From a virus: DNA of 64,000 bases. The DNA lies in IMG/VR virus record IMGVR_UViG_3300042191_000299, positions 1-64,000 of that record; one strand, given 5' to 3'. Numbering within the stretch: the first letter of the stretch is position 1; the number at the start of each line of letters is the position of its first letter. The notes under the pieces are model-generated. The model had not been told where the DNA came from. It was given only the letters and a program-made list of their open reading frames with translations, and did no database searches. Below, one piece after another: positions 1 through 64,000 of this stretch. The position numbers and the translations under genes are program-made.

Positions 1-59
1 CCGCAGCGGGCAACGCTGTGCGCGCGTCGTAGGGAGAGCCAAAAGAAGCGAACGTGGCC

Positions 60-99
60 ATCGGCTTGCCCGATCAAACGTACACCGGCTTGCCCCGAT
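60..99. promoter_or_regulatory. two direct copies of CGGCTTGCCC(C)GAT; the first lies in an ATCGG-N5-CCGAT dyad; upstream of ORF 127
   Basis: Read directly at 60-74 and 85-99. Intergenic position. Confidence 0.3.
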
Positions 100-126
100 G
101 GCGCAAGGCGCGGTATCTTTGAGCGG

Positions 127-441
127 ATGAAGCACCCGCTCATCGTTGGTTCGGCCGTGGGCGCACTGGGCGTGCTCGCCTGGTGGAAGCGCTACACGAT
201 CCGGTCATGGTTCTCACACATCCGCTCGCCCTTCCACGGCGCCGCGCCCCCCACCGTCAACGATCCCAACGACGTCGTGCAACGCGTGTTGCAGTCGCGC
301 AAGCCGACGATCGTGGTGATCGCCAGCGGCTACGACGGCCCCCGCATCCGCGAGCTGGTGGCGGCGCTCCGGCGCGGGGCCCCGCGCGAGACCACGATCA
401 TCGACGCTGAAGGCTGGCCTTCGGCCGCACGGAGCAACTGA
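127..441 (+). CDS. hypothetical protein with N-terminal hydrophobic helix
   Basis: ATG ORF of 104 aa. N-terminus IVGSAVGALGVLAWW. Stop overlaps the next start (ATGA at 441). Confidence 0.55.
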   Translation: MKHPLIVGSAVGALGVLAWWKRYTIRSWFSHIRSPFHGAAPPTVNDPNDVVQRVLQSRKPTIVVIASGYDGPRIRELVAALRRGAPRETTIIDAEGWPSAARSN

Positions 442-770
442 TGCCCGACATCAAGCTGTATCTGTGCCCCACACTGGCCAAGATCGTGGCAGAGGTGACG
501 CCGCTGGTTGGAGGTCCGTCGAAGCCGAACGCCATCACCATCGGCGGCACGGTCATCTACGTCACGGCACCTGACGAGCGCATCGTTCGCCACGAGCAGG
601 TGCACATCCAGCAGCAGGCCGCGATGGCACCCTGGTGGGCGAAGTGGCTGCCGCTGCGCATCCGGGCATGGGCGGGGCTGCCGCGATTCGCACCGCTCTA
701 CCTGGCCGAGCACCGCACGAACGGCTACGTGAAGAACAAGTACGAGATCGAAGCGCGCGCAGCGGAGTAG
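441..770 (+). CDS. small HExxH-motif protein (DUF4157-like metallopeptidase signature)
   Basis: 109 aa. HEQVHIQQ matches the HExxHxxQQ pattern. Translationally coupled to ORF 127. Confidence 0.55.
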   Translation: MPDIKLYLCPTLAKIVAEVTPLVGGPSKPNAITIGGTVIYVTAPDERIVRHEQVHIQQQAAMAPWWAKWLPLRIRAWAGLPRFAPLYLAEHRTNGYVKNKYEIEARAAE

Positions 771-784
771 GTGTGCTGGTCGGA

Positions 785-875
785 GTCGCAGCTACGTGGC
801 CGCTGCGCAGGCTTTTCCGTCGAGCAAGATCCTCTGCCAGTCGCGCCAACAAAGCCGGCGCGCAGGCTCTAACCA
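785..875 (-). repeat. two adjacent solitary CRISPR-repeat-like units (785-821 and 840-875) separated by only 18 nt
   Basis: 785-821 matches the array-1 repeat at 29/37 positions. 840-870 is identical to the first 31 nt of array-1 unit 3996-4031. Same orientation as array 1. Lies between convergent genes. Confidence 0.75.
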
Positions 876-879
876 GCGA

Positions 880-1503
880 TCACGCTACCATGGCCGAGGC
901 GGCGCGGACACCGTCGAGGAACTTCGCCATCGGGAAGTGGGGTCCGGGGTCGGTGTGCTTGCTCAGCCCGAACGCTTCGGTGACGGCCGCGTGCGTGGTG
1001 ATGCCCCGCCCCTTTGCACGGAGCCCCGCTGCGTCCACGAACGAAATGGGCAGCATCCACCGACGGCAGATGCCGGCTGACAGCTGCGCAGCTCGCGACA
1101 GCACCGCCAGGCTGTAGGCGTCGTCCCACTCCTCGGGCGTCTGCCGTGCGCGGCCACACAACTCGATGCCGATGCCGTTGTGGTTGGCGCCCGGCGCGTG
1201 GAAGGCGATGTCCAGCTCGCGCACGGACTGAGTGATGGAATTGTTGTCGACGCAGTAGTGCCAGGATACTTTTCGCGGTTTCCCGTCGGCGCCAACCGGA
1301 CCTGCGTGGCACCGGCGCATGAGCGACTCTGCTGCCACCGACGACTCGCCAACCTCGGCGGTGTGCAACACGATCAGGTCAACGACGGTGCGGGGGCCTA
1401 GGCGGTACCACTTCGCAGGTAAAAATGGAATGTCCAGCACGCCTAACGATCGTAACTGCGGGGCAGGGGCAAGGTCAAACGGGTCTCTCGTCGGATCAAC
1501 CAA
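880..1503 (-). CDS. N-acetylmuramoyl-L-alanine amidase (amidase_2/PGRP-type endolysin)
   Basis: Motifs DLIVLHTAE, WHYCVD, GIELCG and KHTDPGPHFP are typical of zinc amidase_2. The listed start is TTG; GTG at 1440 is equally possible. Confidence 0.8.
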   Translation of the reverse strand: MVDPTRDPFDLAPAPQLRSLGVLDIPFLPAKWYRLGPRTVVDLIVLHTAEVGESSVAAESLMRRCHAGPVGADGKPRKVSWHYCVDNNSITQSVRELDIAFHAPGANHNGIGIELCGRARQTPEEWDDAYSLAVLSRAAQLSAGICRRWMLPISFVDAAGLRAKGRGITTHAAVTEAFGLSKHTDPGPHFPMAKFLDGVRAASAMVA

Positions 1504-1755
1504 GCCGATCCGCGGGCACTATCTACCAATGTGCCAGCCGGGGGTGTCTCGAACACCGACGGGAGCATCGAGATGGCCAGCAGCGCCGCCCGCAGAGCGC
1601 CTTCAGAATCCGTCGAGCGGCATTGTCTACGTCGACAGGGCGCGGCCCGTTGCTGTCCTTGTCCACCTCACGTTGGATGTAGATGAACGGCTTGCCATCC
1701 CGCTGGATGTTGCGGCTGCCGTACGGCGCAGTGAATCGACATGCTCGTTTTGCCC

Positions 1756-2055
1756 TCAGCGCATCCTCCGGCGACGTGCGCCGCGCAGCGATTCAGACGA
1801 CGTTTCGCCCGCCAGCTTGCACGCGATCTCAGCGCCGCTCTTCTTGCACACAGCACTGGCCGGCGACAGCACAAAGTCTAGACGTGCCTTCCCGGTGACG
1901 TGGACCCCACGGAAACGCACCGTGCGCGCCCTCACGTGCTGCGAACGGTACTGCTGTGGCTCGAAGCCTTTGCTACAGCCAAGCCGCACCTCCGCGCGAC
2001 CGGCGCCATCCAGCACGATGAACCGGACGATGCAATCTTTGGGCGTGAGCGCCAT
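1756..2055 (-). CDS. hypothetical protein
   Basis: Internal ATG of the listed 1756-2244 ORF overlaps the upstream stop (TGATG). High GC3. The C-terminus is Arg-rich and uncertain. Confidence 0.4.
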   Translation of the reverse strand: MALTPKDCIVRFIVLDGAGRAEVRLGCSKGFEPQQYRSQHVRARTVRFRGVHVTGKARLDFVLSPASAVCKKSGAEIACKLAGETSSESLRGARRRRMR

Positions 2056-2288
2056 CAGCGACGCCTCCAGCACTTCCGGCGGCGCGACCCCGCCAGCCCC
2101 GCGCCCGGACCGCGCCTCACGATCTCCACCCCTTCGATGGAGCAATTGGACCCAACGCTCCACGGATTGAAGTCGGCGCCCTTTCGGATCGCCGCAGAGG
2201 GCGTGGGTCCGACCACGGGGACCTTCTTCCGCCCGTGCGGGCACCTGACGGTGACCTCGGCGATCCAGATGGAGGGGAGCTGCGCCAT
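2055..2288 (-). CDS. hypothetical protein
   Basis: 77 aa. ATG lies 1 nt after the upstream stop. High GC3 throughout. Confidence 0.45.
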   Translation of the reverse strand: MAQLPSIWIAEVTVRCPHGRKKVPVVGPTPSAAIRKGADFNPWSVGSNCSIEGVEIVRRGPGAGLAGSRRRKCWRRR

Positions 2289-2289
2289 T

Positions 2290-2631
2290 TCATTTCGTCA
2301 GTTTGTAGACGCCGATGCCCAGCCCCAACGTCGCCAGGGCCATGCCCAGGCCGAGCCAAATCTTCTCGGGAATGATACCCATCGCGGGCCCCTGCAGCGA
2401 CGGCGTCATCAGCCCTTCGCCCACCGCGCACTTGCGGGAGATGGCCGTGTGCACGGCGGCGATCTTCTTGTGCACCGCGCGCGCCAGCGACGGCTTGTTG
2501 GCGGTGGCCTGCGAATAGGCGTCGAGTCCGGCCCACGCCTGCACGATGGTCTGCTGGGCCACTTGGCAATTCCCGGCGGCCAGTGCCGCCTTCGCGTAGT
2601 TCACCGCGGCCAGGATCTCTGCTCGCGTCAC
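2290..2631 (-). CDS. hypothetical protein with C-terminal TM anchor (lysis-cassette candidate)
   Basis: GTG start overlaps the upstream stop (GTGA). C-terminal IWLGLGMALATLGLGIGVY. Confidence 0.5.
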   Translation of the reverse strand: MTRAEILAAVNYAKAALAAGNCQVAQQTIVQAWAGLDAYSQATANKPSLARAVHKKIAAVHTAISRKCAVGEGLMTPSLQGPAMGIIPEKIWLGLGMALATLGLGIGVYKLTK

Positions 2632-3095
2632 GCTTGGCTCCTGTAGTAGGCGATGCCCCCCACGACAGCTCCGGTGAGTACCAGCGCGCCGAGCCCGAAC
2701 CACAGCACCCTGCGCATCATGCGTGCGCGATCAGCCAGCAGCGTGTTCTGGCGCTGCACCGCCTCCAGCTCCTGTGGCGACAGCGCGCCCATGTGCACAG
2801 CCATCGGCCCGTCACGGCCGGTGCCACGCGGAGCCCCGACACCGCACGCGAGCATCGTCAGATCGTGCGTGTGGCCGTCACTCGGATCCGGCTGGACCTT
2901 GAAGTTTCGCACCACATGGTAGTGGCCGCTCGCCAGGTCAGTGTTCCCTGTGCCCTCTTTGTTCAACCACGCGCCGTGGTTGTGCACAGGATACATCCGC
3001 CCCGGATTCTGCGTCGTGAGCTGACACGGGAATCCGGGGGGCTGGACGGACGCGTACTTGACGGCGTCCGGATTGGGGTACTGCGTGTGGCGCAT
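2628..3095 (-). CDS. hypothetical protein, His-rich, C-terminal TM anchor
   Basis: Starts at MRHTQYP. Contains GHYHVV..DGHTHD. C-terminal VLWFGLGALVLTGAVVGGIAYY. Confidence 0.5.
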   Translation of the reverse strand: MRHTQYPNPDAVKYASVQPPGFPCQLTTQNPGRMYPVHNHGAWLNKEGTGNTDLASGHYHVVRNFKVQPDPSDGHTHDLTMLACGVGAPRGTGRDGPMAVHMGALSPQELEAVQRQNTLLADRARMMRRVLWFGLGALVLTGAVVGGIAYYRSQA

Positions 3096-3105
3096 CGGCC
3101 CCTTT

Positions 3106-3846
3106 TCAGTAGCCGGCGTAGGGGTTCTGCCGAACGTTGCCCTGCGCGTCCGAATACTGCGTGACGCGACCACCGCAGATGGTGACGAACAGGCCGTCGC
3201 GGCGGGGTCCGATGCGCTCGCACTGCTCGTTCACTGGGGCGGGGATGAACGTCTGGATGAAGCGATGCGACCGGCGACGAGGAACGCCGAACACCGCGCC
3301 GAGGAATCCCTTGATGCCCGTGGCGAGGGGCGCCGCGGGAGTTGGAACGGCCACCACCACCGGCGTGACGGCGGGGGGAGCCGCCTCGGGAGCCAGCGGC
3401 GCCGTCTGGAATGGCATCGATCGCTGAATGCGCTGGCCGGCGTTACGCACGCCGTTGCGAATGTTCGAGCCGCTCGGCGACACGCCCGGGATCACGCCGG
3501 CTCGCATCACCATGTACGGGTCGACGTGCGAATGCCCCATCGGCATCGTTCCCCCGGTGGAGCCGAAGCCACCGAAGCCACTTCCCGCCACGCCACCGGC
3601 CTTGGGCACCACGGGGGCGACCGGCACGACGGGCGGCGCCGGCAGGGGTACCGCTGGCAGCTCGGACGGCCCCATATAGTTGTTGTAGGCTGGCCGATAC
3701 ATCCCCGCCGCGGACGTCATCGCGTGCGTCACCTGCGTGAGCGGGTGGAAGTGGGTGAAGAACCCCGAGTTCGGCAGCTTGGGTTGAAAATTCGGCGACG
3801 CGCCGGCGGGGCGCTGAAACGGTGTGCGCGTGGCTCCAAGAATCAT
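3106..3846 (-). CDS. Pro/Gly-rich hypothetical protein
   Basis: 246-aa ATG ORF. First gene of the minus-strand block that ends with the endolysin. Confidence 0.5.
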   Translation of the reverse strand: MILGATRTPFQRPAGASPNFQPKLPNSGFFTHFHPLTQVTHAMTSAAGMYRPAYNNYMGPSELPAVPLPAPPVVPVAPVVPKAGGVAGSGFGGFGSTGGTMPMGHSHVDPYMVMRAGVIPGVSPSGSNIRNGVRNAGQRIQRSMPFQTAPLAPEAAPPAVTPVVVAVPTPAAPLATGIKGFLGAVFGVPRRRSHRFIQTFIPAPVNEQCERIGPRRDGLFVTICGGRVTQYSDAQGNVRQNPYAGY

Positions 3847-3920
3847 GTGATCACCTCGTTAGAGAAAGAATAGGGCTAGACGAGGCACCGGGTCAAATGA
3901 GGGGGGATGACCCGCGTGAC

Positions 3921-4390
3921 GTCGCATCTTCTAAGCCGGTGCGCAGGCGCTGTGACTTTGTCCTTCGCGATAGCCCCGCCAAGCTCATGAATCACGTCGC
4001 GCCAACAAAGCCGGCGCGCAGGCTCTGTGACTCGACCACCGGAACCCTTCCGCGAGCGACGAGACGGTAGTCGCACCAACAAGGCCGATGCGCAGGCTTT
4101 TGAGACCGTAATCCCAGCCAGCAGCTCGTCGAGCGTCGGCGTGTCGCACCAACAAGGCCGATGCGCAGGCTTTTGAGACATGGTGCAACCATCATCCCGG
4201 CGTTGTGCTTGTGTCGCACCAACAAGGCCGATGCGCAGGCTTTTGAGACACAGACGCAGGAGTTCGACGCCTACTCGCAGGCGTCGCACCAACAAGGCCG
4301 ATGCGCAGGCTTTTGAGACTCTACTTTCTTCGCGACACCACCAACGACAGATGGTCGCACCAACAAGGCCGATGCGCAGGCTTTTGAGAC
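3921..4390 (-). CRISPR. CRISPR array 1: 7 units (5 identical 37-nt repeats plus 2 divergent 36-nt distal units), 6 spacers of 33-39 nt
   Basis: Repeat GTCGCACCAACAAGGCCGATGCGCAGGCTTTTGAGAC at 4070, 4143, 4213, 4283 and 4354. Divergent units at 3921 and 3996. Spacers at 3957-3995, 4032-4069, 4107-4142, 4180-4212, 4250-4282 and 4320-4353 are all unique. The degenerate end is distal to the effector gene. Confidence 0.93.
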
Positions 4391-4440
4391 CTACCCCATA
4401 AAAAGCCGCGTCTTATTCAGCTATTGAGTTGTCAATCGCG
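4391..4440 (-). promoter_or_regulatory. CRISPR leader (relatively AT-rich), homologous to the array-2 leader
   Basis: Minus strand reads ATTGACAACTCAATAGCTGAATAAGACGCGGCTTTTTATGGGGTAG. This is about 80% identical to 49527-49573 and lies in the same position relative to the first repeat. Confidence 0.65.
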
Positions 4441-4481
4441 CGAACCCCCCGAACGCCACCACCGTAGGCGGCGGCCAGCAC

Positions 4482-6170
4482 CTACGTTCGCGCGCCGTTC
4501 TTTGCACTCAGCGCCAGCAGATTGTTGCACGCGTTCAAATCTTGATCGCGTACACGCCCGCATGCAGCGCACGTGTGCATGAGCTGCGACTGATCCCATG
4601 TATCCTCACAGCCACATTCGTCGCAGCGCCGCGTGGTCATCGCCGGGTCGAGCTTGACGAATGTGCGCCCGAGCTTCCTGGCTGTGTCGATCAGGGCTAT
4701 CCGCAGTTCGTGCGGAGATCCCATCATCCGCCAGTATCGCTCGGCGTTCGGAACGGGTGCGTCTTCCGCCTTTGGCTTGGCCGCAAACTTGCGCAGGTCG
4801 AAGTCCTCCAGCACCAGCGTGTCGTACCGGGCAAGGAGCGTGCGCGCAAACATGCGGTAGAAATCCAGCCGGCGCGCGAGCGCCTTCTCACGCTGGTTGA
4901 TCGACCAGTCGCGGTAGTGCCAGAAACGCCGAACGCGCCACTCGTTGAGCGGCGAGAAGATCGCTTCGTCACCAGCGAACCGGTTGTCCTTCCACCACCA
5001 CACCGCTGATGACAGCCGTTTCGCGTTTCGCCACTGCGCCAGGTTCTCCAGACGCGCCGCGTGCTCGGGGGGCAGCGTGTTGGCCTTAGCCCAGGTGACC
5101 AGCTCGCCCCGCATCTTCTCGAACCAGTGGGTCTCCACACCTAACAACTGCGACGGGTAGTCCAGGGCGGACAGAAGCTCGTTGTCGAGTCGCACCTCCC
5201 CCTCGTTTCCCTTGTCGTCCTTCCAGTACGCCACGCGCAGGCCGCCGTTGCCCTTCTCGGCGACACGCCATCCGAGGTCGAGCGCCACACGGCCTTCGCC
5301 AGCAGCCACGGCTTGAGCAAACTCGCGGGACTCCACCGTGATGTGCAGTTCGTACGCCCAGGCGCGTCCGCGGCGCCAGCGGTACAGCCACGCCCACATG
5401 ATTTTCGCATCGTCCGGCAGCGGTCGATGGACGACAGCCGTGAACGTCACCCACAGCGGATCGCGTCCGACCGAACCGGCGCGGAGACTGCATTCAGCCA
5501 AATACTTGCCGCGCGACCGTCGCGTGCCGGGCAGCTCCCGCATACGAAAACGCCGGTCGCCCGCAAGCCGCGCCACGGTCATGCCCTTCTGGATCTGCAC
5601 AGCGATGCGCCCTTCGCCCGTGCGTGGCTTATGCCGAGGGTCCATCAGGGCCTTGCGCTGCTGCTCGGCTGCCTTCTCGCACACCAAATATGTGCCCCAG
5701 TACAGGTCCGACGCTGCGCGCTCTTCGATGATGCGCGCGTGGTGCCGCGCCTCAATTTCGTCCAGCCGTGCCTTGGTGGGGGGATCTGCTGCAGCTGCAG
5801 ATCGTTCCGCCTTCCAGGCTTTTCGCGCAACAGCGAGCTGCGCCTTGGCCTCTTTGATCGTCTGGCGCGTCTCGGCCGTCATCGTGCGCTTGCGTGCGGC
5901 TGCGTTGGCCTCGCGTGCTTGCTTGTATAGCGTCTCCACCGTCGCCTCTTCCCGGGCCACCCGCTGCCCTATCTCGATAACAGTAGGGGCCTCGTCGAGC
6001 ACGGCGCGAACGGCAGTGCGCCGCTCCAGCTCCAGCGTGACGAGCTTGGTGCGGTAGTCATCCGCCTTGCAATACTGATCGTCGGCGAGGGCTTGCCCTT
6101 CGGTGATGCCGCGGGGGTGGACACCGTAGACGTAGATGCGTGTAGGAACGGACGACGTTTTTCGCTTCAT
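4482..6170 (-). CDS. cas12: miniature type V CRISPR effector (TnpB/Cas12-like RuvC nuclease), 562 aa
   Basis: ATG 6170 overlaps the upstream stop (ATGA); the longer 605-aa listing adds a Pro/Arg-rich N-terminus. RuvC-I VALDLG (D298), RuvC-II LVLEDF (E455), zinc ribbon CDECGC..HTCAACG, RuvC-III RDQDLNACNN (D544). N-terminal strand IYVYGV plus a long helical insert. The array begins 91 nt downstream. Confidence 0.85.
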   Translation of the reverse strand: MKRKTSSVPTRIYVYGVHPRGITEGQALADDQYCKADDYRTKLVTLELERRTAVRAVLDEAPTVIEIGQRVAREEATVETLYKQAREANAAARKRTMTAETRQTIKEAKAQLAVARKAWKAERSAAAADPPTKARLDEIEARHHARIIEERAASDLYWGTYLVCEKAAEQQRKALMDPRHKPRTGEGRIAVQIQKGMTVARLAGDRRFRMRELPGTRRSRGKYLAECSLRAGSVGRDPLWVTFTAVVHRPLPDDAKIMWAWLYRWRRGRAWAYELHITVESREFAQAVAAGEGRVALDLGWRVAEKGNGGLRVAYWKDDKGNEGEVRLDNELLSALDYPSQLLGVETHWFEKMRGELVTWAKANTLPPEHAARLENLAQWRNAKRLSSAVWWWKDNRFAGDEAIFSPLNEWRVRRFWHYRDWSINQREKALARRLDFYRMFARTLLARYDTLVLEDFDLRKFAAKPKAEDAPVPNAERYWRMMGSPHELRIALIDTARKLGRTFVKLDPAMTTRRCDECGCEDTWDQSQLMHTCAACGRVRDQDLNACNNLLALSAKNGART

Positions 6171-6406
6171 TTGAGTACCTCGGTTAGAAGGGTCCGGAGC
6201 GCGTCCAGGCGCGCGGTTGGAAACTCCGTGACGCACTCGTTGCGTGAGATTTCGTGGTCTGTGCTGCACAGCCGTCGCAGCGACCGGAAGATGCGGCACG
6301 CGGCGACCTTCACTTGGTCACGCGTGCCGTGGCGCAGATCGTCCATGTCACCAGCGATCAACTCCTCGCGCACGCCGAGCTGGTCGAGCAGCTGCGCGAG
6401 CGTCAC
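6167..6406 (-). CDS. small helical protein, paralogue 3 of 3 (C-terminal LLTEVLK)
   Basis: 79 aa. ATGA overlaps at both ends. Shares its C-terminal motif with the two upstream ORFs. Confidence 0.6.
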   Translation of the reverse strand: MTLAQLLDQLGVREELIAGDMDDLRHGTRDQVKVAACRIFRSLRRLCSTDHEISRNECVTEFPTARLDALRTLLTEVLK

Positions 6407-6624
6407 TTGAGCACCTCAGCCAGAAGAGCCCGAGCGTCGTCGAGGCCCGGATGATCAACATCGCTGCGAAGCGTGGACAACTCCGCCGGCAACGGTTCAA
6501 GCAGGCGAGCAATCGTTTCGAACACCTTGCGCGTGCGCGGCCCCGCGCCGTGGGTGCACGAAATTCGCGCGGCTGCCAGCTCCTGGGGCGACACGTTGAC
6601 GTGGAGAAGAAGCGCCGCGTTCAT
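6403..6624 (-). CDS. small helical protein, paralogue 2 of 3 (C-terminal LLAEVLK)
   Basis: 73 aa. ATGA overlaps at both ends. Confidence 0.6.
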   Translation of the reverse strand: MNAALLLHVNVSPQELAAARISCTHGAGPRTRKVFETIARLLEPLPAELSTLRSDVDHPGLDDARALLAEVLK

Positions 6625-6866
6625 GAGGGCAGTACCTCCGCGATCAGTGCCGTGACGTCCGAAAACGCAGCGACTGCTGGTGCCGGATCCTCGCCGAAGT
6701 CAATCGCCCGCGCAAGCGCGTCGCGCCCCGCGGCCACGCGCTTGTCGATGACAGTGAGAACACGAAGTAAGCTGTCCCGCTGCTGGACGGGCGCGTCGGC
6801 GAGCAGGCGCCGCACGTGCTCAACGTCTCCTATGTGCACGTCGACTACCGTGTTGCCAGTGCTCAT
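6621..6866 (-). CDS. small helical protein, paralogue 1 of 3 (C-terminal LIAEVLPS)
   Basis: Internal ATG (MSTGNTVV) overlaps the RHH gene stop. 81 aa. Confidence 0.55.
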   Translation of the reverse strand: MSTGNTVVDVHIGDVEHVRRLLADAPVQQRDSLLRVLTVIDKRVAAGRDALARAIDFGEDPAPAVAAFSDVTALIAEVLPS

Positions 6867-7057
6867 TTCTTCACTGTCTTCTGCGTGGCGGCGGCGACAG
6901 CCTGGCGCACGAACCGGCTCAAGCTCTGGCCGCGCGCGGCCGCGTGCTGCTTCCACACCCCCCATTCGTAGTCGCCCACGCGCAGTGACCGCGGGGGCAT
7001 GGTTTCGGTGCCGGGGAGCAGCGCAACACGGAGAACGGGCAACGGCTTTTTTGGCAT
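6863..7057 (-). CDS. ribbon-helix-helix (CopG/Arc-like) DNA-binding protein
   Basis: 64 aa. Strand RSLRVGD followed by helices EWGVWKQHAAARG and SLSRFVRQAVAAA. First gene of the effector operon. Confidence 0.7.
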   Translation of the reverse strand: MPKKPLPVLRVALLPGTETMPPRSLRVGDYEWGVWKQHAAARGQSLSRFVRQAVAAATQKTVKK

Positions 7058-7066
7058 CAGTCGCGA

Positions 7067-7098
7067 ACACTACCACAGCAATACACGAGCGCAATACG
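7067..7098 (-). promoter_or_regulatory. candidate promoter/operator of the RHH-effector operon
   Basis: Minus strand reads TTGCGC-N16-TAGTGT, ending about 10 nt before ATG 7057 (near-leaderless). It overlaps two direct GTATTGC repeats, also found at 39234-39268. Confidence 0.45.
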
Positions 7099-7119
7099 CA
7101 AACCGACATACGCGCGCCT

Positions 7120-7350
7120 TCATTTCCGCCCCTTCACCGCGTCGATGAGCCCCGCGAGCGTGTTGCGCACCTGCCCCATCGCCATCGTGCTGGCCATGGT
7201 GGCGTAGGTGTACGCCCAGCCGATCAGGCAGGAAACGGAGCAAACCACAATGGCAACCGTCTGCACCCCTTGCGCGTTGACCCGTTGAACGGCGAAGTGC
7301 GCCCGCACGTGTTTGCGGCACTTCGCGCACGTGAGCGGCACAGCGGTCAT
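7120..7350 (-). CDS. hypothetical small protein with one hydrophobic segment
   Basis: Starts at MTAVPLTCAKC, overlapping the ThyX stop. 76 aa. Confidence 0.5.
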   Translation of the reverse strand: MTAVPLTCAKCRKHVRAHFAVQRVNAQGVQTVAIVVCSVSCLIGWAYTYATMASTMAMGQVRNTLAGLIDAVKGRK

Positions 7351-8216
7351 CCGGGCACGCTTTCGTTGGGCAGGGACATGCGGTAGGACCGCCACCCGGT
7401 GAGCTTGCCCACACGCTCGTCCGTCGCCAGCGCCTGCGCCACATGCTCCCCAGGTGCCGCGTGTGGCGGGTCCTGCACGATCAGTTTGTCGTGCAGCGCG
7501 ATGTCTTCGCGAATGTCACGCTTCCCGGCGTGTGTCAAGTAGCTCACACGTGCAGCTCGCCCGACGGCAATTTTGACGAGCAGCGCGTTGTGGGCGGCAC
7601 GCTCAGGCTCGCGGTGAATGCGCACACTCGGATCGATGAGCCCCCAGACGGCATTTCGATCCTCCGTCTCGATGAACGGCAGATGCCATTCGCCCGCCGC
7701 CAACTTCAGCGGCACCGATGCCTCCTTCGCGGCGCGCATCATCCGTGCGATCGTCTGGAAGTGTGGCTCTGCAGCCTTGTGACACCGGAGCGCCCACAGG
7801 TTGTTCCAGTCTGTTGCTGTGAAAATGACGGTGATCCACATCCACGGCTCAAGCAAACGATTCGTGACCTGCTTCGCAACTTCCAGCGCCATCATTCCTC
7901 GGGCGTGCTCCACGGCACTGTCACGGGCGCTCAGCCACATCTTGATGGCCTTTTCTCGCGCCTCCCCTGTCAGCTCCTCTTCGGCCTGCATGCCCTTCTG
8001 GGCCTTACCGATGTGGTCGGGGATGAACGGATCTTCCAGCACCCGCTGAATCATCTTCTCGATTGGGATCGCCCGCGAGCTGGCCGACGACCGCGATAAC
8101 GCACAGTGCGTGAGCAGCTCGGAATGGATGATCCGCGGATACGTGGCCACGATGGTGGTGATCCTCCTGCCGCTCGGGCCGATCGAGTCGGCAATTACTT
8201 TCGCTGAAAATGCCAT
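7347..8216 (-). CDS. thyX: ThyX-like FAD-dependent thymidylate synthase homologue
   Basis: Starts at MAFSAKV. HSELLTHCALSRSSASSRAIP resembles the ThyX RHRxxSxxxxSxR block, but HC replaces HR. Confidence 0.65.
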   Translation of the reverse strand: MAFSAKVIADSIGPSGRRITTIVATYPRIIHSELLTHCALSRSSASSRAIPIEKMIQRVLEDPFIPDHIGKAQKGMQAEEELTGEAREKAIKMWLSARDSAVEHARGMMALEVAKQVTNRLLEPWMWITVIFTATDWNNLWALRCHKAAEPHFQTIARMMRAAKEASVPLKLAAGEWHLPFIETEDRNAVWGLIDPSVRIHREPERAAHNALLVKIAVGRAARVSYLTHAGKRDIREDIALHDKLIVQDPPHAAPGEHVAQALATDERVGKLTGWRSYRMSLPNESVPG

Positions 8217-8268
8217 CAGGCGCTCCTCTCGGTGATCGGGCATACCTGTGTTGTCAGGCGCGTTTCTT

Positions 8269-8955
8269 TCACCCACATTTCGAAACCGGGGATGGTCGGG
8301 AGGGTCGTGTCTGCATAACGGCGGACAGCGTGGTCGCGATGCGCTCGTGTACCTCCTCGGGGGTACCGTGACCATCGACCGTCACCCATCGGCCAGGCGC
8401 GCCGGGTGCTGCCCAGATGCGCTTGTAGTTCTCCCGGACAGTGCGCTGCTTTGCGCGGTCCTTCTCGTATCGATCGCGCAGCGTCGGGCGCCGGCGCAGG
8501 GCCTCCTCTTCCGTCACGTCGATGAAGATGTTGATGGCGGGATCGGGTAGGCACGCCTGGACACGCCACAGCCACTCCTCCGAAAGACCGTCGGCGCTGC
8601 CGTACGCTACAGCAGAGGGTTTCCAGCGATCCAGCACCAAGTGACTGCCTTGGGCCGTGCTGAAGTGAATCACAGGCGCGGCAGCCGCCTTGTCCGCCAG
8701 CATCAAGCGCTGAAAAACCAGCGCATCGTCCGGCGCGCGCGTGTAGCCTTTTCCCTCGTTGCCGAATCCCCCCGGAGTGGACACGGCCGTGAGCTGCGTG
8801 CGCCCCTGCAGATGGTCGAGGATCGCTTTGCCCGTAGGTGTGTCGTAACGAGGAAAAGCCAGCGGTGGCTTAAGCGGAGAACACAGCTTCTGCGCCAACA
8901 GCTCCGCTTGGGTGTGCTTCCCCACGGCATCACCGCCTTCGATGCAAATCAACAT
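8269..8955 (-). CDS. tmk: thymidylate (dTMP) kinase
   Basis: Starts at MLICIEGGDAVGKHT (P-loop). DRW/AYG lid-region pattern. Confidence 0.8.
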   Translation of the reverse strand: MLICIEGGDAVGKHTQAELLAQKLCSPLKPPLAFPRYDTPTGKAILDHLQGRTQLTAVSTPGGFGNEGKGYTRAPDDALVFQRLMLADKAAAAPVIHFSTAQGSHLVLDRWKPSAVAYGSADGLSEEWLWRVQACLPDPAINIFIDVTEEEALRRRPTLRDRYEKDRAKQRTVRENYKRIWAAPGAPGRWVTVDGHGTPEEVHERIATTLSAVMQTRPSRPSPVSKCG

Positions 8956-8957
8956 GG

Positions 8958-9713
8958 TCACTCCTTCATTGTTGGGTCGAGCGGCCCCTCGACAACTCGT
9001 TGGGCCACGCAGTATCGGCAATGCGGGTCATGCACGTGGTGCTCCTGGCACACCCACGGCAACGGCGGCAGCTCCTCGACTTCAATTCCACCCACCGCGG
9101 CCGTCACTGCCTCTACCGCCGCCTCGGGGTTGAACCCAGTGAGCAGCGCGGCCGCTTCCTTGTCGTCGCCCCCCGCGTACACGCGCCTCGCGCGCTCGGT
9201 CACCGCCACCTTGGCCTGCTCGGCCGGTGTCAGCTTGCGCGAGATCGCCACCGCCTGCTCGGTGTAGTTCGCGTCTTGCCCCGGCTCCCGGCCGCCGATG
9301 GTGTTGTGGATGTAGCAGAAGCGCGACGGTGGCACGAAGCACGCCAGGCCCACCCCCCCGCCGGCCAGGCCGAGACGCAGAAACTGCCCCACCTGCACCG
9401 CGTTCATTCCGTCGAAGCCGCGCACGCCCAGGTGATGGAACACGCCGGTGCAGCCGAGCTTGGCAATGTCGCCGCCGGTGTGGCATTCGCAGGCGAGAAG
9501 AATGCGCCGCACGCGCATTGCTGAGGCGGCGCGTGCTTCGGCCGTAGTTTCGTTCAGGCCAAACGTCATGCGCTCAATCAGCCGCTGGTCACTGACCACA
9601 GCGCGTCCGTTTTCGAACGTGACGACCAGTTCCTTGTCCGGATCAGACGGGCGCACCGGCTGGTGGGCGATTCGGGGCTTGCGCTTGAACAGACGGGCGA
9701 TGAACTTGAACAC
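8958..9713 (-). CDS. hypothetical protein
   Basis: 251-aa ATG ORF with balanced composition and Cys/His-rich ends. Confidence 0.55.
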   Translation of the reverse strand: MFKFIARLFKRKPRIAHQPVRPSDPDKELVVTFENGRAVVSDQRLIERMTFGLNETTAEARAASAMRVRRILLACECHTGGDIAKLGCTGVFHHLGVRGFDGMNAVQVGQFLRLGLAGGGVGLACFVPPSRFCYIHNTIGGREPGQDANYTEQAVAISRKLTPAEQAKVAVTERARRVYAGGDDKEAAALLTGFNPEAAVEAVTAAVGGIEVEELPPLPWVCQEHHVHDPHCRYCVAQRVVEGPLDPTMKE

Positions 9714-9725
9714 GGTGGTCTCCTT

Positions 9726-10751
9726 TTATCGATACATCTTGTGCATGCGGTGCTCGCGCTGCGCGTCGCCGGCACCGCCGGTGAAGCGTTGATGCGCCAC
9801 ACCCATCCGCGTGACTGGCCGGTTGACGAGCTGCTCGGCGGTGGCGCGTCTAGCCGCCTCGATAGTCCGATTGAGGTACCGCGCGCCGGTGGTGCGGTAC
9901 TTCATCAGCCCCACCGGCTGCGTCTCGTAGACCCAGTGGATCATTTCGTCAGGCACACCGGCACTGACAAGTGCGCACACCACTACCCAGTCGGCCTCGC
10001 TGCGCGTGACCTGGCGCTCGGAGTAGGCGTTCTTCTCCCCACTGTCGATGATGTCGATCACTCCCGGCGGGAGGCGCTGGCGCAGCTCCAGCCAATCCAC
10101 CGGCGGGTCCACCGGCACGGGGATCCCCTCCTGTGGCTGGCGCGCCGGCCCTGCCCCCAGTCGATCGAGCGCCAGATCGATCTGGTCGATGGTGTACGTA
10201 CGCTCCGGGTTGACCGACGTGAGGTAGCACCAGCTTGGCGGCGTCTTCCAGTTCACCGTGCCGGCGAGGCGCAAGATCCGGTTCACATTGAAAATGCAGT
10301 CCGAACCGGTGTACTTGCACAGCCGTTCCCAAACGACTTTCGCCTTCGTCGGGTCGGCCGGCTCGGACAGACGCAGATACATGTGCGCGCCATTTCCCGA
10401 TGAGCCAACGGCTGTCGGTGGAATGCCGCCTGCGGCCAGGCGCTTCTCCACCTCGCCGATGGACGTGCGCTCCGGCTGCAGGTCCAGCCCCACCGTCGAC
10501 ACGAATGGCACGTCGTGCTCGAAGCCGGTCATGGCTTTTCGTGGATTGACCGACACGAACGCGGAGAACCGCTCGGCGTTGATCTCCAAGGCGTATTCCG
10601 CCGCCACGTCCGCAGTGAAAAAGTAGCGCTTGATCGGCTTGCGCTTCGGTGCAAGCCCCGTGATCTCGATGAGCGTCGCGGCGGTAGGCACAGGGTGCAG
10701 CAGCTCGATGAGCGTGCGCGCGTGGTGCAGCTGCACTTCCGCTTGCGTCAC
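9726..10751 (-). CDS. DNA primase-like protein (plasmid/phage RepB-prime-like family, tentative)
   Basis: GTG overlaps the upstream stop. SSGNGAHMYLRL and NRILRLAGTVNWK motifs. C-terminal SRSEADWVVVCALVSAG helix bundle. Confidence 0.5.
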   Translation of the reverse strand: MTQAEVQLHHARTLIELLHPVPTAATLIEITGLAPKRKPIKRYFFTADVAAEYALEINAERFSAFVSVNPRKAMTGFEHDVPFVSTVGLDLQPERTSIGEVEKRLAAGGIPPTAVGSSGNGAHMYLRLSEPADPTKAKVVWERLCKYTGSDCIFNVNRILRLAGTVNWKTPPSWCYLTSVNPERTYTIDQIDLALDRLGAGPARQPQEGIPVPVDPPVDWLELRQRLPPGVIDIIDSGEKNAYSERQVTRSEADWVVVCALVSAGVPDEMIHWVYETQPVGLMKYRTTGARYLNRTIEAARRATAEQLVNRPVTRMGVAHQRFTGGAGDAQREHRMHKMYR

Positions 10752-11242
10752 GCCCACACCTCGATTGCTGTCGCGTAGCCAGGGCGACTCGGATGCTTCG
10801 GTGCGCCCGTGGCTGTCTTGCCGAGACACCACGCTACTTTTTTCGTCAGTACGACGAGTTGGCGGATGTGTTCAGCGCGGGCTGCAGTCAGTTTCGCCGG
10901 GCCTGAATCACCCCAGCCCACCATGACGACACTCGCTTCGTTGATGAGGCGCGCCAGGTGCGCGTCGTTTTCGGGCCCGATAGGATAATCCGTTGCTGCG
11001 AGCGCGGCAGGGTTCCTCGATCGAAGCGCAAACAGATTCGCCACTTCCAGCCAACCGTACTTCCACCGCTGCGTGAAGCCAATGCACTTGCGAATCGTCG
11101 CGTCGTCATCTACTGCGTCTGCCGTCGACGGGTTGAGCATGATCCACAGCACGAAGCCACGGGCAAACAGTGCTGGCTCCCACCGGCGGCGGAGCGTGTA
11201 GCGGTACGTGCCGCAGTTGCTAATAACAGCGCTGCGTTCCAT
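10748..11242 (-). CDS. DUF1643-like protein
   Basis: Starts at MERSAVISNCGTYRYTL. LWIMLNPSTAD is typical of DUF1643. Confidence 0.6.
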   Translation of the reverse strand: MERSAVISNCGTYRYTLRRRWEPALFARGFVLWIMLNPSTADAVDDDATIRKCIGFTQRWKYGWLEVANLFALRSRNPAALAATDYPIGPENDAHLARLINEASVVMVGWGDSGPAKLTAARAEHIRQLVVLTKKVAWCLGKTATGAPKHPSRPGYATAIEVWA

Positions 11243-12858
11243 CAGTAGAGCTTCCCGATGTAGACGGCGGCCATCTCTTGTGCACGCGTGATCGCCGTAT
11301 ACGTCCAACGACGGCCCTCTTCTTCGTCGAAGCGCACCGACGGCTCCACGACAATGAACACCCACGGCCACTGCGACCCCTGGCTTTTGTGTGCCGTCCA
11401 CGCGTACCCGAAATTCGCGTGGATGTGTGGCGCCACGGTGTCGCCGGCAGTGAAGTGGTTGTTCACGCGCGCCCAGCGGTTCGCGGCATCTACGATCCCG
11501 CGCTGTCCTACCGTGAGGCGTCCATGCAGTTCTTCAAGCGACAGCGTCAGCGGAACGCCACCCAGGTGTGTCGCGCCAAAACGGGTGTCTTCGTGCACGC
11601 CCTTCCAGCGGTCGGTCACACGCTCGAATCCCTCGGGCGAATCGTCCCACCCCTCGAACGTGAACGTCTCGCCGTTCATCAGCCCTGCATCGTAGTTGTT
11701 CTTCATGACCAGCAGCGGCTCGCCCACCTGCGGCATCTCGTTGTAGATGCCCAGCGTGGCGCGGATGCCCGCGTTCAGGTGAAAGCGCGTCTGGTTGCGG
11801 TGGCAGATGGTCACGCCACCGTTCTGGTGCGTTGCCACGGTGATCCCCGGAATCTGCCCATACTCTGCACGCGGTAGCTCCCGCAGTGCATTTATCCCTG
11901 CGCCGTTGCGCAGCGCCATCGACGCGCGGATCACTGGCGATCCTTGCGCCTGGCGGAGCACCTCGGTCATCTCCACACGCTCGGCGCCCAGACCTTCGGC
12001 AAAGGCCGGCAGCAAGATCGAAAACGGTGGCGCGTTGGGCGGCTGCACGGGGGGCAGCTGGAAGCCGTCGCCGATGCACACCAGCTTAAGGTCGAGCTGC
12101 TTGCACGTCAGGTAGACGTCCTTCCACACGTCGGGGCCCACCATGGATGCCTCGTCAAGCAGCACCAGGCGCGACTTGGTCACCGGGATCTCTTCGAGCG
12201 GCCGCCGCGTGAACTTGGTGACGCCTGTCTTGTCGTCCTCCTTGGGCTTGTATAGCCACCGGTGGATGGTGCTGGCGTTGAGCCCGGTGGCCTCGCGGAT
12301 GCGCAGCGCCGCCTTGCCAGTGGGTGCGATGGCCGTGGGCGTTCCGTATTCCTGCTCGAACACGCGCAGCATGCTGGTTTTGCCCACGCCGGCAAAGCCC
12401 GCCAGGATCGCCAGGGCATGACCTCGAACCGACATGCACCGCTGCACCATCGCGCGGCCACGTTCCTGATCGCTCGTGAGCGTGAACGGCAACACGACGG
12501 GCTTTGGTGGTTCCGGGGGCGCCATCGCCGCGTATCGATCTTGGATCGCCGTGGCCATCTCCTGCTGCACCATGCGCCGGCTGAACCGTTGATCGATGCG
12601 CTTGGCCAGCTCGGTGAACCCCAGCGTGTGCAGGCGGAACATCGACGAGCGTAGCGCCACGTAGGTGAGCGTGTTGGTGGCGATGTCGTGGAGGATGGTG
12701 TTCGCTTCCGTTCGCGCCTCGGCAGGAACGGCCTCGGGGTTGTAGCCGTACTGCTGGCGGCAGTCGGGCCCGATGGCCAACTCGATCGACAACGCATCGG
12801 TGAGGGGACGGCCACACGCGGCGCAGTTGGTGGTGGCGAATTGCGCGATGACGGTCAT
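11242..12858 (-). CDS. RecD/Dda-like superfamily 1 DNA helicase with N-terminal Cys motif
   Basis: Walker A GFAGVGKTS, Walker B LVLLDEASMV, C-terminal YAWTAHKSQGSQW. N-terminal CAACGRPLTD..GPDCRQ (DUF6011-like). Confidence 0.85.
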   Translation of the reverse strand: MTVIAQFATTNCAACGRPLTDALSIELAIGPDCRQQYGYNPEAVPAEARTEANTILHDIATNTLTYVALRSSMFRLHTLGFTELAKRIDQRFSRRMVQQEMATAIQDRYAAMAPPEPPKPVVLPFTLTSDQERGRAMVQRCMSVRGHALAILAGFAGVGKTSMLRVFEQEYGTPTAIAPTGKAALRIREATGLNASTIHRWLYKPKEDDKTGVTKFTRRPLEEIPVTKSRLVLLDEASMVGPDVWKDVYLTCKQLDLKLVCIGDGFQLPPVQPPNAPPFSILLPAFAEGLGAERVEMTEVLRQAQGSPVIRASMALRNGAGINALRELPRAEYGQIPGITVATHQNGGVTICHRNQTRFHLNAGIRATLGIYNEMPQVGEPLLVMKNNYDAGLMNGETFTFEGWDDSPEGFERVTDRWKGVHEDTRFGATHLGGVPLTLSLEELHGRLTVGQRGIVDAANRWARVNNHFTAGDTVAPHIHANFGYAWTAHKSQGSQWPWVFIVVEPSVRFDEEEGRRWTYTAITRAQEMAAVYIGKLY

Positions 12859-13127
12859 CGTAGGAGGGCCCTCGCGGCACGGGCAGCATTGTATTGCGTT
12901 TGCAGTGCTTGGTCAGCCCACTCCGCTGCCTGCAGCCAGGCGCCAACACATTGGACCACCACGGCTTGGCTTGCGCCGTATGCGCGCTGCGCTTCTCTAG
13001 CAAGATCAACAACCGACGTTACACAGCGTCCCTTCAGGCAAATATCTCCCTCTTCTGTGAGAATGCGCCACTCCACGCCGGCAGGCGTCTGCCGCCACTC
13101 CACAAACACGACCGGCTCGGCGCTCAC
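12855..13127 (-). CDS. hypothetical protein
   Basis: GTG start in a GTGA overlap. Stop overlaps the helicase start. Confidence 0.45.
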   Translation of the reverse strand: MSAEPVVFVEWRQTPAGVEWRILTEEGDICLKGRCVTSVVDLAREAQRAYGASQAVVVQCVGAWLQAAEWADQALQTQYNAARAARALLR

Positions 13128-13459
13128 GCTGTCCTCAGCAACGCCTGCGCGGCTATCGCGGCCTTGTACGCCAGCGCCAGGGGCGCCGCGAGAATTTCCT
13201 CGATCTCCGCGTCGGCGCATGGCGGCACCTCCACAAGCTGAAAGCCCTGCGGATAGTGGCGCACGTATTCGTTCCTCATCGGCAGTGTCAGACCCGTATC
13301 GCTACGCATCCACGCCTCTGTGCTGCTCACGCCGTGTGCCAGCCGCGTTCCGTCTTCTGCCAGCGCCGCCCAATCCCAGTCCACGACGGATGCGCCGGGG
13401 AAATCGTTGACACGGCGAACCGCCCACAGAATGAAGATGATCGGCAGATCGGCGCTCAC
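13124..13459 (-). CDS. hypothetical protein
   Basis: GTG start in a GTGA overlap with the upstream stop. 111 aa. Confidence 0.45.
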   Translation of the reverse strand: MSADLPIIFILWAVRRVNDFPGASVVDWDWAALAEDGTRLAHGVSSTEAWMRSDTGLTLPMRNEYVRHYPQGFQLVEVPPCADAEIEEILAAPLALAYKAAIAAQALLRTA

Positions 13460-13701
13460 GGCTGTCCGCCTTCCGCGACGCGCGCCCACACATCGCCGTG
13501 GCACGGCTTTGGTTTGCACCAGCATCCGAGGCGCTTGCCTTGAAGCGACGTGGCTTGTGCCAGCAGGTCGGGGCGGCTGCGCAGATGCGCGCGGAACAAA
13601 CGAATGGCCGCCGGGCCGCGAAACGGATTTCCGAACACAGACGGGCGCCCGATGTATACGTCGTACGGCTCGACGCGAATGTTGACCACACGGGTGCTCA
13701 C
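13456..13701 (-). CDS. DUF4326-like protein
   Basis: VVNIRVEPYDVYIGRPSVFGNPF...GCWCKPKPCHGDV pattern. GTG overlaps the polymerase stop. Confidence 0.6.
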   Translation of the reverse strand: MSTRVVNIRVEPYDVYIGRPSVFGNPFRGPAAIRLFRAHLRSRPDLLAQATSLQGKRLGCWCKPKPCHGDVWARVAEGGQP

Positions 13702-16157
13702 GACGCCTCCTTCCAATTCCCGGCCACCTTCGGATCTGCAGGAAACAGCATCGGCCCGATTCGCTTCGCCATCGCCTGCTGGATGATCCGCTTCATGTCT
13801 TCGGCCTCGTGCTGTGCACACTCGACGACGATCTGGTCGTGGCCGTTCACCACCAGACCGCGGTGGTTGGCATAGTCGAAGGGGTAGGCGGCCACCACGG
13901 CAGCGATGGCCGTGTTCTGCAGATCGGCGCTCGCGCCCTGGATAGGCAGGTTTCCCATTTCTGTGGCGCTCTCGCCGCCGATGAAAAAGCGCTTCCGCTT
14001 GTGAAACTGCGTGGCGATGTAGCCGACGCTGCGCCACCCACGGATGAGCATCTTCTTCCATTCGAGGATCGCCGGGTGCAGCTTCCACCACGCGCTGAAC
14101 GTGCGCTCCACCTCGGGCAGCGTGATGTGCGGGAACAGCGGCCGCAGGTTGTCGTCACGCAACAGGGACAGCGTCTGGAAGATGGTGGGCGGCTGGGCGT
14201 CGTAGTTGAGCGCGTACACGAACCGCTTGACGAAGTTTCGCACCTCGTCGTTCACGTCCTTCGGCTGGCAGCGAAACAGGCCACACGCATTGAAGATGTG
14301 GACGTCGGGGCCCCGCCCCTCGTCGAACGCCTGGAATGCCTGGATGAGCGGCTCGTCGCCCGCCAGCAGCGCGATCATCCTAAGTTCCACGGCACTCATG
14401 TCTGCTGCCACGAACACGTTGCCGAGCGCAGGAGTGAACATGGCGCGCAGACGCTTGGGGATGTTCTGCATGTTCGGCTCGTTCGATCCCCAGCGCCCCG
14501 ACGTCTTCCCCGGGCGCCACACCGCACGCAGCCGTCCGTCCGCGTGAACCGGCGGGCCCCCTACCAGCTTGCCGTTCTCCACGTGCCCGGTGTTCGTGCC
14601 GAGGATCTTCTCCGCTTCGCGGTAGCCGATGAGCCCGTGGATGATTCGCGTGGCGCGCTCGTCCAGGCCCAATCCCAGCAGGTCGAGCAGCGTGTTCTCG
14701 TCCGTCGATGCCTCACCGCTGTCCGTGTAGTGGTCATCCAGCATCGGTAGACCAAGATCCTCGTACAGCAGCTTGCGCACCTGCGGATAGGACCCCGGAT
14801 TGATGTCCCGCCCCGCCACCGCCTTGAATTCGGCCAGCAGGCGGTCGGACTTCTCCTGATACTCGACGGCAAACTCCAAGCGCTTGGCCTGGTCGACGCC
14901 GATGCCGATCGCGGACATCGACCGACCGATGCGAAACAGCTCCGCGTCGATCCCGTAGATGTGCGTCTGCTGCGCCCACGTGAGGTTCTGCTCGACGTAC
15001 GGCGCCGAGGTGTAGGTCACCGCAATGTCGTAGGACAGGTAGCGATCGAGGAGGGCATCATCGCGCACGTTGCTGTGCTTGAATGAATCCTTCCAGAATG
15101 GCGCATCCGTGTAGACGCTCCCGAGGAAGTCCAAGCGGTGCGGCAATTCCGACGTCACGCCAATCTGGTGCGCCACCAGCGTGTCGAACACCTTTTCGTC
15201 TACCAGCGGCATTCCATGCCGCCACAGCACCACCGAGTCGAACGCGATGCCGTTGTGTAGGTCGACGCGCGGTGCCCGCTGCAACCACCCCGCGATGGCG
15301 CGGCTCTGCGCCTGGATCTCATGCTCGGGCAGCATAAGGTGGCCCTTCACTGACAGGGGCGAATAGATCATGACCTCGGTGGCGTTGCCGATTCCAACGC
15401 GGCGCAGGCCACACGTCCAGGCGTCTTTGCCGTCGGTCTCCACGTCGACCGCCAGGCGATCCGGGTGGGCCACCAGGAAGTTCTCCACCTCAGCGGCACT
15501 CCTCGGTACAAAGTAGGCCGGGTCGCGCCACGTGTTGCCCCCACGGGAGATGCGCACGGCCTTGGTCACGTCGGCGTGGAAGATGGGGCGCATCGTCCGC
15601 CCCTCTTCGCGCATCACGAAGGCGGCGTGTGGAATCGGCACCGCCATCGGCCCGTTCGGGATCTGCAGGGGCGCCCCCCGCATCTTCATGATCGATGCGT
15701 TCACGCCCACCGCGGTCAAGCTCGCGCCGCCCATCAGTACGGCGAAGCGTGCTCGCTTCAGCTCGTTGAGCAGGCGAGGGCGGCAGCAGTCAATCACGCT
15801 GGGCAGTTTGCGGCGCTTCATCTCCTGCAGGTGCTTCTTCATCTCCGCCAGCGGAGCGCAGAGCGCAGCATTCGTGAATCCCACGCGACTCATGTCGGCG
15901 CCGGCGTTGCGTAGGGCTGTGCGGATCTCTCGGCCGCTGGCGCCGATGAGCGTTTCGCCCTTGTCGATCTCGTTGTGGCCAGGGGCCTCGGCCACCACCA
16001 GGACGTCGACGTTGTCCGGGATGGACGGCGGCACGGGGCCGCGCTGCGCGTTCCTCATAGAACACTGATCGCAGCGCGCCCCCTGCGCCATCGCCCAGGC
16101 GTGGTGCTCACCCGGGGGGCGACTGTCGATGTCGACGGTGTAGGCTTCAATCGTCAC
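13698..16157 (-). CDS. polA: family A DNA polymerase with 3'-5' exonuclease domain and N-terminal family-4 UDG-like domain
   Basis: UDG-like VLVVAEAPGHNE..GASG. Exo motif AVDVETDG. Pol motifs DMSAVELR, NLPIQGASAD and GHDQIVVEC. GTG start. Confidence 0.9.
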   Translation of the reverse strand: MTIEAYTVDIDSRPPGEHHAWAMAQGARCDQCSMRNAQRGPVPPSIPDNVDVLVVAEAPGHNEIDKGETLIGASGREIRTALRNAGADMSRVGFTNAALCAPLAEMKKHLQEMKRRKLPSVIDCCRPRLLNELKRARFAVLMGGASLTAVGVNASIMKMRGAPLQIPNGPMAVPIPHAAFVMREEGRTMRPIFHADVTKAVRISRGGNTWRDPAYFVPRSAAEVENFLVAHPDRLAVDVETDGKDAWTCGLRRVGIGNATEVMIYSPLSVKGHLMLPEHEIQAQSRAIAGWLQRAPRVDLHNGIAFDSVVLWRHGMPLVDEKVFDTLVAHQIGVTSELPHRLDFLGSVYTDAPFWKDSFKHSNVRDDALLDRYLSYDIAVTYTSAPYVEQNLTWAQQTHIYGIDAELFRIGRSMSAIGIGVDQAKRLEFAVEYQEKSDRLLAEFKAVAGRDINPGSYPQVRKLLYEDLGLPMLDDHYTDSGEASTDENTLLDLLGLGLDERATRIIHGLIGYREAEKILGTNTGHVENGKLVGGPPVHADGRLRAVWRPGKTSGRWGSNEPNMQNIPKRLRAMFTPALGNVFVAADMSAVELRMIALLAGDEPLIQAFQAFDEGRGPDVHIFNACGLFRCQPKDVNDEVRNFVKRFVYALNYDAQPPTIFQTLSLLRDDNLRPLFPHITLPEVERTFSAWWKLHPAILEWKKMLIRGWRSVGYIATQFHKRKRFFIGGESATEMGNLPIQGASADLQNTAIAAVVAAYPFDYANHRGLVVNGHDQIVVECAQHEAEDMKRIIQQAMAKRIGPMLFPADPKVAGNWKEAS

Positions 16158-16210
16158 GGGTTAGGTCACAGGAAGCAGCGTCCTCCGTCACACCCATCAA
16201 CAGAACTGGT

Positions 16211-16247
16211 GTCCGCGCTATCTGGTTCGGCGCGCAGGCGCGAAATC
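16211..16247 (-). repeat. weak, degenerate CRISPR-repeat-like element
   Basis: CGGCGCGCAGGCGCGA matches the 27092 unit core (12 identical consecutive nt). Intergenic, between minus-strand genes. Confidence 0.3.
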
Positions 16248-16349
16248 GGCACTAGCGCAGCGGCGTAGCCCTCTTTCCACGCTATGCTGAGCGAACGATA
16301 GTCTATGTAAGGACACACCGTGCGCACGCGAACTTGCTTCGCCACGGTC

Positions 16350-16634
16350 CTACAGCCCCCTGGTCACGCCCGGTTGCTTCATCGTGTCGGGGTTCTCCAC
16401 GGCGAACGCCTTGAACCCCGCCAACAGTGCATCGATCTGGCCGAGCTGGAAGTCGTTGCACCCATCGTCGGCGCACAGCTGCCGGTAGTACAGCAGCATC
16501 GGCACGGCCAGACGGTCGCGAGCGCGGAACAGGATCAGCGGCTCATTGTCGGGCACTGGCACGCCGTTGCCTGTCTTGACGATCTGGCCCTTCTCATCGA
16601 TGTGGTGTTTCAGGTCAATTTTTCGGTGGATCAT
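16350..16634 (-). CDS. hypothetical protein
   Basis: 94 aa. AAAGGAG RBS 6 nt upstream of the ATG. Confidence 0.6.
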   Translation of the reverse strand: MIHRKIDLKHHIDEKGQIVKTGNGVPVPDNEPLILFRARDRLAVPMLLYYRQLCADDGCNDFQLGQIDALLAGFKAFAVENPDTMKQPGVTRGL

Positions 16635-16794
16635 CGGAGGTCTCCTTTGGTGGTGGCATCAGCTTTTCAATCGTCGCCTTGAAACTGGCCCACAGCGCTG
16701 GCGTGAAATCGCACGTCAGCTCGCCCTCATCCGAGGTGAAGACCACCTGAACGCCATTGCTGCCGGGCGCAAACGCAATTCTCGCTTTAGCCAT
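16615..16794 (-). CDS. hypothetical small protein
   Basis: Starts at MAKARIAF with a GGAG-like RBS. 59 aa. Confidence 0.45.
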   Translation of the reverse strand: MAKARIAFAPGSNGVQVVFTSDEGELTCDFTPALWASFKATIEKLMPPPKETSDDPPKN

Positions 16795-16804
16795 CGAGCG
16801 CCTA

Positions 16805-17095
16805 CTACTCCGTGTGCTCTGCGTCGTCTGCGAGACTGGCGAATTTCTCGCGTTCGACGATTCGCTCGGCGAGCTGCGTTGCCACCTCTGGTGGTTGCAC
16901 TGGTGGCGGCATTGGTGGCCCCTTCGCACGCGCCAACCGTTCCTGCGCAGCAGTGCCCACGCCGATCAGGTCATCGGCGTGGTGTTTGATCGTCTGCCAG
17001 TCGGCTTCGTCGACCGGACTCTCCGCGGCGAGCAGAAACTCAGAGAGTACCCGGTCGAGCCGGCCGATCATCGCGTCGAAAGCGTCGCGGGTCAC
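16805..17095 (-). CDS. hypothetical protein
   Basis: GTG start 3 nt after the upstream stop. 96 aa, helical composition. Confidence 0.5.
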   Translation of the reverse strand: MTRDAFDAMIGRLDRVLSEFLLAAESPVDEADWQTIKHHADDLIGVGTAAQERLARAKGPPMPPPVQPPEVATQLAERIVEREKFASLADDAEHTE

Positions 17096-17098
17096 GGC

Positions 17099-17932
17099 TC
17101 AGTCCTGCAGCAGCAACCGCTTCGGATCGCACCCGAACGCCACGCCGTGCATGTTCGCGGCCACGCACGTGTCCAGCAGCGCCTTCGCCGCACGCTGGTA
17201 GTCCGCCAGCCCGATACGCCCTCGCATCAGCAGGTAGCGCATGTAGATGAACGCCGTCTTCACCGCATCAGTGAGGCAGTAGGATTCCAGCTGCTGGATC
17301 TGCCCGTTCTTGAACATGTCCAGCACCTTGCCGCCGTTGGCCTCGCACTTCGTGGGCAGCCCGATGACCGTCGCCATCGCATCTAGCGAGAAGCCTTTCT
17401 TTTGCACGGCGCCAAACTCCGTGAGCGTGTCGCACAGATCCACGTGGCTGTCCTCGCCGTACCGGTAGCGCACGTCTTTTGTGTACCAGTGCTGCGGCAG
17501 CCCCCAGCGGAATGCGCGCAGGGCCAACACAGGCACGTCGAACGCGCGTCCGTTGTACGTGACCAGCGTGGCGCCGTTGGTGTTGCCGATAAGGTCCGCC
17601 CAGTCGGTCAGCATGCGGCGCTCTTCGAGCCCGTACGACGACGTGCCGAGACAGCCCCCTGCGGTCATGGCCAGGTTATCGTCGAGCAGCACGTAGCCGA
17701 TTGCCACGGGCTTGCACGCGTAGAGCGGCGGGAACGGCTCTTTATCCTCAGCAGGTGTTGCGGGTGCCTTCTTGCGGCTGCGTGATTTCTTGGCCGGCTG
17801 GATATCCGGTTGGGCCACGCCATTCGCTTCGGCCGTTGCCGGCGGCTCAGGCGCAGGTGCCGGCGGCGGCTCTGGCGGTGTCCACAGCGTGTAGTCGGGC
17901 ACTGTCTCGATGTCAAAGATAAGTGTGGGCAT
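17099..17932 (-). CDS. 3'-5' exonuclease (PolB-exonuclease-like RNase H fold)
   Basis: N-terminal LIFDIETVPD (Exo I), YNGRAFDVPVL (Exo II). 277 aa. Confidence 0.7.
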   Translation of the reverse strand: MPTLIFDIETVPDYTLWTPPEPPPAPAPEPPATAEANGVAQPDIQPAKKSRSRKKAPATPAEDKEPFPPLYACKPVAIGYVLLDDNLAMTAGGCLGTSSYGLEERRMLTDWADLIGNTNGATLVTYNGRAFDVPVLALRAFRWGLPQHWYTKDVRYRYGEDSHVDLCDTLTEFGAVQKKGFSLDAMATVIGLPTKCEANGGKVLDMFKNGQIQQLESYCLTDAVKTAFIYMRYLLMRGRIGLADYQRAAKALLDTCVAANMHGVAFGCDPKRLLLQD

Positions 17933-18192
17933 CAGATGGTCCCCAGTTGCGCGCTGTGTTGCGCGATGTCCATGCGCCGCTTCGCGATGATTCTAGCGAC
18001 CTGGTCGGCATTCAGCGGACCAAACGTCGGCGATTTCGCGTCGCCAAACGATCCGAAATCAATCCCGCCACCTGACGACAGCACAAGGACGATGCGCCCG
18101 CTATCGTCTTGCAGGGCTGCTGTAATGGTCTCGCCCACCAGATGCCTCAGCACGCTCGTGCTGTTGGCCGACCCTTTGTACTCAGTAATCAT
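17932..18192 (-). CDS. hypothetical protein
   Basis: Only the last 86 codons of the listed 401-aa ORF look coding. Starts at MITEYKG. Confidence 0.5.
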   Translation of the reverse strand: MITEYKGSANSTSVLRHLVGETITAALQDDSGRIVLVLSSGGGIDFGSFGDAKSPTFGPLNADQVARIIAKRRMDIAQHSAQLGTI

Positions 18193-18204
18193 TTGATGTG
18201 CTCC

Positions 18205-18284
18205 CCCCGAAATAAAACCCGAAGCCGGCGCAGTTAGCCGTCTCTCGACAGCGCGTGTACGCTCTTCCCCGCGCCGGCTTCGGG
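18205..18284 (-). terminator. long hairpin with T-tract (intrinsic terminator-like)
   Basis: CCCGAAGCCGGCGC (18218-18231) pairs with GCGCCGGCTTCGGG (18271-18284). On the minus strand it is followed by TTTTATTT. Confidence 0.5.
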
Positions 18285-18308
18285 CAGTTGGTCTTTTTAG
18301 CCTTGCCC

Positions 18309-19274
18309 CTACACGGGGGGCGTGAACCCGGGACCGCCCGGAAAACCCGGGAAGGCGGAGCCAGCAGCGGGCGCCGGAGCACCGTTGGTGGGCTGCGTGA
18401 CCGCTTGCTGCGGTTGTGCCATCTGCTGCTGCTGCGGTTGTGCCGGTGGCGTGAACGTGAACCCGCCAGCTTGTGCCTGCACCGGCGGGGTTCCCGCAGG
18501 TGCAGGCGGCTGTTGGAATGTCTGCTGCTGGGGAGGCGGCGACGCAAAGCCTTGCTGCGGCTGCATCGGTGCGGCAGCTTGCGGCGCCGGTGCGAATGCT
18601 TGTGTTTGCGGGAACCCCGTCGGCGCAGCCGGCGCCCCCGGCAATCCCCCTGCCATTCCCGGAAATGCCGGCGGCAACCCACCAGGCAGCGCCCCAGCAG
18701 ATCCCGGAGCACCCGCGTTGTTTCCGCGTGGCTTCGGTGTCCAGCGGTGGCGCTTGCTGGCCACAGCCTGCTCGTATTCCTCCTTGGAAACCCACGCGTC
18801 TACGCCCGTGCGCATGCCGCCGCTGTCGTCGCTGTACGCCGCAGTCCGAAGCCAGCACAGCTGCTGTGCGAACATCCCCGGCGTGTACCGCATTGCCCCC
18901 TGCGCTGCCTGCATGCCTCCGATCGAGCGCATCAGGGTGCGCCACGTGAACCACGTGTCCTTCTTCGTCCCCCGCGGGTCGGGCAGCAGCTTGGAGACGC
19001 TCTTCCCAGCAACATCCTGGTCGAGCAACTCGACAGCAATCCACACGCCCTTTTGCTCGACGAATTTCTCCGAGCGGATCCGCGCGGCGTAGTAGCCGTC
19101 CATGTCGAGGACATCGGGAATGTCCATCGGCTGCCAATTCGGATCGGCGGGAATGTCGAGCACGAATCCTGCGCTAGGACCGCCCATCATCGGCGCCCAC
19201 GCCTGCTGTCCTGGTACCATCTGACCGCCCGGCATACCGGGGGTCATTCCTGGGAATCCACCTGAAAAACTCAT
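18309..19274 (-). CDS. hypothetical protein with P/Q/G-rich C-terminal tail (SSB-like role suggested only by position)
   Basis: ATG 19274 preceded by AAAGGAG. 321 aa. Sits beside the Sak4-like ATPase. Confidence 0.55.
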   Translation of the reverse strand: MSFSGGFPGMTPGMPGGQMVPGQQAWAPMMGGPSAGFVLDIPADPNWQPMDIPDVLDMDGYYAARIRSEKFVEQKGVWIAVELLDQDVAGKSVSKLLPDPRGTKKDTWFTWRTLMRSIGGMQAAQGAMRYTPGMFAQQLCWLRTAAYSDDSGGMRTGVDAWVSKEEYEQAVASKRHRWTPKPRGNNAGAPGSAGALPGGLPPAFPGMAGGLPGAPAAPTGFPQTQAFAPAPQAAAPMQPQQGFASPPPQQQTFQQPPAPAGTPPVQAQAGGFTFTPPAQPQQQQMAQPQQAVTQPTNGAPAPAAGSAFPGFPGGPGFTPPV

Positions 19275-19303
19275 CACTGGCTCCTTTGTTTGTTTGGTTT
19301 CGA

Positions 19304-20083
19304 TCACAGTCCGTCGTACGGAGGCGTTCTGCTACGCAGGAAAGCCCCCAGGTCAGCCGGCACCAATGCGCTACCGCACCCCTCACGATTCTTCGTGCGC
19401 CACATGCGCCAGTCCGGCGGCGGCACCACGTTGCTCAATTCTGTCGGCCACGTCTCACCGCCGGTCCAGTAGACGCGCATCGGCGGCCGGCCAATCGCGT
19501 GCAGGTGATCCACGCGCAGGACGGTGTCGACGAGACCGTAGTACTGCTCGATCATCGTCTTCGGTGCGAGGAGGGGTCCGCCTTTGTTGAAGATGCCCTC
19601 TTTCACCTCAGGACCGATGCCGTGGCAGATGAACACGCTGTGCAACCCCAGCATGCGGATCCACTCGCGGATGTTGTACAGCGCCGCACGCATCGCGTTC
19701 CAAATCTCGTAGCCGTTCTTCGAGCCCTTCGCCACCTCCACCTCTTTGTTGAGGTACATCATGAACGTGGACAGCGTGTCGACGACAACCGCGCTGTAGT
19801 TGCCACGGTGCTGGGCGAGCCAGCCGATGGTCTCCGTCATCGCCGGCCACGATTTCACCGGCAGCTCAGGGTGGTCTGGGATCGGGAGCCCGCGCGCCAA
19901 GATGGGTTTCAGCGCACCGTCCTCGCACGGAATGTAGAAGGCCGTGCAGCGCCCGTTCTTGATGAACGCTTTCACAGCATCGGTAGTCTTCTCCGTGCCG
20001 GGGGCGCCGTACAGCATGACGTTGCACGGCTGCACAGCGACGTTGGCGTGCGCCTGCGCGCCCGTGACGATGTTGATGGCCAT
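19304..20083 (-). CDS. Sak4-like RecA-fold ATPase (AAA_24 family)
   Basis: Starts at MAINIV. Walker A LYGAPGTEKT, Walker B AVVVDTLS. Confidence 0.7.
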   Translation of the reverse strand: MAINIVTGAQAHANVAVQPCNVMLYGAPGTEKTTDAVKAFIKNGRCTAFYIPCEDGALKPILARGLPIPDHPELPVKSWPAMTETIGWLAQHRGNYSAVVVDTLSTFMMYLNKEVEVAKGSKNGYEIWNAMRAALYNIREWIRMLGLHSVFICHGIGPEVKEGIFNKGGPLLAPKTMIEQYYGLVDTVLRVDHLHAIGRPPMRVYWTGGETWPTELSNVVPPPDWRMWRTKNREGCGSALVPADLGAFLRSRTPPYDGL

Positions 20084-20349
20084 CAGGCTTTTCCCTCGTT
20101 GTCGTCGGGTAGATCGGGATCGGCCAGCAGGTACTCGCTCCTGTCCTGCAAATCGACCAGCAGCTCCGTCAACCACGCAACGGTTGACTTGCGCCGCCGC
20201 GACTGTGTGTAATACACGAAGCTCGTGATCGTTCGGAGCGTTTCGGTGAACGACCAGCCCTGTTCGCGGAAGAAGTCGAGGAGTGCCTCACGGCGCGCCG
20301 TGCATTCGCGGCGCTCGCGATCGGACGTCATGTGTGGAATGGCGCCCAT
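20083..20349 (-). CDS. hypothetical protein
   Basis: Starts at MGAIPHM, overlapping the upstream stop. 88 aa. Confidence 0.45.
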   Translation of the reverse strand: MGAIPHMTSDRERRECTARREALLDFFREQGWSFTETLRTITSFVYYTQSRRRKSTVAWLTELLVDLQDRSEYLLADPDLPDDNEGKA

Positions 20350-21233
20350 CACGTTCTCCTCTTGTACTCGACCAGGCGGTGTGGACCCTCGGAGCAGATT
20401 TCGTAGAAATCGCATTTTCCGTACTTACGGACGCAATTCTCGTTGTGTCGGGGGCGATTCGCCGGATCGGGAAACCGTCTACGCACGTCCTGCATACGCA
20501 TCAGCACCTCCTGCGTGTCTGCGCCAAGGCGCCCGTACGCCTCGTGCGATATCGGCACATCGAACCGCTGGAAGTGCGGCTCGGGGTACTCCCGCGACAT
20601 CGCGTTGATGATGACCCGGTTGATGGGGTATCCGTGGGCGCGGGCCAGCGCCAGACAGGTCAGCATCTGCCGGTCGGTGGCGTAGCTGCTGCCCTTGTGG
20701 TTGGACACTTTGCTACCTGTTTTATGGTCGCACAGTATCACCTCGTGCCCGTCCCACACGACCAGGTCCAGCCGTGCGGTGTACGGCTCGGTGTTGCCGT
20801 CGGGCATGCGGAAGGGCACCTCGAACTGGTGCTCCACCAGCAGCGGCTTCCAGGGGCGCACGGAGCCGTTGGCGATCAATCGATCGTAGTAGGCACAGTA
20901 GCTGTCGTAGACGCGCAGCGCCTCAGCCGCCAGGTCGGGCCGGTCCTGTCCGCAGATCCAGATGGCGTGACGCCCGTCGGGGTACACTAGCCAGTCGGGC
21001 CGCACGTCGAGCAGCAGCCCGTAGCGGTAGGCAAGCCCCACGTGCACCAGCGTGCCGAGCGCGGGAGCTTCCTTCTCCAAGTTCGGCCGCAGCATCAGCT
21101 CGTAGCCGAATCCCTCCAGCTGGGGGCACACGGCGAAGGCACCAACTCTATGAGGGCCTTGCTTCGAACTACCACCAGGCCAGACGACGTTGCTGCTGGA
21201 TTGAGTGTGCCCCGGTGAATGGACGTCAGGCAT
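20349..21233 (-). CDS. PD-(D/E)XK nuclease (Cas4/RecB-like recombination exonuclease)
   Basis: LDLVVWD..ILCDHKTG core. C-terminal Cys cluster C..YGKCDFYEIC. Confidence 0.7.
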   Translation of the reverse strand: MPDVHSPGHTQSSSNVVWPGGSSKQGPHRVGAFAVCPQLEGFGYELMLRPNLEKEAPALGTLVHVGLAYRYGLLLDVRPDWLVYPDGRHAIWICGQDRPDLAAEALRVYDSYCAYYDRLIANGSVRPWKPLLVEHQFEVPFRMPDGNTEPYTARLDLVVWDGHEVILCDHKTGSKVSNHKGSSYATDRQMLTCLALARAHGYPINRVIINAMSREYPEPHFQRFDVPISHEAYGRLGADTQEVLMRMQDVRRRFPDPANRPRHNENCVRKYGKCDFYEICSEGPHRLVEYKRRT

Positions 21234-21765
21234 TTCGAAAGTGCTCCTTCACCCACACAGAGCACTGCCGGGCGTGGTCGATGGCCTGCTCGACGTCGGC
21301 CTGCGCACGATGCACCCCGTTGTTGCCTTTCGGGAACGCCGGCATGCCGTGCGAACGGCAGAACAGCTTGATCGCGCTCACGTCGTAGTGCCGATGAGAG
21401 AACACCTGGCGCAACACGCGGAAGTGGTGGTCCATAAAATTGTGGTCGAACTGCACGCTCGCGCCCGCGAGAATCGGCCGCTCCTCAGGATCGTCGATGA
21501 ACGGAATCAGGTGGAGCAGCTCGTGCTCAACAGTGGGCAACTGAATCGTCGACGCAGCACACTGGGCCAGGAGCCCGTTTTTGGTGTGCATCCGCTTCAC
21601 TTCGGCATCCATCAGACGCGGATGCGCGTTGTGGATGACCGCGTGGTAAATCGGCGTAGCGTTGAATGGATCCTCCAGGGTCGCCTCGGAAATGGCGATC
21701 TCCAGTATCTCGTGAATGCCCGGGTTCGGCCCCGACGTTTCTAGGTCTGTCCATAGAAGTCTCAT
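21226..21765 (-). CDS. oligoribonuclease-like DEDDh 3'-5' exonuclease
   Basis: Starts at MRLLWTDLETSG. Motifs SVQFDHNFM and HRAQADV. Lower GC3 than its neighbours. Confidence 0.7.
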   Translation of the reverse strand: MRLLWTDLETSGPNPGIHEILEIAISEATLEDPFNATPIYHAVIHNAHPRLMDAEVKRMHTKNGLLAQCAASTIQLPTVEHELLHLIPFIDDPEERPILAGASVQFDHNFMDHHFRVLRQVFSHRHYDVSAIKLFCRSHGMPAFPKGNNGVHRAQADVEQAIDHARQCSVWVKEHFRNA

Positions 21766-21949
21766 TCGCGCCCTTTCGCCCACGTGGTGTACGTGCCCTT
21801 TACGATCATTCGGCAGCACCGCTTGCACTGCTCGGCGGGAAACTCCTGCGTCAGCGCTCCCATCCGATTCCTGTCTAACCGAATGCGCGGCGTGCACAGC
21901 GCGCGTGGTCACCCCCGGCCATTCACCACGTGCAACTTCTTTTCGTTCT

Positions 21950-23656
21950 TCACGCCTTTACCCCCGCCGTTAGCCGCGCGAACAGACCATCGATGATCGA
22001 CTCGTCACTCTTCACGTTGCCGCCGAGCATCGTTTGCATTTCCTGCTGATCTGATTCCGCGCCGAGCGCCGACTCGATGGTGGCCAGCTTCTCGATCACC
22101 GTCTCCACCACGCCTTCGTCGATGGTGCCGGTGCCGATCACGTAGCGCACCAGCACACGCTTCTCACTCCCCCGGCGGTGGGCGCGCTTCTCTGCCTGCA
22201 ACAGCTTCCACGGCTCGGGCACCAGATCGGCGAAGATCACCAAGTCGGCGCCAACCAGCGAAATGGCGATGCCCACCGAATCGATGGTGGCGACGAATGC
22301 CGCGGGCGATGAGCTGTCGCGGAACACCGTGGCCTGCTGGTCGCGGCCGTCGGGGGACAGCTCACCGTGCACCAGGAAGATCGGGCAGTCGATCTTGGTG
22401 CGCACGGCCTTGGCGATCTCGTCGGCTTGCTCGCGCATGTACGTGTAGACGATCACCTTCTGCTTTGCGTTCAGCGCTTCCAGTGTCTGCTCGACGATGG
22501 CCCCCCGCTTCGCCCGTGCCGTTGCACGCAGAGCTTTGGCGACGAAGCCGGACTTGGTCAGCGCCAGATGGCCTTCGTGCACCGTCGGCGCCGTCATCGT
22601 CACGTCAATCTTGAAAATCTCGCGGCGCTTCTCCGGCAGCTGCAGGCCCACGGAGGCGGTGCTGCGGCCGAGGCAGAAGAACCCGAGCCGCGCCGCCAGC
22701 TCTTGCGTGTTGTCAGCGCCCGTGTCCTTCCAGCCGTATTGACCGAGGGCTGCTCCGCAATATTTTTTCGCCCAACTCCAGTACGACATGCCCGCTATGC
22801 CATCGCTGATGAAATCGATCAGCGCCCAGAGATCCCGCACGTAGTTGGGCATCGGCGTACCGGTGAGTGCCCAGACCACCGGCACGCGCCGGCACATCTT
22901 CTTCGCTGTCTGCGTGCGCTTCGATGAGCGCCCGCGGAGCATGTGCGCCTCATCGGCGATGACAAGCAAAAAACCTGTGGCAGCGATGAGCCCTGCCCAG
23001 CCAGGCAGATGGTTGATGTCGTGGACCACCCCCGAGGCATCGCGCTTCGTCTTGCCGTATAGAATGTCGTAGTTCGCAATCACGTAGCGCGTCCGGGGGA
23101 TCTCCGTGGGGGTGAGCGTGTCGAGCACTTCCGCCTCGGCGCCCACCCATTTCTTCACCTCGCGCTGCCAGTGGCGCTTAGCCAGTGCCGGGCACAAGAT
23201 CAGCACCACCGGCGTAGTGGGTACGGGAACGATGCCAAGCGCCAGCCGCGCCTCGGCCGCGATCAGCGCCTGCGCCGTCTTGCCCAGGCCCATCTGATCG
23301 AACAGCCCCGCGTAGTCCCTCTCAGCCAAGAACGCGGCGCCCTCGGTCTGGTACTCCGACAGCGGCGGATCGGTCAGCCGGCTGAATTCGATCGCCTTCT
23401 CTCGGGCCCCGGCCACGCCAGGCCACCGCACCGGTCGCGAGCTGGCACCACCCAGCACCTTCTCCACCAGCCACGCAGCGTCGACGGCGGCGTGCGTTGC
23501 GCCTATCTTCGACACCAGCACCCCCGGGGCGTGCCATTCGTCGATCTGCCCCGGGTAGACGTACGGGCGCCCGCCCCGAGGGTGCGTGCTCGCCTGCAGG
23601 ATCGCACGATGCTGGATCACTGGTGGCAGCGGAATCTGTTGGATAGTCGACGACAT
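21950..23656 (-). CDS. SNF2-family helicase
   Basis: YQTEGAAFL, MGLGKTAQAL, DEAHMLRG. C-terminal helicase motifs. Confidence 0.85.
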   Translation of the reverse strand: MSSTIQQIPLPPVIQHRAILQASTHPRGGRPYVYPGQIDEWHAPGVLVSKIGATHAAVDAAWLVEKVLGGASSRPVRWPGVAGAREKAIEFSRLTDPPLSEYQTEGAAFLAERDYAGLFDQMGLGKTAQALIAAEARLALGIVPVPTTPVVLILCPALAKRHWQREVKKWVGAEAEVLDTLTPTEIPRTRYVIANYDILYGKTKRDASGVVHDINHLPGWAGLIAATGFLLVIADEAHMLRGRSSKRTQTAKKMCRRVPVVWALTGTPMPNYVRDLWALIDFISDGIAGMSYWSWAKKYCGAALGQYGWKDTGADNTQELAARLGFFCLGRSTASVGLQLPEKRREIFKIDVTMTAPTVHEGHLALTKSGFVAKALRATARAKRGAIVEQTLEALNAKQKVIVYTYMREQADEIAKAVRTKIDCPIFLVHGELSPDGRDQQATVFRDSSSPAAFVATIDSVGIAISLVGADLVIFADLVPEPWKLLQAEKRAHRRGSEKRVLVRYVIGTGTIDEGVVETVIEKLATIESALGAESDQQEMQTMLGGNVKSDESIIDGLFARLTAGVKA

Positions 23657-23781
23657 GCGCGCGGCGGCTCACTGGCGTGCTGGCCAGGGAAGAGCGTACG
23701 GGTCGAACTTGTAACGCCGTCGCGCAATGGCGTCAACTAAAAAATTTCTCACTGTGTGAGTATTGAAGATCGCAAAGTTTG

Positions 23782-23810
23782 TTGACGCCCACCTGATAGG
23801 TCTGTTACAC
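23782..23810 (+). promoter_or_regulatory. candidate promoter in an AT-richer divergent intergenic region
   Basis: TTGACG-N17-TTACAC, ending 11 nt before GTG 23822. A CTCAC-TGT-GTGAG dyad lies at 23749-23761. Confidence 0.3.
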
Positions 23811-23821
23811 GACACAGACCC

Positions 23822-25075
23822 GTGCTTCTGGATCGGATCAGCAATGCGCTACCGCAGGGTTACGGTTTCCTGCGGAGCTACGTCGAATACGCTGCCCAGT
23901 GCAGTGACGCGCCCGAGATTTATCACGTGGGCGTCGGGCTCACGATCTTGAGCGGCGCCATCGCCAAAAAGCTACCGTGCCCGTGGATTGCCGGGCGTGC
24001 GCTGATCCCCAACCTGTACACGCTGCTCGTCGGCCCAAGCCGGGCCTCGCGCAAGACAGGCTCGATGGATGCCGGCATTGACATTCTACAGACGGCACAG
24101 AACGAGCTGGTGATCCCGATCCCAGGATCGTACGAAGAGCTGGTCACGCAGATCCGTTCGACGCCCAGCGGGCTCCTCACCTACCGTGAGTTCGGGCACT
24201 TCCTCAAAACCACGCAGCGCGGGTACGGCGAGCCACTGCGTACGGTGCTGATGGATCTCTACGATTGGCCACCCGATCGTCCCTATGTTCGCAACCTGAG
24301 AAAAGCAAAAACGATCGTCGAGCCCCCCATCTGCCTCTCGATGTTGAGCAGCATCGCCACGGATCTGCTGTTTCAGTTCTCCGACACAGAGGATTGGACC
24401 GGCGGGTTCCTCGGTCGGATGCTGCTGCTCTACGGCGAGCGCGACACGTTCAAGATGCCCGTCACGTGGTCGTCGGCACGGCAGCAGCTCATCGGCCTGC
24501 TGCACGGTCTGGCGCACTATCCAGTCCCAGCCTGCGGTGGTTTCTCACCCCAGGCGTGGCAACAGTTCTCGCAGTGGTCGCAGTGGCGCGACGGGCAGAC
24601 GGTGAACGCGCCCGCCCGCATGCAGACGCACATCTCGGGCGCCACCACGCTGGCCGCCAAGGTGGCGTTGCTCTATTCGGCTGACGCGGGCGAGGTAGCG
24701 GCGGGCAACGGCTGGCTGGTGTCGTACGAGAGCCTTCGCCGCGCGGTGCTGTTCGTCGAGGAGCTTTACATCCCGTCGATCATGCACCTCGGAGATCGCC
24801 TGGCGCTCGGCATCTGGGAGCGCGACAGGCAAAAGGTCGTCGACGCCGTCACCGAGCGTGGGCAGGTGGGCATCACGCGCCGCGATCTGCTGAAGCGCGT
24901 GCGTATGGAATCCACGTTCCTCGAAACCATTATCAACACGCTTCGGGAAGAGGGAACGATCGTCAGCGGCAGCGAAGCGAAGGGCCAGCCGGTCTATCGC
25001 GCGGCCACCAATGGCTTCGTGCCACCACCACGTGTGGGCACGGTGACGCCAATCGACCAGGCGACGGCGCCGTGA
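23822..25075 (+). CDS. DUF3987-like protein (replication-associated, tentative)
   Basis: 417 aa. LLVGPSRASRKTGS P-loop-like motif. GTG start. Confidence 0.45.
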   Translation: MLLDRISNALPQGYGFLRSYVEYAAQCSDAPEIYHVGVGLTILSGAIAKKLPCPWIAGRALIPNLYTLLVGPSRASRKTGSMDAGIDILQTAQNELVIPIPGSYEELVTQIRSTPSGLLTYREFGHFLKTTQRGYGEPLRTVLMDLYDWPPDRPYVRNLRKAKTIVEPPICLSMLSSIATDLLFQFSDTEDWTGGFLGRMLLLYGERDTFKMPVTWSSARQQLIGLLHGLAHYPVPACGGFSPQAWQQFSQWSQWRDGQTVNAPARMQTHISGATTLAAKVALLYSADAGEVAAGNGWLVSYESLRRAVLFVEELYIPSIMHLGDRLALGIWERDRQKVVDAVTERGQVGITRRDLLKRVRMESTFLETIINTLREEGTIVSGSEAKGQPVYRAATNGFVPPPRVGTVTPIDQATAP

Positions 25076-25611
25076 CACAGGTGTCGCGGCTTTTGGCCTC
25101 CCCCAACCGACAGCGCCTCGTCGCGGACATTCCTCTCCTCGGCACAGACCGCACGGCACGCGTCGACTACCGCGACCTGCACCACGTGTGCGATCACGAC
25201 TGGCGTCTCTACCAGACGTCGTCGCGGCACCCTCGGCGCACCGACTACGCCATCACGCGCATCAACGGTCGCAACGTGTACCTGCACTTGCACCTGTGGC
25301 ACTGCTGGGAGTTGCCGACGGTTCCTGTTGTCGACCACGAAGACGGTAACGGCCTGCACTGCACGTGGCTGAACCTGCGCGACGCCACCGTGGGGCAGAA
25401 CAACTGCAACCGGGGCCCGCTGCGCACCAACACCTCGGGATTCAAGGGTGTGACCTGGCACAAGCGTGACGAGCGGTGGCAGGCAGCGATCGGCACCGGC
25501 AATGAGCAGCGCTTCCTCGGCTACTTCGCTGATGCCGCCGAGGCAGCACGTGCCTACGACGAGGCGGCCAAGAAATTCCACGGTTCGTTCGCGGTCCTCA
25601 ACTTCCGCTAG
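25072..25611 (+). CDS. HNH endonuclease with AP2 DNA-binding domain (homing-endonuclease type)
   Basis: VVDHEDGNGLHCTWLNLRDAT..QNNCN (HNH). SGFKGVTWHKRDERWQAAI..YDEAAKKFHG (AP2). Confidence 0.8.
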   Translation: MTQVSRLLASPNRQRLVADIPLLGTDRTARVDYRDLHHVCDHDWRLYQTSSRHPRRTDYAITRINGRNVYLHLHLWHCWELPTVPVVDHEDGNGLHCTWLNLRDATVGQNNCNRGPLRTNTSGFKGVTWHKRDERWQAAIGTGNEQRFLGYFADAAEAARAYDEAAKKFHGSFAVLNFR

Positions 25612-25621
25612 GAGAACGCCC

Positions 25622-25828
25622 ATGCCTAAATGCTTTTGCCCGACGTGCGCCCGTGCTACGTGGTTTCGCAGTCAGCTCACAGACACGCAGGTGCGTCTGG
25701 CGGACTCCGCCGTGGACAAAGAATACGCGTTGCGCCGCGAGCTTGGATGGGAGACGGATCGGCCGCTGATCCTTGCCGCCGAGCAGGCCGTGCGAGCACG
25801 TACAGCGCAAGGCGTGTTGGCGGTTTAG
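25622..25828 (+). CDS. hypothetical small protein
   Basis: ATG-initiated, 68 aa. Starts MPKCFCPTCARATWF. Confidence 0.45.
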   Translation: MPKCFCPTCARATWFRSQLTDTQVRLADSAVDKEYALRRELGWETDRPLILAAEQAVRARTAQGVLAV

Positions 25829-25838
25829 CTGATTGGGC

Positions 25839-26048
25839 TCAATTCAGCAGCTGCGCCTCTTTCAGTAACTTGGCGATGGCTTCCGCATCAGTGGACATGA
25901 ACCACACGCACGACGGGAAGGGATCGTGGATCACCGTCAGGTCCGACAGCATAATTACCCCCTTGCAGCCCTCCCCCGGACACGGGCGCTTGACACGAAT
26001 ACGTGCGCAGTACTCTTTTCGGCGCCGTGCATGCTTCGCGCGACTCAT
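25839..26048 (-). CDS. hypothetical small protein
   Basis: 69 aa. ATGA coupling with the upstream ORF. Confidence 0.45.
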   Translation of the reverse strand: MSRAKHARRRKEYCARIRVKRPCPGEGCKGVIMLSDLTVIHDPFPSCVWFMSTDAEAIAKLLKEAQLLN

Positions 26049-26245
26049 CGCGATCGCGCGCTAGGCATCGGGCGCCGGGTGATCTCGGCAACGCGCAACC
26101 GAAACAGGGCCTCGCCAACGTCACAGGTCGGGTCCGACGCTTCGATCACGCAGCGGCCCTCGCACTGCACGCTGCCGACGTGCTCGGTGTACCAGCCCTT
26201 AGCTCCTAAGGCCGACAGCACGTCCATGCGCGAGCGCTCGGCCAT
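26045..26245 (-). CDS. hypothetical small protein
   Basis: 66 aa. Tight spacing with its neighbours. Confidence 0.45.
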   Translation of the reverse strand: MAERSRMDVLSALGAKGWYTEHVGSVQCEGRCVIEASDPTCDVGEALFRLRVAEITRRPMPSARSR

Positions 26246-26246
26246 T

Positions 26247-26468
26247 TCAGCTCTCCCAGCCCGTCATCGCCTCGACTTCCGTCGAGCTGTCGACCAGTTG
26301 CAGTTTCTCCGCGATGTCCGGCCGCAGCGTCCGCAGTGAGCCGGGCGAGCCCATGTACGACACCACGCGTGTCCTGGGATCGCGCGATATGATGAGCAAC
26401 TCGGCGATCCCAAGCTTCTGGGCCAGCCCACCTACGGTTTGGACAAACTGTTCGTACGGCGTCGGCAT
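26247..26468 (-). CDS. hypothetical small protein
   Basis: 73 aa with balanced composition. Confidence 0.5.
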   Translation of the reverse strand: MPTPYEQFVQTVGGLAQKLGIAELLIISRDPRTRVVSYMGSPGSLRTLRPDIAEKLQLVDSSTEVEAMTGWES

Positions 26469-26478
26469 GGTCGCGATT

Positions 26479-26718
26479 CTAGCTCCGTTTGGTTGTGGGG
26501 TCTTCCCCTTCGATTTGCGCCGCTGCTGTTTGCACCTGCGTGGCGATGAGCCCCAGCATTGCCTTCGAGCCCTCGGGCCCGTTGTTGCCGGTCATCTTCA
26601 TGACGGCGCGACCACCGGCCTGGTACCGGTAGATCACCGTAGCGTCGATGCCGCGTTGTTTGAGGCTCTTGAGGAAGGAGTGCACGAGGTCTTCGAGGGT
26701 GATGGTTTCGTTGGGCAT
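26479..26718 (-). CDS. hypothetical small protein
   Basis: Starts at MPNETITLEDL. 79 aa. Confidence 0.5.
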   Translation of the reverse strand: MPNETITLEDLVHSFLKSLKQRGIDATVIYRYQAGGRAVMKMTGNNGPEGSKAMLGLIATQVQTAAAQIEGEDPTTKRS

Positions 26719-26720
26719 CG

Positions 26721-26867
26721 TCAATCCTTCCGTTCTTTCCACCAGCGCGCGATCTTCATTCCCAGCACACCACTGCACGCGCCAACGCCAGCGCACACCA
26801 GCCACTCTGCGAGCGTGTGGGGCGGCTCCAGCAGCCGAGCACCGAAGCGAACAATCGCGTCGCCCAT
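26721..26867 (-). CDS. possible 48-aa membrane peptide (below the ORF-track cutoff)
   Basis: Hand translation gives MGDAIVRFGARLLEPPHTLAEWLVCAGVGACSGVLGMKIARWWKERKD. TGATG overlap with the upstream stop. Confidence 0.35.
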   Translation of the reverse strand: MGDAIVRFGARLLEPPHTLAEWLVCAGVGACSGVLGMKIARWWKERKD

Positions 26868-27091
26868 CAGCGCGCCTTTCTGATCACAGCGAGCACGCGC
26901 GCCTCAAGCTGCTCCAGCGCCAACTCGGTCACGCTGCCCATGGTCGGGCGATCTGTTCTCTCGGCTCCCGTCACGCGCCAGCCGTGCAGCGAGACCAGCG
27001 ACACCAGGCGCTGCAGACGGTCAAGTGCCTCCTGGTTGCGGACGCGAACGGAATTGAGTTGTGCACGTGCCATCAGCTCTCGTTGCTCCAC
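26867..27091 (-). CDS. hypothetical small protein
   Basis: GTG 27091 immediately follows the solitary repeat unit. An alternative ATG lies at 27073. Confidence 0.45.
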   Translation of the reverse strand: MEQRELMARAQLNSVRVRNQEALDRLQRLVSLVSLHGWRVTGAERTDRPTMGSVTELALEQLEARVLAVIRKAR

Positions 27092-27128
27092 ATCGCACCA
27101 ACGAAGCCGGTGCGCAGGCGCGATTCAC
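27092..27128 (-). repeat. solitary CRISPR repeat unit (sense to local transcription)
   Basis: Minus strand reads GTGAATCGCGCCTGCGCACCGGCTTCGTTGGTGCGAT. 27 consecutive nt are identical to the array-2 repeat. It fills the gap between the HerA-like stop (inside the unit) and the next start. Confidence 0.8.
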
Positions 27129-28882
27129 TGTTCAAGAAACACCTCGGATAGGTTGAGCGTCTCGCCGTCATCGCCGATCAGCTCCAGGTCACGCAACGAT
27201 TTGATCGTGCGTCCAAACGACGAGCTGGTCTGGCTATAGCCCGTCATTGCCGACAATTTCTCGCGTGACAGTGCATTCGCACCATGGATAGCGTTGTCGT
27301 AGATCGCCGATAGCATCCCAGCTTCCTGCGGCTGCAGTGTGCACATCCAATGGTCCAGCAGCGCACGCCCCGTGGGCAACGGCGCGGTCGTGCCGGCCAG
27401 CTCTCGGCCAGCGGTGGTGATCGTGTAGCGCGCCGGCGTCCCTTCGATGAGCCCGTCTTGCGCGAGCCGCGCGATGTTGCGGGGGAAGGCGCTCGACGAG
27501 CGGCGATAGCCGGACAACGTCGAGATTTGTGAAGCGCTGGCGGACCCCCGCTGCGCCACCACCGCCAGCAGCTCCCGCGCATATTGGGGGAGGGTGCCTT
27601 CGACTTCGGGCCGTCGCGCAGGCGCCGAATTCGCCTTTGCCAACATGCCGTTCATGTTGGGGGTGTTGCGTATCTTGCCAGGATCAAAGACGCCGTTGTG
27701 CTGGTTCAGCGGTACGGGCTGCGGCGCCGTTCGTCGGACCGCGGTCAGCAGCTCGTTCAGCTGCACGGACAGCTTCTGCTGCGTCGGCGCCAGGCGATCC
27801 GCCCAGCTCTCGATCACTTTGACCATCGCGGCGCTGAACGCGTTTTCGCTCTTGGCCAGCGACTCCACGATCTTCTCAATGCGCGCCAGCTCGGCCGGCT
27901 TCACCGCCGCCACTTCCTTCGCCGGCGCCGCAACGGCCGCGGGCTTCTTCGTCAACTCGCGCTCCAGCTCGGCGACGCGCGCACGTAGTGTTTTGGGGTC
28001 GCTGGCCTTGGCCTCCTCGATGGTGGCTGCCATCGCCGTGCGCACCTCGTCGAGATCAATTGGCGCCAGCTTGTGGCTTTGCGTGTCGGATCCATCGGGC
28101 GTCGCCGACGCGTCGAACGTTCGCTTCTTGCGGAACACCGTCCGCACGGCGCCCGACTCTTCCCATGCGATCATCGTTCCCTTGGGCAAATCGGGCAACA
28201 GCTTAATCATGTCGTCCGATGCACCGTTGGCATTCGCCCATCCGTCGATGCGCTTGATGTCCTCTGGCGCCTTGAGCTTGCCTGTGAAGATTTTGTCCGA
28301 AAGGTTGAGCGCCCCCTTGTTCACCTCCGCCGCACGCTGTGAAACGATGGTCCCACCGATGCCGTAGTTGCGGCCGATCTTCCACAGGCGCTTCGTCGCC
28401 CCTGCCATCGGCGCCTGGGCCGCGTCGACGAACTGCGGAAAGAATTCGTGGCCTTCCTCGAAGACCATGTGCAATGGCGATTTGTTGCGCTTCTTGAGAT
28501 TGAAAACCTCGCGGCACAGATCGGTGGCGAAACGGCGCTGCTCACCCTCGGTGAAGTCGCTGATATCGAGCACGCACGACATTCGATGGTTCACGATGAG
28601 CGACGCGACCAGCGCACCGCCTGTTGGCTCAAGCGGCACGTCGCCATGCAGGCCTCCAAACACAGGAACGTCGTAGCCCTTCGACTTGCCGTTGGTCGAC
28701 AGGCGCAGTCCGTACCAGGACCCGACGGGATCCACGACCACCACCTGCACGCCTGCATCGAGAAACTCTTCGACCAGCACGCCGGCGGCGTAGCTTTTCC
28801 CTGTGCCGCGCGTGCCCAGGAAGGCGTACGTGGACGTCGCGGCGTTCTTCGGCAGCGTGACGTCGTGCGACAAGCGGTACAT
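27125..28882 (-). CDS. HerA/FtsK-like (DUF87-type) P-loop ATPase with two C-terminal winged-helix repeats
   Basis: Walker A FLGTRGTGKSY, Walker B-like HMVFEEGHEF. C-terminal repeats ...ISTLSGYRRSSSAFPRNIARL and LSAMTGYSQTSSSFGRTIKSL. Confidence 0.7.
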   Translation of the reverse strand: MYRLSHDVTLPKNAATSTYAFLGTRGTGKSYAAGVLVEEFLDAGVQVVVVDPVGSWYGLRLSTNGKSKGYDVPVFGGLHGDVPLEPTGGALVASLIVNHRMSCVLDISDFTEGEQRRFATDLCREVFNLKKRNKSPLHMVFEEGHEFFPQFVDAAQAPMAGATKRLWKIGRNYGIGGTIVSQRAAEVNKGALNLSDKIFTGKLKAPEDIKRIDGWANANGASDDMIKLLPDLPKGTMIAWEESGAVRTVFRKKRTFDASATPDGSDTQSHKLAPIDLDEVRTAMAATIEEAKASDPKTLRARVAELERELTKKPAAVAAPAKEVAAVKPAELARIEKIVESLAKSENAFSAAMVKVIESWADRLAPTQQKLSVQLNELLTAVRRTAPQPVPLNQHNGVFDPGKIRNTPNMNGMLAKANSAPARRPEVEGTLPQYARELLAVVAQRGSASASQISTLSGYRRSSSAFPRNIARLAQDGLIEGTPARYTITTAGRELAGTTAPLPTGRALLDHWMCTLQPQEAGMLSAIYDNAIHGANALSREKLSAMTGYSQTSSSFGRTIKSLRDLELIGDDGETLNLSEVFLEQ

Positions 28883-28920
28883 CGAGGTGACACACGCGTA
28901 TCACGGCACGTGTCTGCCTG

Positions 28921-30141
28921 TCAACTGGTGGGCTTCATGCCAGGAAACTGGCGATGGAATTCCGCGTGCGTTTGTTCGAGCCACGTGCCAGTCATCTGCG
29001 CGGCCACCTCGGGGGGAACCGGCGGGCCCCCCTCGTCGGGCTTTCGCCACGACCAATCGTCTGGTGGCGGGGGCGCGGCGATCGGAATCGGCACGGCGCC
29101 CGAGTCCTCCACAGGCGGCACCAACGTCAGCGCCAGCCCGGACAACTCGCGATCACGCTGCGCACGCGCCTCCTCCGGGGATGGCCAGTGCGCCGGCGGC
29201 GCGGCGATCGGTGGTGAGGCTTGCACCACGTTGCTCGGCGCCACCCCTTCCGGTACATCCACCACGCCGTAGTGGGCCAGCACGGCGGCGAAGCCTGCCG
29301 GATCTGCCGCACGTGAGATCACCACGTGGTCCACGCGCCGCTCGGCCAGGCGCTGCCGAAACGCGTTCACGTCCGCGGTGACCGAGCCCTGCAGTGGCAC
29401 GAGGGCGTCGGAAAGTGGGCTTGGTACCGTCAGCGCCACCACCGACATGGCCTTGCTGGTGGTGCGCGCCGGTACGTTGTGGTCGGGGGGCAACGCCCCG
29501 AAGAGTAGCGCCTCAGGGGGCATGCGCCCAATGTCGCGGTGGCCCCACGCGTCCTCGAACGCGGCCGCCAGCACCTCAAGCTGCTCGGTGGTCAGCTCCA
29601 GGCACGTGCACTCGATGCACGGATCTTGGTGTGACGGAACGTCCTTCGCGGGAACGTGCAGCGTCCAGCGATCGGTGGGCACCCAGTCGAACCGCGCGGG
29701 GATGGGCGTTGCCGTCTTGGTCGCTGCATCCAGGCGCACGCTCGCGTACGCCAGCAGGCGCGGCACGAACTTGTTGGGCGATGGCGGCACGATGGCGTGG
29801 CAGCGGAGCCGGCCGACCTGCTTTGCGTCCAGCAGTAGCACCCGCCGCACAGGCCGGACACGGGCCTCGTAGGATTCGGAGATCCAGCGCCAGTAGGCCC
29901 GCACGGAGGTCAGCTCGGCGACGTTGGCGATGGTGGTGGGCTGGGCGGCGCGCCCTTTGCTGATCGAGCGGGCTGCGGTGCGGGCGTAGAGCGCAGCAGT
30001 CGCCGGGGACACGCCACGGGCCATCAACGACGCGATGAACCCCTTGGCGTTCAGGTACTGCGTGGTGCTGGTGGCGACCGTGACCACGGCATCGCCGATT
30101 CGGTACTGCACGGCTGCGTCTGATTTTGGCCTGCGTCCCAT
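28921..30141 (-). CDS. hypothetical protein, Pro-rich C-terminus
   Basis: 406-aa ATG ORF. The N-terminus faintly resembles an integrase SAM-like domain, but no catalytic R..HxxR..Y was seen. Confidence 0.55.
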   Translation of the reverse strand: MGRRPKSDAAVQYRIGDAVVTVATSTTQYLNAKGFIASLMARGVSPATAALYARTAARSISKGRAAQPTTIANVAELTSVRAYWRWISESYEARVRPVRRVLLLDAKQVGRLRCHAIVPPSPNKFVPRLLAYASVRLDAATKTATPIPARFDWVPTDRWTLHVPAKDVPSHQDPCIECTCLELTTEQLEVLAAAFEDAWGHRDIGRMPPEALLFGALPPDHNVPARTTSKAMSVVALTVPSPLSDALVPLQGSVTADVNAFRQRLAERRVDHVVISRAADPAGFAAVLAHYGVVDVPEGVAPSNVVQASPPIAAPPAHWPSPEEARAQRDRELSGLALTLVPPVEDSGAVPIPIAAPPPPDDWSWRKPDEGGPPVPPEVAAQMTGTWLEQTHAEFHRQFPGMKPTS

Positions 30142-30152
30142 GAGGGAAACGC

Positions 30153-30200
30153 TATGTCAGTTATGTGTATAGATCAATATATAATATATAAGCTGATCCC
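30153..30200. other. sharply AT-rich tract (DNA-unwinding-element-like)
   Basis: tatgtcagttatgtgtatagatcaatatataatatataagctgatc sits in an otherwise GC-rich genome. Confidence 0.6.
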
Positions 30201-30203
30201 ATA

Positions 30204-30302
30204 CCGTGCGCGCGCGCGATTCAACTATCACATTTTTTAGGTCGGTTTTTACCCTAAACATTGACCTAAAAAATGTGATAGTTGAATCGCGCGCGCGCAC
30301 GG
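30204..30302. repeat. perfect 40-bp inverted repeat with a 19-nt non-palindromic spacer
   Basis: 30204-30243 (ccgtgcgcgcgcgcgattcaactatcacattttttaggtc) is the exact reverse complement of 30263-30302. Confidence 0.95.
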
Positions 30303-30372
30303 GAGAGTCAGCCCGCAAAATTCAAGTGCGCACCGTAGCCGACGGGTTGAGGTAGTCCCCCACCAGCGCCCC

Positions 30373-30401
30373 TTGACACGCGCCGCGCGTTGCCGCATCA
30401 T
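30373..30401 (+). promoter_or_regulatory. candidate sigma70-like promoter giving a near-leaderless HTH mRNA
   Basis: TTGACA-N17-CATCAT, ending 6 nt before ATG 30408. Confidence 0.4.
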
Positions 30402-30407
30402 TTCGCC

Positions 30408-30656
30408 ATGTCGCCCGCCGAAAACGCGCCCAATCCAATCGGGGCGGAGATCCGCCGGCTGCGTGACTCGCTCGGGATGACCCTGCAGGATTTCGGGCGC
30501 CACGTGGAGATCCCGTGGCAGACGATCCAGGCGTATGAAGGCGGTCGCGCGGTGCCGCCGGCGACGCGGCTGCTGCTGATCATGCACGCCACCCGGCGCG
30601 CGAAGGAACCGTTCCGCGTGGCGCCGGTAGCTCGCGCTGTGGCGTTGGCGGCTTAG
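30408..30656 (+). CDS. XRE/Cro-CI family helix-turn-helix regulator
   Basis: IGAEIRRLRDSLGMTLQDFGRHVEIPWQTIQAYEGG. The listed TTG at 30390 is an alternative start. Confidence 0.8.
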   Translation: MSPAENAPNPIGAEIRRLRDSLGMTLQDFGRHVEIPWQTIQAYEGGRAVPPATRLLLIMHATRRAKEPFRVAPVARAVALAA

Positions 30657-30685
30657 AGCCTGCGCACCGGCTTTGTTGGTGCGAC
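30650..30685 (+). repeat. solitary CRISPR repeat unit (sense to local transcription)
   Basis: AGAGCCTGCGCACCGGCTTTGTTGGTGCGAC matches the array-2 repeat at 30/31 positions. The HTH stop codon TAG lies at unit positions 5-7. Confidence 0.8.
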
Positions 30686-31046
30686 GACATCCAGATCTCG
30701 TGATTGACCGCCACCCACGCAATCGTGTACGGTGCGCGCCCCTGCCGTAGGTCGCGGGTGGCGGCGGCGGGGCTCGACAGAACACCGTAGGGCCGGCAGG
30801 GTTTTACTTCGACCGGCAGCACGTGCTAGTGATCTAGCAAATGGGCCAAGCATCGAGACGGAAGCGCATGCTACCGGCGGCATACCGGCCACTCGGGCGG
30901 GTGGCGCCGCAATCCACAAATAGTCCACAGGCGTTGCAGAGTGTACCGGCGTGCCCTCGCTGCCCATTCGCCGAGGCTCACGTGCACTACCTGACGCTGC
31001 AGCGGCCCGACGGTAGCGCTTTTTATCCACAGCCATCGTAAACGAC

Positions 31047-31313
31047 ATGGCCTCGCACACGCGTCTTCATTGTGTTCTGTGTGGAGTGGACCGTGCGCCG
31101 CGGTTCTTCGGCATTTCGGCTGAGGGCGCGTACGACCCCGCGCACGTCAATGAGCTGGGCTCGCGCACCTACCACTTCGGCGGCGCGTCGAACATCAAAG
31201 TCGACAAGGGCCCCGCGCCGATGAACATGGCCTACGGGATGCGAGCGGCGCTCAAGGCAGCACTGGCGCGCGTGGAGGCGGACATCGTGGAGGCCGGAGG
31301 CGAGCTGGATTGA
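31047..31313 (+). CDS. hypothetical small protein
   Basis: 88 aa. Contains CVLCG. ATG start. Confidence 0.5.
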   Translation: MASHTRLHCVLCGVDRAPRFFGISAEGAYDPAHVNELGSRTYHFGGASNIKVDKGPAPMNMAYGMRAALKAALARVEADIVEAGGELD

Positions 31314-31606
31314 AGCGGCGCGCCGGCGGCATGCGGTTTTCCGCGCGGCTCCAGGAGGGCGAACGGATCTGGGTGCTGACCCCTGCCGACGCTCACGGCG
31401 TCGTCGTGTCGGCGCGGACGATGCGACGTGGCGACCGCCACATTCGCTGGAAAGAAGTTCCGCCACGCGCGCAGATCGTTAAAACGGGCAGATATAGTCC
31501 ACGCGTGGGCACTGTAAACCGGCGCGATGAAGGGGAAACATGGGTTCGTACCAATGGTCCAACAGCGGTGGCCGCGTTCCGCGCCATGCACGCGTTGCTG
31601 CGGTGA
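31310..31606 (+). CDS. hypothetical protein, paralogue of the next ORF
   Basis: 98 aa. Shares the pattern W..V......DEG.(T)W(V)R....(AVAA)(F/L)RA with 31606-31836. Confidence 0.5.
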   Translation: MKRRAGGMRFSARLQEGERIWVLTPADAHGVVVSARTMRRGDRHIRWKEVPPRAQIVKTGRYSPRVGTVNRRDEGETWVRTNGPTAVAAFRAMHALLR

Positions 31607-31836
31607 TGCTGTCCGTGGGCACACCGATCACGGTGGTGGTCGGGCGGGGCGTGCTGATTCAGGCGTTCGTGGACAAGGTCGATTCCGTGCAGTTTCGCTG
31701 GAATGAGGTTGGCGCGTTGAGCAGAAGCGCGCTGCTTACCGCCGACGACGAGGGCACACTGTGGGTGCGCGGCTGGTGGAACTACGACTCCGACGCGGTG
31801 GCCGCACTGCGTGCCGCTGCGGCGCTCATGGCCTAG
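31606..31836 (+). CDS. hypothetical protein, paralogue of the previous ORF
   Basis: ATG in a TGATG overlap. 76 aa. Confidence 0.5.
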   Translation: MLSVGTPITVVVGRGVLIQAFVDKVDSVQFRWNEVGALSRSALLTADDEGTLWVRGWWNYDSDAVAALRAAAALMA

Positions 31837-32249
31837 TCTGTGTCTTTGAACAGCCCCGGGTGGTACCCGTGCTGGGATGGTGGCGTCGTGGGAGGTGGCG
31901 GTGCGGGGGGCTCCTCGACGATCGCCGAGCGCTCCAATCCCCACAGCAAAACCCCTTCAAATACGGGTGTTAGGAAAGTTGCCAACAAACTAGCAACACA
32001 CAGCTCTGTGACGACCACCCACCAGGGCGATGCTGCCTCCGCAGACCAGATGCTCACCGGGCGCAGGCCCACGGCGGCGAGCCCGAGGCCAATCCACGTG
32101 CCTGAGCACCCGGCGCAGGCCAGCAACGACGCCAGCCAGCCGTGGGCCCGGCTCCACAGCGGCCGCCCGATGCCTGAGCGCGCCACCACCCAGTGAATCG
32201 CCGCGCTGAGCATGCCCAGCACCACCAGTTGCTGCACGTCGAGGATCAC
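31833..32249 (-). CDS. multi-pass membrane protein
   Basis: Several hydrophobic segments. The start is uncertain: GTG 32249 or ATG 32213. Confidence 0.5.
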   Translation of the reverse strand: MILDVQQLVVLGMLSAAIHWVVARSGIGRPLWSRAHGWLASLLACAGCSGTWIGLGLAAVGLRPVSIWSAEAASPWWVVVTELCVASLLATFLTPVFEGVLLWGLERSAIVEEPPAPPPPTTPPSQHGYHPGLFKDTD

Positions 32250-32394
32250 GCGCTGCCCTTTTTGCACAGGTTGCGCACGATGTGCTGCCCTATTCGCGCA
32301 AAAACCTCGACGGCGCCGAACGCGAAGAGGAAAAACAGCAGCCGCTGCCACCACGTGAAGTCACGAAACGGCGCGGCGACGCGCTCCAACCAGC

Positions 32395-32862
32395 TCATCC
32401 GCTGCGCATCCGCTGTCGGAAGTCGGCCTGCGTCCTGGTGGCCTTCCAGTTCTCACACGTGGCCTGCATGTCGGTGGGGATGTTGTCGCGCTTGCAATAC
32501 CCGTAGCTGGATGGGTCGATCACCAGCGACTTGCGCCCAGGAAAATCCTTTGCGATCGGCGTCTTGAAGGTGCCGTCCGGTTGCACTTCCAGCCCCCTGG
32601 CGATGAAATAATCCGCCATGCGCTTGCGCCCCACGTTGTCCCACCGCCGGCACATCATGCACGGTCGCGTCTCGACGCCTGTGGCCAGCTCGATGCGCCC
32701 TTGCGCCAGCTGGTCGCCGTCGCCGCCGACGATGCGGATCTCCTGCCAGCACGTGGTGTTGGCCACTGCACAGGCCGGACACGGTTTCGGCGCGTGGGAT
32801 GCGTGGCCACAGGCTTCGCAGTTCACCGCGCCGATGGTGCCGCGCCAGATAATTGGCGTCAA
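32395..32862 (-). CDS. Cys-rich hypothetical protein
   Basis: 155 aa. Multiple CxxC pairs (CEACG, CPAC, CMMC). Confidence 0.55.
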   Translation of the reverse strand: MTPIIWRGTIGAVNCEACGHASHAPKPCPACAVANTTCWQEIRIVGGDGDQLAQGRIELATGVETRPCMMCRRWDNVGRKRMADYFIARGLEVQPDGTFKTPIAKDFPGRKSLVIDPSSYGYCKRDNIPTDMQATCENWKATRTQADFRQRMRSG

Positions 32863-32915
32863 GGGGATTGTTGGGACTTGACGCGGACATGGGCGTGGGA
32901 TGATGCTCGGGGACC

Positions 32916-34985
32916 ATGGCAGCCACCAAGCACGCGCAGCACGAGGTGATCAAGAGCCATCCCGATATGGCAAAGCTCGGTGCCTTCACGGGCCACACCG
33001 TGACGGTAACGAAACACCGGGTGCCCCGCGGCGGGGTGGGGTCGCCGGTGGTGCCCACGCAGCAGATGGCGCTCCAGCAAATCATCGCGCTGCAGTCGTC
33101 GTTGCCGCTCGAACACGGGCCGGGGTTCTACCGATTCGAGATCGTAGATACCGGCGGCAACGGCGTCGACGTGTTCATGCAGCAGCTTGGGCCAGATAAC
33201 CAGCAGGAGGGCGCACCGATGTCGTTTCCCACTCCCACCGCCGGCAGCGTGGTGCCATCAGGTGCCGACGTGATCAATCTCGGAGCCGGGTACTTCTACA
33301 ACGAGTCGTTGAAGACCCTCACCACGCCGTGGCGTGAGATCGTCAACTGGGAGCCGGGGATGCAATTCCCCAAGCCGCCGTCGATGATGGGCGCCCAACA
33401 GCAATCGCCCTTGCAGATCGTGCCGCCGGGCGCCACGCCGTGGAATTGGCCGCAACAGCAGCAGGGCTGGGGCGGGTTCCCTGTCAACGACACGGCGTCC
33501 GAACAGGTCAAGGTGCTGCAGGCCAAGATCGCGGAGGACGATCGCCGGCGCGAGATGGACCGCTTGCGTGACGAGATGAACCGCAAGCAAGACGAAACGC
33601 TGAAGCTCGTCACCGGCGCCATCGAGAAGATGACGCTGGCGCTGGCGGCGAAGCCTGCGGGGCCGTCCGAAGAGACGATGCAGTTGAAGCGCGAGCTGGA
33701 TGACCAGCGCCGGCGCAATGAGGATCGCGAGCGCGAGGATCGCATGCGTGCGGAGATTCAGCGCCACCAGGACAAGACCGCGGAGACGCTGCGTGTGCTG
33801 TCCGAAAACAAGCAGGACCCGATGCTGCCGATGTTGATGCAGCTGATCTCGTCGCAGCAGACGTCGGCCATGGAAGCCGTCAAGGCGATCCAGTCGTCGA
33901 CGACCGTGGCGGCAGCCGCGTCGGAGCGCTCCACACAGCAGATGGTGGAGCGCATGTCGGCGTCAATCCTCACGCCGTTGCAGCTCACGCAGATCATGCA
34001 GCAGGCAAAGGGCGACGCGGGGCAAGCGGCAGCACACGTGATCGAAGCAGCCAAAGACGCCATGACCATGCAGCGGGACGTGTTCACGCAGTTGCTCGAT
34101 CTGTCGAACCAGGGCGGTCAGCCTGCGTGGGTGAGCGTGGCGACGGCGGCCATGGATAAAATCGGCACTGTCGGCGCGGCGCTCGCAGAGCGCAACCGCC
34201 TGCAGACCCAAGCGCAACAGCCCCAGATGGTTCGCCGCGCGATGCCCCCGCAGCAGATGCGCCAGCCGCCCGCGGCCGCGCCGATGCAAGCGATGCCTCA
34301 AGTTGCCGCTGCTGCCGGCGCCCAGCAGCAGCGCCTGTCCGCACACGAGCAGCGTGTGCACCGCGAGCTGTCGCCTTCGGAGCAAATGCGCGCGAACGCG
34401 GCCGCCAGCGTGAGCCATTTCGTCACAGCGCCGGCGGCGCCGGCTACCGCGCCGCTGGGCGCGGCTCCTGTTTTGGCGACCGCTGCAGCTCCTCCCACCG
34501 CCCCTCCGGCTGCAGCGGTCGCCTCTGTCCACCCTATTGCGCCAGCAAAGCGCAGCCGGGCCAAGAAACGCGCACCCGCGCCACCCCCACCGATCCCTGC
34601 TGCTGGGTATACGATTGCCCAACTGCGCGAGATGGATGTCGACGAGGTGCGCGCCGTCGTCAACCAGCTCGACGACCTGGCGCTGTTCGGCGACGCGCTG
34701 CTGGCGTACGTGGGGCAGCTGCGGCAGAGCAGCGATCCGCCAGAGAAGATCGCCGAGCAGGTGCTGGCAAGCCGGGCGTACCTGTCGAGCTTCGGCGACG
34801 TGCCACCGCCGGCAATGGAGCTGCTGTTGAGCGAGCAGATCGAAGTGCTGGTGGAGCGGCTGCTGCCCGAGCAAACCGAAGAGGTCCGCGCCGAGGTGGC
34901 GGGCGAGATCGAGGCGGCGCTCGAAGCGGAGGCGGGTGAAGGGGAAGAGGGTGAAGAGGGCGAAGAGGGCGAGAGCGCCGAGTAA
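32916..34985 (+). CDS. large coiled-coil / low-complexity protein with acidic EEGEEGEEGE tail (scaffold-like, tentative)
   Basis: 689-aa ATG ORF. Central charged heptad-like region and an Ala/Pro-rich segment. Confidence 0.6.
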   Translation: MAATKHAQHEVIKSHPDMAKLGAFTGHTVTVTKHRVPRGGVGSPVVPTQQMALQQIIALQSSLPLEHGPGFYRFEIVDTGGNGVDVFMQQLGPDNQQEGAPMSFPTPTAGSVVPSGADVINLGAGYFYNESLKTLTTPWREIVNWEPGMQFPKPPSMMGAQQQSPLQIVPPGATPWNWPQQQQGWGGFPVNDTASEQVKVLQAKIAEDDRRREMDRLRDEMNRKQDETLKLVTGAIEKMTLALAAKPAGPSEETMQLKRELDDQRRRNEDREREDRMRAEIQRHQDKTAETLRVLSENKQDPMLPMLMQLISSQQTSAMEAVKAIQSSTTVAAAASERSTQQMVERMSASILTPLQLTQIMQQAKGDAGQAAAHVIEAAKDAMTMQRDVFTQLLDLSNQGGQPAWVSVATAAMDKIGTVGAALAERNRLQTQAQQPQMVRRAMPPQQMRQPPAAAPMQAMPQVAAAAGAQQQRLSAHEQRVHRELSPSEQMRANAAASVSHFVTAPAAPATAPLGAAPVLATAAAPPTAPPAAAVASVHPIAPAKRSRAKKRAPAPPPPIPAAGYTIAQLREMDVDEVRAVVNQLDDLALFGDALLAYVGQLRQSSDPPEKIAEQVLASRAYLSSFGDVPPPAMELLLSEQIEVLVERLLPEQTEEVRAEVAGEIEAALEAEAGEGEEGEEGEEGESAE

Positions 34986-35033
34986 GCGAAACTGGTGTTG
35001 CACGCTGCTACACCAGTAAGCTATTCTTGGCAG

Positions 35034-35330
35034 ATGGCACTCAGCCGAAAAGACGTAACCTTCCCTGCGTGGGTAGAGCGTATTCGCGACGCCTGCCTTT
35101 CTGAAGCAGTCAAGGAGGTCCTGCAGGCGCGCGGTACAGCAATCCGGAGCGGCGCGCTGCAGGACAAGAATTGCCTTTCGGCTTTCCGCAGCGCCGACAT
35201 GACCATCGAGCAAATCGAGTACGGCCGTGTGCAGGGCAAACCGGCGTGCGCAAAGGCAGCCACGGCGTTGCGCAAGTTCACGACTGCTGCCGAGTGCGCT
35301 GCGCCCAGCGCGACGCGGAGACGACGATGA
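35034..35330 (+). CDS. hypothetical protein
   Basis: Starts at MALSRKDVTF. 98 aa. Confidence 0.45.
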   Translation: MALSRKDVTFPAWVERIRDACLSEAVKEVLQARGTAIRSGALQDKNCLSAFRSADMTIEQIEYGRVQGKPACAKAATALRKFTTAAECAAPSATRRRR

Positions 35331-35503
35331 CCACGAAGACACAGCCCGTTCGTATTCGGCAAGATGTCCACGCCGCGATCGTAACCTGCCAACAGGAGGT
35401 ACTTCGCCGCGGGTGGAAAGCGTTCGGTATTGCTAGAGCCGACCAGCCTACGCTGTCTGCGGTCATCGAAGAGGCCGTGAAGCGGCTCCGCCCCAGGAGT
35501 TGA
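35327..35503 (+). CDS. small ribbon-helix-helix-like protein (tentative)
   Basis: ATGA overlap. VRIRQDVHAAIV...TLSAVIEEAVKRL. Confidence 0.4.
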   Translation: MTTKTQPVRIRQDVHAAIVTCQQEVLRRGWKAFGIARADQPTLSAVIEEAVKRLRPRS

Positions 35504-35535
35504 CACGCCAGACCGCCCGGCCGTACGCTAGTTGA

Positions 35536-35718
35536 ATGGCGAAACGACGGCGCAAGAAGATCTTCGGGTTGTTCGGTCGGGCGAAGAGCCGCCGTGGCGG
35601 CAAGATGGCGGCGCGGATGCGCAACAAGCCCGCGGCGTGCAAGCGCGAGCTGGGCGACTGCATGCGCGCCAAGCGCGGTCCCGGGCGCTGCATGAAGGCG
35701 TACCACGCCTGCGGGTAA
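35536..35718 (+). CDS. very basic small protein
   Basis: 60 aa. Starts MAKRRRKKIFGLFGRAKSRRGGK. Confidence 0.45.
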   Translation: MAKRRRKKIFGLFGRAKSRRGGKMAARMRNKPAACKRELGDCMRAKRGPGRCMKAYHACG

Positions 35719-35870
35719 GCGCTGGTGGATCATCGTCCACAGCAGGGTTGGGTCGCCCCCGCACGGGGTGGCGCTGCATTGGCGGTGTCCCACGGGCCGC
35801 GGGTGGGGGCCGTGCGGCCGGTGCCGGTGGTGCGCGCTGGAGGAATCGGGATGCTGCGGAGGAAGCGCTG

Positions 35871-36116
35871 ATGGCCGCGCGCTGCACACCGTGGAAGGAA
35901 CAGCATTTCGCCTCGGGCGCGACGGCGATCGTCAGCACGTGCGGGGCGGGTGTTGAACTGCAGGTGCGCCCCGATGACTGGGCGAAACAGTCGGGCCCGT
36001 CGGGCTACATCGTGAAGCGCAATGGCCGCATCGTTCGGCACGGATACGTGCGGACGCTGACCGGCGTGAAGAAGGCCGCGCGGCGCCAGGCTGGAGCGAA
36101 GGGCGGCGTGCCGTGA
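35871..36116 (+). CDS. hypothetical small protein
   Basis: Starts at MAARCTPWKEQHF. 81 aa. Confidence 0.4.
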   Translation: MAARCTPWKEQHFASGATAIVSTCGAGVELQVRPDDWAKQSGPSGYIVKRNGRIVRHGYVRTLTGVKKAARRQAGAKGGVP

Positions 36117-36376
36117 GCAGCAAGGGCGAATACTGCGCGGTGCGACTCGTGCACAAGATATCGCCGTCCGCGAAGGACACGATGGACGTCAGGATTTCAC
36201 CCACCGCGTTTTCGAACAAGAACACGCTGGCGAAGGCACTCCGCAAGGCTGGTGTCCTCACGTCGGGCGTTCGCCTCCGGTCCTTTCGCGTCGAGGGGGA
36301 CAAGGTTGTCGCCTTCCCGACCGGCCGGTTCAACGTGTGGCACTCGGTCATCATGACCTGCGAAAGGGACGAGTAG
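36113..36376 (+). CDS. hypothetical small protein
   Basis: 87 aa. GTGA overlap with the upstream ORF. Confidence 0.5.
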   Translation: MSSKGEYCAVRLVHKISPSAKDTMDVRISPTAFSNKNTLAKALRKAGVLTSGVRLRSFRVEGDKVVAFPTGRFNVWHSVIMTCERDE

Positions 36377-36379
36377 GCC

Positions 36380-36574
36380 GTGAGCGTCAACGCCGCCGTC
36401 TGCAAGCTCTACCAGGCGCTCTCCAAAGAGCACGGGGGCAACTACACCGTCACCGTGACGGGCGGGGGGCGCATGCTGGCGAAGAGCGCGGGCGTCAACG
36501 CCCCGTATGTCGGCCCGGTGTGCACCGGGATGATGGCGGGGGCCCGGCGGCGAAAGCGGAGGCGCCGACGATGA
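36380..36574 (+). CDS. hypothetical small protein with poly-Arg tail
   Basis: 64 aa. Ends RRRKRRRRR. Confidence 0.45.
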   Translation: MSVNAAVCKLYQALSKEHGGNYTVTVTGGGRMLAKSAGVNAPYVGPVCTGMMAGARRRKRRRRR

Positions 36575-36990
36575 AACCAGTGCTCGCCCTTCTGCTCTCA
36601 GTGGGCGCCATCGGCGCAGGCGCGTTCGTGCTCCACCGGTCCAGCGGTGGGTTGTCGTTGAGTGGCGCTCAGCGCCGTCGATCCACCTTCCGTGGCCCGG
36701 CCGAGACCCGCGAGCTGGAGCGGTTCTGCGAAAACGACGGCGATCTCTACCGTCAGCAGGTGCAGCCGATTGAGAAGAACCTGAAGAAGAAGCTGGCCAA
36801 AGGCGTCTTCGACCCCGCCAAGGCCGAGAAGCTGTGGGGCTACCTGGCGGAGAATTGCGCCAAGAAGTATGCGCGCGAGTTTGGAGACGGCATGCCCTGG
36901 CACAAGATGTTCTCCACGGCCGACCGGCGCGAGGTGGCGCGATCGTTCAACAGGAGCTTCATGCGCGAGGAGGGGGGTATCTCCACGTGA
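36571..36990 (+). CDS. hypothetical protein with N-terminal signal/TM segment
   Basis: Starts at MKPVLALLLSVGAIGAGAFVL. 139 aa. Confidence 0.55.
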   Translation: MKPVLALLLSVGAIGAGAFVLHRSSGGLSLSGAQRRRSTFRGPAETRELERFCENDGDLYRQQVQPIEKNLKKKLAKGVFDPAKAEKLWGYLAENCAKKYAREFGDGMPWHKMFSTADRREVARSFNRSFMREEGGIST

Positions 36991-37202
36991 AGACCAAGAA
37001 AGAAGCGCACAAGAATGACCTGCGGCGGCTGATCGCCCCCGAGCGGGTCAAGGTCATCCTGAGGCGCATCAGGCAGGGGGCGTTCGGCGCTACCGCGGCC
37101 GAGATCGGCAGCAGCGTGATCCTGCATGGCGAGATCCAAAGCGCACTGCAGAACCACACCGAGGCGACCACCGCCCGCAAACGTGGTAGAGCCAAAGCAT
37201 GA
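36987..37202 (+). CDS. hypothetical small protein
   Basis: GTG in a GTGA overlap. 71 aa. Confidence 0.4.
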   Translation: MKTKKEAHKNDLRRLIAPERVKVILRRIRQGAFGATAAEIGSSVILHGEIQSALQNHTEATTARKRGRAKA

Positions 37203-37360
37203 TTGTCCTTTGGTCCATTCTGTGTCTGATCGTGGGGCTGCTGCTCTACGCGTACCCCAGCAACGCCAAGATTCAGCGCATCGGCGAGATCATGATCTTC
37301 TGGGGAATCGGGGTGACGCTGCTGGCACTCACCCGCGCCGGCCCGGTCAAGTTGTTGTAA
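37199..37360 (+). CDS. 53-aa two-TM membrane peptide (below the ORF-track cutoff)
   Basis: Hand translation gives MIVLWSILCLIVGLLLYAYPSNAKIQRIGEIMIFWGIGVTLLALTRAGPVKLL. ATGA overlap. Confidence 0.45.
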   Translation: MIVLWSILCLIVGLLLYAYPSNAKIQRIGEIMIFWGIGVTLLALTRAGPVKLL

Positions 37361-37373
37361 GGGAGGGACAGCG

Positions 37374-37565
37374 GTGACACACAGCCAAATCAATCGGGCG
37401 TGGCATAGATGCATAGTTCGTGCATCGCGCGCACCGACCAAGAAGGCACTGAAGATCATCGCCAGGTGCGCTGTCCGTATAGGGGACCCGATCGGCGACG
37501 ACCGTGAGCTGCGGCAGCTCGTCCGCGAGGCGCACAAGATAGACTGGCGCAAACTCCGCAGCTGA
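37374..37565 (+). CDS. hypothetical small protein
   Basis: GTG preceded by AAGGGAGGGA. 63 aa. Confidence 0.5.
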   Translation: MTHSQINRAWHRCIVRASRAPTKKALKIIARCAVRIGDPIGDDRELRQLVREAHKIDWRKLRS

Positions 37566-37567
37566 AT

Positions 37568-37741
37568 TCACGCCTCGGCGAGTAGCGCTTGCGCTGCGCG
37601 CATGGCGCGCACCTCACCAGAGTCCCACGCGTGGTGTCCGTACACCCAGCATATTCCTTCGTCGCCGACTACGGGATATGCGGGTACCCACGAATGCATG
37701 AACACACCGTGCACGAGCGTGGTTACCGGCGTCGGCTTCAT
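37568..37741 (-). CDS. hypothetical small protein
   Basis: Starts at MKPTPVTTLVHG. 57 aa. Confidence 0.4.
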   Translation of the reverse strand: MKPTPVTTLVHGVFMHSWVPAYPVVGDEGICWVYGHHAWDSGEVRAMRAAQALLAEA

Positions 37742-37891
37742 GTGCGCCAGCGAGCGCGCTCCACCAGCTGCACAGCGCGCGGGACACGAACAGCTGTCTG
37801 CCACACTTCGGCACACGCCGTGTAGCGCACGCGGCGCGACCAGCGACCGGGCCCGGAGCCTGTGCGGCGGTAGAGCGTCATAACCACTCGT

Positions 37892-38332
37892 TCACACTGG
37901 CGGGAACGGCGGCGCCTGCGGACACGGCACCAGCCAAGAATCGCCCGGCACGTCGATCGCGTGGGCGTGTAGCTGGACCCGCTTCACGTGAAGGGCGCGG
38001 AAGCACCGAGGGCCCTGCGCGGGCGGTTCGTCGACGTCGTGGAAGCGTACCGTGCCGGTGCTGCAGGTCCGGTAGTGCTTGGCGGCCTTGGCGTGCGCGG
38101 CCATCCACTCCTGGTGCGCCAGCGCGATTCTACCGGCGTGCAAGGCGGCGGCGTTGACGAGCAGGCGGTCGATTTCTGCCGCCGCCGCTGCTTTCGGGCT
38201 GCACTCGGCGACGCACCAGGCGCAGAGACCCTCGGCGACGCCGGAGCCAGTGCCGCTGCAGCCGGTGAGACGGCCGTGGTTGGGGCTAGAGCACTGGCAG
38301 GTGAAGTAGCGGTCCGCTGTACCGGCGGCCAT
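37892..38332 (-). CDS. Cys-rich hypothetical protein
   Basis: Starts at MAAGTADRYFTCQCSSPNHG, in a TGATG overlap with the upstream stop. Confidence 0.5.
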   Translation of the reverse strand: MAAGTADRYFTCQCSSPNHGRLTGCSGTGSGVAEGLCAWCVAECSPKAAAAAEIDRLLVNAAALHAGRIALAHQEWMAAHAKAAKHYRTCSTGTVRFHDVDEPPAQGPRCFRALHVKRVQLHAHAIDVPGDSWLVPCPQAPPFPPV

Positions 38333-38520
38333 CACTGCACCAGCCTCACCAGCACCTGCCGACCGTGCGTGATGACGTCGGCCGACCACGCCGGCGCAAT
38401 CCACACCCCTGCGGCGCAGGCGACGCCCAGCACGAACAGCACGCAGGCCACCGCGCCGAACAGACGGAGCACCAGGGCGAGCGTCAGCACGGCCACCAGC
38501 CCGACCAGCACGCCGATCAC
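38332..38520 (-). CDS. two-TM membrane peptide
   Basis: 62 aa. Almost entirely hydrophobic (IGVLVGLVAVLTLALVLRLFGAVACVLFVLGVACAAGVW). Confidence 0.55.
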   Translation of the reverse strand: MIGVLVGLVAVLTLALVLRLFGAVACVLFVLGVACAAGVWIAPAWSADVITHGRQVLVRLVQ

Positions 38521-38723
38521 GCGGCACCTCGCGTGGTCCAGCGCCCAAACAGCGGTGCGTGGAACAGGACCGAATTGTGCGCCTGCAAGCGGGCGTGCGA
38601 CCAGATCAGTAGCTCGCCCACCGTGACGGTGGACGGGCGCTTCTCCGGGTGCAGATCCAAGTAGTCGGCGAGTAGCTCGTCGAGCGCGTGGTGGAGGCTG
38701 TGGTTGCGATCGGCGCGGTTCAC
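38517..38723 (-). CDS. hypothetical small protein
   Basis: 68 aa. ATGA overlap. Confidence 0.5.
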   Translation of the reverse strand: MNRADRNHSLHHALDELLADYLDLHPEKRPSTVTVGELLIWSHARLQAHNSVLFHAPLFGRWTTRGAA

Positions 38724-38724
38724 G

Positions 38725-39186
38725 TTACGCCGCCTTCCTGAGCAGCTTCAACGACGCCCGGATGATCTCGTCGGCCGTGCCGTTCGAGCCCACGCGTGCC
38801 AGCACCGGCTCGATTTCGCCGTTCGTGTAACCGAGGTACTTCAATCCGCCGCGTGCATCCTTCACCGTGACCGGCTCCATGGTGCGAATGGGGATCACCT
38901 TGGCGTGTGGCGCGTGAACAATAGGGTGCTCTTCGCGGGCGGCCTTTCCTTGCTCGGAGGTGAACGTCCACCTGAAGAAGCGGATCCACAGCTGCAGCGG
39001 CACGATGCACAGCAGCCCGAAGGTGAACGCCGAGAGCGCCACCGCGGTGCAGCCGGTCTGGCCGAACAGCCACGTGGTGAACTTGGCGAGCAGCTCACCC
39101 ACGATGCCGGTGGTGGTGCCGAAGGCCAGAAAGAACGAGAAGGACAGGAGCGTGATACCGAGGAAGGGACGGAATTTGGTTTTCAT
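38725..39186 (-). CDS. membrane protein with RuvA-domain-III-like C-terminus (tentative)
   Basis: N-terminal TM segments. C-terminal GLKYLGYTNGEIEPVLARV..ADEIIRASLKLL. Conserved RBS AAGGAAAAACGCC. Confidence 0.55.
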   Translation of the reverse strand: MKTKFRPFLGITLLSFSFFLAFGTTTGIVGELLAKFTTWLFGQTGCTAVALSAFTFGLLCIVPLQLWIRFFRWTFTSEQGKAAREEHPIVHAPHAKVIPIRTMEPVTVKDARGGLKYLGYTNGEIEPVLARVGSNGTADEIIRASLKLLRKAA

Positions 39187-39203
39187 GGCGTTTTTCCTTT
39201 CGA

Positions 39204-39221
39204 CTGCCAGTTATACAGCAA
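39204..39221. promoter_or_regulatory. 18-bp quasi-palindromic motif, copy 1 (CTGCCAGTTATACAGCAA)
   Basis: One of 5 near-identical intergenic copies (NTGC-CAGTTANNNN-RCAR). On the minus strand it contains TATAAC about 30 nt upstream of ATG 39186. Confidence 0.6.
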
Positions 39222-39233
39222 TCGGCGCGCCGT

Positions 39234-39287
39234 GCGCAATACTTGAGCGCAATACGTTATGTATTGCGTCAGTGTGGTGGTTTTGCG

Positions 39288-39292
<5 letters not shown>
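39234..39292. promoter_or_regulatory. cluster of short repeats: GCGCAATAC x2 direct plus 1 inverted; TTGCGTCAGT x2
   Basis: GCGCAATAC-TTGA-GCGCAATACG-TTAT-GTATTGCG at 39234-39268. TTGCGTCAGT at 39264 and 39283. GAGCGCAATACG is also present at 7087-7098. Confidence 0.55.
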
Positions 39293-39960
<668 letters not shown>

Positions 39961-39986
<26 letters not shown>

Positions 39987-40161
39987 CTATCGCCGCCACC
40001 ACTTCGGGCGCCACCGTGAGGGAGCTTTTGCAGCTCCTACAGGTGCGCAGGCAGTAGAGCACCCGGCCGTCACTGTCGGGCCACTCTTTGCCGGGGTCGG
40101 TGGTGGCGGCGACCTGGGCAGGGTCGGTGCGGTCGATGTCGGGATGTCCCGTGACACACAT
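39961..40161 (-). CDS. hypothetical small protein
   Basis: GC3 rises sharply from ATG 40161 (MCVTGHPDID). Overlaps the next gene by 26 nt. Confidence 0.35.
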
Positions 40162-40211
40162 GGCGTGTCTTGCACCTCGGCAAATTGCTCTTGCAGCTTT
40201 AGCCACATTTG

Positions 40212-40538
40212 TCAGCTCGCCATCAGCGCCAGGGCGGCCCATCGCCAGTGGAACAGCTCTTTGCCGAGCATCGTGAGTTGGCAGAGGTACATGGGCGATG
40301 TCTGTGGCGGGTGCCCAACGAGGCGCTTGTCTACCGTCACGTTGCCACCGTACAACGCGTGAATGTGCCCGCACGCGCCGCTGTTAAGCGTGAAGTCGAC
40401 TTCGTCTGGTCGATCAATCTCGTGTCCACCGCACGAGCACGTCAGCAGGCGAGCTGTGCGGGTAGCGGAGCGCCTACTGTGGATTGCCACCCAGTGCCCG
40501 GTGGTGTTGCCCAGTTGTGCCACCAGCGCGACCTTCAC
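40212..40538 (-). CDS. hypothetical protein
   Basis: GTG in a GTGA overlap with the upstream stop. 108 aa. Confidence 0.45.
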   Translation of the reverse strand: MKVALVAQLGNTTGHWVAIHSRRSATRTARLLTCSCGGHEIDRPDEVDFTLNSGACGHIHALYGGNVTVDKRLVGHPPQTSPMYLCQLTMLGKELFHWRWAALALMAS

Positions 40539-41101
40539 GGCCCACTCCACGGAAACTTCGGCAGCGCACGCACCTCGCCAGCTGTGCTTGCTCCGATGGT
40601 AGCCACGTCGCATGCTCCGATGAACGCCGCAGGAGCCCACGGCGCCTGCGTCACCACGCGGCGAGTCTCCTTCGCACGCGGCCAGTACAGCGTGGCCACG
40701 CCCTGGTCGACGCGCACCACGAACGTGCACGGATCGTCGAGGCCCTTCCACGGCGTGGGGGTGGCGTCGCCTACAATCATCGTGTACGCCGCGTGGCAAG
40801 CCCTTGGCTTGGTGCTACGGTCACACGCAGGTGGGTCGGCCATGACCAGTGCGATCGTCAGCACCGTGTCGTCGTGCCGCATGATGCACAGGTCGTCGTC
40901 TTCAGCGCATTCGACGGCGACTGTGTGCGGGCGCGGGGGACCGTAGTTCCACGCTGGCGCGCGGGGGTCGACGGGAATCTGTACCGGGCCCGCAAACGGG
41001 TCGACAAACTCGCTAGCCGGCTTGAAGTTGCGGAAGATGTTGAAGTCGATCGTCTGGCTTGGCGGAGCCAGGAGCGACAAGACCAAAAGCAGCGCGTGCA
41101 T
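40535..41101 (-). CDS. secreted protein (signal peptide)
   Basis: N-terminal MHALLLVLSLLAPPSQ. 188 aa. Confidence 0.6.
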   Translation of the reverse strand: MHALLLVLSLLAPPSQTIDFNIFRNFKPASEFVDPFAGPVQIPVDPRAPAWNYGPPRPHTVAVECAEDDDLCIMRHDDTVLTIALVMADPPACDRSTKPRACHAAYTMIVGDATPTPWKGLDDPCTFVVRVDQGVATLYWPRAKETRRVVTQAPWAPAAFIGACDVATIGASTAGEVRALPKFPWSGP

Positions 41102-41199
41102 TAGAAGATCCCTTCGAGTAAGGCAACGATGATATCTGAAACAGGCTCCACCGCGCCGAGCGTGATGATGCCGAGGAGGGCAATAGCAAAGGCTTTCAT
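41101..41199 (-). CDS. 32-aa hydrophobic peptide
   Basis: MKAFAIALLGIITLGAVEPVSDIIVALLEGIF. ATGA overlap with the upstream stop. Confidence 0.35.
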   Translation of the reverse strand: MKAFAIALLGIITLGAVEPVSDIIVALLEGIF

Positions 41200-41447
41200 T
41201 GGCGTGCCCCCAGCTGCACAGAGACGATCGGCAGGGGCGATTGTGGTGGCGCCTCCAGCAGGATCAGCTCGTGCATGGCGCAGCAGGTCCACCAGGTCGC
41301 GAGGATGCTGCACGTGTAGGTGGCGTTCTCTGACACCTGCGCGGCGATCTCCCAGATGTGCTGGTTCACCTCAAGCTGCTCGAACACAATGCAGCGGATG
41401 GTGGCGGAGCGGCGGGGGGTGCGTCCAGGGGCGCCCAGCGCGGTCAC
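41196..41447 (-). CDS. hypothetical small protein
   Basis: GTG in a GTGA overlap. 83 aa. Confidence 0.45.
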   Translation of the reverse strand: MTALGAPGRTPRRSATIRCIVFEQLEVNQHIWEIAAQVSENATYTCSILATWWTCCAMHELILLEAPPQSPLPIVSVQLGARQ

Positions 41448-41728
41448 GCGGCACCTCGCACGGTCGCGACAATCGCGTCAATGGCTTCGCGTGCCCTGCG
41501 ATAGCTCGGGGTGTTGCTGGTTGGAGTGCCGTCAGGCTCCTCGAAGCGCACGCGGTAGCGCAACGCCGGGTTGGGGGCCAACCCGGGCAAGTACAGCGCG
41601 AGCTGTGCGACGTGCACGCCGTCCACCAGGATTCGCCAGCCGATCATGCAGTCGGCCATTCGGCTCGTCTCGGGTGCAGGCAGGCGCTGGACACCCCGGT
41701 GACGGACGAGCTTGCCCTTGCCGGTCAC
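41444..41728 (-). CDS. hypothetical small protein
   Basis: GTG in a GTGA overlap. 94 aa. Confidence 0.45.
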   Translation of the reverse strand: MTGKGKLVRHRGVQRLPAPETSRMADCMIGWRILVDGVHVAQLALYLPGLAPNPALRYRVRFEEPDGTPTSNTPSYRRAREAIDAIVATVRGAA

Positions 41729-42021
41729 GACTGCACCTCAGCCGCGCGCTGGTATTCCTCTTCGGCGAGGGGCTCCGATACCGACACTAGCTCGTACAGC
41801 GCCTTGGGGTGCTCGGCCTCGATCACACGGCGGGCGCCGTCCTCGGTCAGCGCAACCGCTCGGTAGACGCCGTCGTCCATGGAAGATCTGAACGTCCAGA
41901 TGCGGCCCCAGGGACTCTCCGGCAGTTGTGCGCCGAAGTACGCGACACCCATGTATTGCCGATAGCGCTCGGTGTTGTCGAACTGGACCACCCCGTGCGC
42001 ACTTCCAATGTAGTGTGACAT
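41725..42021 (-). CDS. hypothetical protein
   Basis: 98 aa. Conserved RBS GGGAGAAACGCCAAATG. First gene of the minus-strand block. Confidence 0.6.
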   Translation of the reverse strand: MSHYIGSAHGVVQFDNTERYRQYMGVAYFGAQLPESPWGRIWTFRSSMDDGVYRAVALTEDGARRVIEAEHPKALYELVSVSEPLAEEEYQRAAEVQS

Positions 42022-42038
42022 TTGGCGTTTCTCCCTTG

Positions 42039-42056
42039 TTGCCAGTTATACAGCAA
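42039..42056. promoter_or_regulatory. 18-bp quasi-palindromic motif, copy 2 (TTGCCAGTTATACAGCAA)
   Basis: Minus strand reads TTGGCG-N17-TATAAC upstream of ATG 42021. Confidence 0.6.
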
Positions 42057-42241
42057 CTGGTATGCCGCGCCAAGTTCCTCGATCGTGGCCACTTCGCAGC
42101 ACCGGTGTGCCGTTTTGGTGTCGCCGGATCGCCACACCCGATGCACACGCGCCACACACGTCGCGGTGCGCCATGAAGAAAAAGCTTGTCAGCCCACCTG
42201 TTAGTCGTGGTATGAGTTTGGCATCGAGGGCTTGATGCCGA

Positions 42242-42259
42242 TTGCCAGTTAACTGACAA
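42242..42259. promoter_or_regulatory. 18-bp motif, copy 3, variant (TTGCCAGTTAACTGACAA)
   Basis: Lies 17 nt upstream of ATG 42276, followed by the conserved RBS block. Confidence 0.5.
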
Positions 42260-42275
42260 GGAAGGAAAAACGCCA

Positions 42276-43448
42276 ATGACCAACCTGACCGCCATCCTCC
42301 GCGCCGCTCTCTTCTGCCCCGGGCCCGAGGGCTTCTGGGGTCTGCCACTGCTCCTGTGGGGGGAGCCGGGCGAAGGGAAGACCGCCGTCATCAAGGCTCT
42401 GGCATTGCAGCTGGGGCTCCCCTTCCACCGCCTGTCGCCGGCCGAGCAGGGCGAGGGCCGCTTTGGGGTGGTGCCAGTCCCGGGCATCGATGGCCTGCTG
42501 CATTACCCACCGCCGGCCGATCTGGTCACGCTGTTCGGTGACGGGGGACTCCTGTTCGTGGATGAGATCTCCACCGCGCCGCCGGCGCTGCAGGCCCCCC
42601 TGTTGGGGCTGGTGCAGCTGCGCACTTTGGGCAACCACACCTTCCCTGCCCGCACACGCATGATCGGTGCCGGCAACGAGACCCGCGACGCCGCGGGCGG
42701 CTGGGACCTGGCGCCCGCGCTCTGCAACCGGTTCGGCCACATCGACTACAGCGGCCTCGAAGCGAACGCGTGGGCCGGTGGGCTGTTGGGGCACTTCTCG
42801 AACATGGATGGAGCGAGCCCAGGCGATCCTCTGCCGGCGGCCGCGCTGGAGGCGATGGTCATGGAGGCGTGGCCCGCGGCGGACGCCCACGCGCGCGGCT
42901 TCGTCAGCGCCTTCATTCGCGTGCGGCCCGAGCTGCTGCGCAAGCGCCCCGCCAAGGGCTCCCCCAACCGCGCCTGGCCGAGCCCCCGCTCGGTCGAATA
43001 CGCCACCGTGGCGCTCGCCTCAGCAAAGGTACACAACCTGTCCGAAGCAGACACCGACGAGCTGATGAGCGCCTTCGTGGGGCAGGGCTGGGTGAGCGAA
43101 TACCGCGCGTGGTCGGCCATGGCCGATCTGCCCAACCCTAGCGAGCTGTTGGACGGCAAGGTCAAGTTCGAGCACGACAATCGTCGGCTCGATCGCACGA
43201 TGGCCGTGCTGTCCGCGTGCGCTGCGCTGGTGATTCCTGTCGATGCGAAGAACCGCCTTGATCGCGTCCGAACGCTGTGGGGTTTGATCGCCGCGGTGTC
43301 TAAGGATGCGCCCGACACCGTCATCCCGATCGCCCGCGAGATCCTCAAGGTGCGCCTGCTGCTGAAAGGCGCGGGCATCCAGCAAGACACCTTGGCGGCG
43401 CTCCTGCCTCTGATGGTGCAGGCTGGCATCGCATCGGACGTGGTGTAG
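42276..43448 (+). CDS. MoxR/CobS-like AAA+ ATPase
   Basis: Walker A LLWGEPGEGKT, Walker B LLFVDEISTAPP, sensor CNRF. Confidence 0.8.
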   Translation: MTNLTAILRAALFCPGPEGFWGLPLLLWGEPGEGKTAVIKALALQLGLPFHRLSPAEQGEGRFGVVPVPGIDGLLHYPPPADLVTLFGDGGLLFVDEISTAPPALQAPLLGLVQLRTLGNHTFPARTRMIGAGNETRDAAGGWDLAPALCNRFGHIDYSGLEANAWAGGLLGHFSNMDGASPGDPLPAAALEAMVMEAWPAADAHARGFVSAFIRVRPELLRKRPAKGSPNRAWPSPRSVEYATVALASAKVHNLSEADTDELMSAFVGQGWVSEYRAWSAMADLPNPSELLDGKVKFEHDNRRLDRTMAVLSACAALVIPVDAKNRLDRVRTLWGLIAAVSKDAPDTVIPIAREILKVRLLLKGAGIQQDTLAALLPLMVQAGIASDVV

Positions 43449-43450
43449 CC

Positions 43451-44788
43451 GTGGCGAAAGCGGCCATGTCGCCACGTCAGAGAGTCGGCGTAGCCGTTGC
43501 GCGCATCACCGATCCGGGCACCGGCTACGCCCCATACTTCGGCGCCATGCTACGGGGCTTCGTGCGCCGCGAGATGTCCGCCGAGATGGAAGCGGCCATG
43601 AACGCCGTGGGGCTGATGCCGTCAATGGCGGTGTCAGCGGACGGGATCCTGTTCTGGTCGCCGACATTCGTCATGGAGCGGTCGATCGGCGAGCTGGCCT
43701 TCGTGCTCATGCACGAGACGATGCACGTGGTGCTCAAGCACTTCAGCCGCGCGAAGGCGCTGGGCGTGACGCCGGAGCGCCAGGCGCTGGCGAACATGGC
43801 GCAGGACGCGTGCATCAACGAGGAACTGCGGAAGGGCTGGCCGCACTTGGGCAAGGAAGGCATCTACCCCGAGTCGTTGGGGCAACCGCTGGGGCTGGTG
43901 TTCGAGGAGCGTTACCGCCGGCTGCTGCAGGAAAGGGCGAAACAAGACGGCGGCGCGGCTGACGGTGGTGGTGAAGGTGGTGCCGACAAAAAGCAGGGCG
44001 ATGGCCCGGGGCGCGGATGGTGTGGCAGCTGCGCCAACCATCCTGTGCCCGGGGAGGCACCCCCGGGCAGCAGCCGCGACGCGCGGTCAGAGGCGGAGAT
44101 GGAACGCTTTCGGCGTGAGACGGCCCACGCGGTGAAGGCGCAGTCCAACAAGGGACGGGGCATCGTGCCGGACAGCCTCAATCGATGGGCGGACCAGATG
44201 CTGGCGCCCCCCGTGGTCGACTGGCGCACGAAGCTGGCCCGGTCGGTGCGCGCCGCGGTGTCCTACCGACCGGGTGCGGTGGACTTTGCCTGGACGAAGG
44301 TGTCACGGCGCCAGGCAGGAATCGGCTACGGGCCGGGGCGCCCGATCGTACCCGGGTTCCGCGCACCGGTGCCCCGGGTCGCCTGCATCGTCGACACATC
44401 AGGGTCAATGGGCGAGGTCGAGCTGACGGCGGCCGCGAGCGAGCTGCAGGGAGTGCTGGGGGCGGTGGGCGCCGACGTCACGGTGTGCACGGTCGATGCG
44501 GCGGTGCACGACCTGCAGCAGGTGTCGTCGATTCAGGCGGCGTGCGCGCTGATGAAGGGCGGCGGGGGAACGTCGATGACCCCTGGGTTCGAGGCGCTCG
44601 CCAAGCACCAGCCGCGCTCCGAGGTGGTTATCGTGCTGACTGACGGTGAGATCGGCGATGGCTACCCTGCAGTCGAACCGGCGTGGTGCAAGACGATCTG
44701 GTGCGTGGTGGGGAGCTACGCCGGCGATCCCTGCCCGTGGGGTGAGACGATCCACATTGAAGAGCAGCACGCGCAGGAGGCAGCGTGA
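43451..44788 (+). CDS. VWA-domain protein with N-terminal HExxH (DUF2201-like) domain
   Basis: MHETMHVVLKH. MIDAS motif CIVDTSGSM. VVIVLTDGE. GTG start (alternative ATG at 43466). Confidence 0.8.
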   Translation: MAKAAMSPRQRVGVAVARITDPGTGYAPYFGAMLRGFVRREMSAEMEAAMNAVGLMPSMAVSADGILFWSPTFVMERSIGELAFVLMHETMHVVLKHFSRAKALGVTPERQALANMAQDACINEELRKGWPHLGKEGIYPESLGQPLGLVFEERYRRLLQERAKQDGGAADGGGEGGADKKQGDGPGRGWCGSCANHPVPGEAPPGSSRDARSEAEMERFRRETAHAVKAQSNKGRGIVPDSLNRWADQMLAPPVVDWRTKLARSVRAAVSYRPGAVDFAWTKVSRRQAGIGYGPGRPIVPGFRAPVPRVACIVDTSGSMGEVELTAAASELQGVLGAVGADVTVCTVDAAVHDLQQVSSIQAACALMKGGGGTSMTPGFEALAKHQPRSEVVIVLTDGEIGDGYPAVEPAWCKTIWCVVGSYAGDPCPWGETIHIEEQHAQEAA

Positions 44789-44970
44789 AGCCTCTCGTCA
44801 AAAAGCTCGAACGCGCGCTGGCCAAGCTGCCGGGCACGGAGGGCCGCAAGATCGCCCGCCGCAATGCCCGGCAGCGCGTTCTGGCTGCACTCCGTGCCGT
44901 GCGGGCACACGTGGACCGTGAATTCCCTGCGATCGTGGCGCGTAAGGGGGGGCACACATCGTACGGTTGA
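44785..44970 (+). CDS. hypothetical small basic protein
   Basis: 61 aa. GTGA overlap with the VWA gene stop. Confidence 0.45.
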   Translation: MKPLVKKLERALAKLPGTEGRKIARRNARQRVLAALRAVRAHVDREFPAIVARKGGHTSYG

Positions 44971-45199
44971 CCAGCGCCTAGCACACCTCAGGCGCAAGGG
45001 GTGGGTCCAAAAAGACGCCCTCTTTGCGGCGCGCTACGCTGCGGTAGGTGTGCCCATTCGTAATATCGGGGGCGACCTGTTCGTGCCTGGTTGGGCCCAC
45101 GCGATCGGCTACAACAAACAGACCGAGCTGCGCGCCGCCAAGCGCTCTGTGAAGGCGCGCAAGGCAGCGCTCGCGACGGCAGCCCTTTTGCAGACGTAA
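44918..45199 (+). CDS. hypothetical protein (start uncertain)
   Basis: Frame of the listed ORF 44864-45199. The first plausible start is GTG 44918, overlapping the previous ORF. Its stop lies inside the solitary repeat. Confidence 0.4.
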   Translation: MNSLRSWRVRGGTHRTVDQRLAHLRRKGWVQKDALFAARYAAVGVPIRNIGGDLFVPGWAHAIGYNKQTELRAAKRSVKARKAALATAALLQT

Positions 45200-45229
45200 G
45201 AGCCTGCGCGCCGGCTTCGAAGGCGCGAC
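45194..45229 (+). repeat. solitary CRISPR repeat unit (sense to local transcription)
   Basis: GAGCCTGCGCGCCGGCTTCGAAGGCGCGAC. Paired A>G / T>C changes keep the hairpin CGCGCC/GGCGCG. The stop codon TAA lies at unit positions 4-6. Confidence 0.75.
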
Positions 45230-45280
45230 CGTGAATGGACTAGTTACCGAACCTGAATCCCAAACAAAGGAAAAACGCCA

Positions 45281-46186
45281 ATGACCACCACCGCCACTCC
45301 CGCCACTGTTCAACGCGATTACCTCGTCACGCCAGAATCCGTCGCCACTGCCGGCGCCATAAGTTATTGGCGTCTCAGCGGTGCAATCAATTTGGCTCGG
45401 CTCAGCGCCGCCTGGGGTACCCAGTCCCTCGACCCCAAGCTCCTCCCCACCCCTCCCGGAGACGAGGTGGCGCTGGGCCGAGCCGTTCGTGACCAGGCAG
45501 AGCGCCGCCGGCTCGTGCGACCACTGGAAAAGCGCGGCGCGTGGGCCATCGTGGCGGAGACTGCCAAAGATGATCGCATCGACTTCAAGACGCTGGCGCG
45601 CGTGTACTACGACAAGCCCGAGGGATCGGAGATCGGCACGCCGCGCTTCGTTCGCGAAGAGGCCACGTCGGACATGTACGAGGCGCTGGTCACGAACATC
45701 CGCGGCGCCTACGAGCGCCACCGCGGCGAACTGGAGTCGAACGACATCTCCGGGTGGCTGGTCAAGCTCGGCTATCGCCTGGACGTCGTGGCGCTGCGGG
45801 ACACTGGGGGCATCTACTTCGTGCCACGGCAAAACGTCGACATCTGGCGGCGCGTCGTTGCGGCCATCGAGAGCGTCAGCAGCCATCGGGTGTTCAAGAT
45901 TCCAGCGCTGCGCAACAGCGAGGCGATCGAGGCCATCACGGAGGCGGTCACGGCCGAGGCGGTGGCGATCGTCGACCGACTGGAGGCCGAGCTGGCGCTG
46001 ACCGGCGACGACGCGCTGGGTGACAGGGCGCTCAAGACGCGCGCCGCCGAATGCTCTGCATTGTTGAGCAAGGTGAACGGGTACGAAGCGCTGCTCGAAT
46101 CGCGCCTGGTGGTGGCCGAGCGTGTGCTGGCGCTGCAGGGCACGCTGGCCGCTGCGACGCTGATGCAAGGCGACGACATCGAGTAG
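45281..46186 (+). CDS. hypothetical protein (third gene of the MoxR-VWA block)
   Basis: 301 aa. Conserved 21-nt RBS/start block identical to that of 42276. Confidence 0.6.
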   Translation: MTTTATPATVQRDYLVTPESVATAGAISYWRLSGAINLARLSAAWGTQSLDPKLLPTPPGDEVALGRAVRDQAERRRLVRPLEKRGAWAIVAETAKDDRIDFKTLARVYYDKPEGSEIGTPRFVREEATSDMYEALVTNIRGAYERHRGELESNDISGWLVKLGYRLDVVALRDTGGIYFVPRQNVDIWRRVVAAIESVSSHRVFKIPALRNSEAIEAITEAVTAEAVAIVDRLEAELALTGDDALGDRALKTRAAECSALLSKVNGYEALLESRLVVAERVLALQGTLAAATLMQGDDIE

Positions 46187-46232
46187 ACCATGCTTATCCG
46201 GTTGACACACCAAGAGGGGGATTGAGTCGCTG

Positions 46233-46439
46233 ATGGAAGAATTCATCTTGCGGGTGGCATGGAGTAGCACGCCGAACCACCTGATCCGTCGCGGAGAAGT
46301 TATGGCCGACGTCGGTCTTCCGCCTCCCGATCCGCCGTTGACCGACGCGGAAATGCAGCAGATTACTTTTGCCGCCAAGATGGAGGCCCTGAAGTGTCTT
46401 CGACGACGGAAAAAGAGCCGTGGTGTATCAACCGGATAA
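46233..46439 (+). CDS. hypothetical small protein
   Basis: 68 aa. Lower GC than its surroundings. Confidence 0.35.
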   Translation: MEEFILRVAWSSTPNHLIRRGEVMADVGLPPPDPPLTDAEMQQITFAAKMEALKCLRRRKKSRGVSTG

Positions 46440-46466
46440 GCGTGGAGTAGACTTTGGTTTGGATAA

Positions 46467-46517
46467 CCCCCGACCGGTGTCTGGCGAGATTGGCGTTTTT
46501 CCTTCACCGGTCGGGGG
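46467..46517. terminator. 13-bp-stem hairpin whose loop carries an orphan reverse copy of the conserved RBS block
   Basis: CCCCCGACCGGTG (46467-46479) pairs with CACCGGTCGGGGG (46505-46517). The loop contains the reverse complement of AAGGAAAAACGCCAAT. A weak T-tract follows on the plus strand. Confidence 0.4.
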
Positions 46518-46540
46518 CGACTCCTTTTAGGGGGGTGCGC

Positions 46541-47203
46541 ATGCGCTATCTGCTGTTCGTGTTGGTGCTCGGGTGTGGTGAGACTGTCTTGCCGTTCGGT
46601 GGCGAGGAACCATGGAGTATAGGCGGCGCGGGCACCGGCGGCGCGACGGCGCCGACTGGTGGCGTGGGCAGTGGCGGCGGCGGCGTCGCTACCGGTGGTA
46701 GCGGTACAGGCGGCGCAACTGGTACCGGCGGCGCTGTTATTTCAACGGGTGGCGCTGCAAGCGGGGGCGCACAAGCTGCGACGGGTGGCGTGCCTGGTAC
46801 AGGCGGCGCAGCGAATGGTGGCGCTGCAAGTGGCGGAGCACCTTCGACGGGCGGCGCGCCTGCAACGTCAACAGGTGGCGCTTCGACAGGCGGTGCCTCT
46901 GGGACCGGCGGCGCCCCCAGCATGGCCCGTCCGTGCGAAGGGTTTTGCTCTCCGCCAGTGACCGTCCCTCCCGGGATGAACTCCGGAGCGCTAGGCACGG
47001 GTCGTGGCTGCTACGAGGTGATCGGCACTATTACTGCGGTGGTGTGCGGAAACTTCATTGCTCCGCGGACGCTGTACAATTCAGGCATCCCATTGAACTG
47101 CAACAGTTCGGCCACACCAGCAGCAGGTACACAGCGGAACGGCGGATACTGCTTTACGGCTCCGGAGGGCGCGGGCCCGGACGCGTATTTCACGACGTAT
47201 TAG
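46541..47203 (+). CDS. lipoprotein with Gly/Thr/Ala-rich (TGG)n linker and Cys-containing C-terminal domain
   Basis: Lipobox LVLGC. Long GGA(T/S)GG repeats. C-terminal domain has 6 Cys. Confidence 0.7.
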   Translation: MRYLLFVLVLGCGETVLPFGGEEPWSIGGAGTGGATAPTGGVGSGGGGVATGGSGTGGATGTGGAVISTGGAASGGAQAATGGVPGTGGAANGGAASGGAPSTGGAPATSTGGASTGGASGTGGAPSMARPCEGFCSPPVTVPPGMNSGALGTGRGCYEVIGTITAVVCGNFIAPRTLYNSGIPLNCNSSATPAAGTQRNGGYCFTAPEGAGPDAYFTTY

Positions 47204-48078
47204 GGCCCCGGTCGGACCGGCGCGTTGCGCAGCTCATGCACCAGCGTGACTGCTGGGCGCGCATCAGCGATCGTGAACCCGCGCCCAGCCAGCGTCGCCT
47301 CGTACACGCCCGTGTGCAGCTCCGCAAAGCCGTCGTTGAAATCCATCGGCTCGCCATCGATCGCCATGACACGCGTCGGCTCCCCGTGCAGTGACAACCG
47401 CCAATTCACGTTGGCGTGTTTGAGCGCCAGGAAGCCGCGCGCCTGGTTGTCCCCCCGCTCGTACATGCGGTGCTCCTCACATGGCCCGAAGAGCCACAGC
47501 AGCAGGTCGAACATGTGAACGCCAATGTTCGTGATGAGCCCACCGGAGCGTTCGACGTTGCCCTTCCAGCTGTGGGCGTACCAGCGGCCGCGGGGGGTAA
47601 CGTAGTCGAGCGTGACCCGGTGGGGGCCAGGCTGGGCGCCGAGGTACTTCTTGAGCGCGCCGATGCGGGACAGGAGGCGACACTGCAGGACGGTGTAGAC
47701 GCGCTTACCATACAGTTGCTCGTCCTCTTCTAGCGCGTCGAGGTTCCACGGCGCGAGCGTGAGCGGCTTTTCGCAGATGACGTTGGCGCCGGCCCGCAGC
47801 CCCATCTGGGCGTGCACGTCGTGCAGATGGTTGGGGGAGCATACAGTCAGCCAGTCAATGCCCTGGCCGGCGCGGCGCAGGCGGTGGAGATACCGGTCGA
47901 AGCGCTCGGGCTCCGTGAAGAAGTCAGTCTCGCGGTTGTAGCGGTCCAAGATCCCTGCGGCATCGTGCGGATCGAGTGCTGCCACAAGCGTGCCACCAAC
48001 GGCGCGGATCGCTTCGAGGTGGCGAGGGGCGACGAAGCCAGCACAGCCAGTCATGGCGAAGCGAGGAGGCGCAGTCAC
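47200..48078 (-). CDS. Gfo/Idh/MocA-family sugar-nucleotide oxidoreductase (WbpB-like)
   Basis: N-terminal RFAMTGCAGFVAPRHLEAI, then EKPL and a characteristic C-terminal domain. GTG 48078 is preferred; ATG 48054 is the alternative. Confidence 0.75.
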   Translation of the reverse strand: MTAPPRFAMTGCAGFVAPRHLEAIRAVGGTLVAALDPHDAAGILDRYNRETDFFTEPERFDRYLHRLRRAGQGIDWLTVCSPNHLHDVHAQMGLRAGANVICEKPLTLAPWNLDALEEDEQLYGKRVYTVLQCRLLSRIGALKKYLGAQPGPHRVTLDYVTPRGRWYAHSWKGNVERSGGLITNIGVHMFDLLLWLFGPCEEHRMYERGDNQARGFLALKHANVNWRLSLHGEPTRVMAIDGEPMDFNDGFAELHTGVYEATLAGRGFTIADARPAVTLVHELRNAPVRPGP

Positions 48079-48100
48079 ATCATCCACGATACTTGACGGC

Positions 48101-48118
48101 GTGCCAGTTATCCAGCAG
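48101..48118. promoter_or_regulatory. 18-bp quasi-palindromic motif, copy 4 (GTGCCAGTTATCCAGCAG)
   Basis: Lies between the divergent sugar genes and ends 1 nt before ATG 48120. Confidence 0.55.
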
Positions 48119-48119
48119 C

Positions 48120-49397
48120 ATGCGGAGCGTGTCGGATCCACTGTTTGTCGAGCTGAGGGAGAAGATCACGCTGCGCACCGCGCGCGTCGTAGTAGTGGGC
48201 GGAGGATACGTGGGACGGCCGCTGGCTGATGCGTGCGTGGGCGCCGGTTTCCACACGACCGTCTACGATACAAACGAATCTAAGTGCGCGGAGCTGCGCG
48301 CGGTGAACCATCGCGCCGTGACCGTCTCCGCCGTTCTCCGCAGCGCTGATGTGGTGGTGATCTGCGTCCCCACGCCGCTCAACAAGACGAAGGACCCCGA
48401 CAATACGCACGTGCTGGCGGTGGCCGAAGAGCTGCTGGATAACGCGCACGCACCTCGCCTGGTGATTCTTGAAAGCACAACGTTTCCTGGCTTCACACGC
48501 CAGGTGTTTGCCCCGAAGCTGCATCTGTCTATTGCCAACCGTGACTTCGTCGCCTTCTCGCCAGAGCGCACCGACCCCGGCAACGCCGAATACAATATCA
48601 GCAACACGCCGAAGATTGTGGCAGGTGCGGACGAGGAAAGCGCTGGGCTGGCGACGGCGTTCTACGAAGCATTCGTGGAACGCAAAAACGTCGTCCAGGT
48701 CAGCTCCACTGACACAGCCGAGATGGTCAAGCTGCTGGAGAACACTTTCCGCGCCGTGAACATTGGCCTCGTCAACGAGGTGGCGATCATGTGTCGGCAC
48801 CTCAATCTCGACGTGTGGGAGGTGATCGAGGCGGCCGCCACCAAGCCGTACGGATTCATGCCATTCTACCCGGGGCCCGGCATCGGGGGGCACTGCATTC
48901 CCGTGGACCCCCTCTACCTGTCATGGCAACTGAAGACGCTGCAGTACGATGCGCGCTTCATCCAGCTTGCCGACCAGATCAACTCGGCAATGCCGGCGCT
49001 GGTGGTGGACCGCGTGACCGAGGCTCTCAATGGTTTGGGCTTGGCGGTGCGCGATGCGAATATTCTTCTGCTCGGCGTGGCCTACAAACCGGGTGTGGGT
49101 GACGTGCGAGAGTCACCCGCGTTGGAGATTTTGGCCTGTTTTGAGAAACGCGGCGCTGCGGTAGTGTATTTTGATCGGTATGTTGAAAGTGTCACCACGA
49201 AGCGGTATGCGGTACTACCGTCGTGTCGGCGTCTGGACAGCGCCCTGTACGCAGCATGTGCCTGCGCGGTCATCGTCACGGACCACCCCGACGTGGATTA
49301 TGAGGAGATCGTGCGCAGCGTGCCGGTGACGGTGGACTGCCGGAACGCGACGAAGGCATTTCGCGCGAAGTACCCCGGGAAGGTGGTGATGCTTTGA
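48120..49397 (+). CDS. UDP-sugar 6-dehydrogenase family (WbpA/WecC-like nucleotide-sugar dehydrogenase)
   Basis: Rossmann VVVVGGGYVGRPLA, catalytic GGHCIPVDP. 425 aa from ATG 48120. Confidence 0.8.
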   Translation: MRSVSDPLFVELREKITLRTARVVVVGGGYVGRPLADACVGAGFHTTVYDTNESKCAELRAVNHRAVTVSAVLRSADVVVICVPTPLNKTKDPDNTHVLAVAEELLDNAHAPRLVILESTTFPGFTRQVFAPKLHLSIANRDFVAFSPERTDPGNAEYNISNTPKIVAGADEESAGLATAFYEAFVERKNVVQVSSTDTAEMVKLLENTFRAVNIGLVNEVAIMCRHLNLDVWEVIEAAATKPYGFMPFYPGPGIGGHCIPVDPLYLSWQLKTLQYDARFIQLADQINSAMPALVVDRVTEALNGLGLAVRDANILLLGVAYKPGVGDVRESPALEILACFEKRGAAVVYFDRYVESVTTKRYAVLPSCRRLDSALYAACACAVIVTDHPDVDYEEIVRSVPVTVDCRNATKAFRAKYPGKVVML

Positions 49398-49523
49398 TGT
49401 GCCCGCGAGCGCCGCGGTGGTGAGCCGATCTCGGGAGGCGCTCGATCACAGCAGTTTCGCGTGCTTGCACTTCGGTTGCCGTACATTCTTGGCTGGCATG
49501 AGCGCGTGAAACAGCCACCGCTC

Positions 49524-49573
49524 GAAACTGACAATCAAATAGCCGAACAAGACACGGCTTTTTCTAGTGAGCC
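49524..49573 (+). promoter_or_regulatory. CRISPR leader 2, homologous to the array-1 leader
   Basis: ACTGACAATCAAATAGCCGAACAAGACACGGCTTTTTCTAGTGAGCC aligns with the minus strand of 4391-4436. Confidence 0.65.
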
Positions 49574-49756
49574 GTCGCAGAGCCTGCGCACCGGCTTCGT
49601 TGGTGCGACCTCCAGAAGGAGGTCCTGTGTGCGGCGGTACCACCGGTCGCAGAGCCTGCGCACCGGCTTCGTTGGTGCGACCCAGGAACGACGACCAAAC
49701 GCGACTTCACGATCCGAAGGTCTCCAGAGCCTGCACACCTTGACCTCGTGCCAGTT
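49574..49756 (+). CRISPR. CRISPR mini-array 2: two identical 36-nt repeats plus one degenerate terminal unit, 2 spacers (36 and 38 nt)
   Basis: GTCGCAGAGCCTGCGCACCGGCTTCGTTGGTGCGAC at 49574 and 49646. Degenerate unit at about 49720. Spacers at 49610-49645 and 49682-49719. Orientation is opposite to array 1 on the map. Confidence 0.85.
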
Positions 49757-49765
49757 ATCCAGCAA
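49748..49765. promoter_or_regulatory. 18-bp quasi-palindromic motif, copy 5 (GTGCCAGTTATCCAGCAA)
   Basis: Overlaps the decayed end of array 2. Lies 17 nt upstream of ATG 49782. Confidence 0.55.
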
Positions 49766-49781
49766 CATCCCCGGACTGCGA

Positions 49782-51965
49782 ATGAACCTCGTCGTTCTGG
49801 ATTCCACGGCCATCGCCGGCGTCACCAAGGGGCCGGGCAGCCCCGCCTACTTCTCGCGATACCTCATCGAGCATCTGCGGCGGCAGGGCCACACGATCAC
49901 GATCTATGGCACGTTCAACGAACAGGCGTGCGCGGCAGCCGATGCGGTGTGGGCCGAGTGGTGCAACGAGCTGGCCTACGCTGCGGCAGCGAGCAATGTG
50001 TGCAAGAGGCTCATCATCCGCATGCGCGGCTACGACGTGTGGGGGCCACTGGAGCGGCTGAACTGGGCGGCGGTGGACCACCTTGTGTTCGAGAGCAATT
50101 TCATCAAAGAGCTTGTTGAGGAGCAGAGCAGCGACATCGGCGTGCAGACGCATGTGATCCCGAGCGGTGTGGACCTGGCGAACATTCCGTTTCGTGTGCG
50201 TCACCAGTCGAATGGCGCAAGTGCGACTGGAAGAGGCGGCTACCGCGACCATCCACCCGTCGTCGCTTTGGTTGCACGCGCCGTGGCAGACAAGGGATTC
50301 CAACTCGCGTTAGAATGGGCGCGCCAGACAGACATTAAGCTGCATGTGGCGGCGGCGCTTGGCGAAGCGAATCCGCGACTGATGCGCTACCTGCAGCGCG
50401 CGGCGCCCCGCAACGTGACCATCCATGACACGGTCGACACCATTCCGTGGTTGGAGTCGATCCACGCGAACTTTCTGTTGTCTGCGTCGACGTGGGAGAC
50501 GCTCGGCTACACGATCGCCGAGGCGATGGCGATGGGGATCAAACCGCTGATCCACGACGTCCCTGGTGCAGCGATGAATTGGCCGTTGTGGCTGCTGTGG
50601 CGAGACTTTGATCAGCTGAACAGCCTCATCAATGGTACGTACGATTCGCGGAGCTATCGAACCTTTGTCGCCGAGCACCTCGACGCCGCCAAGGGCTCTG
50701 CGGCATTCCAGGCGCTGCTCGAAGCGCCGAGCACCGACATGGTGAACGTCGTCGAAGTGTCCGAGCTGGCCAAGCTGGTGGTGCCGACCGAACCAGCACG
50801 GCTGGTGTTCCTGGCACCGTTGCGCGGGGGACCGGCCATTCGCGCCATTCGTCAGTACCTTGGCCACATGGGCGCGCTACGATTCTCCGCCACGGAGGGC
50901 AGGACGTTCGTCGACTTCACGCCCGGTCCAGAGCGGCGGCTACTCGCGCTCGACACGATCGTGCGGGACGACGTGGCCGGACTGCGGCGCATGCTGTTCA
51001 GTGTGCTGCCCCACGTCGACGAGATCGTGATTGGAATCGACATGCGCTCAGAGGCGGGAGATGCGCTATGGGATCTCGCAAAAGCCTACGCTGATAGGGT
51101 GCACACGTTCAACGGCGCAGACATCGACATGACCGAGGAGGCGTGGGCGGCAAACAAGATCGATTTCTCCGCTGCACGCAACCGCGGCCGCGCGCTGGTC
51201 CAGTCGCCGTGGACGCTGGTACTTGACAGTGACGAGTATCTTCGCGAGACCGTGGATCTACGCGAGCTTGTCAGCAAGGCTGGTCCGGAAGAAGGCGCCT
51301 TCAGCGTGCTGGTGGCGATCACAGACAATGGCACACCGGTGTTTGAGCAGCGCGACTTCCAACGACTCGCGCGGAGCCAATACCGCTGGACGCAGGCGGC
51401 GCACAACCAGCTGCAGTGCGCGCTGAATACGCCGCCCGCGCACATCGCCACTGTGATCGTATCCGACACCAGCTTGCGCGGCGAGGACATGGTAGAGCGA
51501 CGAAACGCACAGCGGGATCAGGGCATTGTGGATCTGGTTGCCGCCGCCGGCAAAGGGCACCTGGACGCGTTGTTTCACGTGGCGAAGCACACGGCGGCTG
51601 CCGGAGACCTGGCGAAAGCTGTGACCCTGTGCGAGGAATTCCGCGCGCGCGTTGTCCCCAACACGCGCAGAGTCGCGCAGCGACAATGGGTGGCGCTGGC
51701 ATTGGGGTTCCGTTTCGGACGAGAGGGCAACTTTGCCGAGGCAGGCCGCTGGGCATGTCGCGCGCTGCTGGATGGCGCCAGCGTGCCCGCATTTTGTCTG
51801 CTGGGCGACGCCGCGGAAGCGGAGGGCGACTTAGCTCGGGCTGTGCACTGGTATCAAGCGGCATGCGCCGTCGATTTGGATGATCGCCTGGGGTGGCCGC
51901 ACATCACGGACGCACGACACGCGCGCCTGGCTGGCCTACAAGCGGCACTCCGTGCGCAGGCGTGA
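49782..51965 (+). CDS. multidomain glycosyltransferase (GT4-like N-terminal half, GT2-like DxD domain, TPR-like C-terminus)
   Basis: ETLGYTIAEAMAMGIKPLIHD (GT1/GT4 motif). IVIGIDMRS...LVLDSDEYL (GT2). The listed longer ORF runs through the CRISPR array and is rejected upstream of ATG 49782. Confidence 0.75.
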   Translation: MNLVVLDSTAIAGVTKGPGSPAYFSRYLIEHLRRQGHTITIYGTFNEQACAAADAVWAEWCNELAYAAAASNVCKRLIIRMRGYDVWGPLERLNWAAVDHLVFESNFIKELVEEQSSDIGVQTHVIPSGVDLANIPFRVRHQSNGASATGRGGYRDHPPVVALVARAVADKGFQLALEWARQTDIKLHVAAALGEANPRLMRYLQRAAPRNVTIHDTVDTIPWLESIHANFLLSASTWETLGYTIAEAMAMGIKPLIHDVPGAAMNWPLWLLWRDFDQLNSLINGTYDSRSYRTFVAEHLDAAKGSAAFQALLEAPSTDMVNVVEVSELAKLVVPTEPARLVFLAPLRGGPAIRAIRQYLGHMGALRFSATEGRTFVDFTPGPERRLLALDTIVRDDVAGLRRMLFSVLPHVDEIVIGIDMRSEAGDALWDLAKAYADRVHTFNGADIDMTEEAWAANKIDFSAARNRGRALVQSPWTLVLDSDEYLRETVDLRELVSKAGPEEGAFSVLVAITDNGTPVFEQRDFQRLARSQYRWTQAAHNQLQCALNTPPAHIATVIVSDTSLRGEDMVERRNAQRDQGIVDLVAAAGKGHLDALFHVAKHTAAAGDLAKAVTLCEEFRARVVPNTRRVAQRQWVALALGFRFGREGNFAEAGRWACRALLDGASVPAFCLLGDAAEAEGDLARAVHWYQAACAVDLDDRLGWPHITDARHARLAGLQAALRAQA

Positions 51966-51971
51966 CCGCGT

Positions 51972-52001
51972 TTGACCCTCTACCAGCCCCCCCGGTACAC
52001 T
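51972..52001 (+). promoter_or_regulatory. sigma70-like promoter of conserved leader module 1
   Basis: TTGACC-N18-TACACT. Same architecture as 62458-62487. Confidence 0.5.
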
Positions 52002-52051
52002 CGACGCTGACATAGGGGCTTCACGGCCTCATCCTGGTGACCAGAGCAACT

Positions 52052-52092
52052 GGCGCCCCCTGCGGAGATTGTTCCGTGGCGGGCGCCTTTTT
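52052..52092 (+). terminator. intrinsic terminator closing conserved leader module 1
   Basis: GGCGCCC...GGGCGCC stem followed by TTTTT. Lies 80 nt upstream of ATG 52172. Confidence 0.65.
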
Positions 52093-52171
52093 GCGTTTCA
52101 GTCGCCAACCTTTGCTGCGGTCGGGCCGTAGCCGAGCTTTGGGAATCCCGTCCCGAGAAGGTTGAACACAC

Positions 52172-52648
52172 ATGGCATCGAATCTAGGAAACAAGGCCAA
52201 GAAGCTCTATTTCGACGTGGCGCTGACAGCGACGAACCAGTCGTTCTTGTGCACCCAGTTTGCGCCAACCACGCCGGGAGACCGGTACGGATCGCTGCTG
52301 GCGGCGCTGGAAAACTGCACAGGCGGCACCGTGTCGAAGATCAAGCAGTCGCGCGCTGTCCGCGCGTACTTCGTGCCGGGAAACGCTTTCACAGGTAAAA
52401 ACATGCCGGCTGTCAACTTCGTGCAGCCGACGGTCAACGGGACGGGGAAGGGGGCACTGACATTCCTGCCGTACATGACATCACCGGGCGCGACGATCGC
52501 GGGCTTTGCCGGCCACGAAGCGATCTATGGCACCGCTGGATCTGTGCGGCACTTCTCCGTGCTTCTGCAGGCATCCACAGTGTTGGGCGAGGGTGAATCA
52601 GTCAACGGCGTGCTCTGCGTCGAGCGCCAGCACTCGATCGAGGTCTGA
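52172..52648 (+). CDS. hypothetical beta-rich protein (structural candidate)
   Basis: 158 aa, ATG start. First gene after the promoter-terminator module. Confidence 0.6.
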   Translation: MASNLGNKAKKLYFDVALTATNQSFLCTQFAPTTPGDRYGSLLAALENCTGGTVSKIKQSRAVRAYFVPGNAFTGKNMPAVNFVQPTVNGTGKGALTFLPYMTSPGATIAGFAGHEAIYGTAGSVRHFSVLLQASTVLGEGESVNGVLCVERQHSIEV

Positions 52649-52660
52649 CCGAACCAAGGC

Positions 52661-53200
52661 GTGGAGTACTTCCAGGTACCGATCGCTGACCTGCCGCTCC
52701 TGCAGCGGGTGGCCGACTTCCTTGTGGGGTTGCCGGTCGCCGCTGCAGAGGCGCGAGTCGAGACGGTGGGCGATTGGGTGCACGAGCTGGCCGCGGGGCC
52801 CCCGCAAGGCGATCTAGACCTGCCCACCGCGTGCCGATCCGCACACGTGGTCGAAGCGCACATTGACCTGAACCGCGTGCTCGACCACAAGTACGAGGTC
52901 CGCGCCGTGCACTACTACCCGCGCGGTGGCGGCATGGGCTGGCACACCAATTCACTGCGGCCAGGCTGGCGACTCTACGTGCCCCGGCTGCTCGATCCGA
53001 ATCCTGCGTCGGGCATTGTGTTGGAAGATCGGCGCATCCCCGACCGTCCTGGCTACGCCAATCTGTTCCGCGTTGGGCACGGCGCCTGGCATGCAGTAGT
53101 CGCCCACACAGCGCGGTTTTCTGCCGGGATCCGACTGCCCGACGACGCACCGGAGATCGACCAGCTGCTCAACCGCACGCCGTCGCTGGTGGAGTGCTGA
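52661..53200 (+). CDS. hypothetical protein, weak cupin/oxygenase-like motifs
   Basis: 179 aa. GMGWHTNS..GWRLYV..AWHAV. The assignment is weak. Confidence 0.5.
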   Translation: MEYFQVPIADLPLLQRVADFLVGLPVAAAEARVETVGDWVHELAAGPPQGDLDLPTACRSAHVVEAHIDLNRVLDHKYEVRAVHYYPRGGGMGWHTNSLRPGWRLYVPRLLDPNPASGIVLEDRRIPDRPGYANLFRVGHGAWHAVVAHTARFSAGIRLPDDAPEIDQLLNRTPSLVEC

Positions 53201-53205
53201 CGGGG

Positions 53206-54225
53206 CTACGCAGCCTTCGCCTTGGCGCCGCCACGGGTCAGCATCATCACGACAATCAGCGCGACGCCGATGCCACCGCCGATGAGCAGATGTGACGACT
53301 TGATCCCACCGGGTCCTTTGCCCCCGCCGCCAGCCGCTGCAGTAGCCTCAGCCGCAGTGGCCGCCGTCTCCACCTCGTCCTGCAGCTGCGTCATGTCCAC
53401 TTCGCCCTGAGGAACGGCGGCAGCTGCAGCAGCGCCGGCCTCGGCGGCAGCTTGCGCCTGCTCGGCAGGGGTGACGGGCTGGCCGGTGGCAGGATTGATG
53501 GGCGCTTCGCCACTCCGCGACGTCTGCTGCAGCACGATTGCGATGATCGAGAGCAGCACGGGAATGGCAGCGATGACGGCGGCCGCCGAGATTGGCTCGC
53601 CAAAGGCGCCAAAGCTGCCGTACATCATCGTGGTCTCTTCGGCAAAGGGGCCCGCCAGCTGTGCGAGCATGAAACCGAATGGGGGCGTCTGGCGCGTGAG
53701 GTAACTCTTCGTCCATGACCGTGCCTCAGCGTGCTCTGCTGCGGTGGGCGTGGTCGACTTGCGCCGGTCCCACGCGATCTTCCGTGCACGGCGCGTCTTC
53801 AGTGTGTTGATCTTGCTGACGACAGGGCGGAGTGCCGTTTTCGACAGTCCGGTTTTGATCAGGCCGGCGGTCACTTTCGTTTGCTTGATCGCCAGGCGCG
53901 TGGGGATCTCGTGGGCCTTCATGGCGAGACGTCCTGCTTGGTCGACCCCGGGCAAGACGCCTTTGTTCACCGCTTTGGTGGTCAGGCTGCTGGTGACCCG
54001 CAGCGGTGCCGTCACGACGCGTGACACGCTCTTCGGCAGCACCTTCTGCGCGGCTTTGACCGTGAGGTTCGTGGGAATAGTGACCGTCTTGGCTGCCGCC
54101 TTCACGACGAACTTTGTCGGTACGGTGACCGTCTTGGTGACGGCGCTGGCCGCTTTCTTGACCGCGGAGAATGGGCTGAACCCCAGATCCGCGGCGTCTT
54201 CCAGACTTGTTTGACCGAAAATCAT
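53206..54225 (-). CDS. membrane protein with Lys/Thr/Val-rich internal repeats
   Basis: Starts at MIFGQTSLEDAADLGFSPFS. Repeats TKTVTVPTKFVVKAAAKTVTIPTNLTVKAAQK. Two TM segments. The listed longer ORF has a junk N-terminus. Confidence 0.6.
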   Translation of the reverse strand: MIFGQTSLEDAADLGFSPFSAVKKAASAVTKTVTVPTKFVVKAAAKTVTIPTNLTVKAAQKVLPKSVSRVVTAPLRVTSSLTTKAVNKGVLPGVDQAGRLAMKAHEIPTRLAIKQTKVTAGLIKTGLSKTALRPVVSKINTLKTRRARKIAWDRRKSTTPTAAEHAEARSWTKSYLTRQTPPFGFMLAQLAGPFAEETTMMYGSFGAFGEPISAAAVIAAIPVLLSIIAIVLQQTSRSGEAPINPATGQPVTPAEQAQAAAEAGAAAAAAVPQGEVDMTQLQDEVETAATAAEATAAAGGGGKGPGGIKSSHLLIGGGIGVALIVVMMLTRGGAKAKAA

Positions 54226-54812
54226 GGGCGTTTCTTCGCGCGCATCTTCTTCACTACCACCACCGCGCCGATGGCGGCCGCGAGCACCCCCACGCCGATG
54301 AAGATCGTCCGCTTGCTGATGCCCTCGCTGGAGGGCGGCGCCTCGGGCACCGGTGGATCGGCTGCGTCCTGCGCAGGGGTGAGATCCGCCTCGGGCTGTC
54401 CAGGCTGGACGGATGGGGTGGGCGCAGGCATTTGGGGTGGCGCCACAACCATCGAGGACGGCTGCATTGCTGGTGTGGTCACAGCCGACGGATAGACGAC
54501 CGAGCTGGTGGCCTGCGCGCGGAACGCGGCCTGCTGGCGTGCGAAGTCGGCCTGCTGCTGCAGGAACGCGTTGCGGTGTTGCTGCCGCTGTTGCCGAAAC
54601 GCGACCGACGGCGGCACCCATGATGCCGGCGCTGCCGGCGCGGAACCCCGGGGGAACACCCCTGGTGCCACGGTCTGCACCGGTCGGATCACGGCTTGCT
54701 GCGCAACCGCAGGCATCATCGGCCGCGACGGCATCATGCCACGATTGGCGGGCATTCCGCGCACCAACGGCGTCATGACATTCGGACGAACCGGGGGAAT
54801 ACCGAAGTACAT
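54222..54812 (-). CDS. Pro/Gln/Met-rich protein with C-terminal TM anchor
   Basis: 196 aa. ATGA overlap. C-terminal IFIGVGVLAAAIGAVVVV. Confidence 0.55.
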   Translation of the reverse strand: MYFGIPPVRPNVMTPLVRGMPANRGMMPSRPMMPAVAQQAVIRPVQTVAPGVFPRGSAPAAPASWVPPSVAFRQQRQQHRNAFLQQQADFARQQAAFRAQATSSVVYPSAVTTPAMQPSSMVVAPPQMPAPTPSVQPGQPEADLTPAQDAADPPVPEAPPSSEGISKRTIFIGVGVLAAAIGAVVVVKKMRAKKRP

Positions 54813-54815
54813 GGG

Positions 54816-55184
54816 TCATTTCCTCATCATGAGAAAGAGCACGAGGGCGCCGGCTCCGATGGCGGCAATGGTGAGAATCTGGCTGTTGCGATTGATGGGT
54901 CCGGGGTCCTCTTCCATCATCATCGGCACGGGCGTCGGGGGTGGCGCCACTGGCGTGGGGCGGCGGAGCAACGCCTGCGCCTGGGCAACGTACCCCTGCG
55001 CTTGCTGGTACTGCTTGGGTGCGTACTGCTGGGCGGCCACGTTGGCCACCTGCTGCGTGCGGGGGTCCTTCAGGATTTTGAGCGTTGCCTTGGTGGGTAT
55101 CGTGTGCGCCTTGACGACGACGTTGCCGACCTTTTTGAAGGCGTCTGTGACGGAGAACCCCAGCGATGCCTGTCCAAGTACCAC
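54816..55184 (-). CDS. membrane-anchored protein, N-terminal paralogue of 53206-54225
   Basis: GTG start at VVLGQASLGFSVTDAFKK, parallel to MIFGQTSL..GFSPFSAVKK. C-terminal TM. Confidence 0.5.
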   Translation of the reverse strand: MVLGQASLGFSVTDAFKKVGNVVVKAHTIPTKATLKILKDPRTQQVANVAAQQYAPKQYQQAQGYVAQAQALLRRPTPVAPPPTPVPMMMEEDPGPINRNSQILTIAAIGAGALVLFLMMRK

Positions 55185-55197
55185 CTCTTCATAGTAG

Positions 55198-55818
55198 GTG
55201 GGGGACCGTGGGCGCGTCAACCGCTTGACCGGAGTGGCACCGGCCGTGCATCCTGAGTGGACAGTGCTGTACGACGGCGGACCAACTCTGCGCGCACACA
55301 CGGTGCATTCGTTGGATGATCGCGTGCGGATTCTGCGGCGTCTCGTGTGGCTCGGTGACCGTGCGTTCGGCCGGGGGCGCAATCCCATCGGCGGCCTGCA
55401 GGACCCGCGCATGCGCCAGATCGGGCTGGCCGTGACTCAGGGGTGCCGTGCACGCAACGACATGTGCGAGCTGGCAGCAATCTTCCAGTTCGTACAGGAG
55501 AACGTCCGTTACACCGGCGACATCGTGAACAAGGACACATTCGCGACGGCGTACCGGACGCTGCAGCTGGGAGGCGAGGACTGCGATGGACATGCGGTTT
55601 TGAATTCCGTGCTCGCCGGTGAAAACGGTTTTCAGACCAAGTTCCGTATCACGTCCAACACTGGCGCCACGTGGGACCACATCTTCTGCATGGCAGGCGT
55701 GCCCAAGCATTCGCCCACGCGGTGGATCGCCCTCGACACCACGCTGCCGGGTGCCAACAAGTTCGGTGTGCAGCCTCCGATGGCGAAGTACAAAGACTTT
55801 GAGGTGAGTGAACCATGA
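55198..55818 (+). CDS. transglutaminase-like cysteine protease fold protein
   Basis: GGEDCDGHAVL (Cys), WDHIF (His), ALDTT (Asp). The start is uncertain. Confidence 0.6.
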   Translation: MGDRGRVNRLTGVAPAVHPEWTVLYDGGPTLRAHTVHSLDDRVRILRRLVWLGDRAFGRGRNPIGGLQDPRMRQIGLAVTQGCRARNDMCELAAIFQFVQENVRYTGDIVNKDTFATAYRTLQLGGEDCDGHAVLNSVLAGENGFQTKFRITSNTGATWDHIFCMAGVPKHSPTRWIALDTTLPGANKFGVQPPMAKYKDFEVSEP

Positions 55819-56033
55819 GGGGCAAGACGTGCATCGTGTTCAATTCTCAGACGCGGGGCACTCCGAGCCGCGTCATCGAGTGTGTCAAGGGCGGCAGGCG
55901 ATCAGCCGACGTCACACAGCGCTTGCGGTCGTTGAACAGGTCTGTCGGCATGGGCGGGTTTTATTCAGCTCACCCCGAGCGTGTGATTCGTGGCTGGATC
56001 GAGCGGGGCGAGACGGAGTGGAAGTTGCCGTGA
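55815..56033 (+). CDS. hypothetical small protein
   Basis: 72 aa. ATGA overlap. Confidence 0.5.
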   Translation: MRGKTCIVFNSQTRGTPSRVIECVKGGRRSADVTQRLRSLNRSVGMGGFYSAHPERVIRGWIERGETEWKLP

Positions 56034-56263
56034 ACGACTTTCGGGTAAAAGTGCGGGGCACGCCGGAGATCGTCGCGGACGGCTTTCGCACGAAAACAGC
56101 AGCGTGCAAGGCCGCGCGCCACGCTGCGGCGATGGCGATCCCGCCGGGGTCTTTCCGCGCCGTGGTTCAGGGATACAACGCAGGATCGGCTGACGCACCC
56201 GGCGACTGGTTTGCCGTGACGTGTCCTGATCCGGACGCGCCCGTGCGGAGACGCCGGCGATGA
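56030..56263 (+). CDS. hypothetical small protein
   Basis: GTG in a GTGA overlap. 77 aa. Confidence 0.45.
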   Translation: MNDFRVKVRGTPEIVADGFRTKTAACKAARHAAAMAIPPGSFRAVVQGYNAGSADAPGDWFAVTCPDPDAPVRRRRR

Positions 56264-56409
56264 GCGCTGCATCGTATCAGCAGTGCTACAAGCGCGAGAT
56301 GGCTGCGTACAAGCTGCTGGTGCGCGCCAAGACGCCCGCGGCGATACGAAAGGCGCGTGTACGGTGGCAACGGCTCGTAGCTGCGTGTGAAGCGGAAGGT
56401 CGTAGATGA
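56260..56409 (+). CDS. 49-aa hypothetical peptide (below the ORF-track cutoff)
   Basis: Hand translation begins MSAASYQQCYKREMAAYKLLVRAK. ATGA overlaps at both ends. Confidence 0.4.
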   Translation: MSAASYQQCYKREMAAYKLLVRAKTPAAIRKARVRWQRLVAACEAEGRR

Positions 56410-56615
56410 GCAACACGCGCACGCTCACCCTTCCCGATGGAGGCAGCATCACGGTACCGCTGCCGGGCGCCAACGCGCAGTTTGTGATGCGCCCGGCGTC
56501 GATGCTCGCGTCGGCAGACGCCGCCTCGATGGCGCCGCTGATCTTGATCGGCGTGGTGATCGGCGTGGGGATCGGCGTCGCCGCGACAGCCTACTACCTG
56601 CGACGGAAGCGCTGA
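56406..56615 (+). CDS. small protein with C-terminal TM anchor
   Basis: 69 aa. LILIGVVIGVGIGVAATAYYL. Confidence 0.55.
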   Translation: MSNTRTLTLPDGGSITVPLPGANAQFVMRPASMLASADAASMAPLILIGVVIGVGIGVAATAYYLRRKR

Positions 56616-56806
56616 TGGCGCTAGCACCTCCCCCGGCAGGCGCGCAGCCGACAACATTTCACCTGTTTTGGGCCGGGGTCAGTCGCATGCTGGCCGCGCT
56701 GCTGGGCGATAAGGCCCACGCCGACCTGATCATCACCGTGCGCGGCGGCAAGGTGGAGATGGTGCGCGTGAACCGCAGCTTCTTGCCTACTGACCTGCCA
56801 CGGTGA
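56615..56806 (+). CDS. hypothetical small protein
   Basis: ATG in a TGATG overlap. 63 aa. Confidence 0.4.
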   Translation: MALAPPPAGAQPTTFHLFWAGVSRMLAALLGDKAHADLIITVRGGKVEMVRVNRSFLPTDLPR

Positions 56807-56807
56807 C

Positions 56808-57386
56808 TTGATGGGCAAGGTGATCGCGGGCCTGACGTTCGTCACTGGTGCTGTCATCGCCGGGTTGTTGCTGACTCGTCGATCACAGCTCGGCGCGCCG
56901 TGGGTGCTGCCCGAGCCCGACTCACGGGAGATGGATCGCTGCCTGCGCTCAGCATCGCGTGAGGCGCGCCCGCGCACGTACGGCGTGAAATCGGTCGCTG
57001 TGCGCGCGCTGCTCGACGCCAACCCCAAGCTGCTAGATCTGGTCGAACGCGACTGCGGCGCCGACTGCAAGGCGTACACGGCGTGGGTAAACCACGGGCG
57101 CCGTGGACCAAAGCCCCGAGCCCGACCTGGCGATGGGCGCTTCGACGCGCTGAATGAGCAGTTCGAGAAGCGCACCCCCGGGCGCAAGATCGCCAGTTGG
57201 CGTGAAGCGCTGGCCGTTACGGCACCACGGACGCGCCACTGGGAAGATTTCGCCGAGCGCATGCCAGCGCTGGAGGAAGCGGTGGGGTTCCGCTTGAACC
57301 TACCTGACCGTGCCGAAGCGGTGAAACGTGCACGCGGATACGTCGACCGGTGCCGCAACGTGCGCGAAGAGCCCGTGCCGTTCTAG
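56808..57386 (+). CDS. hypothetical protein with N-terminal TM anchor
   Basis: 192 aa. VIAGLTFVTGAVIAGLLL. Confidence 0.55.
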   Translation: MMGKVIAGLTFVTGAVIAGLLLTRRSQLGAPWVLPEPDSREMDRCLRSASREARPRTYGVKSVAVRALLDANPKLLDLVERDCGADCKAYTAWVNHGRRGPKPRARPGDGRFDALNEQFEKRTPGRKIASWREALAVTAPRTRHWEDFAERMPALEEAVGFRLNLPDRAEAVKRARGYVDRCRNVREEPVPF

Positions 57387-57434
57387 GCAGGTAGACTTGC
57401 TCCCGGGGCACGCGCTGGCGTAGCCTTAGAGGCG

Positions 57435-58145
57435 ATGTACTTTGGCGGCCCCAACGATGATCTGCTGACGCCGTCGTTTCTGCCGACGAACGACGCGCTG
57501 CTGAAGCCAAAGATCGCCACGCCGCGGTTCGATCTGCACGTCAAGCGGATGCAGGAGGCGCTCAACGATCTGGCGCAGCGCGTGCGCGATCCCGCGGTGG
57601 GCACGTCGGCGGACGGCATCGTCGGGCCCAACACGCTCAAGGCTGTGAACCGAGCTGTGCCGAGGTACGCCACCTTCGCGCCACCCGAGTTCCGTACTGG
57701 CAAGCTGGTGGCGTCGAAGGTCAAGGCGTACGCGGCGCAGATCACCACGTATTTGAACAAGGCTGGCTCGGCGACGTCGAGCCCCGTGGCCATGGCGTCG
57801 GTCAACCGTACGGCGGCGTCGTACCGATCGCCATCGCCCGCCCTTGCGACGCTCACACCCACACCATCAGCGCCGTATGCACCCACGTCGTCACCCGGAG
57901 GACTCCCGATGAACCCGCCGTATTACCCGCCGTCCCCCTATCCCTCGTCAGGATATCCGGCCTACGCGCCACCGCGCGCCGGCGGTCTGCCCACCGACCG
58001 GGCCACGCTGGACGTCAAGGCGTTCATCCCCGCGCAGTACCAGCACGTGCGCTTGTCGCCCGTGGGTGGGCTGCTCATCGTTGGCGGCGCGCTGGCGGTG
58101 ATCATGCTCATCATGCAGAACCGCAAGCTCGCCAGGAAGCCGTAA
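57435..58145 (+). CDS. peptidoglycan-binding-domain protein with Pro/Tyr-rich linker and C-terminal TM
   Basis: VKRMQEALNDL...DGIVGPNTLKAVNR (PG_binding_1-like). C-terminal VGGLLIVGGALAVIMLIM. Confidence 0.6.
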   Translation: MYFGGPNDDLLTPSFLPTNDALLKPKIATPRFDLHVKRMQEALNDLAQRVRDPAVGTSADGIVGPNTLKAVNRAVPRYATFAPPEFRTGKLVASKVKAYAAQITTYLNKAGSATSSPVAMASVNRTAASYRSPSPALATLTPTPSAPYAPTSSPGGLPMNPPYYPPSPYPSSGYPAYAPPRAGGLPTDRATLDVKAFIPAQYQHVRLSPVGGLLIVGGALAVIMLIMQNRKLARKP

Positions 58146-58150
58146 AGGCC

Positions 58151-58372
58151 GTGGCGCGCCGGCTGACAAAAGACGATGTCGATGCCGCGCGAATCGGCGC
58201 GCGTGTGTGCGGGTCGATTTCTGCGAACAACGATGCTGCTGCGTGCTTTCGGCATCTTGCGCGTGGAAACGAGCGGCGGGCGCTGAACGCGTCGGGGCCC
58301 AAGCGGCTTGTGCACGCGCTGTTGGATCTGGCGACAGCAGCAAAGGCCGCTGCAGACAAGCGGGCACGATGA
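58151..58372 (+). CDS. hypothetical small protein
   Basis: GTG start. 73 aa. Confidence 0.4.
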   Translation: MARRLTKDDVDAARIGARVCGSISANNDAAACFRHLARGNERRALNASGPKRLVHALLDLATAAKAAADKRAR

Positions 58373-58608
58373 GCGACGGCAACGATTTCCACGTTGCGTG
58401 CTACTTCACGCGGGTCTTCTCGTCCGGCCTCGATGAAGCGAAGAGCCTCCCGGACGAAAAAGCAGCGATGACCTTCGCAAAGAAGTGCGTGAAAGAGGGC
58501 CGGGGCACCAACCCGCACGCACTGGTGGACAACCACTACGAAGGCATACACCGCACGGTGGGGCTGACGAAGTCGGGGCGGCTGCAGGTGAAGGCGAGGA
58601 AGTTCTGA
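58369..58608 (+). CDS. hypothetical small protein
   Basis: ATGA overlap. Starts MSDGNDFHVACYF. 79 aa. Confidence 0.5.
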   Translation: MSDGNDFHVACYFTRVFSSGLDEAKSLPDEKAAMTFAKKCVKEGRGTNPHALVDNHYEGIHRTVGLTKSGRLQVKARKF

Positions 58609-58841
58609 TGTCCTGGGAAGCGAAGGTGCACCGTGTGATTGCGCGCCTGGCCGCGACGGCACACAGGCAAAGCAACACCGATCGGGCAGGCAAACGGTAC
58701 AAGCGCCACCGACCGTACCGCCTGCCCGAAGCGGCAGAACAGCTGGTCAGGTGCCTTGGCGACCGTGATCGATCCCGCGGTGAGCGCGCGTGCAAGGCGA
58801 CGATGGAACAGCTGCGCCGGGAAGGCGTAAAGATCGACTGA
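58608..58841 (+). CDS. hypothetical small protein
   Basis: TGATG overlap. Starts MSWEAKVHRV. 77 aa. Confidence 0.45.
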   Translation: MSWEAKVHRVIARLAATAHRQSNTDRAGKRYKRHRPYRLPEAAEQLVRCLGDRDRSRGERACKATMEQLRREGVKID

Positions 58842-59056
58842 TGCACGTCCTTGGACAAGAGCCCGGCCAATTCTGTCAGCTCGGGCAGCAGCCGGGGCTG
58901 TTCCACCAGTTCGGTGACTTCCAAGCCGATGCGCGGCAGGCAATCCAGGTGGCGCCCGACTACTTCGTGTGGTGGTACACCGTGAAATCGGTGGGCCTGG
59001 GCGTGGCGGTGGCCGCGCTGGCGTTCGTGATTGGCCGTGCGACGGTGAAGCGATGA
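58841..59056 (+). CDS. small protein with C-terminal TM
   Basis: TGATG overlap. C-terminal VGLGVAVAALAFVIG. Confidence 0.45.
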   Translation: MHVLGQEPGQFCQLGQQPGLFHQFGDFQADARQAIQVAPDYFVWWYTVKSVGLGVAVAALAFVIGRATVKR

Positions 59057-59238
59057 AGGTTCAGGTCGATCTGCATGCCGTGAAGCTGCTGGTGATCGCA
59101 CAGAAGATACGGTCCTTCTCACGGGAGAGCCCGGACGGGCAGCGCCAGCGCAACATCCTGGGTCGCGAGTTCAGCCGGGAGATGCGCGCAGCCGGTTTGC
59201 CACGGCTGCACAAGCGCGGCGCGCGGGTGAACTGGTAA
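59053..59238 (+). CDS. hypothetical small protein
   Basis: ATGA overlap. 61 aa. Confidence 0.45.
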   Translation: MKVQVDLHAVKLLVIAQKIRSFSRESPDGQRQRNILGREFSREMRAAGLPRLHKRGARVNW

Positions 59239-59538
59239 ATGGCAAAGACACGACGCTGCAAAGCCGGCAGCAACGGCCCCGTTATCAGCGAGACCACCGC
59301 CCTTCAGATCGAGCGCCGTGCACGCGAGCTGCGGACGAAGTACAAGACGCGTGCCCCCCACATGGCACTGACGTACGCGGCGACCGAGGTGCTCGGATGC
59401 CAGCCTCGCCGTGCGGTTGCCGGTGAGGGATCGCTGAACTACTTCCGCGCCATTGGCCGGTTCCACTGGGACGGCAGTGGCGAGCGCGCGGCGCGTGAAG
59501 CGTACAAGGAAGGGCACAGAAAGGGGTACCTACGCTGA
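59239..59538 (+). CDS. hypothetical protein
   Basis: 99 aa. ATG 1 nt after the upstream stop. Confidence 0.5.
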   Translation: MAKTRRCKAGSNGPVISETTALQIERRARELRTKYKTRAPHMALTYAATEVLGCQPRRAVAGEGSLNYFRAIGRFHWDGSGERAAREAYKEGHRKGYLR

Positions 59539-59819
59539 TGGCATCTCCAACGACACTGCTGCTTTGTGCGACGCGATTCTGGGCGCTTCGAGATGCGCCC
59601 ACAACTCGCACACTGAAAAGGTCTGTTCGCCGTGTCGTGCTCAAGCAAGGCGTCAGGCCACGGGCGATCGATGCAGCGGAGCGCTCGCTGGTGAAGCGTG
59701 GCCTGATTCGTGTCGACGAACACGGTATCCAGCTCACCCCCAAGGGGTTGAAGGTCACGGGGCGCGCGTGCCCGCGCATCGACTTGCCCCCGTGGGACAA
59801 CCGCGCGATCTACCGGTAA
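59538..59819 (+). CDS. hypothetical protein, winged-helix-like (tentative)
   Basis: 93 aa. ...ERSLVKRGLIRVDEHGIQLTPKG. Confidence 0.45.
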   Translation: MASPTTLLLCATRFWALRDAPTTRTLKRSVRRVVLKQGVRPRAIDAAERSLVKRGLIRVDEHGIQLTPKGLKVTGRACPRIDLPPWDNRAIYR

Positions 59820-59824
59820 ATCGA

Positions 59825-60250
59825 ATGGCTCGCGTAGAAGACGTCACCGGCTACCTGATTCGCAATGCCGTGGGGCCGGGCGAACACGTGAAGCGTGTAC
59901 AGCAGGCGCGTCCGGCGTTCAACTTGACCCCGGCGCTGCAGGCGTTTCTCGAAAAGTGGCGTACGCCTGGAGATAAGACCATCGGACGGATCTCAAATGC
60001 CCTCGCGTACGGCCGCGCGGTCACAGGTGGCAAGAAATCCCACCACACGAACATGATCCGCCTCATCAAAGGCGGGCACATCGTGGCGTGCGAGGTCGCG
60101 GCGCCGCCACCGGCAGGTAGCAACGCGCACAGAGATTCACCGTACGGTGACCGCTTCTACTTTCTGAAAGCCGGGCGCGCCTGCCCCTCAGAGATCGAGC
60201 CGAGCGCAGCCACGTTCCAGGGCGCACGCCGCCGCAAGCCACAGCGCTGA
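59825..60250 (+). CDS. hypothetical protein
   Basis: Starts at MARVEDVTGYL. 141 aa. Confidence 0.5.
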   Translation: MARVEDVTGYLIRNAVGPGEHVKRVQQARPAFNLTPALQAFLEKWRTPGDKTIGRISNALAYGRAVTGGKKSHHTNMIRLIKGGHIVACEVAAPPPAGSNAHRDSPYGDRFYFLKAGRACPSEIEPSAATFQGARRRKPQR

Positions 60251-60253
60251 AAG

Positions 60254-60457
60254 ATGAGCGCCCACAAAGATGTGCGATCGGCGCTCAAGCGGGCACTGCA
60301 CCACGCAAAGTTGGGCATGTGCGCGTCAGCAATCTCCACCGTGGGCTCCGCGACGAACATCTACAGCCACTTGGGCTTCCGTGATGCGCGCCTGGAGAAG
60401 GCAGTCCGCCGCGTTGGCAGGATTGTCGGTTTGAGGTGCACGCCGAAGAAGGTGTGA
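60254..60457 (+). CDS. hypothetical small protein
   Basis: 67 aa. ATG start. Confidence 0.45.
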   Translation: MSAHKDVRSALKRALHHAKLGMCASAISTVGSATNIYSHLGFRDARLEKAVRRVGRIVGLRCTPKKV

Positions 60458-60460
60458 ACC

Positions 60461-60757
60461 ATGGCCGGCCGTTCTCCCGTCCGTCTGCAGAATCGCGCGC
60501 CGGCGTGGCCCGGTGGTCCACGCATCGATCGATGGGTGTGCGACGTCCGCTTGCAGTCGGCGCGGTTTCAGGATCGCCTGGACCACCAGCGCACGGCTAT
60601 CGTGCATCGCTCGACGAAGTACCCGCAGGCGTGGCAGGTGTCTTTCTTCGACGACCAGGGCGCCGCGAGCGACATCCGTAGAACCACGTGTAACGAGGCA
60701 CTACGTGAGCTGTCGCCGAGCCGGTGGCGCCTGCGCGACGTGCGGCCGAAGCGCTAG
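60461..60757 (+). CDS. hypothetical protein
   Basis: 98 aa. ATG start. Confidence 0.5.
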   Translation: MAGRSPVRLQNRAPAWPGGPRIDRWVCDVRLQSARFQDRLDHQRTAIVHRSTKYPQAWQVSFFDDQGAASDIRRTTCNEALRELSPSRWRLRDVRPKR

Positions 60758-61065
60758 TAGCGGGCTTTTCGCGCCCATGCGATGAGCTTGGCTGGCGTTG
60801 GCGAATATGCCCACATCACGAGCGCGAGATGCCGGCGTGTGGGGGCGCCGTTCTGCCACAGTGGCTCGCGCCGCTTCCGCACCTGCGCCATGTGGCGCTC
60901 GATGAATCCTTCGCGTTTACGGCACCAGTCCGTGTCGAGGTCGTTCGTCTTCCATGCAGACAGGAACCCGCGGGGACTGCGTGCCACCTTCGAGACGCCG
61001 CGGGCGGCTGCCACAGCTTCAGCGCGCTCGACAACACCGCGAGGAAGTGCACGACGACAAGTCAT
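60754..61065 (-). CDS. hypothetical protein
   Basis: 103 aa. Convergent with the previous gene (4-nt overlap). Confidence 0.5.
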   Translation of the reverse strand: MTCRRALPRGVVERAEAVAAARGVSKVARSPRGFLSAWKTNDLDTDWCRKREGFIERHMAQVRKRREPLWQNGAPTRRHLALVMWAYSPTPAKLIAWARKARY

Positions 61066-61074
61066 TTGGCGGGA

Positions 61075-61308
61075 CTAACCGCGGGTCATCACGGGTGTCT
61101 TCTCGCGCCGTTTCGCCTCTTGCACGGCGTTTGCACACGCTGCCGCCATTCCCGACTGAACCGCCGTGAGCTGTTCGACCGTTGGCTCATGGTCACCAAT
61201 GCTTCGAATCGCGTCGATGGCGCCCTGCAATAGCTTCCGCGACAGGTCGGGGTGGTCCGCCAGGATGTCGAGCGCAGTCACCAGCAAGGGCAGGAGCGCG
61301 AGCAGCAT
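61075..61308 (-). CDS. hypothetical small protein with N-terminal hydrophobic segment
   Basis: ATG in a TGATG overlap. Starts MLLALLPLLVTALDIL. Confidence 0.45.
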   Translation of the reverse strand: MLLALLPLLVTALDILADHPDLSRKLLQGAIDAIRSIGDHEPTVEQLTAVQSGMAAACANAVQEAKRREKTPVMTRG

Positions 61309-61532
61309 CAATCGTCCATCCTCGTCATCACCAGCCACGTGGCGCCAGCGAAGATCCAAAAGACCACCGTGGACGCGAGCACAGAAGCCACGTCCTGGCG
61401 GCGTCGCGAGTCGTTCAACATGAATCGGCGCGCCAGGTACCCCGCCGCGCCGCTCGCGACACCACCGACCGTTGCTGGCACGACGAAGTGCGCGAAGCTG
61501 GGTTCGGCGCGTGAGGCGGCAAGCTGGCGCAT
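61308..61532 (-). CDS. small membrane protein
   Basis: 74 aa. Two hydrophobic segments. Confidence 0.5.
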   Translation of the reverse strand: MRQLAASRAEPSFAHFVVPATVGGVASGAAGYLARRFMLNDSRRRQDVASVLASTVVFWIFAGATWLVMTRMDD

Positions 61533-61852
61533 TAGCGACAGATGCCCTTGGTAAAGCCCCTCTTCGCCGGGCGTTTCGCGATGCGGCCGCGCCGAACGGT
61601 GACGTTCCAGTCTCCTCCGTAGCGGTCGGCCTCACCCTGCGCGTCGCGCGCCGCACGTCGGACGGCAACACTGCGGTCGAGCCCGCGCCCGGACCACGTG
61701 TCGCCGTGCTGGTGGCCGTTGACGCTGACGAGCGGCAGCCACCCACCGACGTGCTCATTTGCGTTGGGCACGGCGCAGTAGCGGATCTTCACCTTGTCGT
61801 GCTCGGGGTAGATGGTGTGCCCGCGGTCGTCCGAACGGTGTGCGCGTGCCAT
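61532..61852 (-). CDS. hypothetical protein
   Basis: Starts at MARAHRSDDRGHTIY. 106 aa. Confidence 0.5.
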   Translation of the reverse strand: MARAHRSDDRGHTIYPEHDKVKIRYCAVPNANEHVGGWLPLVSVNGHQHGDTWSGRGLDRSVAVRRAARDAQGEADRYGGDWNVTVRRGRIAKRPAKRGFTKGICR

Positions 61853-61915
61853 CCCATTCAGGATAACACGCACCCAGTTGACTCCGCCAAACGTCTGCCT
61901 GCACACTTACAGCCG

Positions 61916-62164
61916 ATGCACCATCGCGCGCTGATGCTCCGTGCGGCCGATCCGGACAAGTGCCCCGTGAACATGTGGGACTACTTGATCCCGGCGGCGA
62001 TCGGTGGCACGACGGGGCTGCTGTCTGGCTTCGGCGTGCGGTACCTGCTGCGCAGAGACCACCCGCAGACGGTCGATTCAGCTGCGCACATTGTCGAAGG
62101 CGCCGTCACGCTGCTGGTGGGGGGCATGACGTTCATCTTGCGACTGCGCCACCGCGTCCCCTAG
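61916..62164 (+). CDS. small membrane protein (start uncertain)
   Basis: Tail of the listed ORF 61472-62164. Hydrophobic IPAAIGGTTGLLSGFGV and VTLLVGGMTFIL. Confidence 0.4.
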   Translation: MHHRALMLRAADPDKCPVNMWDYLIPAAIGGTTGLLSGFGVRYLLRRDHPQTVDSAAHIVEGAVTLLVGGMTFILRLRHRVP

Positions 62165-62439
62165 CGAATTCGACACGTGCTCGCGACGAGCCGGCGTGTG
62201 GACGATACGAGATCGTGCGCCGCCGCGACGATGCTGACCGTGCCGGCCGTTATGTGGGGCTCGGCGCGGCCGACCGCGAGAGCGGAGCGGACCAGTGCAC
62301 GAATGGACGCCCCGCAGTCACCGCGGCTCAGGTGGTCTTGCGCGCTGATCGCCTCGGTGTGCACGAGGTCTACGATGCGCGCGAGCTTGTCGCGTGTGTC
62401 GGGCGATCCAAGACCCCTGCTGCGGCGACGCTTGGCCAT
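62161..62439 (-). CDS. hypothetical small protein
   Basis: Starts at MAKRRRSRGLGS. 92 aa. Confidence 0.45.
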   Translation of the reverse strand: MAKRRRSRGLGSPDTRDKLARIVDLVHTEAISAQDHLSRGDCGASIRALVRSALAVGRAEPHITAGTVSIVAAAHDLVSSTRRLVASTCRIR

Positions 62440-62457
62440 CTCAAGATCCTCTACTAT

Positions 62458-62487
62458 TTGACTTTTCCTCGCAACTACCCACACACT
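62458..62487 (+). promoter_or_regulatory. sigma70-like promoter of conserved leader module 2
   Basis: TTGACT-N18-CACACT. Confidence 0.5.
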
Positions 62488-62537
62488 GGTCTCTCGACAT
62501 AGCGGCACCCGCCGCACCTCTGGCGACCAGAGCAACT

Positions 62538-62579
62538 GGCGCTCCTCGGAAGGTTCACCCCTTCCGGCGAGCGCCTTTT
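62538..62579 (+). terminator. intrinsic terminator closing conserved leader module 2
   Basis: GGCGCTC..CGGAAGG-loop-CCTTCCG..GAGCGCC followed by TTTT. Lies 41 nt upstream of ATG 62620. No plus-strand gene sits upstream for it to terminate. Confidence 0.7.
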
Positions 62580-62619
62580 CCTATTTCTGGCGCCGAAAAC
62601 CACCACGAAAAAGGCGTCA

Positions 62620-63273
62620 ATGCTCCAACACAATGTACCCGGCGGACACGGTTCGATCCCGGCGCTTGTGATGTCGACGGGGCTCATTCAGCCGGTGAAT
62701 CCGGCCAACGCGCGCCGTGACGTGTCCGCTGCTCACGTGCTCGACGTGACGTCCACGCCGGTGAACCAGTCCATCCCGTCGCAGTTTCTTCGCATGCCGA
62801 CGGGCATGCCTGTTCCGCAGCCCGTGCCGCAGGCGCCCCCGGGGGCCCTCACCGCGTCTGTGGCGCAAACGGTGACCGCGGTACCGCCGGCGCCGATGAT
62901 GACTGCGCCCACCAGCCCCATGCCGCGCGGGCCGAGCGACCGCATGGCTTGGCAGCGCAGCCACGCGCAGCATCCGATGGTCAACGAGATCCGGCGGCTG
63001 CATCCCAACGCGTCCTTGATGGGCGCTGCTGCTCCCGCGCTCGGTGAGTGGCAGGGGCGGCCGCTGGCCAAGTTCGAGATCGCCGCCAACCCCCCCGAAC
63101 AAGGCGCGCGGCAGGTGACCGGTGCGCTTCGGCGAGCCGCGCAGCTGTTGCGCCAGACGGGGCTGCACAACCTGCCCCCCGAGATGATCGGCGGCCCCCT
63201 GGCGGCGCTCGCGCGCGGCGGCGCCGTCGAATTGCATTTCCAGAATGGGGTCGTCCTGAAGACGGCCCTTTGA
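62620..63273 (+). CDS. Pro-rich hypothetical protein (late/structural candidate)
   Basis: 217 aa, ATG start. Confidence 0.55.
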   Translation: MLQHNVPGGHGSIPALVMSTGLIQPVNPANARRDVSAAHVLDVTSTPVNQSIPSQFLRMPTGMPVPQPVPQAPPGALTASVAQTVTAVPPAPMMTAPTSPMPRGPSDRMAWQRSHAQHPMVNEIRRLHPNASLMGAAAPALGEWQGRPLAKFEIAANPPEQGARQVTGALRRAAQLLRQTGLHNLPPEMIGGPLAALARGGAVELHFQNGVVLKTAL

Positions 63274-63303
63274 AACGACCCCACCACAAGGAGCGAAGAC
63301 ACC

Positions 63304-63426
63304 ATGGCGAAACACTGCAAGTTCGGAACGAAGGTCAAGCGCGGTCGCCGCGTCTGCCGGAAGAGCCCCCGCAAGCGGCGGCGCACCAGCCTGATGGGCG
63401 CTCGTCGGCGTCGGCGCCGACGGTAG
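63304..63426 (+). CDS. 40-aa extremely basic peptide (below the ORF-track cutoff)
   Basis: Hand translation gives MAKHCKFGTKVKRGRRVCRKSPRKRRRTSLMGARRRRRRR. AAGGAG RBS 8 nt upstream. Confidence 0.5.
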   Translation: MAKHCKFGTKVKRGRRVCRKSPRKRRRTSLMGARRRRRRR

Positions 63427-63480
63427 TCCCACCGTCGTTCACCTAAACCGCAACAGCAAACGACGGAAGGAATCAAACCA

Positions 63481-64000
63481 ATGGCACGACGACGTCACTT
63501 CCGCGGGTTCGGCAACATGGGCGCCGAGCACGCGCACATCGCAGGCCCGCTGATCGGCGGCGGTGCGACCCAGCTCGGCATCATGCTGGCGCACCTGCAC
63601 GCAAAGAAAAACCCAAAGGCTCTTCGGCACGCCGGCCTCCACGGCGCCGTGCTGGGAGGAATCGTCGGGACAGCGCTGGCCATCTCGTCGAAGTACCGGG
63701 AAACCGGCATCTCGGCGCTGGCCACTGTCGGCATCATGACGCTGCCGCGCTTGCTGGAGGGCTTCATGGGCCTCGGGCATCGCGAAGAGCAGCTGAAGGA
63801 AGCCGAGATCAACGGGTTCGGCGTCATCACCCCTGAGGAGTACCATGCCCTGTCGGGCGCGGACGATCCGGCGGTGCAGCTGCTGGACTCGGGATCGGGC
63901 GGGACCGGGTTCGGAACCCACGTGGCCGAGGAGTACCGGCCGCTGGGCGCCGCTCCTGACATCGGCGTCGAGCTGCTCGGCAACGGGTTCGGCTCGAACT
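63481..64000 (+). CDS. hypothetical protein, 5' part only (runs off the window)
   Basis: ATG with a GGAAGG RBS. Open frame to the window end (MARRRHFRGFGNMGAEHAHIAGPLIGGG...). High GC3. Absent from the ORF track because it has no stop. Confidence 0.5.
   Translation, partial: MARRRHFRGFGNMGAEHAHIAGPLIGGGATQLGIMLAHLHAKKNPKALRHAGLHGAVLGGIVGTALAISSKYRETGISALATVGIMTLPRLLEGFMGLGHREEQLKEAEINGFGVITPEEYHALSGADDPAVQLLDSGSGGTGFGTHVAEEYRPLGAAPDIGVELLGNGFGSN

Follow-up and report, generated by a model that had tools for sequence, protein, structure and literature searches.

A solitary type V-M CRISPR repeat unit at the stop codon of an HTH regulator gene in a Cas12m-encoding phage, a probable Cas12m-binding element of the regulator transcript

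The Cas12m effectors of type V-M CRISPR systems, D-E-D proteins included, bind PAM-flanked DNA without cutting it and silence transcription (PMC11013384; PMC10442227), the second of these studies leaving open DNA cutting by D-E-D clades. In the Cas12m2 complex (Omura 2023, PMC10442227), the repeat-derived part of the crRNA is 36 nt long with a disordered 5' tail (-36 to -30), and its scaffold consists of a G(-23)·A(-2) pair, a 6-bp helix formed by -22 to -17 with -8 to -3, and a coaxially stacked stem. The terminal C(-1) is read by His269 and Arg270, and just 17 bp of the guide pair with DNA (PMC10442227). Acting alone, PmCas12m cleaves its precursor past nt 2-3 of the repeat and past nt 17-18 of the guide, whether or not a 3' extension is present, and one repeat bearing such an extension suffices for a mature crRNA (~33+17 nt; bioRxiv 10.64898/2026.03.26.714355). 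A lone repeat in a longer transcript should therefore be a sufficient substrate. A September 2026 preprint presents the Cas12m of myxophage MV-1 as the first in a phage (bioRxiv 10.64898/2026.09.14.751636). MV-1 resembles the phage described here in its ~600-aa D-E-D Cas12m, its adjacent array and its lack of adaptation genes, and in that no spacer targets were found; it differs in having one array, no dispersed orphan units being described in the passages on its Cas12m.

Orphan CRISPR repeats have so far been known in two settings, as host-mimicking phage decoys and as self-regulatory guides beside cas genes. The latter comprise regulatory crRNA-like RNAs such as CreA, tracr-L, scaRNA, the Cas12a-adjacent repeat-like sequences and crlRNAs (Shmakov 2023, bioRxiv 10.1101/2023.03.03.530964; bioRxiv 10.1101/2024.12.27.630466), which are located within or next to cas loci and whose promoter targets are recognisable, being partly complementary to them. 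The former are the viral solitary repeat units and Racrs (Faure 2019; Camara-Wilpert 2023, PMC10651486), which mimic host repeats, usually have their own promoter and are carried by elements without cognate cas genes. Here, we describe a third arrangement, in which a phage with a DNA-binding Cas12m of its own carries intact copies of the handle dispersed over the 3' ends of its genes. In the literature searched, no report of such dispersed orphan scaffolds was found for phages that carry Cas12m.

We focus on one of these handles, located at 30650-30685 and referred to below as the 30650 unit. As in known type V-M systems, the cognate Cas12m gene is present in the same genome; unlike known type V-M crRNAs, the unit lies outside an array, 24 kb from cas12m and inside the 3' end of a protein-coding transcript, and has a 9-nt loop. 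With Racrs it shares the form of a single phage repeat that keeps its effector-binding hairpin, although it has no promoter of its own, the cognate cas genes are present in its genome, and no host repeat that it could mimic was found among one genome each of 185,579 species. It would work most like the regulatory crRNA-like RNAs, in that an orphan repeat followed by a fixed spacer-like part could direct the effector towards repressing a target instead of destroying it. Unlike them, it is far from cas12m, within the 3' end of a gene of a phage that has the entire system, and no target was found.

Phage Cas12m, its arrays and the dispersed units

The window, i.e. the whole 64-kb stretch of DNA analysed here, out of a 94.5-kb phage genome, is phage DNA encoding a family A DNA polymerase, Dda-like and SNF2-like helicases, a primase, a thymidylate synthase and an amidase endolysin, with gene directions diverging from an AT-rich region near 30.2 kb. 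Logan contigs matching the window were 100% identical to it and lay almost wholly inside it, reaching 348 nt past its end. Its type V-M effector (Table 1) aligned over nearly its full length with PDB 23vw_A ('CRISPR-associated DNA-binding protein Cas12m'; E 8.6e-66), and with Cas12m2 (8hio) at 1e-22. Its RuvC triad is D-E-D (D341/E498/D587), and residues H291/R292, which like the triad are invariant in the protein family, align with the scaffold-reading H269/R270 of Cas12m2. No adaptation genes were found next to cas12m. Although the Cas12m of MV-1 was presented as the first in a phage, relatives of the window's protein are encoded in 66 IMG/VR contigs. The same leader motif, AAGAC[GA]CGGCTTTTT, precedes both arrays of the window.

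Table 1. Features of the window discussed in the text, in order of position.
Feature	Coordinates	Strand	Remarks
Mini-array	785..875	-	Unit 840-875, 22-nt spacer, diverged unit 785-821; 4 nt past amidase TGA
Orphan unit	1490..1525	-	TAG = unit nt 1-3; upstream of amidase gene; two stem pairs changed on both sides
CRISPR array 1	3921..4390	-	Five 37-nt repeats (4070-4390), then degenerating units at 3996-4031 and 3921-3956; immediately follows cas12m
cas12m, type V-M effector	4482..6299	-	605-codon ORF; likely start M44 at 6170
Orphan unit	27092..27127	-	TGA of HerA-like ATPase gene (27125-28882) = unit nt 1-3; next ATG 18 nt after unit
Promoter-like site TTGACA-17-CATCAT	30373..30401	+	Consensus match only; directly before HTH ATG
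XRE-type HTH regulator gene	30408..30656	+	ATG 30408; longest ORF from TTG 30390 (30390-30656); TAG 30654-30656
Solitary repeat unit	30650..30685	+	36 nt; core 30658-30685, degenerate 5' tail 30650-30657
Fixed guide-like sequence GACATCCAGATCTCGTGATTGACC	30686..30709	+	No second copy in the window at <=3 mismatches or in seed searches
Stretch without convincing ORF	30686..31046	+	361 nt between the 30650 unit and a conserved 88-aa gene (31047-31313)
Orphan unit	45194..45229	+	TAA of ORF 44864-45199 = unit nt 4-6; compensatory A-U to G-C change in stem
CRISPR array 2	49574..49739	+	Two 36-nt repeats (49574-49609, 49646-49681), truncated third unit from 49720

Two scans, one for loose sequence matches and one based on structure, located the orphan units outside the arrays. 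Their five sites are all in sense orientation on the locally transcribed strand, and at each of them a coding-like ORF ends with its stop codon 1-12 nt ahead of the conserved core. When placement was scored as the stop of a coding-like frame of at least 60 codons located no more than 20 nt upstream of this core, 4.1% of random window sites qualified, against 5/5 orphan sites. Short intergenic gaps would force any element near a stop codon, so that placement alone does not separate a reading of the handles at the RNA level from a guide function. Unit orientation also tracks a GC-skew switch near 30 kb, so that transcription and replication are indistinguishable on strand bias alone. The leader motif of the arrays is absent before all orphan units, which thus appear dependent on transcription of the preceding gene.

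The hairpin of these units was compared across 14 distinct variants originating from the arrays, the orphan sites and a distantly related metagenomic element. In total, 99% of the cells of the stem pair, and 4/7 pairs show changes on both sides, the closing pair being scored in this count as G-C(-1) and its reading as G·A following Omura 2023 (PMC10442227). None of 500 shuffles reached any of these measures, and sliding the partner by 1-3 columns left 14-51% of the cells paired. A single pair is broken, in the last repeat of array 1, which is decaying. As for the 3'-terminal bases, A(-2) is invariant and C(-1) is present in 13 of the 14 variants. The covariation of the stem among variants indicates that the orphan copies are under selection for the hairpin.

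The repeat pattern had no match in IMG/VR nor in one genome per species for 185,579 species, and was found in a single other metagenomic contig. This contig encodes a Cas12m 34% identical to that of the window and has an array, together with a mini-array of two units located ~330 nt past an excisionase-like HTH gene. When 1.49 Mb of sequence, drawn mainly from loci bearing Cas12m but including the window and other loci, were scanned for the structure, 429 matches were obtained versus 2 in shuffles, including orphan scaffolds away from arrays in seven Cas12m-carrying viral contigs (L015, L027, L033, L039, L054, L060 and L064); in several contigs, solitary scaffolds sit kilobases from the arrays. 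For instance, L015, whose Cas12m is 49% identical to that of the window, bears three orphan scaffolds with different, internally complementary stems, two of which stand directly after a TGA. In L027, one unit is located 42 nt upstream of cas12m itself. No HTH theme was seen among the genes upstream of orphan units in these other loci.

The 30650 unit and the regulator gene that it overlaps

The 30650 unit (GGCTTAGAGCCTGCGCACCGGCTTTGTTGGTGCGAC) was initially reported in a first-pass annotation as matching the array-2 repeat at 30/31 positions from position 6 on, with the TAG of the HTH gene at unit positions 5-7, in sense orientation and followed by a ~360-nt mostly non-coding stretch. This observation was correct in every detail, and its interpretation was reasonable, if incomplete. 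Direct comparison with the array-2 repeat (GTCGCAGAGCCTGCGCACCGGCTTCGTTGGTGCGAC) gave 30/31 identities over unit nt 6-36, the sole mismatch being a T/C difference in the loop, with unit nt 2, 4 and 5 differing too. The 31-mer had 10 matches at <=3 mismatches in the window, versus 0.00 expected from 100 shuffles. The 5' tail of the unit contains the last sense codon of the HTH gene together with its stop, and the stretch downstream counts 361 nt, its only ORF being non-coding-like. The unit was also rightly called a crRNA handle, as it is a genuine copy of the handle of the CRISPR system (Cas12m, type V-M) present in the same genome.

The unit folds as a hairpin of -17.8 kcal/mol (z -3.3) and maps onto the Cas12m2 scaffold with one extra loop base (9-nt loop versus 8). 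As in the scaffold solved for Cas12m2 (PMC10442227) and described for GoCas12m and PmCas12m, it is a 36-nt handle ending in A-C, with a 6-bp helix, a G·A pair and a dispensable 5' tail, and with a putative pseudoknot. The closing pair is formed by G13 and A35, the helix by CGCACC with GGTGCG, and the unit ends with C36 (...GCGAC). In addition, the GCC at 30658-30660 is complementary to the GGC opening the loop, a proposed counterpart of the coaxial stem/pseudoknot of Cas12m2. These bases are invariant within the window, hence no covariation there. Other loci carry CCC/GGG, GGC/GCC or GCT/AGC in the pseudoknot position, a support that is partly circular since the scanner required pairing. The changes at unit nt 2, 4 and 5 fall in the 7-nt tail that is disordered in Cas12m2, the remaining difference being one loop base, and every structured position is identical to a repeat variant in the arrays. 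The unit carries no private substitution, and without variation of its own its intactness could simply mean a recent arrival. It does not belong to an array: no second or degenerate repeat was detected in the 361 nt on its 3' side (best match 14/28, below the typical best of random 361-nt sequences), and the closest other unit is 3.5 kb off.

The HTH protein matched Pfam HTH_31 (5e-8) and phage repressor/regulator PHROGs (~5e-5), and 25 homologues were recovered at 60-80% identity. Its gene is located at the divergent AT-rich region, with a palindrome of 48-nt arms, which fits a Cro/CI-like (XRE-family) phage regulator. The promoter-like site preceding it, the only one on the + strand within 30100-31700, may yield a leaderless HTH mRNA. 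No terminator-like site was detected on this strand within the same interval. The 30650 unit having neither a promoter nor a leader of its own, and no terminator separating it from the HTH gene, HTH transcripts should carry it. The proposal of the first-pass annotation that each such mRNA reading through would bear a handle followed by a fixed guide is thereby supported, a fixed sequence of 17-24 nt coming after the unit; if Cas12m2 and PmCas12m are a model, the first 17-18 nt of the guide-like sequence would be the functional guide.

The annotation also saw in the unit a physical tie between an immunity/regulatory gene and the CRISPR machinery. This tie is one instance of a genome-wide placement of Cas12m handles at stop codons, and the 'immunity' role of the protein is a guess at the family level. 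Units of this kind also stand after the stops of a HerA-like ATPase gene, an amidase gene and two genes of unknown function, four genes without functional relation, so that the link with the regulator is not special. The general rule is an orphan handle at a gene's 3' end, not a handle tied to an immunity gene.

Within the 361-nt stretch, the only ORF (30841-31041, 66 codons) has a GC3 of 0.66 versus 0.80-0.84 in neighbouring genes, no homologue in the relatives and no PHROG match. A hidden gene was rejected, both this ORF and the antisense ORFs displaying non-coding-like GC3 and no family matches. A special structure after the guide was likewise rejected, the CCGCCACCC/GGGTGGCGG stem scoring z 0.56 against shuffles and the 411-nt region z 0.63, and Rfam and tRNA scans found nothing.

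Ten loci, eight of them distinct, were fetched for six HTH homologues, and nine were compared by nucleotide alignment. Gene order is kept wherever the flank suffices, with a divergent gene of ~300-430 aa, the HTH gene, small ORFs, the 88-aa gene and a gene of ~700 aa. In the nine aligned loci, nucleotide similarity to the window ends at the 3' end of the HTH gene. Where this 3' end could be read, the homologues end at the same ...AA* position without the unit, which indicates that the unit begins exactly at the ORF end. All nine fetched loci lack a unit after the HTH gene, including the closest ones (77-80% protein identity), and none of the nine compared has a nucleotide match to the 361-nt stretch. 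The HTH gene and the 88-aa gene are separated by a variable slot, whose small ORFs differ from relative to relative; in the phage of the window, it holds the unit and 361 nt of apparently non-coding DNA.

A search for targets of the sequence downstream of the unit had been proposed by the first-pass annotation. It was conducted on the 64 kb of the window out of the 94.5-kb phage genome, the relatives, IMG/VR, INPHARED and a genome collection, and returned no target beyond chance. The first 12-24 nt after the unit had no second copy in the window, at settings up to 2 mismatches over 16 nt or 4 over 20 nt, only chance-level matches with 4 mismatches were present in the nine HTH-homologue loci, and IMG/VR contained no exact 18-mer of the guide. 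Across the window and seven other loci, the best 17-nt match of every orphan guide was no better than that of random 17-mers of the same locus. A search of INPHARED (50,697 phage records) with all guides and spacers concatenated gave only E>=0.6. The 596 Gb of genomes gave one exact 20-mer match to the guide, at an intergenic position of a Ca. Poriferisodalis MAG, with the flank TTCC and no extension; it was rejected as a target, ~1 chance match being expected in 1.2e12 positions. Two further leads on spacers were discarded, namely a 19-mer match of the mini-array spacer in a low-GC IMG/VR contig, at chance level, and a PAM inference from spacer 2 of array 1, whose six 18-mer matches have inconsistent flanks.

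Candidate roles of the unit

We consider it likely, with a probability of about 0.7, that the 30650 unit is a Cas12m-binding element in the HTH transcript. The complete chain, in which a type V-M orphan crRNA scaffold of the phage is excised from the 3' end of the HTH mRNA and acts on a real PAM-flanked DNA target, is advanced more tentatively, as a leading possibility that falls a little short of even odds. As suggested by the sequence, transcription from the HTH promoter would run past the stop codon into the unit. Judging from Cas12m structures and from the covariation, the 28-29 nt core would fold as a scaffold (G·A pair and 6-bp helix, terminal C(-1), GCC/GGC pseudoknot) and be bound by the phage Cas12m. 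If the biochemistry of PmCas12m applies, the protein would then trim a few nt into the unit and ~17-18 nt past it, releasing a ~50-nt crRNA with the guide GACAUCCAGAUCUCGUG. The resulting complex would bind matching PAM-flanked DNA of the host or of a competing element, and would silence it, or cut it if the D-E-D RuvC is active. Guide expression would be tied to the regulator's promoter, the unit being one of at least five modules using the 3' ends of phage genes as transcription source. Against this guide function we counted the lack of any target found and the nine HTH-homologue loci devoid of the unit. The guide of the 27092 unit also counts against it, since this sequence includes the ribosome-binding site and start codon (ATG) of the gene that follows, an awkward constraint if it should pair with an external target as well.

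Should the handles yield guides, phages would be using fixed, gene-coupled guides to silence something in their host or rivals; if they act on RNA, a CRISPR effector would have been recruited to process phage mRNAs. Either outcome would widen the supposed roles of type V-M systems. The data are accounted for roughly equally by a guide role and by one at the RNA level, be it in processing or as a decoy.

In the first of the alternatives, Cas12m binds the handle in a polycistronic mRNA, and the cut or the bound protein matters rather than the 'guide'. Cistrons could in this way be uncoupled or stabilised, the following ribosome-binding site could be masked, or a cut before the stop codon could leave a non-stop message. 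All five orphan sites stand at the extreme 5' end of the intercistronic gap, abutting the stop codon, as such a role would have it, even though short gaps make this placement non-discriminating. In favour of this role are also the 17 nt following the 27092 unit, which include the GGAG and the ATG of the next gene, and the location of the L027 unit 42 nt before cas12m. The failure to find a DNA target for any orphan guide points in the same direction, as does the processing of RNA by Cas12m on both sides of scaffold and guide, described for PmCas12m (bioRxiv 10.64898/2026.03.26.714355). At the 30650 unit itself, however, the 361 nt without a gene leave no adjacent cistron to regulate. Nor is Cas12m known to us to act on mRNAs in any other case. 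The intercistronic RNase III hairpins of phage T7 early mRNA offer an analogy for this RNA-level role only, and differ in that a host enzyme cuts them, with no sequence relation to the unit and no guide function. On balance, we regard this alternative as unlikely, while it remains the strongest competitor of the guide function.

A particular form of RNA-level action can be drawn by analogy with PmCas12m, whose cut after repeat nt 2-3 would fall at 30651/30652, upstream of the TAG, so that the HTH mRNA would lose its stop codon. The stop codon would accordingly stand in the dispensable 5' tail because Cas12m cuts there, turning the HTH mRNA into a non-stop message while the guide is harvested, a proposal that we judge improbable. 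The same loss of the stop would be predicted at 45194, and a cut at the stop codon itself at 27092 and 1490. Were it true, the HTH mRNA would be expected to undergo ribosome rescue and degradation, and the orphan handles at stop codons would form a post-transcriptional regulon run by Cas12m across the phage genome.

The unit could also be a neutral or selfish relic, repeat copies having been scattered by recombination or by aberrant array events, with the 30650 copy recent and functionless. Its absence from all nine fetched homologue loci, its location in the variable slot between the HTH gene and the 88-aa gene, and the lack of private substitutions that could reveal selection are all compatible with such an origin. 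Decay would not be expected, however, to produce the compensatory stem changes carried by the other orphan units, nor does it account for divergence confined to the dispensable 5' tail or for a strongly non-random strand and stop-codon placement. Furthermore, orphan units recur with different stems in the phage whose Cas12m is 49% identical. For these reasons a relic appears rather doubtful, less credible than an action on mRNA.

A further alternative is an RNA anti-CRISPR-like decoy (Racr), in which the handle would soak up a Cas12m in non-productive complexes, whether this Cas12m belongs to a host or rival element or, as a self-imposed brake, to the phage. Racrs are defined by their form as solitary phage repeats, and V-A examples inhibit Cas12a (PMC10651486), and the guide of the 30650 unit has no target found. 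Yet the repeat pattern, absent from IMG/VR and from one genome each of 185,579 species and present in one other metagenomic element, leaves no known host system to mimic. The phage, besides, encodes the cognate effector and arrays, and the unit overlaps the coding end of the HTH gene with no promoter directly upstream. We therefore rate this decoy as quite improbable, marginally below even the loss of the stop codon considered above. Finally, a DNA-level hairpin unrelated to RNA, for instance a recombination or replication signal, would agree with the orientation of units following the GC-skew switch, but is very improbable because the conserved features are those that Cas12m reads in RNA, namely the G·A pair, C(-1) and the putative pseudoknot with the upstream GCC.

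Type V-M systems across viral contigs

Among IMG/VR viral contigs, 66 encode relatives of Cas12m, and type V-M systems are therefore commoner on phages and proviruses than is implied by a 2026 preprint, which claims its Cas12m, from myxophage MV-1, as the "first in a phage" (bioRxiv 10.64898/2026.09.14.751636). In some Cas12m-bearing viral contigs (L015 11813–12218, L024 2769–4047) the "array" is made up of strongly diverged, irregularly spaced units (~50–190 nt), whose stems carry compensatory changes. Such sets resemble guides fixed long ago more than arrays in which spacers are still being acquired. In two others, L027 and L060, a solitary scaffold lies just upstream of cas12m (see table), which suggests that the effector may act on the leader of its own mRNA or on its own promoter. 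The repeat family of the present phage recurred in a single other element, the metagenomic contig L002, which has a two-unit mini-array.

Coordinates of scaffolds, array leaders and features near the HTH gene
Feature	Location	Strand	Details
Near-perfect palindrome	window 30204–30302		arms 48 nt, 94% complementary, 3 nt between them
406-aa gene	window 28921–30141	-	no family match
Solitary scaffold	L027 9931–9958		directly upstream of cas12m, 42 nt
Solitary scaffold	L060 6509–6536		directly upstream of cas12m, ~60 nt
Two-unit mini-array	L002 1802–1899	-	follows an excisionase-like HTH gene at a distance of ~330 nt
Array-1 leader	window 4400–4445	-	shared motif
Array-2 leader	window 49520–49573	+	shared motif

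Matches of the guides

The 30650 guide, which follows the solitary repeat on the stop codon of the HTH gene, shares CAGATC at positions 7–12 with the second guide of the L002 mini-array, and mini_840, the guide of a unit behind the amidase gene, carries GATC at positions 9–12; this resemblance is a post hoc observation of borderline significance. The 30650 guide also has an exact match over 20 nt in a Ca. Poriferisodalis MAG (L013 5482–5501; GC 0.66, flank cgTTCC), in an intergenic position beside a gene of PemK/MazF type; exact matches of this kind are about as many as chance predicts.

Spacer 2 of array 1 matches the phage's own genome at 18 of 20 nt (2507–2526, +; mismatch at guide position 9), within the gene at 2290–2703 (-). 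It also has six exact 18-mer matches in IMG/VR, one of which (L090 4628) reaches 22 nt. As every match encodes, or resembles, the peptide DAYSQA, coincidence through codon bias is a possible explanation for them.

Array leaders and the divergent region

Arrays 1 and 2 share a leader motif, AAGAC[GA]CGGCTTTTT, forming a small hairpin and T-run, which was found at none of the orphan units of the window. Array 2 is located within the region 47976–51965, between a UDP-glucose dehydrogenase-like gene and a gene whose 727-aa product has two glycosyltransferase domains, and is adjoined by no cas gene. Elsewhere, a 300-nt tandem array (39358–39659) comprises 33 copies of GGC-rich 9-nt units.

The palindrome is situated in the AT-rich divergent region flanked by the 406-aa gene and the HTH gene, where it may serve as an operator or origin. 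By coordinate arithmetic, a Logan contig of this phage (25.9 kb, including L014) ends at ~30,233, within the left arm.

Follow-up and report, generated by a model that had tools for sequence, protein, structure and literature searches.

The sequence analysed here, referred to below as the window, is the stretch of 64,000 nucleotides at positions 1 to 64,000 of the IMG/VR virus record IMGVR_UViG_3300042191_000299. The feature under study, which we will refer to as unit 45194, is a solitary repeat unit lying on the plus strand at the boundary between a short open reading frame (ORF) and a gene of the DUF6744 family. The features of this locus, including the parts of the unit, are as follows:

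44864..45199, plus strand: upstream ORF of 111 aa, with its stop in the variable 5' flank of unit 45194
45194..45229, plus strand: solitary repeat unit of 36 nt, ACGTAAGAGCCTGCGCGCCGGCTTCGAAGGCGCGAC, very probably a type V-M CRISPR repeat (unit 45194)
45197..45199, plus strand: TAA stop codon of the upstream ORF, within the unit
45202..45206, plus strand: conserved GCCTG of the unit
45207..45212, plus strand: 5' arm of the stem, CGCGCC
45213..45221, plus strand: loop of 9 nt, GGCTTCGAA
45222..45227, plus strand: 3' arm of the stem, GGCGCG
45228..45229, plus strand: AC at the end of the unit
45230..45280, plus strand: 51-nt leader of the downstream gene, with a ribosome-binding site (RBS) block from 45267 at its end
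45281..46186, plus strand: downstream gene of the DUF6744 family, with homologues in relatives

The 36-nt sequence at 45194-45229 (plus strand) occurs only once in the window. A sequence-only reading of this DNA had described the unit as solitary, had placed the TAA of the upstream ORF at unit positions 4-6 and the ATG at 45281 51 nt past the unit, and had reported that the 21-mer AAGGAAAAACGCCAATGACCA before this ATG is identical to that before gene 42276; every factual statement of that reading on the unit proved correct, the nearest other unit being more than 4.3 kb away and the two copies of the 21-mer lying at 45267 and 42262. The same holds for the stem, which was said to be CGCGCC/GGCGCG in place of CGCACC/GGTGCG: the latter form is present in units 27090, 30650, 49574 and 49646 (see below), from which unit 45194 differs by one A-U to G-C exchange. 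By a covariance model with the filters off, unit 45194 has a score of 44.9 bits (E 4e-7), and no second unit, degenerate ones included, was detected by this model within 4.3 kb of it; throughout the region 30685-49576 nothing apart from this unit scored above 13.7 bits. As no full or partial repeat is present within 100 bp and the unit is intergenic and viral, it corresponds to the class of solitary repeat units, and since it has no second repeat it is not a viral mini-array, which consists of two repeats around one or two spacers. When folded alone, the unit forms the expected hairpin (-12.1 kcal/mol), the stability of which is not above that of shuffled sequence, and in the minimum-energy fold of a 151-nt context its 5' arm pairs instead with 45150-45160.

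The repeats that this unit matches form an array on the minus strand of the window, next to an effector gene:

4482..6170, minus strand: cas12m, encoding 562 aa from Met44 of the ORF
3921..4391, minus strand: main CRISPR array of seven repeats of 36-37 nt and six spacers of 33-38 nt

The product of the ORF 4482-6170, which is called as a 562 aa Cas12m in public data (P0001), contains the Pfam Cas12f1-like TNB domain and matches the solved Cas12m proteins 23vw (E 8.6e-66) and Cas12m2 (8hio, E 1e-22). Its RuvC residues D298, E455 and D542-D544 are conserved in its clade (D-E-D triad). In the direction of transcription, cas12m is located directly upstream of the main array, in which CGCATC/GGTGCG is the stem of the five leader-side repeats and CGCGCC/GGCGCG that of repeat 3994; the terminal repeat (3919) contains one mismatch. 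The rest of the window is phage sequence, with genes for a DNA polymerase of family A, helicases (Dda-like and others), a primase, a thymidylate synthase, Sak4, an exonuclease and an amidase endolysin. Altogether, 15 repeat units are present in the window, seven in the array, four in two mini-arrays and four solitary, and the same 15 were recovered by a direct-repeat scan, a profile HMM and the covariance model. With the filters of the last off, all 15 had scores of at least 38.7 bits versus 13.8 bits for the next match, and the scores of the array repeats, 40.3-47.5 bits, bracket that of unit 45194. The 28-nt consensus core, with up to three mismatches permitted, has six matches in the window versus none expected, and nothing in the whole window reaches the gathering threshold of any Rfam family. 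Because the matching array adjoins cas12m and the remainder of the window is phage, unit 45194 can be identified with high confidence as one stray copy of the CRISPR repeat that belongs to the type V-M (Cas12m) system of this phage itself.

In addition to unit 45194, stray units were identified at five other places in the window:

785..876, minus strand: mini-array of two units (838 and 783, spacer of 18 nt), behind the endolysin gene, where the minus-strand arm ends
1490..1525, minus strand: solitary unit 1488, shortly before the amidase (endolysin) gene, with CGGATC/GATCCG as its stem
27092..27127, minus strand: solitary unit 27090, directly after the stop of a HerA-like ATPase gene, with the next ORF starting 0-20 nt on
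30650..30685, plus strand: solitary unit 30650, overlapping the TAG stop of the first ORF of the plus arm (30351-30656)
49574..49681, plus strand: mini-array in which a 36-nt spacer separates two identical units, flanked by the genes for UDP-glucose dehydrogenase and glycosyltransferase

Both paired loci (785-876 and 49574-49681) have the composition of mini-arrays, and a decayed third copy is found by the second of them, at about 49723-49738. The genes in this window form two divergent arms, a leftward one that begins at about 30.2 kb and a rightward one that begins at about 30.3 kb; the GC skew turns at this place too. All seven repeat loci (the array, the two mini-arrays and the four solitary units) are intergenic and lie on the strand of their flanking genes. 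The stop codon of the upstream ORF was found 4-15 nt ahead of the GCCTG core for each of the five solitary or first units considered, and the freely varying 5' part of the units is where these stops are located. The next start codon follows three of the four solitary units after 0-52 nt; directly after unit 30650 there is no clear gene. Since the orientation of the units follows transcription and GC skew alike, it has no power to separate a role at the RNA level from one in single-stranded DNA, and a folded single-stranded DNA form of the unit may be an alternative to the RNA fold.

The design of these units is that of the Cas12m2 crRNA, the handle of which is formed by a 6-bp helix, C(-22..-17) with G(-8..-3), closed by a G(-23).A(-2) pair, and in which nucleotides -36 to -30 are disordered (PMC10442227). 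The units described here consist of GCCTG, a 6-nt arm, a 9-nt loop, a second 6-nt arm and AC. The positions of the G.A pair are taken by a G of GCCTG and by the A of AC, which in unit 45194 would be G45206 and A45228, as judged from the sequence. Across the units, the block from GCC to AC is conserved, whereas the first approximately 8 nt vary freely. The conserved block corresponds approximately to the ordered nucleotides of the Cas12m2 crRNA, about -29 to -1, and the variable 5' part to the disordered ones, -36 to -30. The stray units thus appear to retain exactly the protein-bound part of the repeat, which would be the 5' handle of the mature crRNA. The likeness to Cas12m2 and GoCas12m includes the placement of the 6-bp helix two bases before the guide and the G.A closing pair, and these systems also process their own RNA, need no tracrRNA and can do without the 5' segment of the repeat (PMC10442227, PMC11013384). 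However, the loop is of 9 nt here and 8 nt in Cas12m2, the effector of this phage is no more than a distant relative of Cas12m2 (E 1e-22) and is closest, among solved structures, to 23vw, and its clade keeps the D-E-D RuvC triad.

The surroundings of unit 45194 were compared with those of homologous genes in related contigs. One of these (L129) is a phage contig whose Cas12m is 53% identical to that of the present phage and in which the block of AAA ATPase, DUF2201, small ORF and DUF6744 genes is syntenic. Three other contigs (L138, L139 and L141) also yielded DUF6744 homologues together with the sequence ahead of them, and a metagenome scan for same-site homologues provided only one extra. 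The C-terminus of the upstream ORF aligns with its homologues from L129 and L139, which have the same end point; hence, the ORF is real and its stop codon, 2 nt past which the core of unit 45194 starts, is ancestral. At the homologous site no unit is present in L129 (in spite of its Cas12m), L138, L139 or L141, and the intergenic distance is 26 nt in L129 and 49 nt in L139, versus 81 nt here. The bases right after the unit (GTGAATGGAC...; the first approximately 17 nt are CGTGAATGGACTAGTTA) are homologous to the leader in L138 (GTGAACGGATAC...), and the 45230-45280 leader is therefore native sequence and not an acquired spacer. Four genes of the window have the RBS block AAAGGAAAA(A)CGCCA(A)ATG at their start, and a close variant of it, GAAAGGGAAAACGCCAAAATG, is found before the ATPase gene of L129. 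A link between the unit and this block was not upheld, because the block is kept before the homologous DUF6744 gene in L129 and L138, both of which have no unit there; their association appears coincidental, with the block being a separate, older leader motif. The emptiness of the site in the relatives, together with the conservation of the RBS block in them, indicates that unit 45194 is a recent, lineage-specific insertion. A scan for the sigma-70-type consensus revealed no sigma-70-like promoter in 44500-45500, and no plus-strand terminator was called around the unit; behind the unit there is no T-run, and the unit itself is not called by the terminator scan.

The sequence-only reading had also regarded the stem of unit 45194, with its two pairing-preserving changes, as an argument for selection on RNA structure rather than on DNA sequence. 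This question was addressed with an alignment of 40 units from the window, from eight viral contigs recovered by their repeat pattern (L001-L008), from three genome bins (L058, L060 and L108), and from the arrays of the Cas12m relatives in L129 and L132; nearly all of the loci outside the window are on phage contigs. The helix is 98.3% paired across these 40 units, and changes on both sides were observed in all six stem pairs, with 16 additional types of pair. Covariation was scored at 0.679, compared to 0.196 ± 0.028 in shuffles, none of 500 shuffles reaching 0.679, and in a control in which the partner was slid by 1-3 columns the pairing falls to 23-55%. At least 12 versions of the stem exist, among them CGCACC, CGCGCC, CGCAGC, CGGATC, CGCAGG, CGCGGC, CGCACT, CGCAGA, CGGGAG, CGAGAG, CAGGAG and CGGAGG. 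The eight units outside the array in the window are all perfectly paired (48 of 48 pairs, in four stem versions), the sole stem mismatch in the window being that in the terminal array repeat 3919, and one unit of L001/L002 carries an uncompensated stem mutation.

Selection for a folded handle is thus well supported for the repeat family, as judged from the strong covariation across the 40 units and the correspondence of the conserved part with the 5' handle of the Cas12m2 crRNA, and at this level the earlier claim stands. It does not stand for the double mutation of unit 45194 taken by itself. The stem CGCGCC/GGCGCG is also present in units 838 and 3994 (both on the minus strand), the cores of which are identical to each other, and since the double change is common to these units of the same genome it is not independent evidence; the A-U to G-C change in unit 45194 was most likely inherited by copying and represents at most one event. 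The covariance analysis across homologous loci that had been proposed gave a positive result for the family as a whole, but covariation at the same site is impossible because the site is empty in L129, L138, L139 and L141.

The turnover of the units was observed within a group of seven of the viral contigs (L001-L007), all from phages, in which units are present at most module boundaries and no cas12m is visible in the available sequence. In L006, units occur after RusA, around the gene for an RRM-domain protein, before the terminase genes and after the large terminase. This contig is 98% identical to L002 and carries a 48-nt insertion, ATGGATA + 36-nt unit + ATGCA, which is absent from L002; the flanks of this insertion are 100% identical in the two contigs, and ATG is found at both junctions. 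A second single-unit insertion of about 44-47 nt precedes position 4438 of L006, a 1.2-kb cassette in the same contig is bounded by units, and the breakpoint of a flank exchange between L006 and L007 lies inside a unit core. Public assemblies of the present phage also end at units. Units are thus gained and lost as discrete pieces of approximately 48 nt and act as recombination breakpoints, and the stray units are accessory and evolutionarily mobile. Outside phages, a Micropruina genome bin contains an array of near-identical repeats beside a Cas12-like ORF and an integrase, which shows that cellular or integrated V-M systems with this repeat exist. A scan of GTDB with a degenerate repeat pattern returned 120 loci, almost all of which are chance matches that occur singly in genomes of high G+C content, and only the loci in L058, L060 and L108 are true family members; megablast of the 40-52 kb region against PLSDB plasmids and INPHARED phages gave no match.

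The reading that we prefer, with a probability of roughly 0.45, is that unit 45194 acts as a Cas12m-binding, probably cleaved, handle within an operon mRNA. As the scans gave no sigma-70-type promoter and no terminator belonging to the unit, and as its core starts 2 nt past a stop codon in a co-directional run of genes, it would be transcribed as part of a polycistronic mRNA, in which the hairpin would fold and be bound by the Cas12m of the phage. Cas12m orthologues are known to process pre-crRNA within the repeat without a tracrRNA (PMC11013384; PMC10442227), and they bind DNA without cutting it regardless of whether the RuvC triad is D-E-D, H-D-D or N-D-D (PMC11013384). By analogy, the enzyme would cut upstream of the handle, at or just past the stop codon, which would separate the upstream cistron from that of DUF6744, and it would then stay on the 5' end of the downstream RNA with the gene's own leader as its guide. 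Such a guide should be harmless to the phage, because the matching DNA is flanked by the end of the repeat and not by a PAM. In cis, the unit would then punctuate or regulate the operon transcript, and in addition it would tie up some of the Cas12m pool; the same scheme could apply to both mini-arrays and the three remaining solitary units. Any such cis role is, however, dispensable, since the unit is absent from this site in relatives and units are present or absent between phages that are 98% identical, and cleavage at unit 45194 may not occur because its 5' flank is unlike that of an array repeat. The broader proposal, that the dispersed units constitute an operon-embedded system of RNA handles, spread as approximately 48-nt insertions, by which a phage- or host-encoded effector cuts, marks or regulates mRNAs at gene boundaries, is speculative and on balance unlikely; if true, CRISPR repeats would function in it as punctuation of gene expression, in neither immunity nor anti-immunity.

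The main rival to a handle in the operon mRNA is that the unit provides an RNA anti-CRISPR decoy, similar to Racr, the RNA of which would soak up the Cas12m of the host or of rival elements with the same repeat by loading it with a useless guide, the presence of several units raising the dose. According to PMC10651486, viral solitary repeat units are an established class, several of which act as RNA anti-CRISPRs, class 2 systems included, and interference is reduced by a non-targeting crRNA as well. A decoy against a host system fits at least as well where many units occur with no cas12m in view, as in L001-L007; the Micropruina array provides a system with a near-identical repeat, and the quick gain and loss of units between near-identical phages suits an arms race. 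It is awkward, however, for a phage that relies on the same effector: the present phage has a matching Cas12m and a six-spacer array, and its approximately eight stray units would compete with the seven array repeats. In view also of the result of the sigma-70-type scan, which found no promoter directly upstream of unit 45194, and of its position outside any recognisable anti-defence cluster, we consider a decoy rather unlikely here. The possibility that the unit is a functionless or selfish remnant, i.e., a repeat copy that arose by array recombination or spread as a miniature mobile repeat, is tolerated between genes and serves mainly as a recombination breakpoint, possibly as a DNA hairpin, appears less probable than the decoy. 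The approximately 48-nt indels with identical flanks, the unit-bounded 1.2-kb cassette, the flank-exchange breakpoint inside a unit core, the breaks of the public assemblies at units, the absence of unit 45194 from relatives and its stem variant, copied from or common to repeat 3994 and unit 838, would all be expected of such a remnant. Decay should nevertheless cost pairing, yet all eight stray units, including the diverged unit 1488, are perfectly paired in four stem versions; moreover, the family as a whole covaries strongly, conservation falls on the positions that are contacted in the Cas12m handle and not on those of just any hairpin, and a mobile element would still require a factor that recognises the hairpin.

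The unit and the adjoining sequence could also be a hard-wired guide, that is, a fixed crRNA steering Cas12m to a host gene, to the promoter of a cas or toxin gene, or to the unit-less locus of a related phage. Cas12m silences through DNA binding (PMC10442227; PMC11013384), types I and V-A have known examples of crRNA-like regulators (CreR, CreA) and of viral Cracr arrays, and two contigs (L132 and L174) have arrays by cas12m in which diverged, paired repeats alternate with spacers of 12-20 nt. The sequence after unit 45194 is, however, a native leader homologous to that of L138, no guide of any stray unit has a seed match of at least 9 nt elsewhere in the window (the best prefix match of CGTGAATGGACTAG... 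there is of 8 nt, which is at chance level), and nothing convincing was found among INPHARED phages. At the filled and empty site of L006 and L002, furthermore, the five extra bases past the unit destroy the PAM-proximal match to the empty allele, and we regard a guide as slightly less probable again than a remnant. Least probable by far is a factor-independent terminator or mRNA-end stabiliser that merely resembles a CRISPR repeat. A G+C-rich hairpin directly behind a stop codon would be in keeping with it, but the bases that follow (CGTGAATGG) do not form a U-run, the unit is not among the calls of the terminator scan, the stem is of only 6 bp with a 9-nt loop, and the loop and flanks match the CRISPR repeat far beyond what a terminator needs.

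Several individual matches of spacers and guides were considered and set aside. Spacer 2 of the array has a self-match of 19/20 at 2507, the only notable one in the window, and it carries little information since the same 19-mer is present in four unrelated viral contigs. A 22-nt match in INPHARED, to Gordonia phage Powerball (E 0.6), was rejected, as it starts at guide position 14. An 8-nt seed downstream of the terminal repeat with a match near the 5' end of cas12m (6317) was also rejected: the match lies inside the preceding gene, which overlaps the start of cas12m, and this 8-mer occurs eight times in the window. Targeting of unit-less alleles by the guide, in the manner of TnpB-like retention, is not supported at the one clean filled/empty site, that of L006/L002.

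Solitary repeat units, viral mini-arrays and crRNA-like regulators are already known (PMC10651486; PMC11656645; PMC10120712; bioRxiv 10.1101/2024.10.29.618823). Similar to the solitary units and Racrs (Camara-Wilpert et al., 2023; PMC10651486), unit 45194 is a single intergenic viral repeat with a hairpin for which binding by the cognate Cas protein is expected. In contrast to them, the virus in this case encodes the cognate effector and a full array, there are four solitary units and two mini-arrays in one window, and unit 45194 lies inside an operon, 2 nt past a stop codon and with no sigma-70-type promoter detected; in the available part of that paper we found no mention of units of subtype V-M. 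Virus-borne mini-arrays, which use a Cas effector in conflicts between viruses (PMC11656645), are likewise minimal repeat-spacer elements of viruses (Medvedeva et al., 2019; PMC11656645), and the window has two of them, whereas unit 45194 is without a second repeat or acquired spacer and is followed by a native gene leader. CreR/CreA, tracr-L, scaRNA and viral Cracr are stand-alone, repeat-like fixed guides which turn a Cas effector into a transcriptional repressor (bioRxiv 10.1101/2023.03.10.532045; 10.1101/2024.10.29.618823; PMC10120712), and a Cas12m that only binds would suit the same role. Such regulators, however, require at least 9 PAM-proximal nt complementary to a cas or toxin promoter, none of which were found in the window, and they have been described for types I and V-A (for type II, tracr-L and scaRNA) and not for V-M. 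New features of the present case are the combination of stray units of subtype V-M with an effector encoded by the same phage, the presence of several operon-embedded stray units just past stop codons, the apparently exact retention of the mature handle, and turnover as discrete indels.

In phage T7, conserved RNase III hairpins are located at gene boundaries of polycistronic mRNAs, and their cleavage has been shown. The likeness of the units to these sites would be functional only, as the enzyme, the structure and the evidence differ and cleavage at the units is predicted. Solitary CRISPR repeats of viruses are currently read as decoys against host immunity, whereas in this case the virus owns the matching effector. 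If Cas12m acts on these sites, a CRISPR effector would be working on the phage's own transcripts, and the units would represent a natural compact handle for multi-gene RNA processing by a protein of 560 residues. If the units are instead decoys, RNA anti-CRISPRs would extend to subtype V-M, with multi-copy, operon-borne delivery. On either reading, the family offers a ready covariation series for what Cas12m recognises in RNA.

Type V-M systems are known from plasmids and some prophages, and a 2026 preprint describes one in a myxophage, in which stray repeats are unmentioned. A query of IMG/VR with a single Cas12m protein found no Cas12m, whereas a profile search identified 65 contigs with Cas12m relatives; in many of these, arrays were detected downstream of cas12m by the covariance model. 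Extra units are also present in some of them, viz. a mini-array at 7778/7850 in L187, a cluster at 9337-9710 in L174 as well as a solitary unit at 18594 (minus strand) of L174, behind the end of an ORF, and units at 6003-6207 in L132. The repeats within the L132 and L174 arrays are mutually different, yet each of them is paired; their spacers go down to 12-20 nt, and the arrays have the appearance of fixed and not of adaptive ones.

Comparison of L006 and L002, two phage contigs that are 98% identical to each other and carry many repeat units, showed that the units act as discrete indels and mark the borders of cassettes. An insertion of 48 nt containing a single unit distinguishes L006 (4797-4844) from L002 (about 2855), and each of its junctions carries ATG. 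A unit-bounded cassette of 1.2 kb is found at L006 3229-4437 versus L002 2435-2500. Repeat units also lie on either side of the phage gene at L006 4478-4780, whose product is an RNA-binding protein with an RRM domain (Pfam RRM_1, E 1e-12). Contig ends at repeat units were also observed in three independent Logan assemblies of the window phage (L135, L136, and L137; SRR35147663), where a repeat locus was present at 3 of the 6 ends examined, viz. the main array, the mini-array at 785-876 and a position at about 49650.

Relatives of Cas12m with downstream arrays were identified in 65 IMG/VR viral contigs (L142-L206), many of them 100-200 kb in length, and hence Cas12m is far from unique among phages; this result contradicts the 'first report' wording for Cas12m in phages that is used in a 2026 preprint. 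In the phage contigs L132 and L174, the following array-like loci adjoin cas12m.

Array-like loci adjoining cas12m
L132, 11811-12218, array-like locus
L132, 6003-6207, array-like locus
L174, 9337-9710, array-like locus
L174, 11842-12824, array-like locus

The repeats of these loci differ from one another, yet the stem of each repeat remains paired, and the spacers are short, at about 12-47 nt. These loci look more like fixed arrays of a crRNA-like or decoy kind than like adaptive CRISPR arrays.

In the main array, spacer 2 (GCCTGCGAGTAGGCGTCGAACT..., 4250-4282(-)) is identical at 19 of 20 positions to window 2507-2526(+), a site within ORF 2290-2730(-) whose 5' flank is GGTG. Judged from this match, the spacer could be directed against the copy of this ORF in a relative. 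However, the 19-mer is also present in four unrelated IMG/VR contigs, and the self-match may therefore carry little information.

For the solitary unit at 45194-45229(+), the coding sequence TGAAGGCGCGC (45150-45160), located 45 nt 5' of it, can pair with 45206-45219, which comprises the unit's 5' arm together with its loop, and in the predicted minimum-energy fold this pairing rivals the hairpin. Such pairing may be due to chance in G+C-rich sequence.

A quasi-palindromic motif, TTGCTGTATAACTGGCA or TGCCAGTTAACTGACA, is present 3-6 nt 5' of the shared RBS block in three genes, and two plus-strand genes are preceded by a related sequence.

Motifs upstream of window genes
39200-39216, minus strand, TTGCTGTATAACTGGCA/TGCCAGTTAACTGACA
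42054-42070, minus strand, TTGCTGTATAACTGGCA/TGCCAGTTAACTGACA
42243-42259, plus strand, TTGCTGTATAACTGGCA/TGCCAGTTAACTGACA
48092-48125, plus strand, TTGAC-N4-TGCCAGTTATCCAGCA
49739-49772, plus strand, TTGAC-N4-TGCCAGTTATCCAGCA

As a candidate promoter or operator of the phage, the quasi-palindromic motif accounts for the repetition of the leader 21-mer. A copy of the RBS-block sequence also lies in the loop of a perfect 13-bp inverted repeat (CCCCCGACCGGTG...CACCGGTCGGGGG) at 46476-46518, 3' of the DUF6744 gene. Lastly, window 39300-39716 is taken up by an extended tract of GGC/GGCGTA-type triplet repeats (periods 9, 12, and 15 nt), which presumably encodes a Gly/Ala-rich repetitive protein segment.

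Follow-up and report, generated by a model that had tools for sequence, protein, structure and literature searches.

A probable orphan type V-M CRISPR mini-array of a phage's own Cas12m system, 45 kb from the effector gene

Cas12m is a compact RNA-guided DNA binder that has attracted interest for CRISPRi, base editing and epigenome editing, and to our knowledge its natural biology in phages has barely been described. In the type V-M loci of plasmids and prophages (MmCas12m2, GoCas12m and PmCas12m) the array lies directly downstream of the effector gene, on a mobile element and without an adaptation module, and the 36-nt repeat has a 3'-proximal hairpin and a pseudoknot; the characterised loci need no tracrRNA. 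A phage-encoded example, MvCas12m of myxophage MV-1, has ~600 aa, retains D/E/D and is accompanied by an adjacent array with eight spacers, with no cas1/2/4 and no spacer targets found (bioRxiv 10.64898/2026.09.14.751636). Small viral arrays are known from Saccharolobus portogloboviruses, where host repeats are copied, the host Cas is used and related viruses are targeted (PMC11656645), whereas single repeats that mimic those of the host (Racr) usually have their own promoter and no cas association (PMC10651486). Finally, crRNA-like regulatory RNAs include CreA/CreTA, scaRNA and viral crlRNAs (bioRxiv 10.1101/2024.10.29.618823).

The phage studied here, analysed over a window of 64 kb (the whole stretch of 64,000 nt of the record), shares with the plasmid and prophage loci all of the features of layout and repeat given above. 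Its cas12m gene (4482..6170, minus strand) encodes 562 aa from an ATG at 6170, the mechanical open reading frame reaching a GTG at 6299, and a 562-aa protein of 100% identity is already on record. Residues 23-560 match the Cas12m of PDB entry 23vw_A (E=6e-66), a second match is to Cas12m2 8hhl (E=6e-23), and the C-terminal TNB zinc ribbon is recognised as the Cas12f1-like TNB domain PF07282. Judged from this full-length homology the effector is a Cas12m (type V-M); the first-pass annotation had rightly seen a miniature effector serving the arrays, and the assignment is now more specific. The RuvC triad is an intact D-E-D (the D of DLGWR, the E of LVLEDF and the D of DQD), invariant in 12 relatives; it differs from the non-canonical H-D-D of Cas12m2 and N-D-D of PmCas12m, and agrees with the D-E-D Cas12m clades mentioned in PMC10442227. 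Among genomic Cas12m homologues even the closest do not exceed 36% identity. Downstream of the gene lies array 1 (3921..4390, minus strand), with five identical 37-nt repeats (4354, 4283, 4213, 4143 and 4070) and two degenerate leader-distal units (3996 and 3921). No adaptation genes were found within 10 kb of cas12m or 12 kb downstream of the second array, so the spacers are taken to be static.

Unlike the plasmid and prophage loci, the phage carries the repeat scaffold at eight loci with 15 intact units, seven in array 1, two in an orphan mini-array 45 kb from cas12m in the same genome (array 2) and six solitary. The two arrays had been noticed before, as a dual-array layout; the six solitary units come in addition. 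The MvCas12m report, to which we liken this phage by description, gives one array and leaves a second array or solitary repeats unmentioned, whereas the phage here has both. The split layout, which had been called unusual for a virus, is thus less singular than supposed, since a phage Cas12m has already been reported (bioRxiv 10.64898/2026.09.14.751636) and a related phage (L002) has a second cluster.

Array 2 is read on the plus strand and array 1 on the minus strand, 45.1 kb apart, in keeping with the inverted orientation described earlier. Its two repeats (49574..49610, 53.6 bits with the repeat covariance model, and 49646..49682, 55 bits) are identical at 37/37 positions, with the sequence GTCGCAGAGCCTGCGCACCGGCTTCGTTGGTGCGACC, and by homology with array 1 correspond to a 36-nt repeat plus one shared C. 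In the 64-kb window these intact units have E~2-4e-9, and the top match outside the units reaches 15 bits; the segment at 16983-17019, at 15 bits, was rejected as a unit because on inspection the stem is absent. The repeats are thus direct, of about 36 nt, and separated by unique spacers of similar length, 35-36 nt for spacer 1 (49611..49645) and 37-38 nt for spacer 2 (49683..49719), and the earlier description as a CRISPR mini-array of the repeat family of array 1 is borne out. After spacer 2 a terminal segment (49720..49738, plus strand, GTCTCCAGAGCCTGCACAC) matches the first ~20 nt of the repeat only (nhmmer E=0.07; 12.8 bits), and downstream of 49739 the similarity to the repeat is replaced by a 27/30 copy of 48092-48121. 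On these alignments it is a genuine but partial repeat, cut off at the junction of a 30-nt duplication: the decayed third unit of the earlier description is real and leader-distal, as are the degenerate units of array 1, but it is truncated. We consider that array 2 is probably an orphan type V-M mini-array of the phage's own Cas12m system, with the mechanism, origin and context proposed below.

Covariation shows that the repeat folds into a scaffold in which a 6-bp stem carries a 9-nt loop; the GGC that opens the loop pairs with a GCC to form a 3-bp pseudoknot, and the repeat ends 3' in AC. Among 10 distinct units of the window 98.9% of the pair cells are paired, and double changes are seen in 3/6 stem pairs, a value reached in 0/500 shuffles. 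The pseudoknot-plus-stem descriptor also fits the arrays beside Cas12m homologues at L005, L075-L079, L082, L084, L085 and L092, so that descriptor and covariance model together fit both arrays of the phage and 10 or more loci with Cas12m homologues, and across the Cas12m-linked arrays the pseudoknot covaries (GCC/GGC, GGC/GCC, CCC/GGG and GCG/CGC). Only the first ~7 nt of the repeat are unconserved in the solitary units; this is the stretch that PmCas12m processing removes (bioRxiv 10.64898/2026.03.26.714355) and that is not ordered in the Cas12m2 structure (PMC10442227). Since the diverged units keep the fold through compensatory changes, the scaffold appears to be under purifying selection. 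The units were also considered as intrinsic terminators and rejected, there being no U-tract after any unit and no terminator in scans at array 2.

Upstream of the first repeat, the leader of array 2 (49519..49573, plus strand) begins with the clade-wide motif CGCTCGAAA (49519-49527), followed by a block in common with array 1 (49527-49563), and the leader of array 1 (4391..4445, minus strand) has the motif variant CGCGCGA at -52, followed by the block TTGACAACTCAATAGCTGAATAAGACGCGGCTTTTT (4400-4435). The block of array 2 (TGACAA..AATAGCYGAAYAAGACRCGGCTTTTT) aligns to the minus strand of 4400-4435 with 31 matches, 3 mismatches and two one-base gaps (29/36 in an ungapped alignment), and the local score of 43 compares with a null mean of 14-15, a standard deviation of 2-2.6 and a maximum of 25-33. 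The 26-nt core of the leader is found at only two sites in the window, one at each array, against a chance expectation of 0; this 36-nt block is therefore common to the two arrays only. The motif CGCTCGAAA is at about -54/-55 from the first repeat of array 2 and is the sole exact copy in the window. In unrelated MAGs it recurs at equal distance from the first repeat of 10 or more Cas12m loci; there it is translated as RSK or ARK or is non-coding, which points to conservation at the nucleotide level. The homology of the leaders claimed in the first-pass annotation therefore holds, as does its use to fix the direction of transcription: the repeat has its hairpin 3'-terminal, like the crRNAs of type V systems, the polarity relative to the leader is that of the effector-adjacent arrays in the window, L002, L005 and L092, and the clade-wide motif is at the expected distance. 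The leader block has a weak hairpin followed by T5 and could terminate rather than promote transcription. A conserved RNA fold in the block was rejected (z-scores of -1.07 and +0.51, with different predicted folds in the two leaders), and so was a relic of the Cas12m C-terminal coding sequence upstream of the array 2 leader, for which tblastn did no better than with random window segments (Smith-Waterman p=0.15; DNA alignment p=0.20).

Array 2 is flanked, as had been described, by genes for a sugar dehydrogenase and a glycosyltransferase. Pfam assigns the former (48120..49397, plus strand) to the UDP-glucose/GDP-mannose dehydrogenases and the latter (49782..51965, plus strand) to GT1+GT2, and a GFO/IDH/MocA oxidoreductase gene (47200..48054, minus strand) is on the other side of the dehydrogenase. 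An 834-aa open reading frame runs through the array into the glycosyltransferase, and its part upstream of ATG 49782 is indeed an artefact: the extension (49461-49781) has no Pfam match, its codon-position GC is 0.59/0.55/0.65 against 0.68/0.47/0.77 in the gene body, the gene caller starts at ATG 49782, and the glycosyltransferase homologue of a related virus (L095) aligns from residue 1, that is from the same Met. The same observations were the grounds for rejecting array 2 as ordinary coding sequence. On the minus strand, a 78-aa open reading frame (49768->49533) is an antisense reading of the repeats, and its peptide APTKPVRR recurs wherever a unit is translated antisense.

Under the reading that we prefer, array 2 would give a plus-strand RNA, most likely by forming the 3' part of the dehydrogenase mRNA; this read-through is proposed because a consensus scan found no separate sigma-70-like promoter in 49200-49900, nor in either leader. 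Each repeat would then fold into the Cas12m crRNA scaffold that the covariation supports, and the phage Cas12m would bind it and, by analogy with PmCas12m, cleave the RNA 2-3 nt from the start of the repeat and again after ~17-18 nt of the guide. Two crRNAs would result and would guide Cas12m to DNA, the probable targets being competing mobile elements or the host, and the outcome would be a transcriptional block or DNA cleavage, both being considered because the D-E-D triad is intact.

No protospacer for array 2 was found in INPHARED, PLSDB, IMG/VR (20-nt seeds), the window or 790 kb of related loci, although these limited searches are weak evidence. Searches with spacer 1 were negative, and spacer 2 had in INPHARED only a match to 22 nt of Gordonia phage Powerball, at chance level (E=0.7); PLSDB gave a match of 23 nt (E=0.6) and the related loci at most 16/18, and the IMG/VR seed scan gave 0 matches for both spacers. 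Elsewhere in the window the array 2 guides have no match of at least 14/18, and none of their 12-nt seeds (at most 1 mismatch) extends beyond 12/18, with nothing above chance. The one partial match was that of array-1 spacer 2, 17/18 at 2507-2524, flanked by GTG, in a gene of the phage lysis cassette (2290..2703, P~0.04), and the guides of the solitary units gave no target of partial complementarity. The array 2 region has no DNA match in phages or plasmids, the repeat has none in IMG/VR, and two Logan contigs of this phage both break inside repeats. Array 2 can be compared with two of the described systems. Like the portoglobovirus mini-arrays, which have 1-2 spacers, it is viral and away from the cas cluster, but its repeats match the virus's own effector and no related-virus target was found. 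As in the CreA/CreTA type, there are degenerate and solitary repeats outside the main array that could guide transcriptional control by a DNA-binding effector; however, the guides of array 2 have no partial-complementarity match in the window, nor do the solitary units offer one, and only array-1 spacer 2 comes close.

The solitary units (starting at 785, 840, 1490, 27093, 30649 and 45193) are all intercistronic, co-oriented with the flanking genes and changed in the stem in a compensatory manner. On the plus strand, the unit at 45193..45229 (51.2 bits) holds in its 5' part the stop TAA (45197-9) of the gene 44864..45199, with the start of a DUF6744 gene 52 nt downstream, and that at 30649..30685 (54.3 bits) overlaps the stop TAG (30654-6) of an HTH_XRE regulator gene (30390..30656). 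On the minus strand, the unit at 27093..27128 (45.1 bits) fills the gap between the stop of a HerA-like ATPase gene (27125..28882) and the next start (27091/27073), that at 1490..1526 (47.3 bits), with the fully compensated stem CGGATC/GATCCG, is ~50 nt upstream of the endolysin (Amidase_2) gene, and a pair (785..876) directly follows the endolysin stop codon, its units at 840-876 and 785-821 being separated by an 18-nt spacer; the core of the 840 unit equals that of the array-1 unit at 3996 (30/30). A host REP-like element was considered and rejected: when metagenomes were scanned for a degenerate form of the repeat, 66 loci matched, once each, and no contig had many copies; most of these loci are chance matches because the NN positions are not complementary. 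Solitary units and loose clusters occur in other phages as well. The second cluster of L002, of 4 units, is 4 kb from cas12m and starts at a stop codon, and both clusters of L002 have irregular spacing (48-83 nt) and heterogeneous stems, each closing a gene run on its 3' side, ahead of a promoter-like box. In another phage family (L061) a nearly identical solitary unit follows the capsid gene, with entirely variable sequence downstream and no cas12m in the 12 kb examined.

These positions suggest a different reading, in which all units, including those of array 2, are cis-acting RNA elements, binding and processing sites for Cas12m at cistron or operon boundaries, and the spacers are linkers; the units would serve to cut polycistronic phage mRNAs, to protect RNA ends or to mask the next gene's ribosome-binding site. 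The intercistronic placement and orientation of the six units speak for it, as do the three that start on or directly at a stop codon (27093, 30649 and 45193), the one that fills the whole gap to the next start, whose guide would cover that ribosome-binding site, the units at 1490 and 840/785, which lie on either side of the endolysin gene, on the strand of array 1 and downstream of it, the stem pairing kept through compensatory changes, the irregular clusters of L002 at the ends of gene runs, and the lack of a target for any spacer. Array 2 and the five-repeat core of array 1 are, however, regular (33-38-nt spacers and identical repeats) and have the leader typical of the clade, and we know of no Cas12m that acts on mRNA as such processing would require. 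We therefore regard this reading as unlikely for array 2, noting that it is compatible with the guide reading and that the two are not mutually exclusive. Under the reading that we prefer, too, Cas12m probably binds and processes the six solitary units, array 2 being one member of the genome-wide set of 15. More boldly, Cas12m, the two arrays and the six cistron-boundary repeats may form a built-in system of phage gene expression, an idea that we consider unlikely: polycistronic transcripts of the phage itself would be bound and processed by Cas12m, perhaps with the adjacent 17-18 nt as guides, in order to time or partition the expression of modules such as the lysis cassette, the HTH regulator and the genes of sugar modification, and the match of array-1 spacer 2 to 2290..2703 would be a self-regulatory guide.

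The surroundings of array 2 also bear on its origin. A 30-nt direct repeat has its left copy (48092..48121, plus strand) at the start of the dehydrogenase gene and its right copy (49739..49768, plus strand, 27/30, holding the motif TGCCAGTTATCCAGCA) just before the glycosyltransferase ATG, and between them is a ~1.65-kb cassette of dehydrogenase gene, leader and array 2. In L095 the oxidoreductase and glycosyltransferase genes are neighbours, and neither a dehydrogenase gene nor an array separates them. Array 2 thus probably arrived within this cassette, inserted between the two genes and leaving the 30-nt duplication. The same evidence could indicate a non-functional relic: illegitimate or promoter-mediated recombination would have brought in a piece of a Cas12m locus together with the dehydrogenase cassette, and this piece would now be decaying. 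The truncation of the terminal repeat at the duplication junction, the absence of the cassette from L095 and the failure to find a promoter, targets or an adaptation module all fit such a fate. We consider it very unlikely, as the repeats agree at 37/37 positions and keep pseudoknot and stem, the leader has lost neither its motif nor its block, and diverged units elsewhere in the genome keep the fold by compensatory changes.

The six solitary units resemble Racr in being single repeat mimics in a phage with the repeat fold retained, but this is the only trait in common: their sites are next to stop codons within operons, the array that they match is that of the phage's own Cas12m, and array 2 itself has two repeats with spacers, a cas12m in the genome and no promoter found. 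That the repeats are RNA anti-CRISPR decoys, soaking up a host-encoded Cas12m of the same clade, is the least probable reading and a highly improbable one, since the phage encodes its own Cas12m with the same scaffold and decoys would titrate it, a solitary unit would lack the spacers and the leader of array 2, and the genomic homologues are as distant as given above, even though repeat-mimicking solitary units are widespread in phages (PMC10651486) and one follows the capsid gene in the L061 family.

Taken together, the data suggest that array 2 is a mini-array of the phage's own type V-M system, and that in this genome one phage Cas12m is served by more than one array. The leader motif CGCTCGAAA and the pseudoknot-plus-stem descriptor provide a practical means to find and orient V-M arrays. 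The dispersed solitary repeats are more interesting than array 2 itself: the crRNA scaffold alone has been copied to sites between cistrons, where compensatory mutation has preserved its fold, and this implies that recognition by Cas12m is selected for beyond canonical arrays. If they are processed, the solitary units would be natural single-repeat guide modules embedded in mRNAs, and would offer a direct route to asking what use a virus makes of a CRISPR effector that possibly only binds DNA.

The two perfect repeats that the first-pass annotation had placed within 49524-49765 were recovered at 49574-49610 and 49646-49682, which agree over 37 nt without a difference (GTCGCAGAGCCTGCGCACCGGCTTCGTTGGTGCGACC) and are 81-84% identical, on the plus strand, to the five perfect repeats of the effector-adjacent array, array 1 (minus, 4070-4390, GTCTCAAAAGCCTGCGCATCGGCCTTGTTGGTGCGAC). 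The decayed third unit of this distal mini-array, array 2, was only partly as described: a partial repeat is present at 49720-49738, but it comprises just the first ~20 nt, and from 49739 onward the rest is replaced by a 27/30 copy of 48092-48121. The array is non-coding, and the long ORF that reads through it is, as had been proposed, an artefact upstream of ATG 49782; the protein that begins at ATG 49782 aligns from its first residue with the glycosyltransferase of L095, a related IMG/VR virus. Two contigs of Logan assembly SRR35147663 (L001 and L007), 100% identical to the window, end inside the first array-1 repeat (4362) and inside array-2 repeat 2 (49653), so short-read assembly breaks at this repeat family. 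The best-supported reading, and in our judgement a likely one, takes 49519-49738 as a genuine orphan mini-array of type V-M whose effector is the phage's Cas12m; the array would be transcribed along with the plus-strand sugar-gene operon, the transcript then being processed into two crRNAs that the effector would load and use for target binding.

A profile and covariance model detected 15 units of the repeat in the window at 45-55 bits, the next best match scoring 15 bits; seven lie in array 1, two in array 2, which also has the stub, and six are solitary, so that both arrays of the dual-array layout first proposed are real but do not account for all the units. All share a layout of GCC, 2 nt, a 6-bp stem, a 9-nt loop starting with GGC, the return stem and AC. 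Pairing is kept in 98.9% of pair cells across the ten distinct units of the window, with double, compensatory changes in three of the six stem pairs (CGCACC/GGTGCG, CGCGCC/GGCGCG, CGCAGC/GCTGCG, CGGATC/GATCCG); this covariation was reached by 0/500 shuffles, and slid controls collapse. A generic descriptor, consisting of a 3-bp pseudoknot, the 6-bp stem, a loop and an A, recovers 14 of the 15 window units (1.6 hits expected from shuffling) and also arrays adjoining Cas12m homologues in many MAG contigs, among which the pseudoknot covaries (GCC/GGC, GGC/GCC, CCC/GGG, GCG/CGC, GGG/CCC). Since the descriptor fits Cas12m-adjacent arrays with a covarying pseudoknot, the repeat fold is the crRNA scaffold of the clade.

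The effector ORF, 4482-6170(-), matches the Cas12m structure PDB 23vw_A over nearly its full length (E=6e-66) and Cas12m2 (E=6e-23), contains the Pfam Cas12f1-like TNB domain, and by these matches encodes a Cas12m. A 94.5-kb contig already on record encodes the identical 562-aa protein, and the nearest relatives, ~50% identical, likewise lie on phage-like contigs. A D-E-D triad is kept in the window Cas12m and its 11 closest relatives, unlike the characterised triads of Cas12m2 (H-D-D) and of PmCas12m (N-D-D; bioRxiv 10.64898/2026.03.26.714355). Type V-M systems are known to be enriched on plasmids and to occur in some prophages, and a September 2026 preprint (bioRxiv 10.64898/2026.09.14.751636) reports a D/E/D Cas12m encoded by myxophage MV-1, with an array beside it and without adaptation genes.

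The leader homology of ~80% reported for the two arrays was confirmed, the 36 nt preceding array 2 (49527-49563) being about 80-86% identical to 4400-4435 (minus), at an alignment score of 43 (null, 14 +/- 2); the 26-nt core of this common leader has no other copy in the window. We aligned the 80 nt upstream of the first repeat in both window arrays and in ten arrays adjoining Cas12m homologues in unrelated contigs, anchored at that repeat, and the motif (C/T)(C/G)GCTCG(A/C)(A/G)A was found at -54 to -46 in nearly all leaders. At this fixed distance CGCTCGAAA or its variants occur at 49519-49527 and 4437-4445 in the window and in L005, L075-L079, L082, L084 and L085; the exact consensus is found before array 2, the only such nonamer in the window, and array 1 has the variant CGCGCGA. 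In the true cas12m frame the motif reads RSK/RSQ in L082 and L079 and ARK in L077 and L075, and in L005, L092, L084 and L076 it lies outside coding sequence, so that what is conserved is its nucleotide sequence. The leader of array 2 is thus of bona fide Cas12m type, which fixes the polarity of the array as had been claimed, and the same polarity is indicated by the hairpin at the repeat 3' end and by effector/array co-orientation in the window, L002, L005 and L092. In both leaders, no sigma-70-type promoter and no significant conserved RNA fold were found.

Array 2 belongs to a 1647-bp module, made up of a dehydrogenase gene (ATG 48120) followed by the leader, both intact repeats and the stub, and bracketed by 30-nt direct repeats (27/30) at 48092-48121 and 49739-49768. 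In L095, whose glycosyltransferase is 54-56% and DUF6744 protein 39% identical to those of the window, the oxidoreductase gene adjoins the glycosyltransferase gene, with neither a dehydrogenase gene nor a repeat unit between them. Given the bracketing repeats and this 'empty' site, array 2 arrived as an insertion with, or behind, the dehydrogenase gene. The direct-repeat core, TGCCAGTTAT(A/C)CAGCA, has four copies in the window, including 39205-39235 and 42040-42070, each near a gene start, and may be a promoter or operator; in L095 the oxidoreductase and glycosyltransferase genes have a similar box, CTTGACGCCGAAGTGCCAGCACTCTAGCAT, between them. Positions 39358-39659 are taken up by a long tandem repeat, rich in GGC, of ~33 copies with a 9-nt period. 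The sequence upstream of the array-2 leader was considered as a relic of the cas12m 3' end and failed statistical controls. Third-position GC is 0.76-0.78 in the sugar-modification genes (47200-51965) and cas12m (4482-6170) versus 0.81-0.86 in the replication genes, which is compatible with later acquisition of the former.

The main rival explanation sees in the units chiefly RNA elements that act in cis at the boundaries of cistrons; it is compatible with guide function and is suggested by the placement of the solitary units. Two follow the endolysin gene 18 nt apart (785-821 and 840-876, minus) and one precedes it (1490-1526, minus); another (27093-27128, minus) fills the gap from the stop of a HerA-like ATPase gene to the next start codon, and two overlap stop codons, of an HTH_XRE regulator gene (30649-30685, plus) and of the gene before the DUF6744 gene (45193-45229, plus). 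All six lie between cistrons in the orientation of the surrounding genes; they carry compensatory stem changes. Upstream of the HTH_XRE gene (30390..30656, plus), at the strand switch from minus genes (28921..30141), is a palindrome (30204-30302; 48-nt arms, 94% complementary, 3-nt gap), a possible origin, operator or telomere-resolution-like site. The solitary units are not intrinsic terminators, as no U-tract follows any of them. Their conservation is limited to the 3' ~30 nt, and the unconserved first ~7 nt correspond to those disordered in the Cas12m2 structure (PMC10442227) and trimmed by PmCas12m (bioRxiv 10.64898/2026.03.26.714355). PmCas12m cuts after repeat nt 2-3 and at guide position 17-18 (same preprint), so that, by analogy, one repeat ought to be enough for crRNA production; the units at 840 and 785 are 18 nt apart, which is the mature guide length of PmCas12m. 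The core of array 2 is closest to solitary units (29/30 to 30649, 28/30 to 27093) and only 26/30 identical to the five-repeat core of array 1. That array 2 is a decaying relic or a Racr-type decoy is less likely, because its repeats are perfect, compensatory changes occur elsewhere in the genome and the cognate effector is present.

Units outside effector-adjacent arrays were also found in other genomes. L002, a phage contig with a Cas12m 49% identical to that of the window, has besides its effector-adjacent array (11808-12218) a cluster of four units (6003-6207) that lies 4 kb upstream of cas12m, its first unit directly at a stop codon; in both clusters the stems are heterogeneous but compensated and the units irregularly spaced (48-83 nt), and the same promoter-like box, AAAAAAATACTTGACT, follows each. 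The first of them had been called as a 65-aa gene. The Nitrospirae MAG contig L084 carries a solitary repeat at 9731-9767(+), ~230 nt upstream of cas12m, that has exactly the sequence of the final array unit. In a different phage family, five contigs (L061, 8487-8523, minus; L039, L040, L049, L053) share without any difference a solitary unit of the type seen in the window, which follows the major capsid gene and a strong hairpin terminator; the stretch directly after GCGAC is completely variable among them, and no cas12m was found within the 12 kb compared around the L061 unit. No extra units were seen in the DNA compared of L005, L092 and L095.

A search for targets gave no convincing match to any spacer or post-unit 'guide' in INPHARED, PLSDB, the window or 790 kb of related loci, nor to the two array-2 spacers in seed scans of IMG/VR. 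A single exception belongs to array 1 and not to array 2: the first 18 nt of the second array-1 spacer (4250-4282, minus) match 2507-2524(+) at 17/18 positions, within a minus-strand gene of the lysis region (2290..2703), upstream of the endolysin gene, whose protein product is anchored in the membrane by its C terminus. With a background rate of 0.26% per 18-mer for matches of this type, correction for the 15 guides tested gives P ~0.04, and the site is flanked 5' by GTG (GGTG), not YTN; the match may reflect a self-regulatory guide, or chance.

Cas12m on phages, mini-arrays in viruses and solitary repeat units have each been described before; what is new is that they occur together, in a phage that has its own Cas12m, a mini-array distal to the effector with a clade-typical leader in an inserted metabolic-gene cassette, and structurally maintained intercistronic single repeats.
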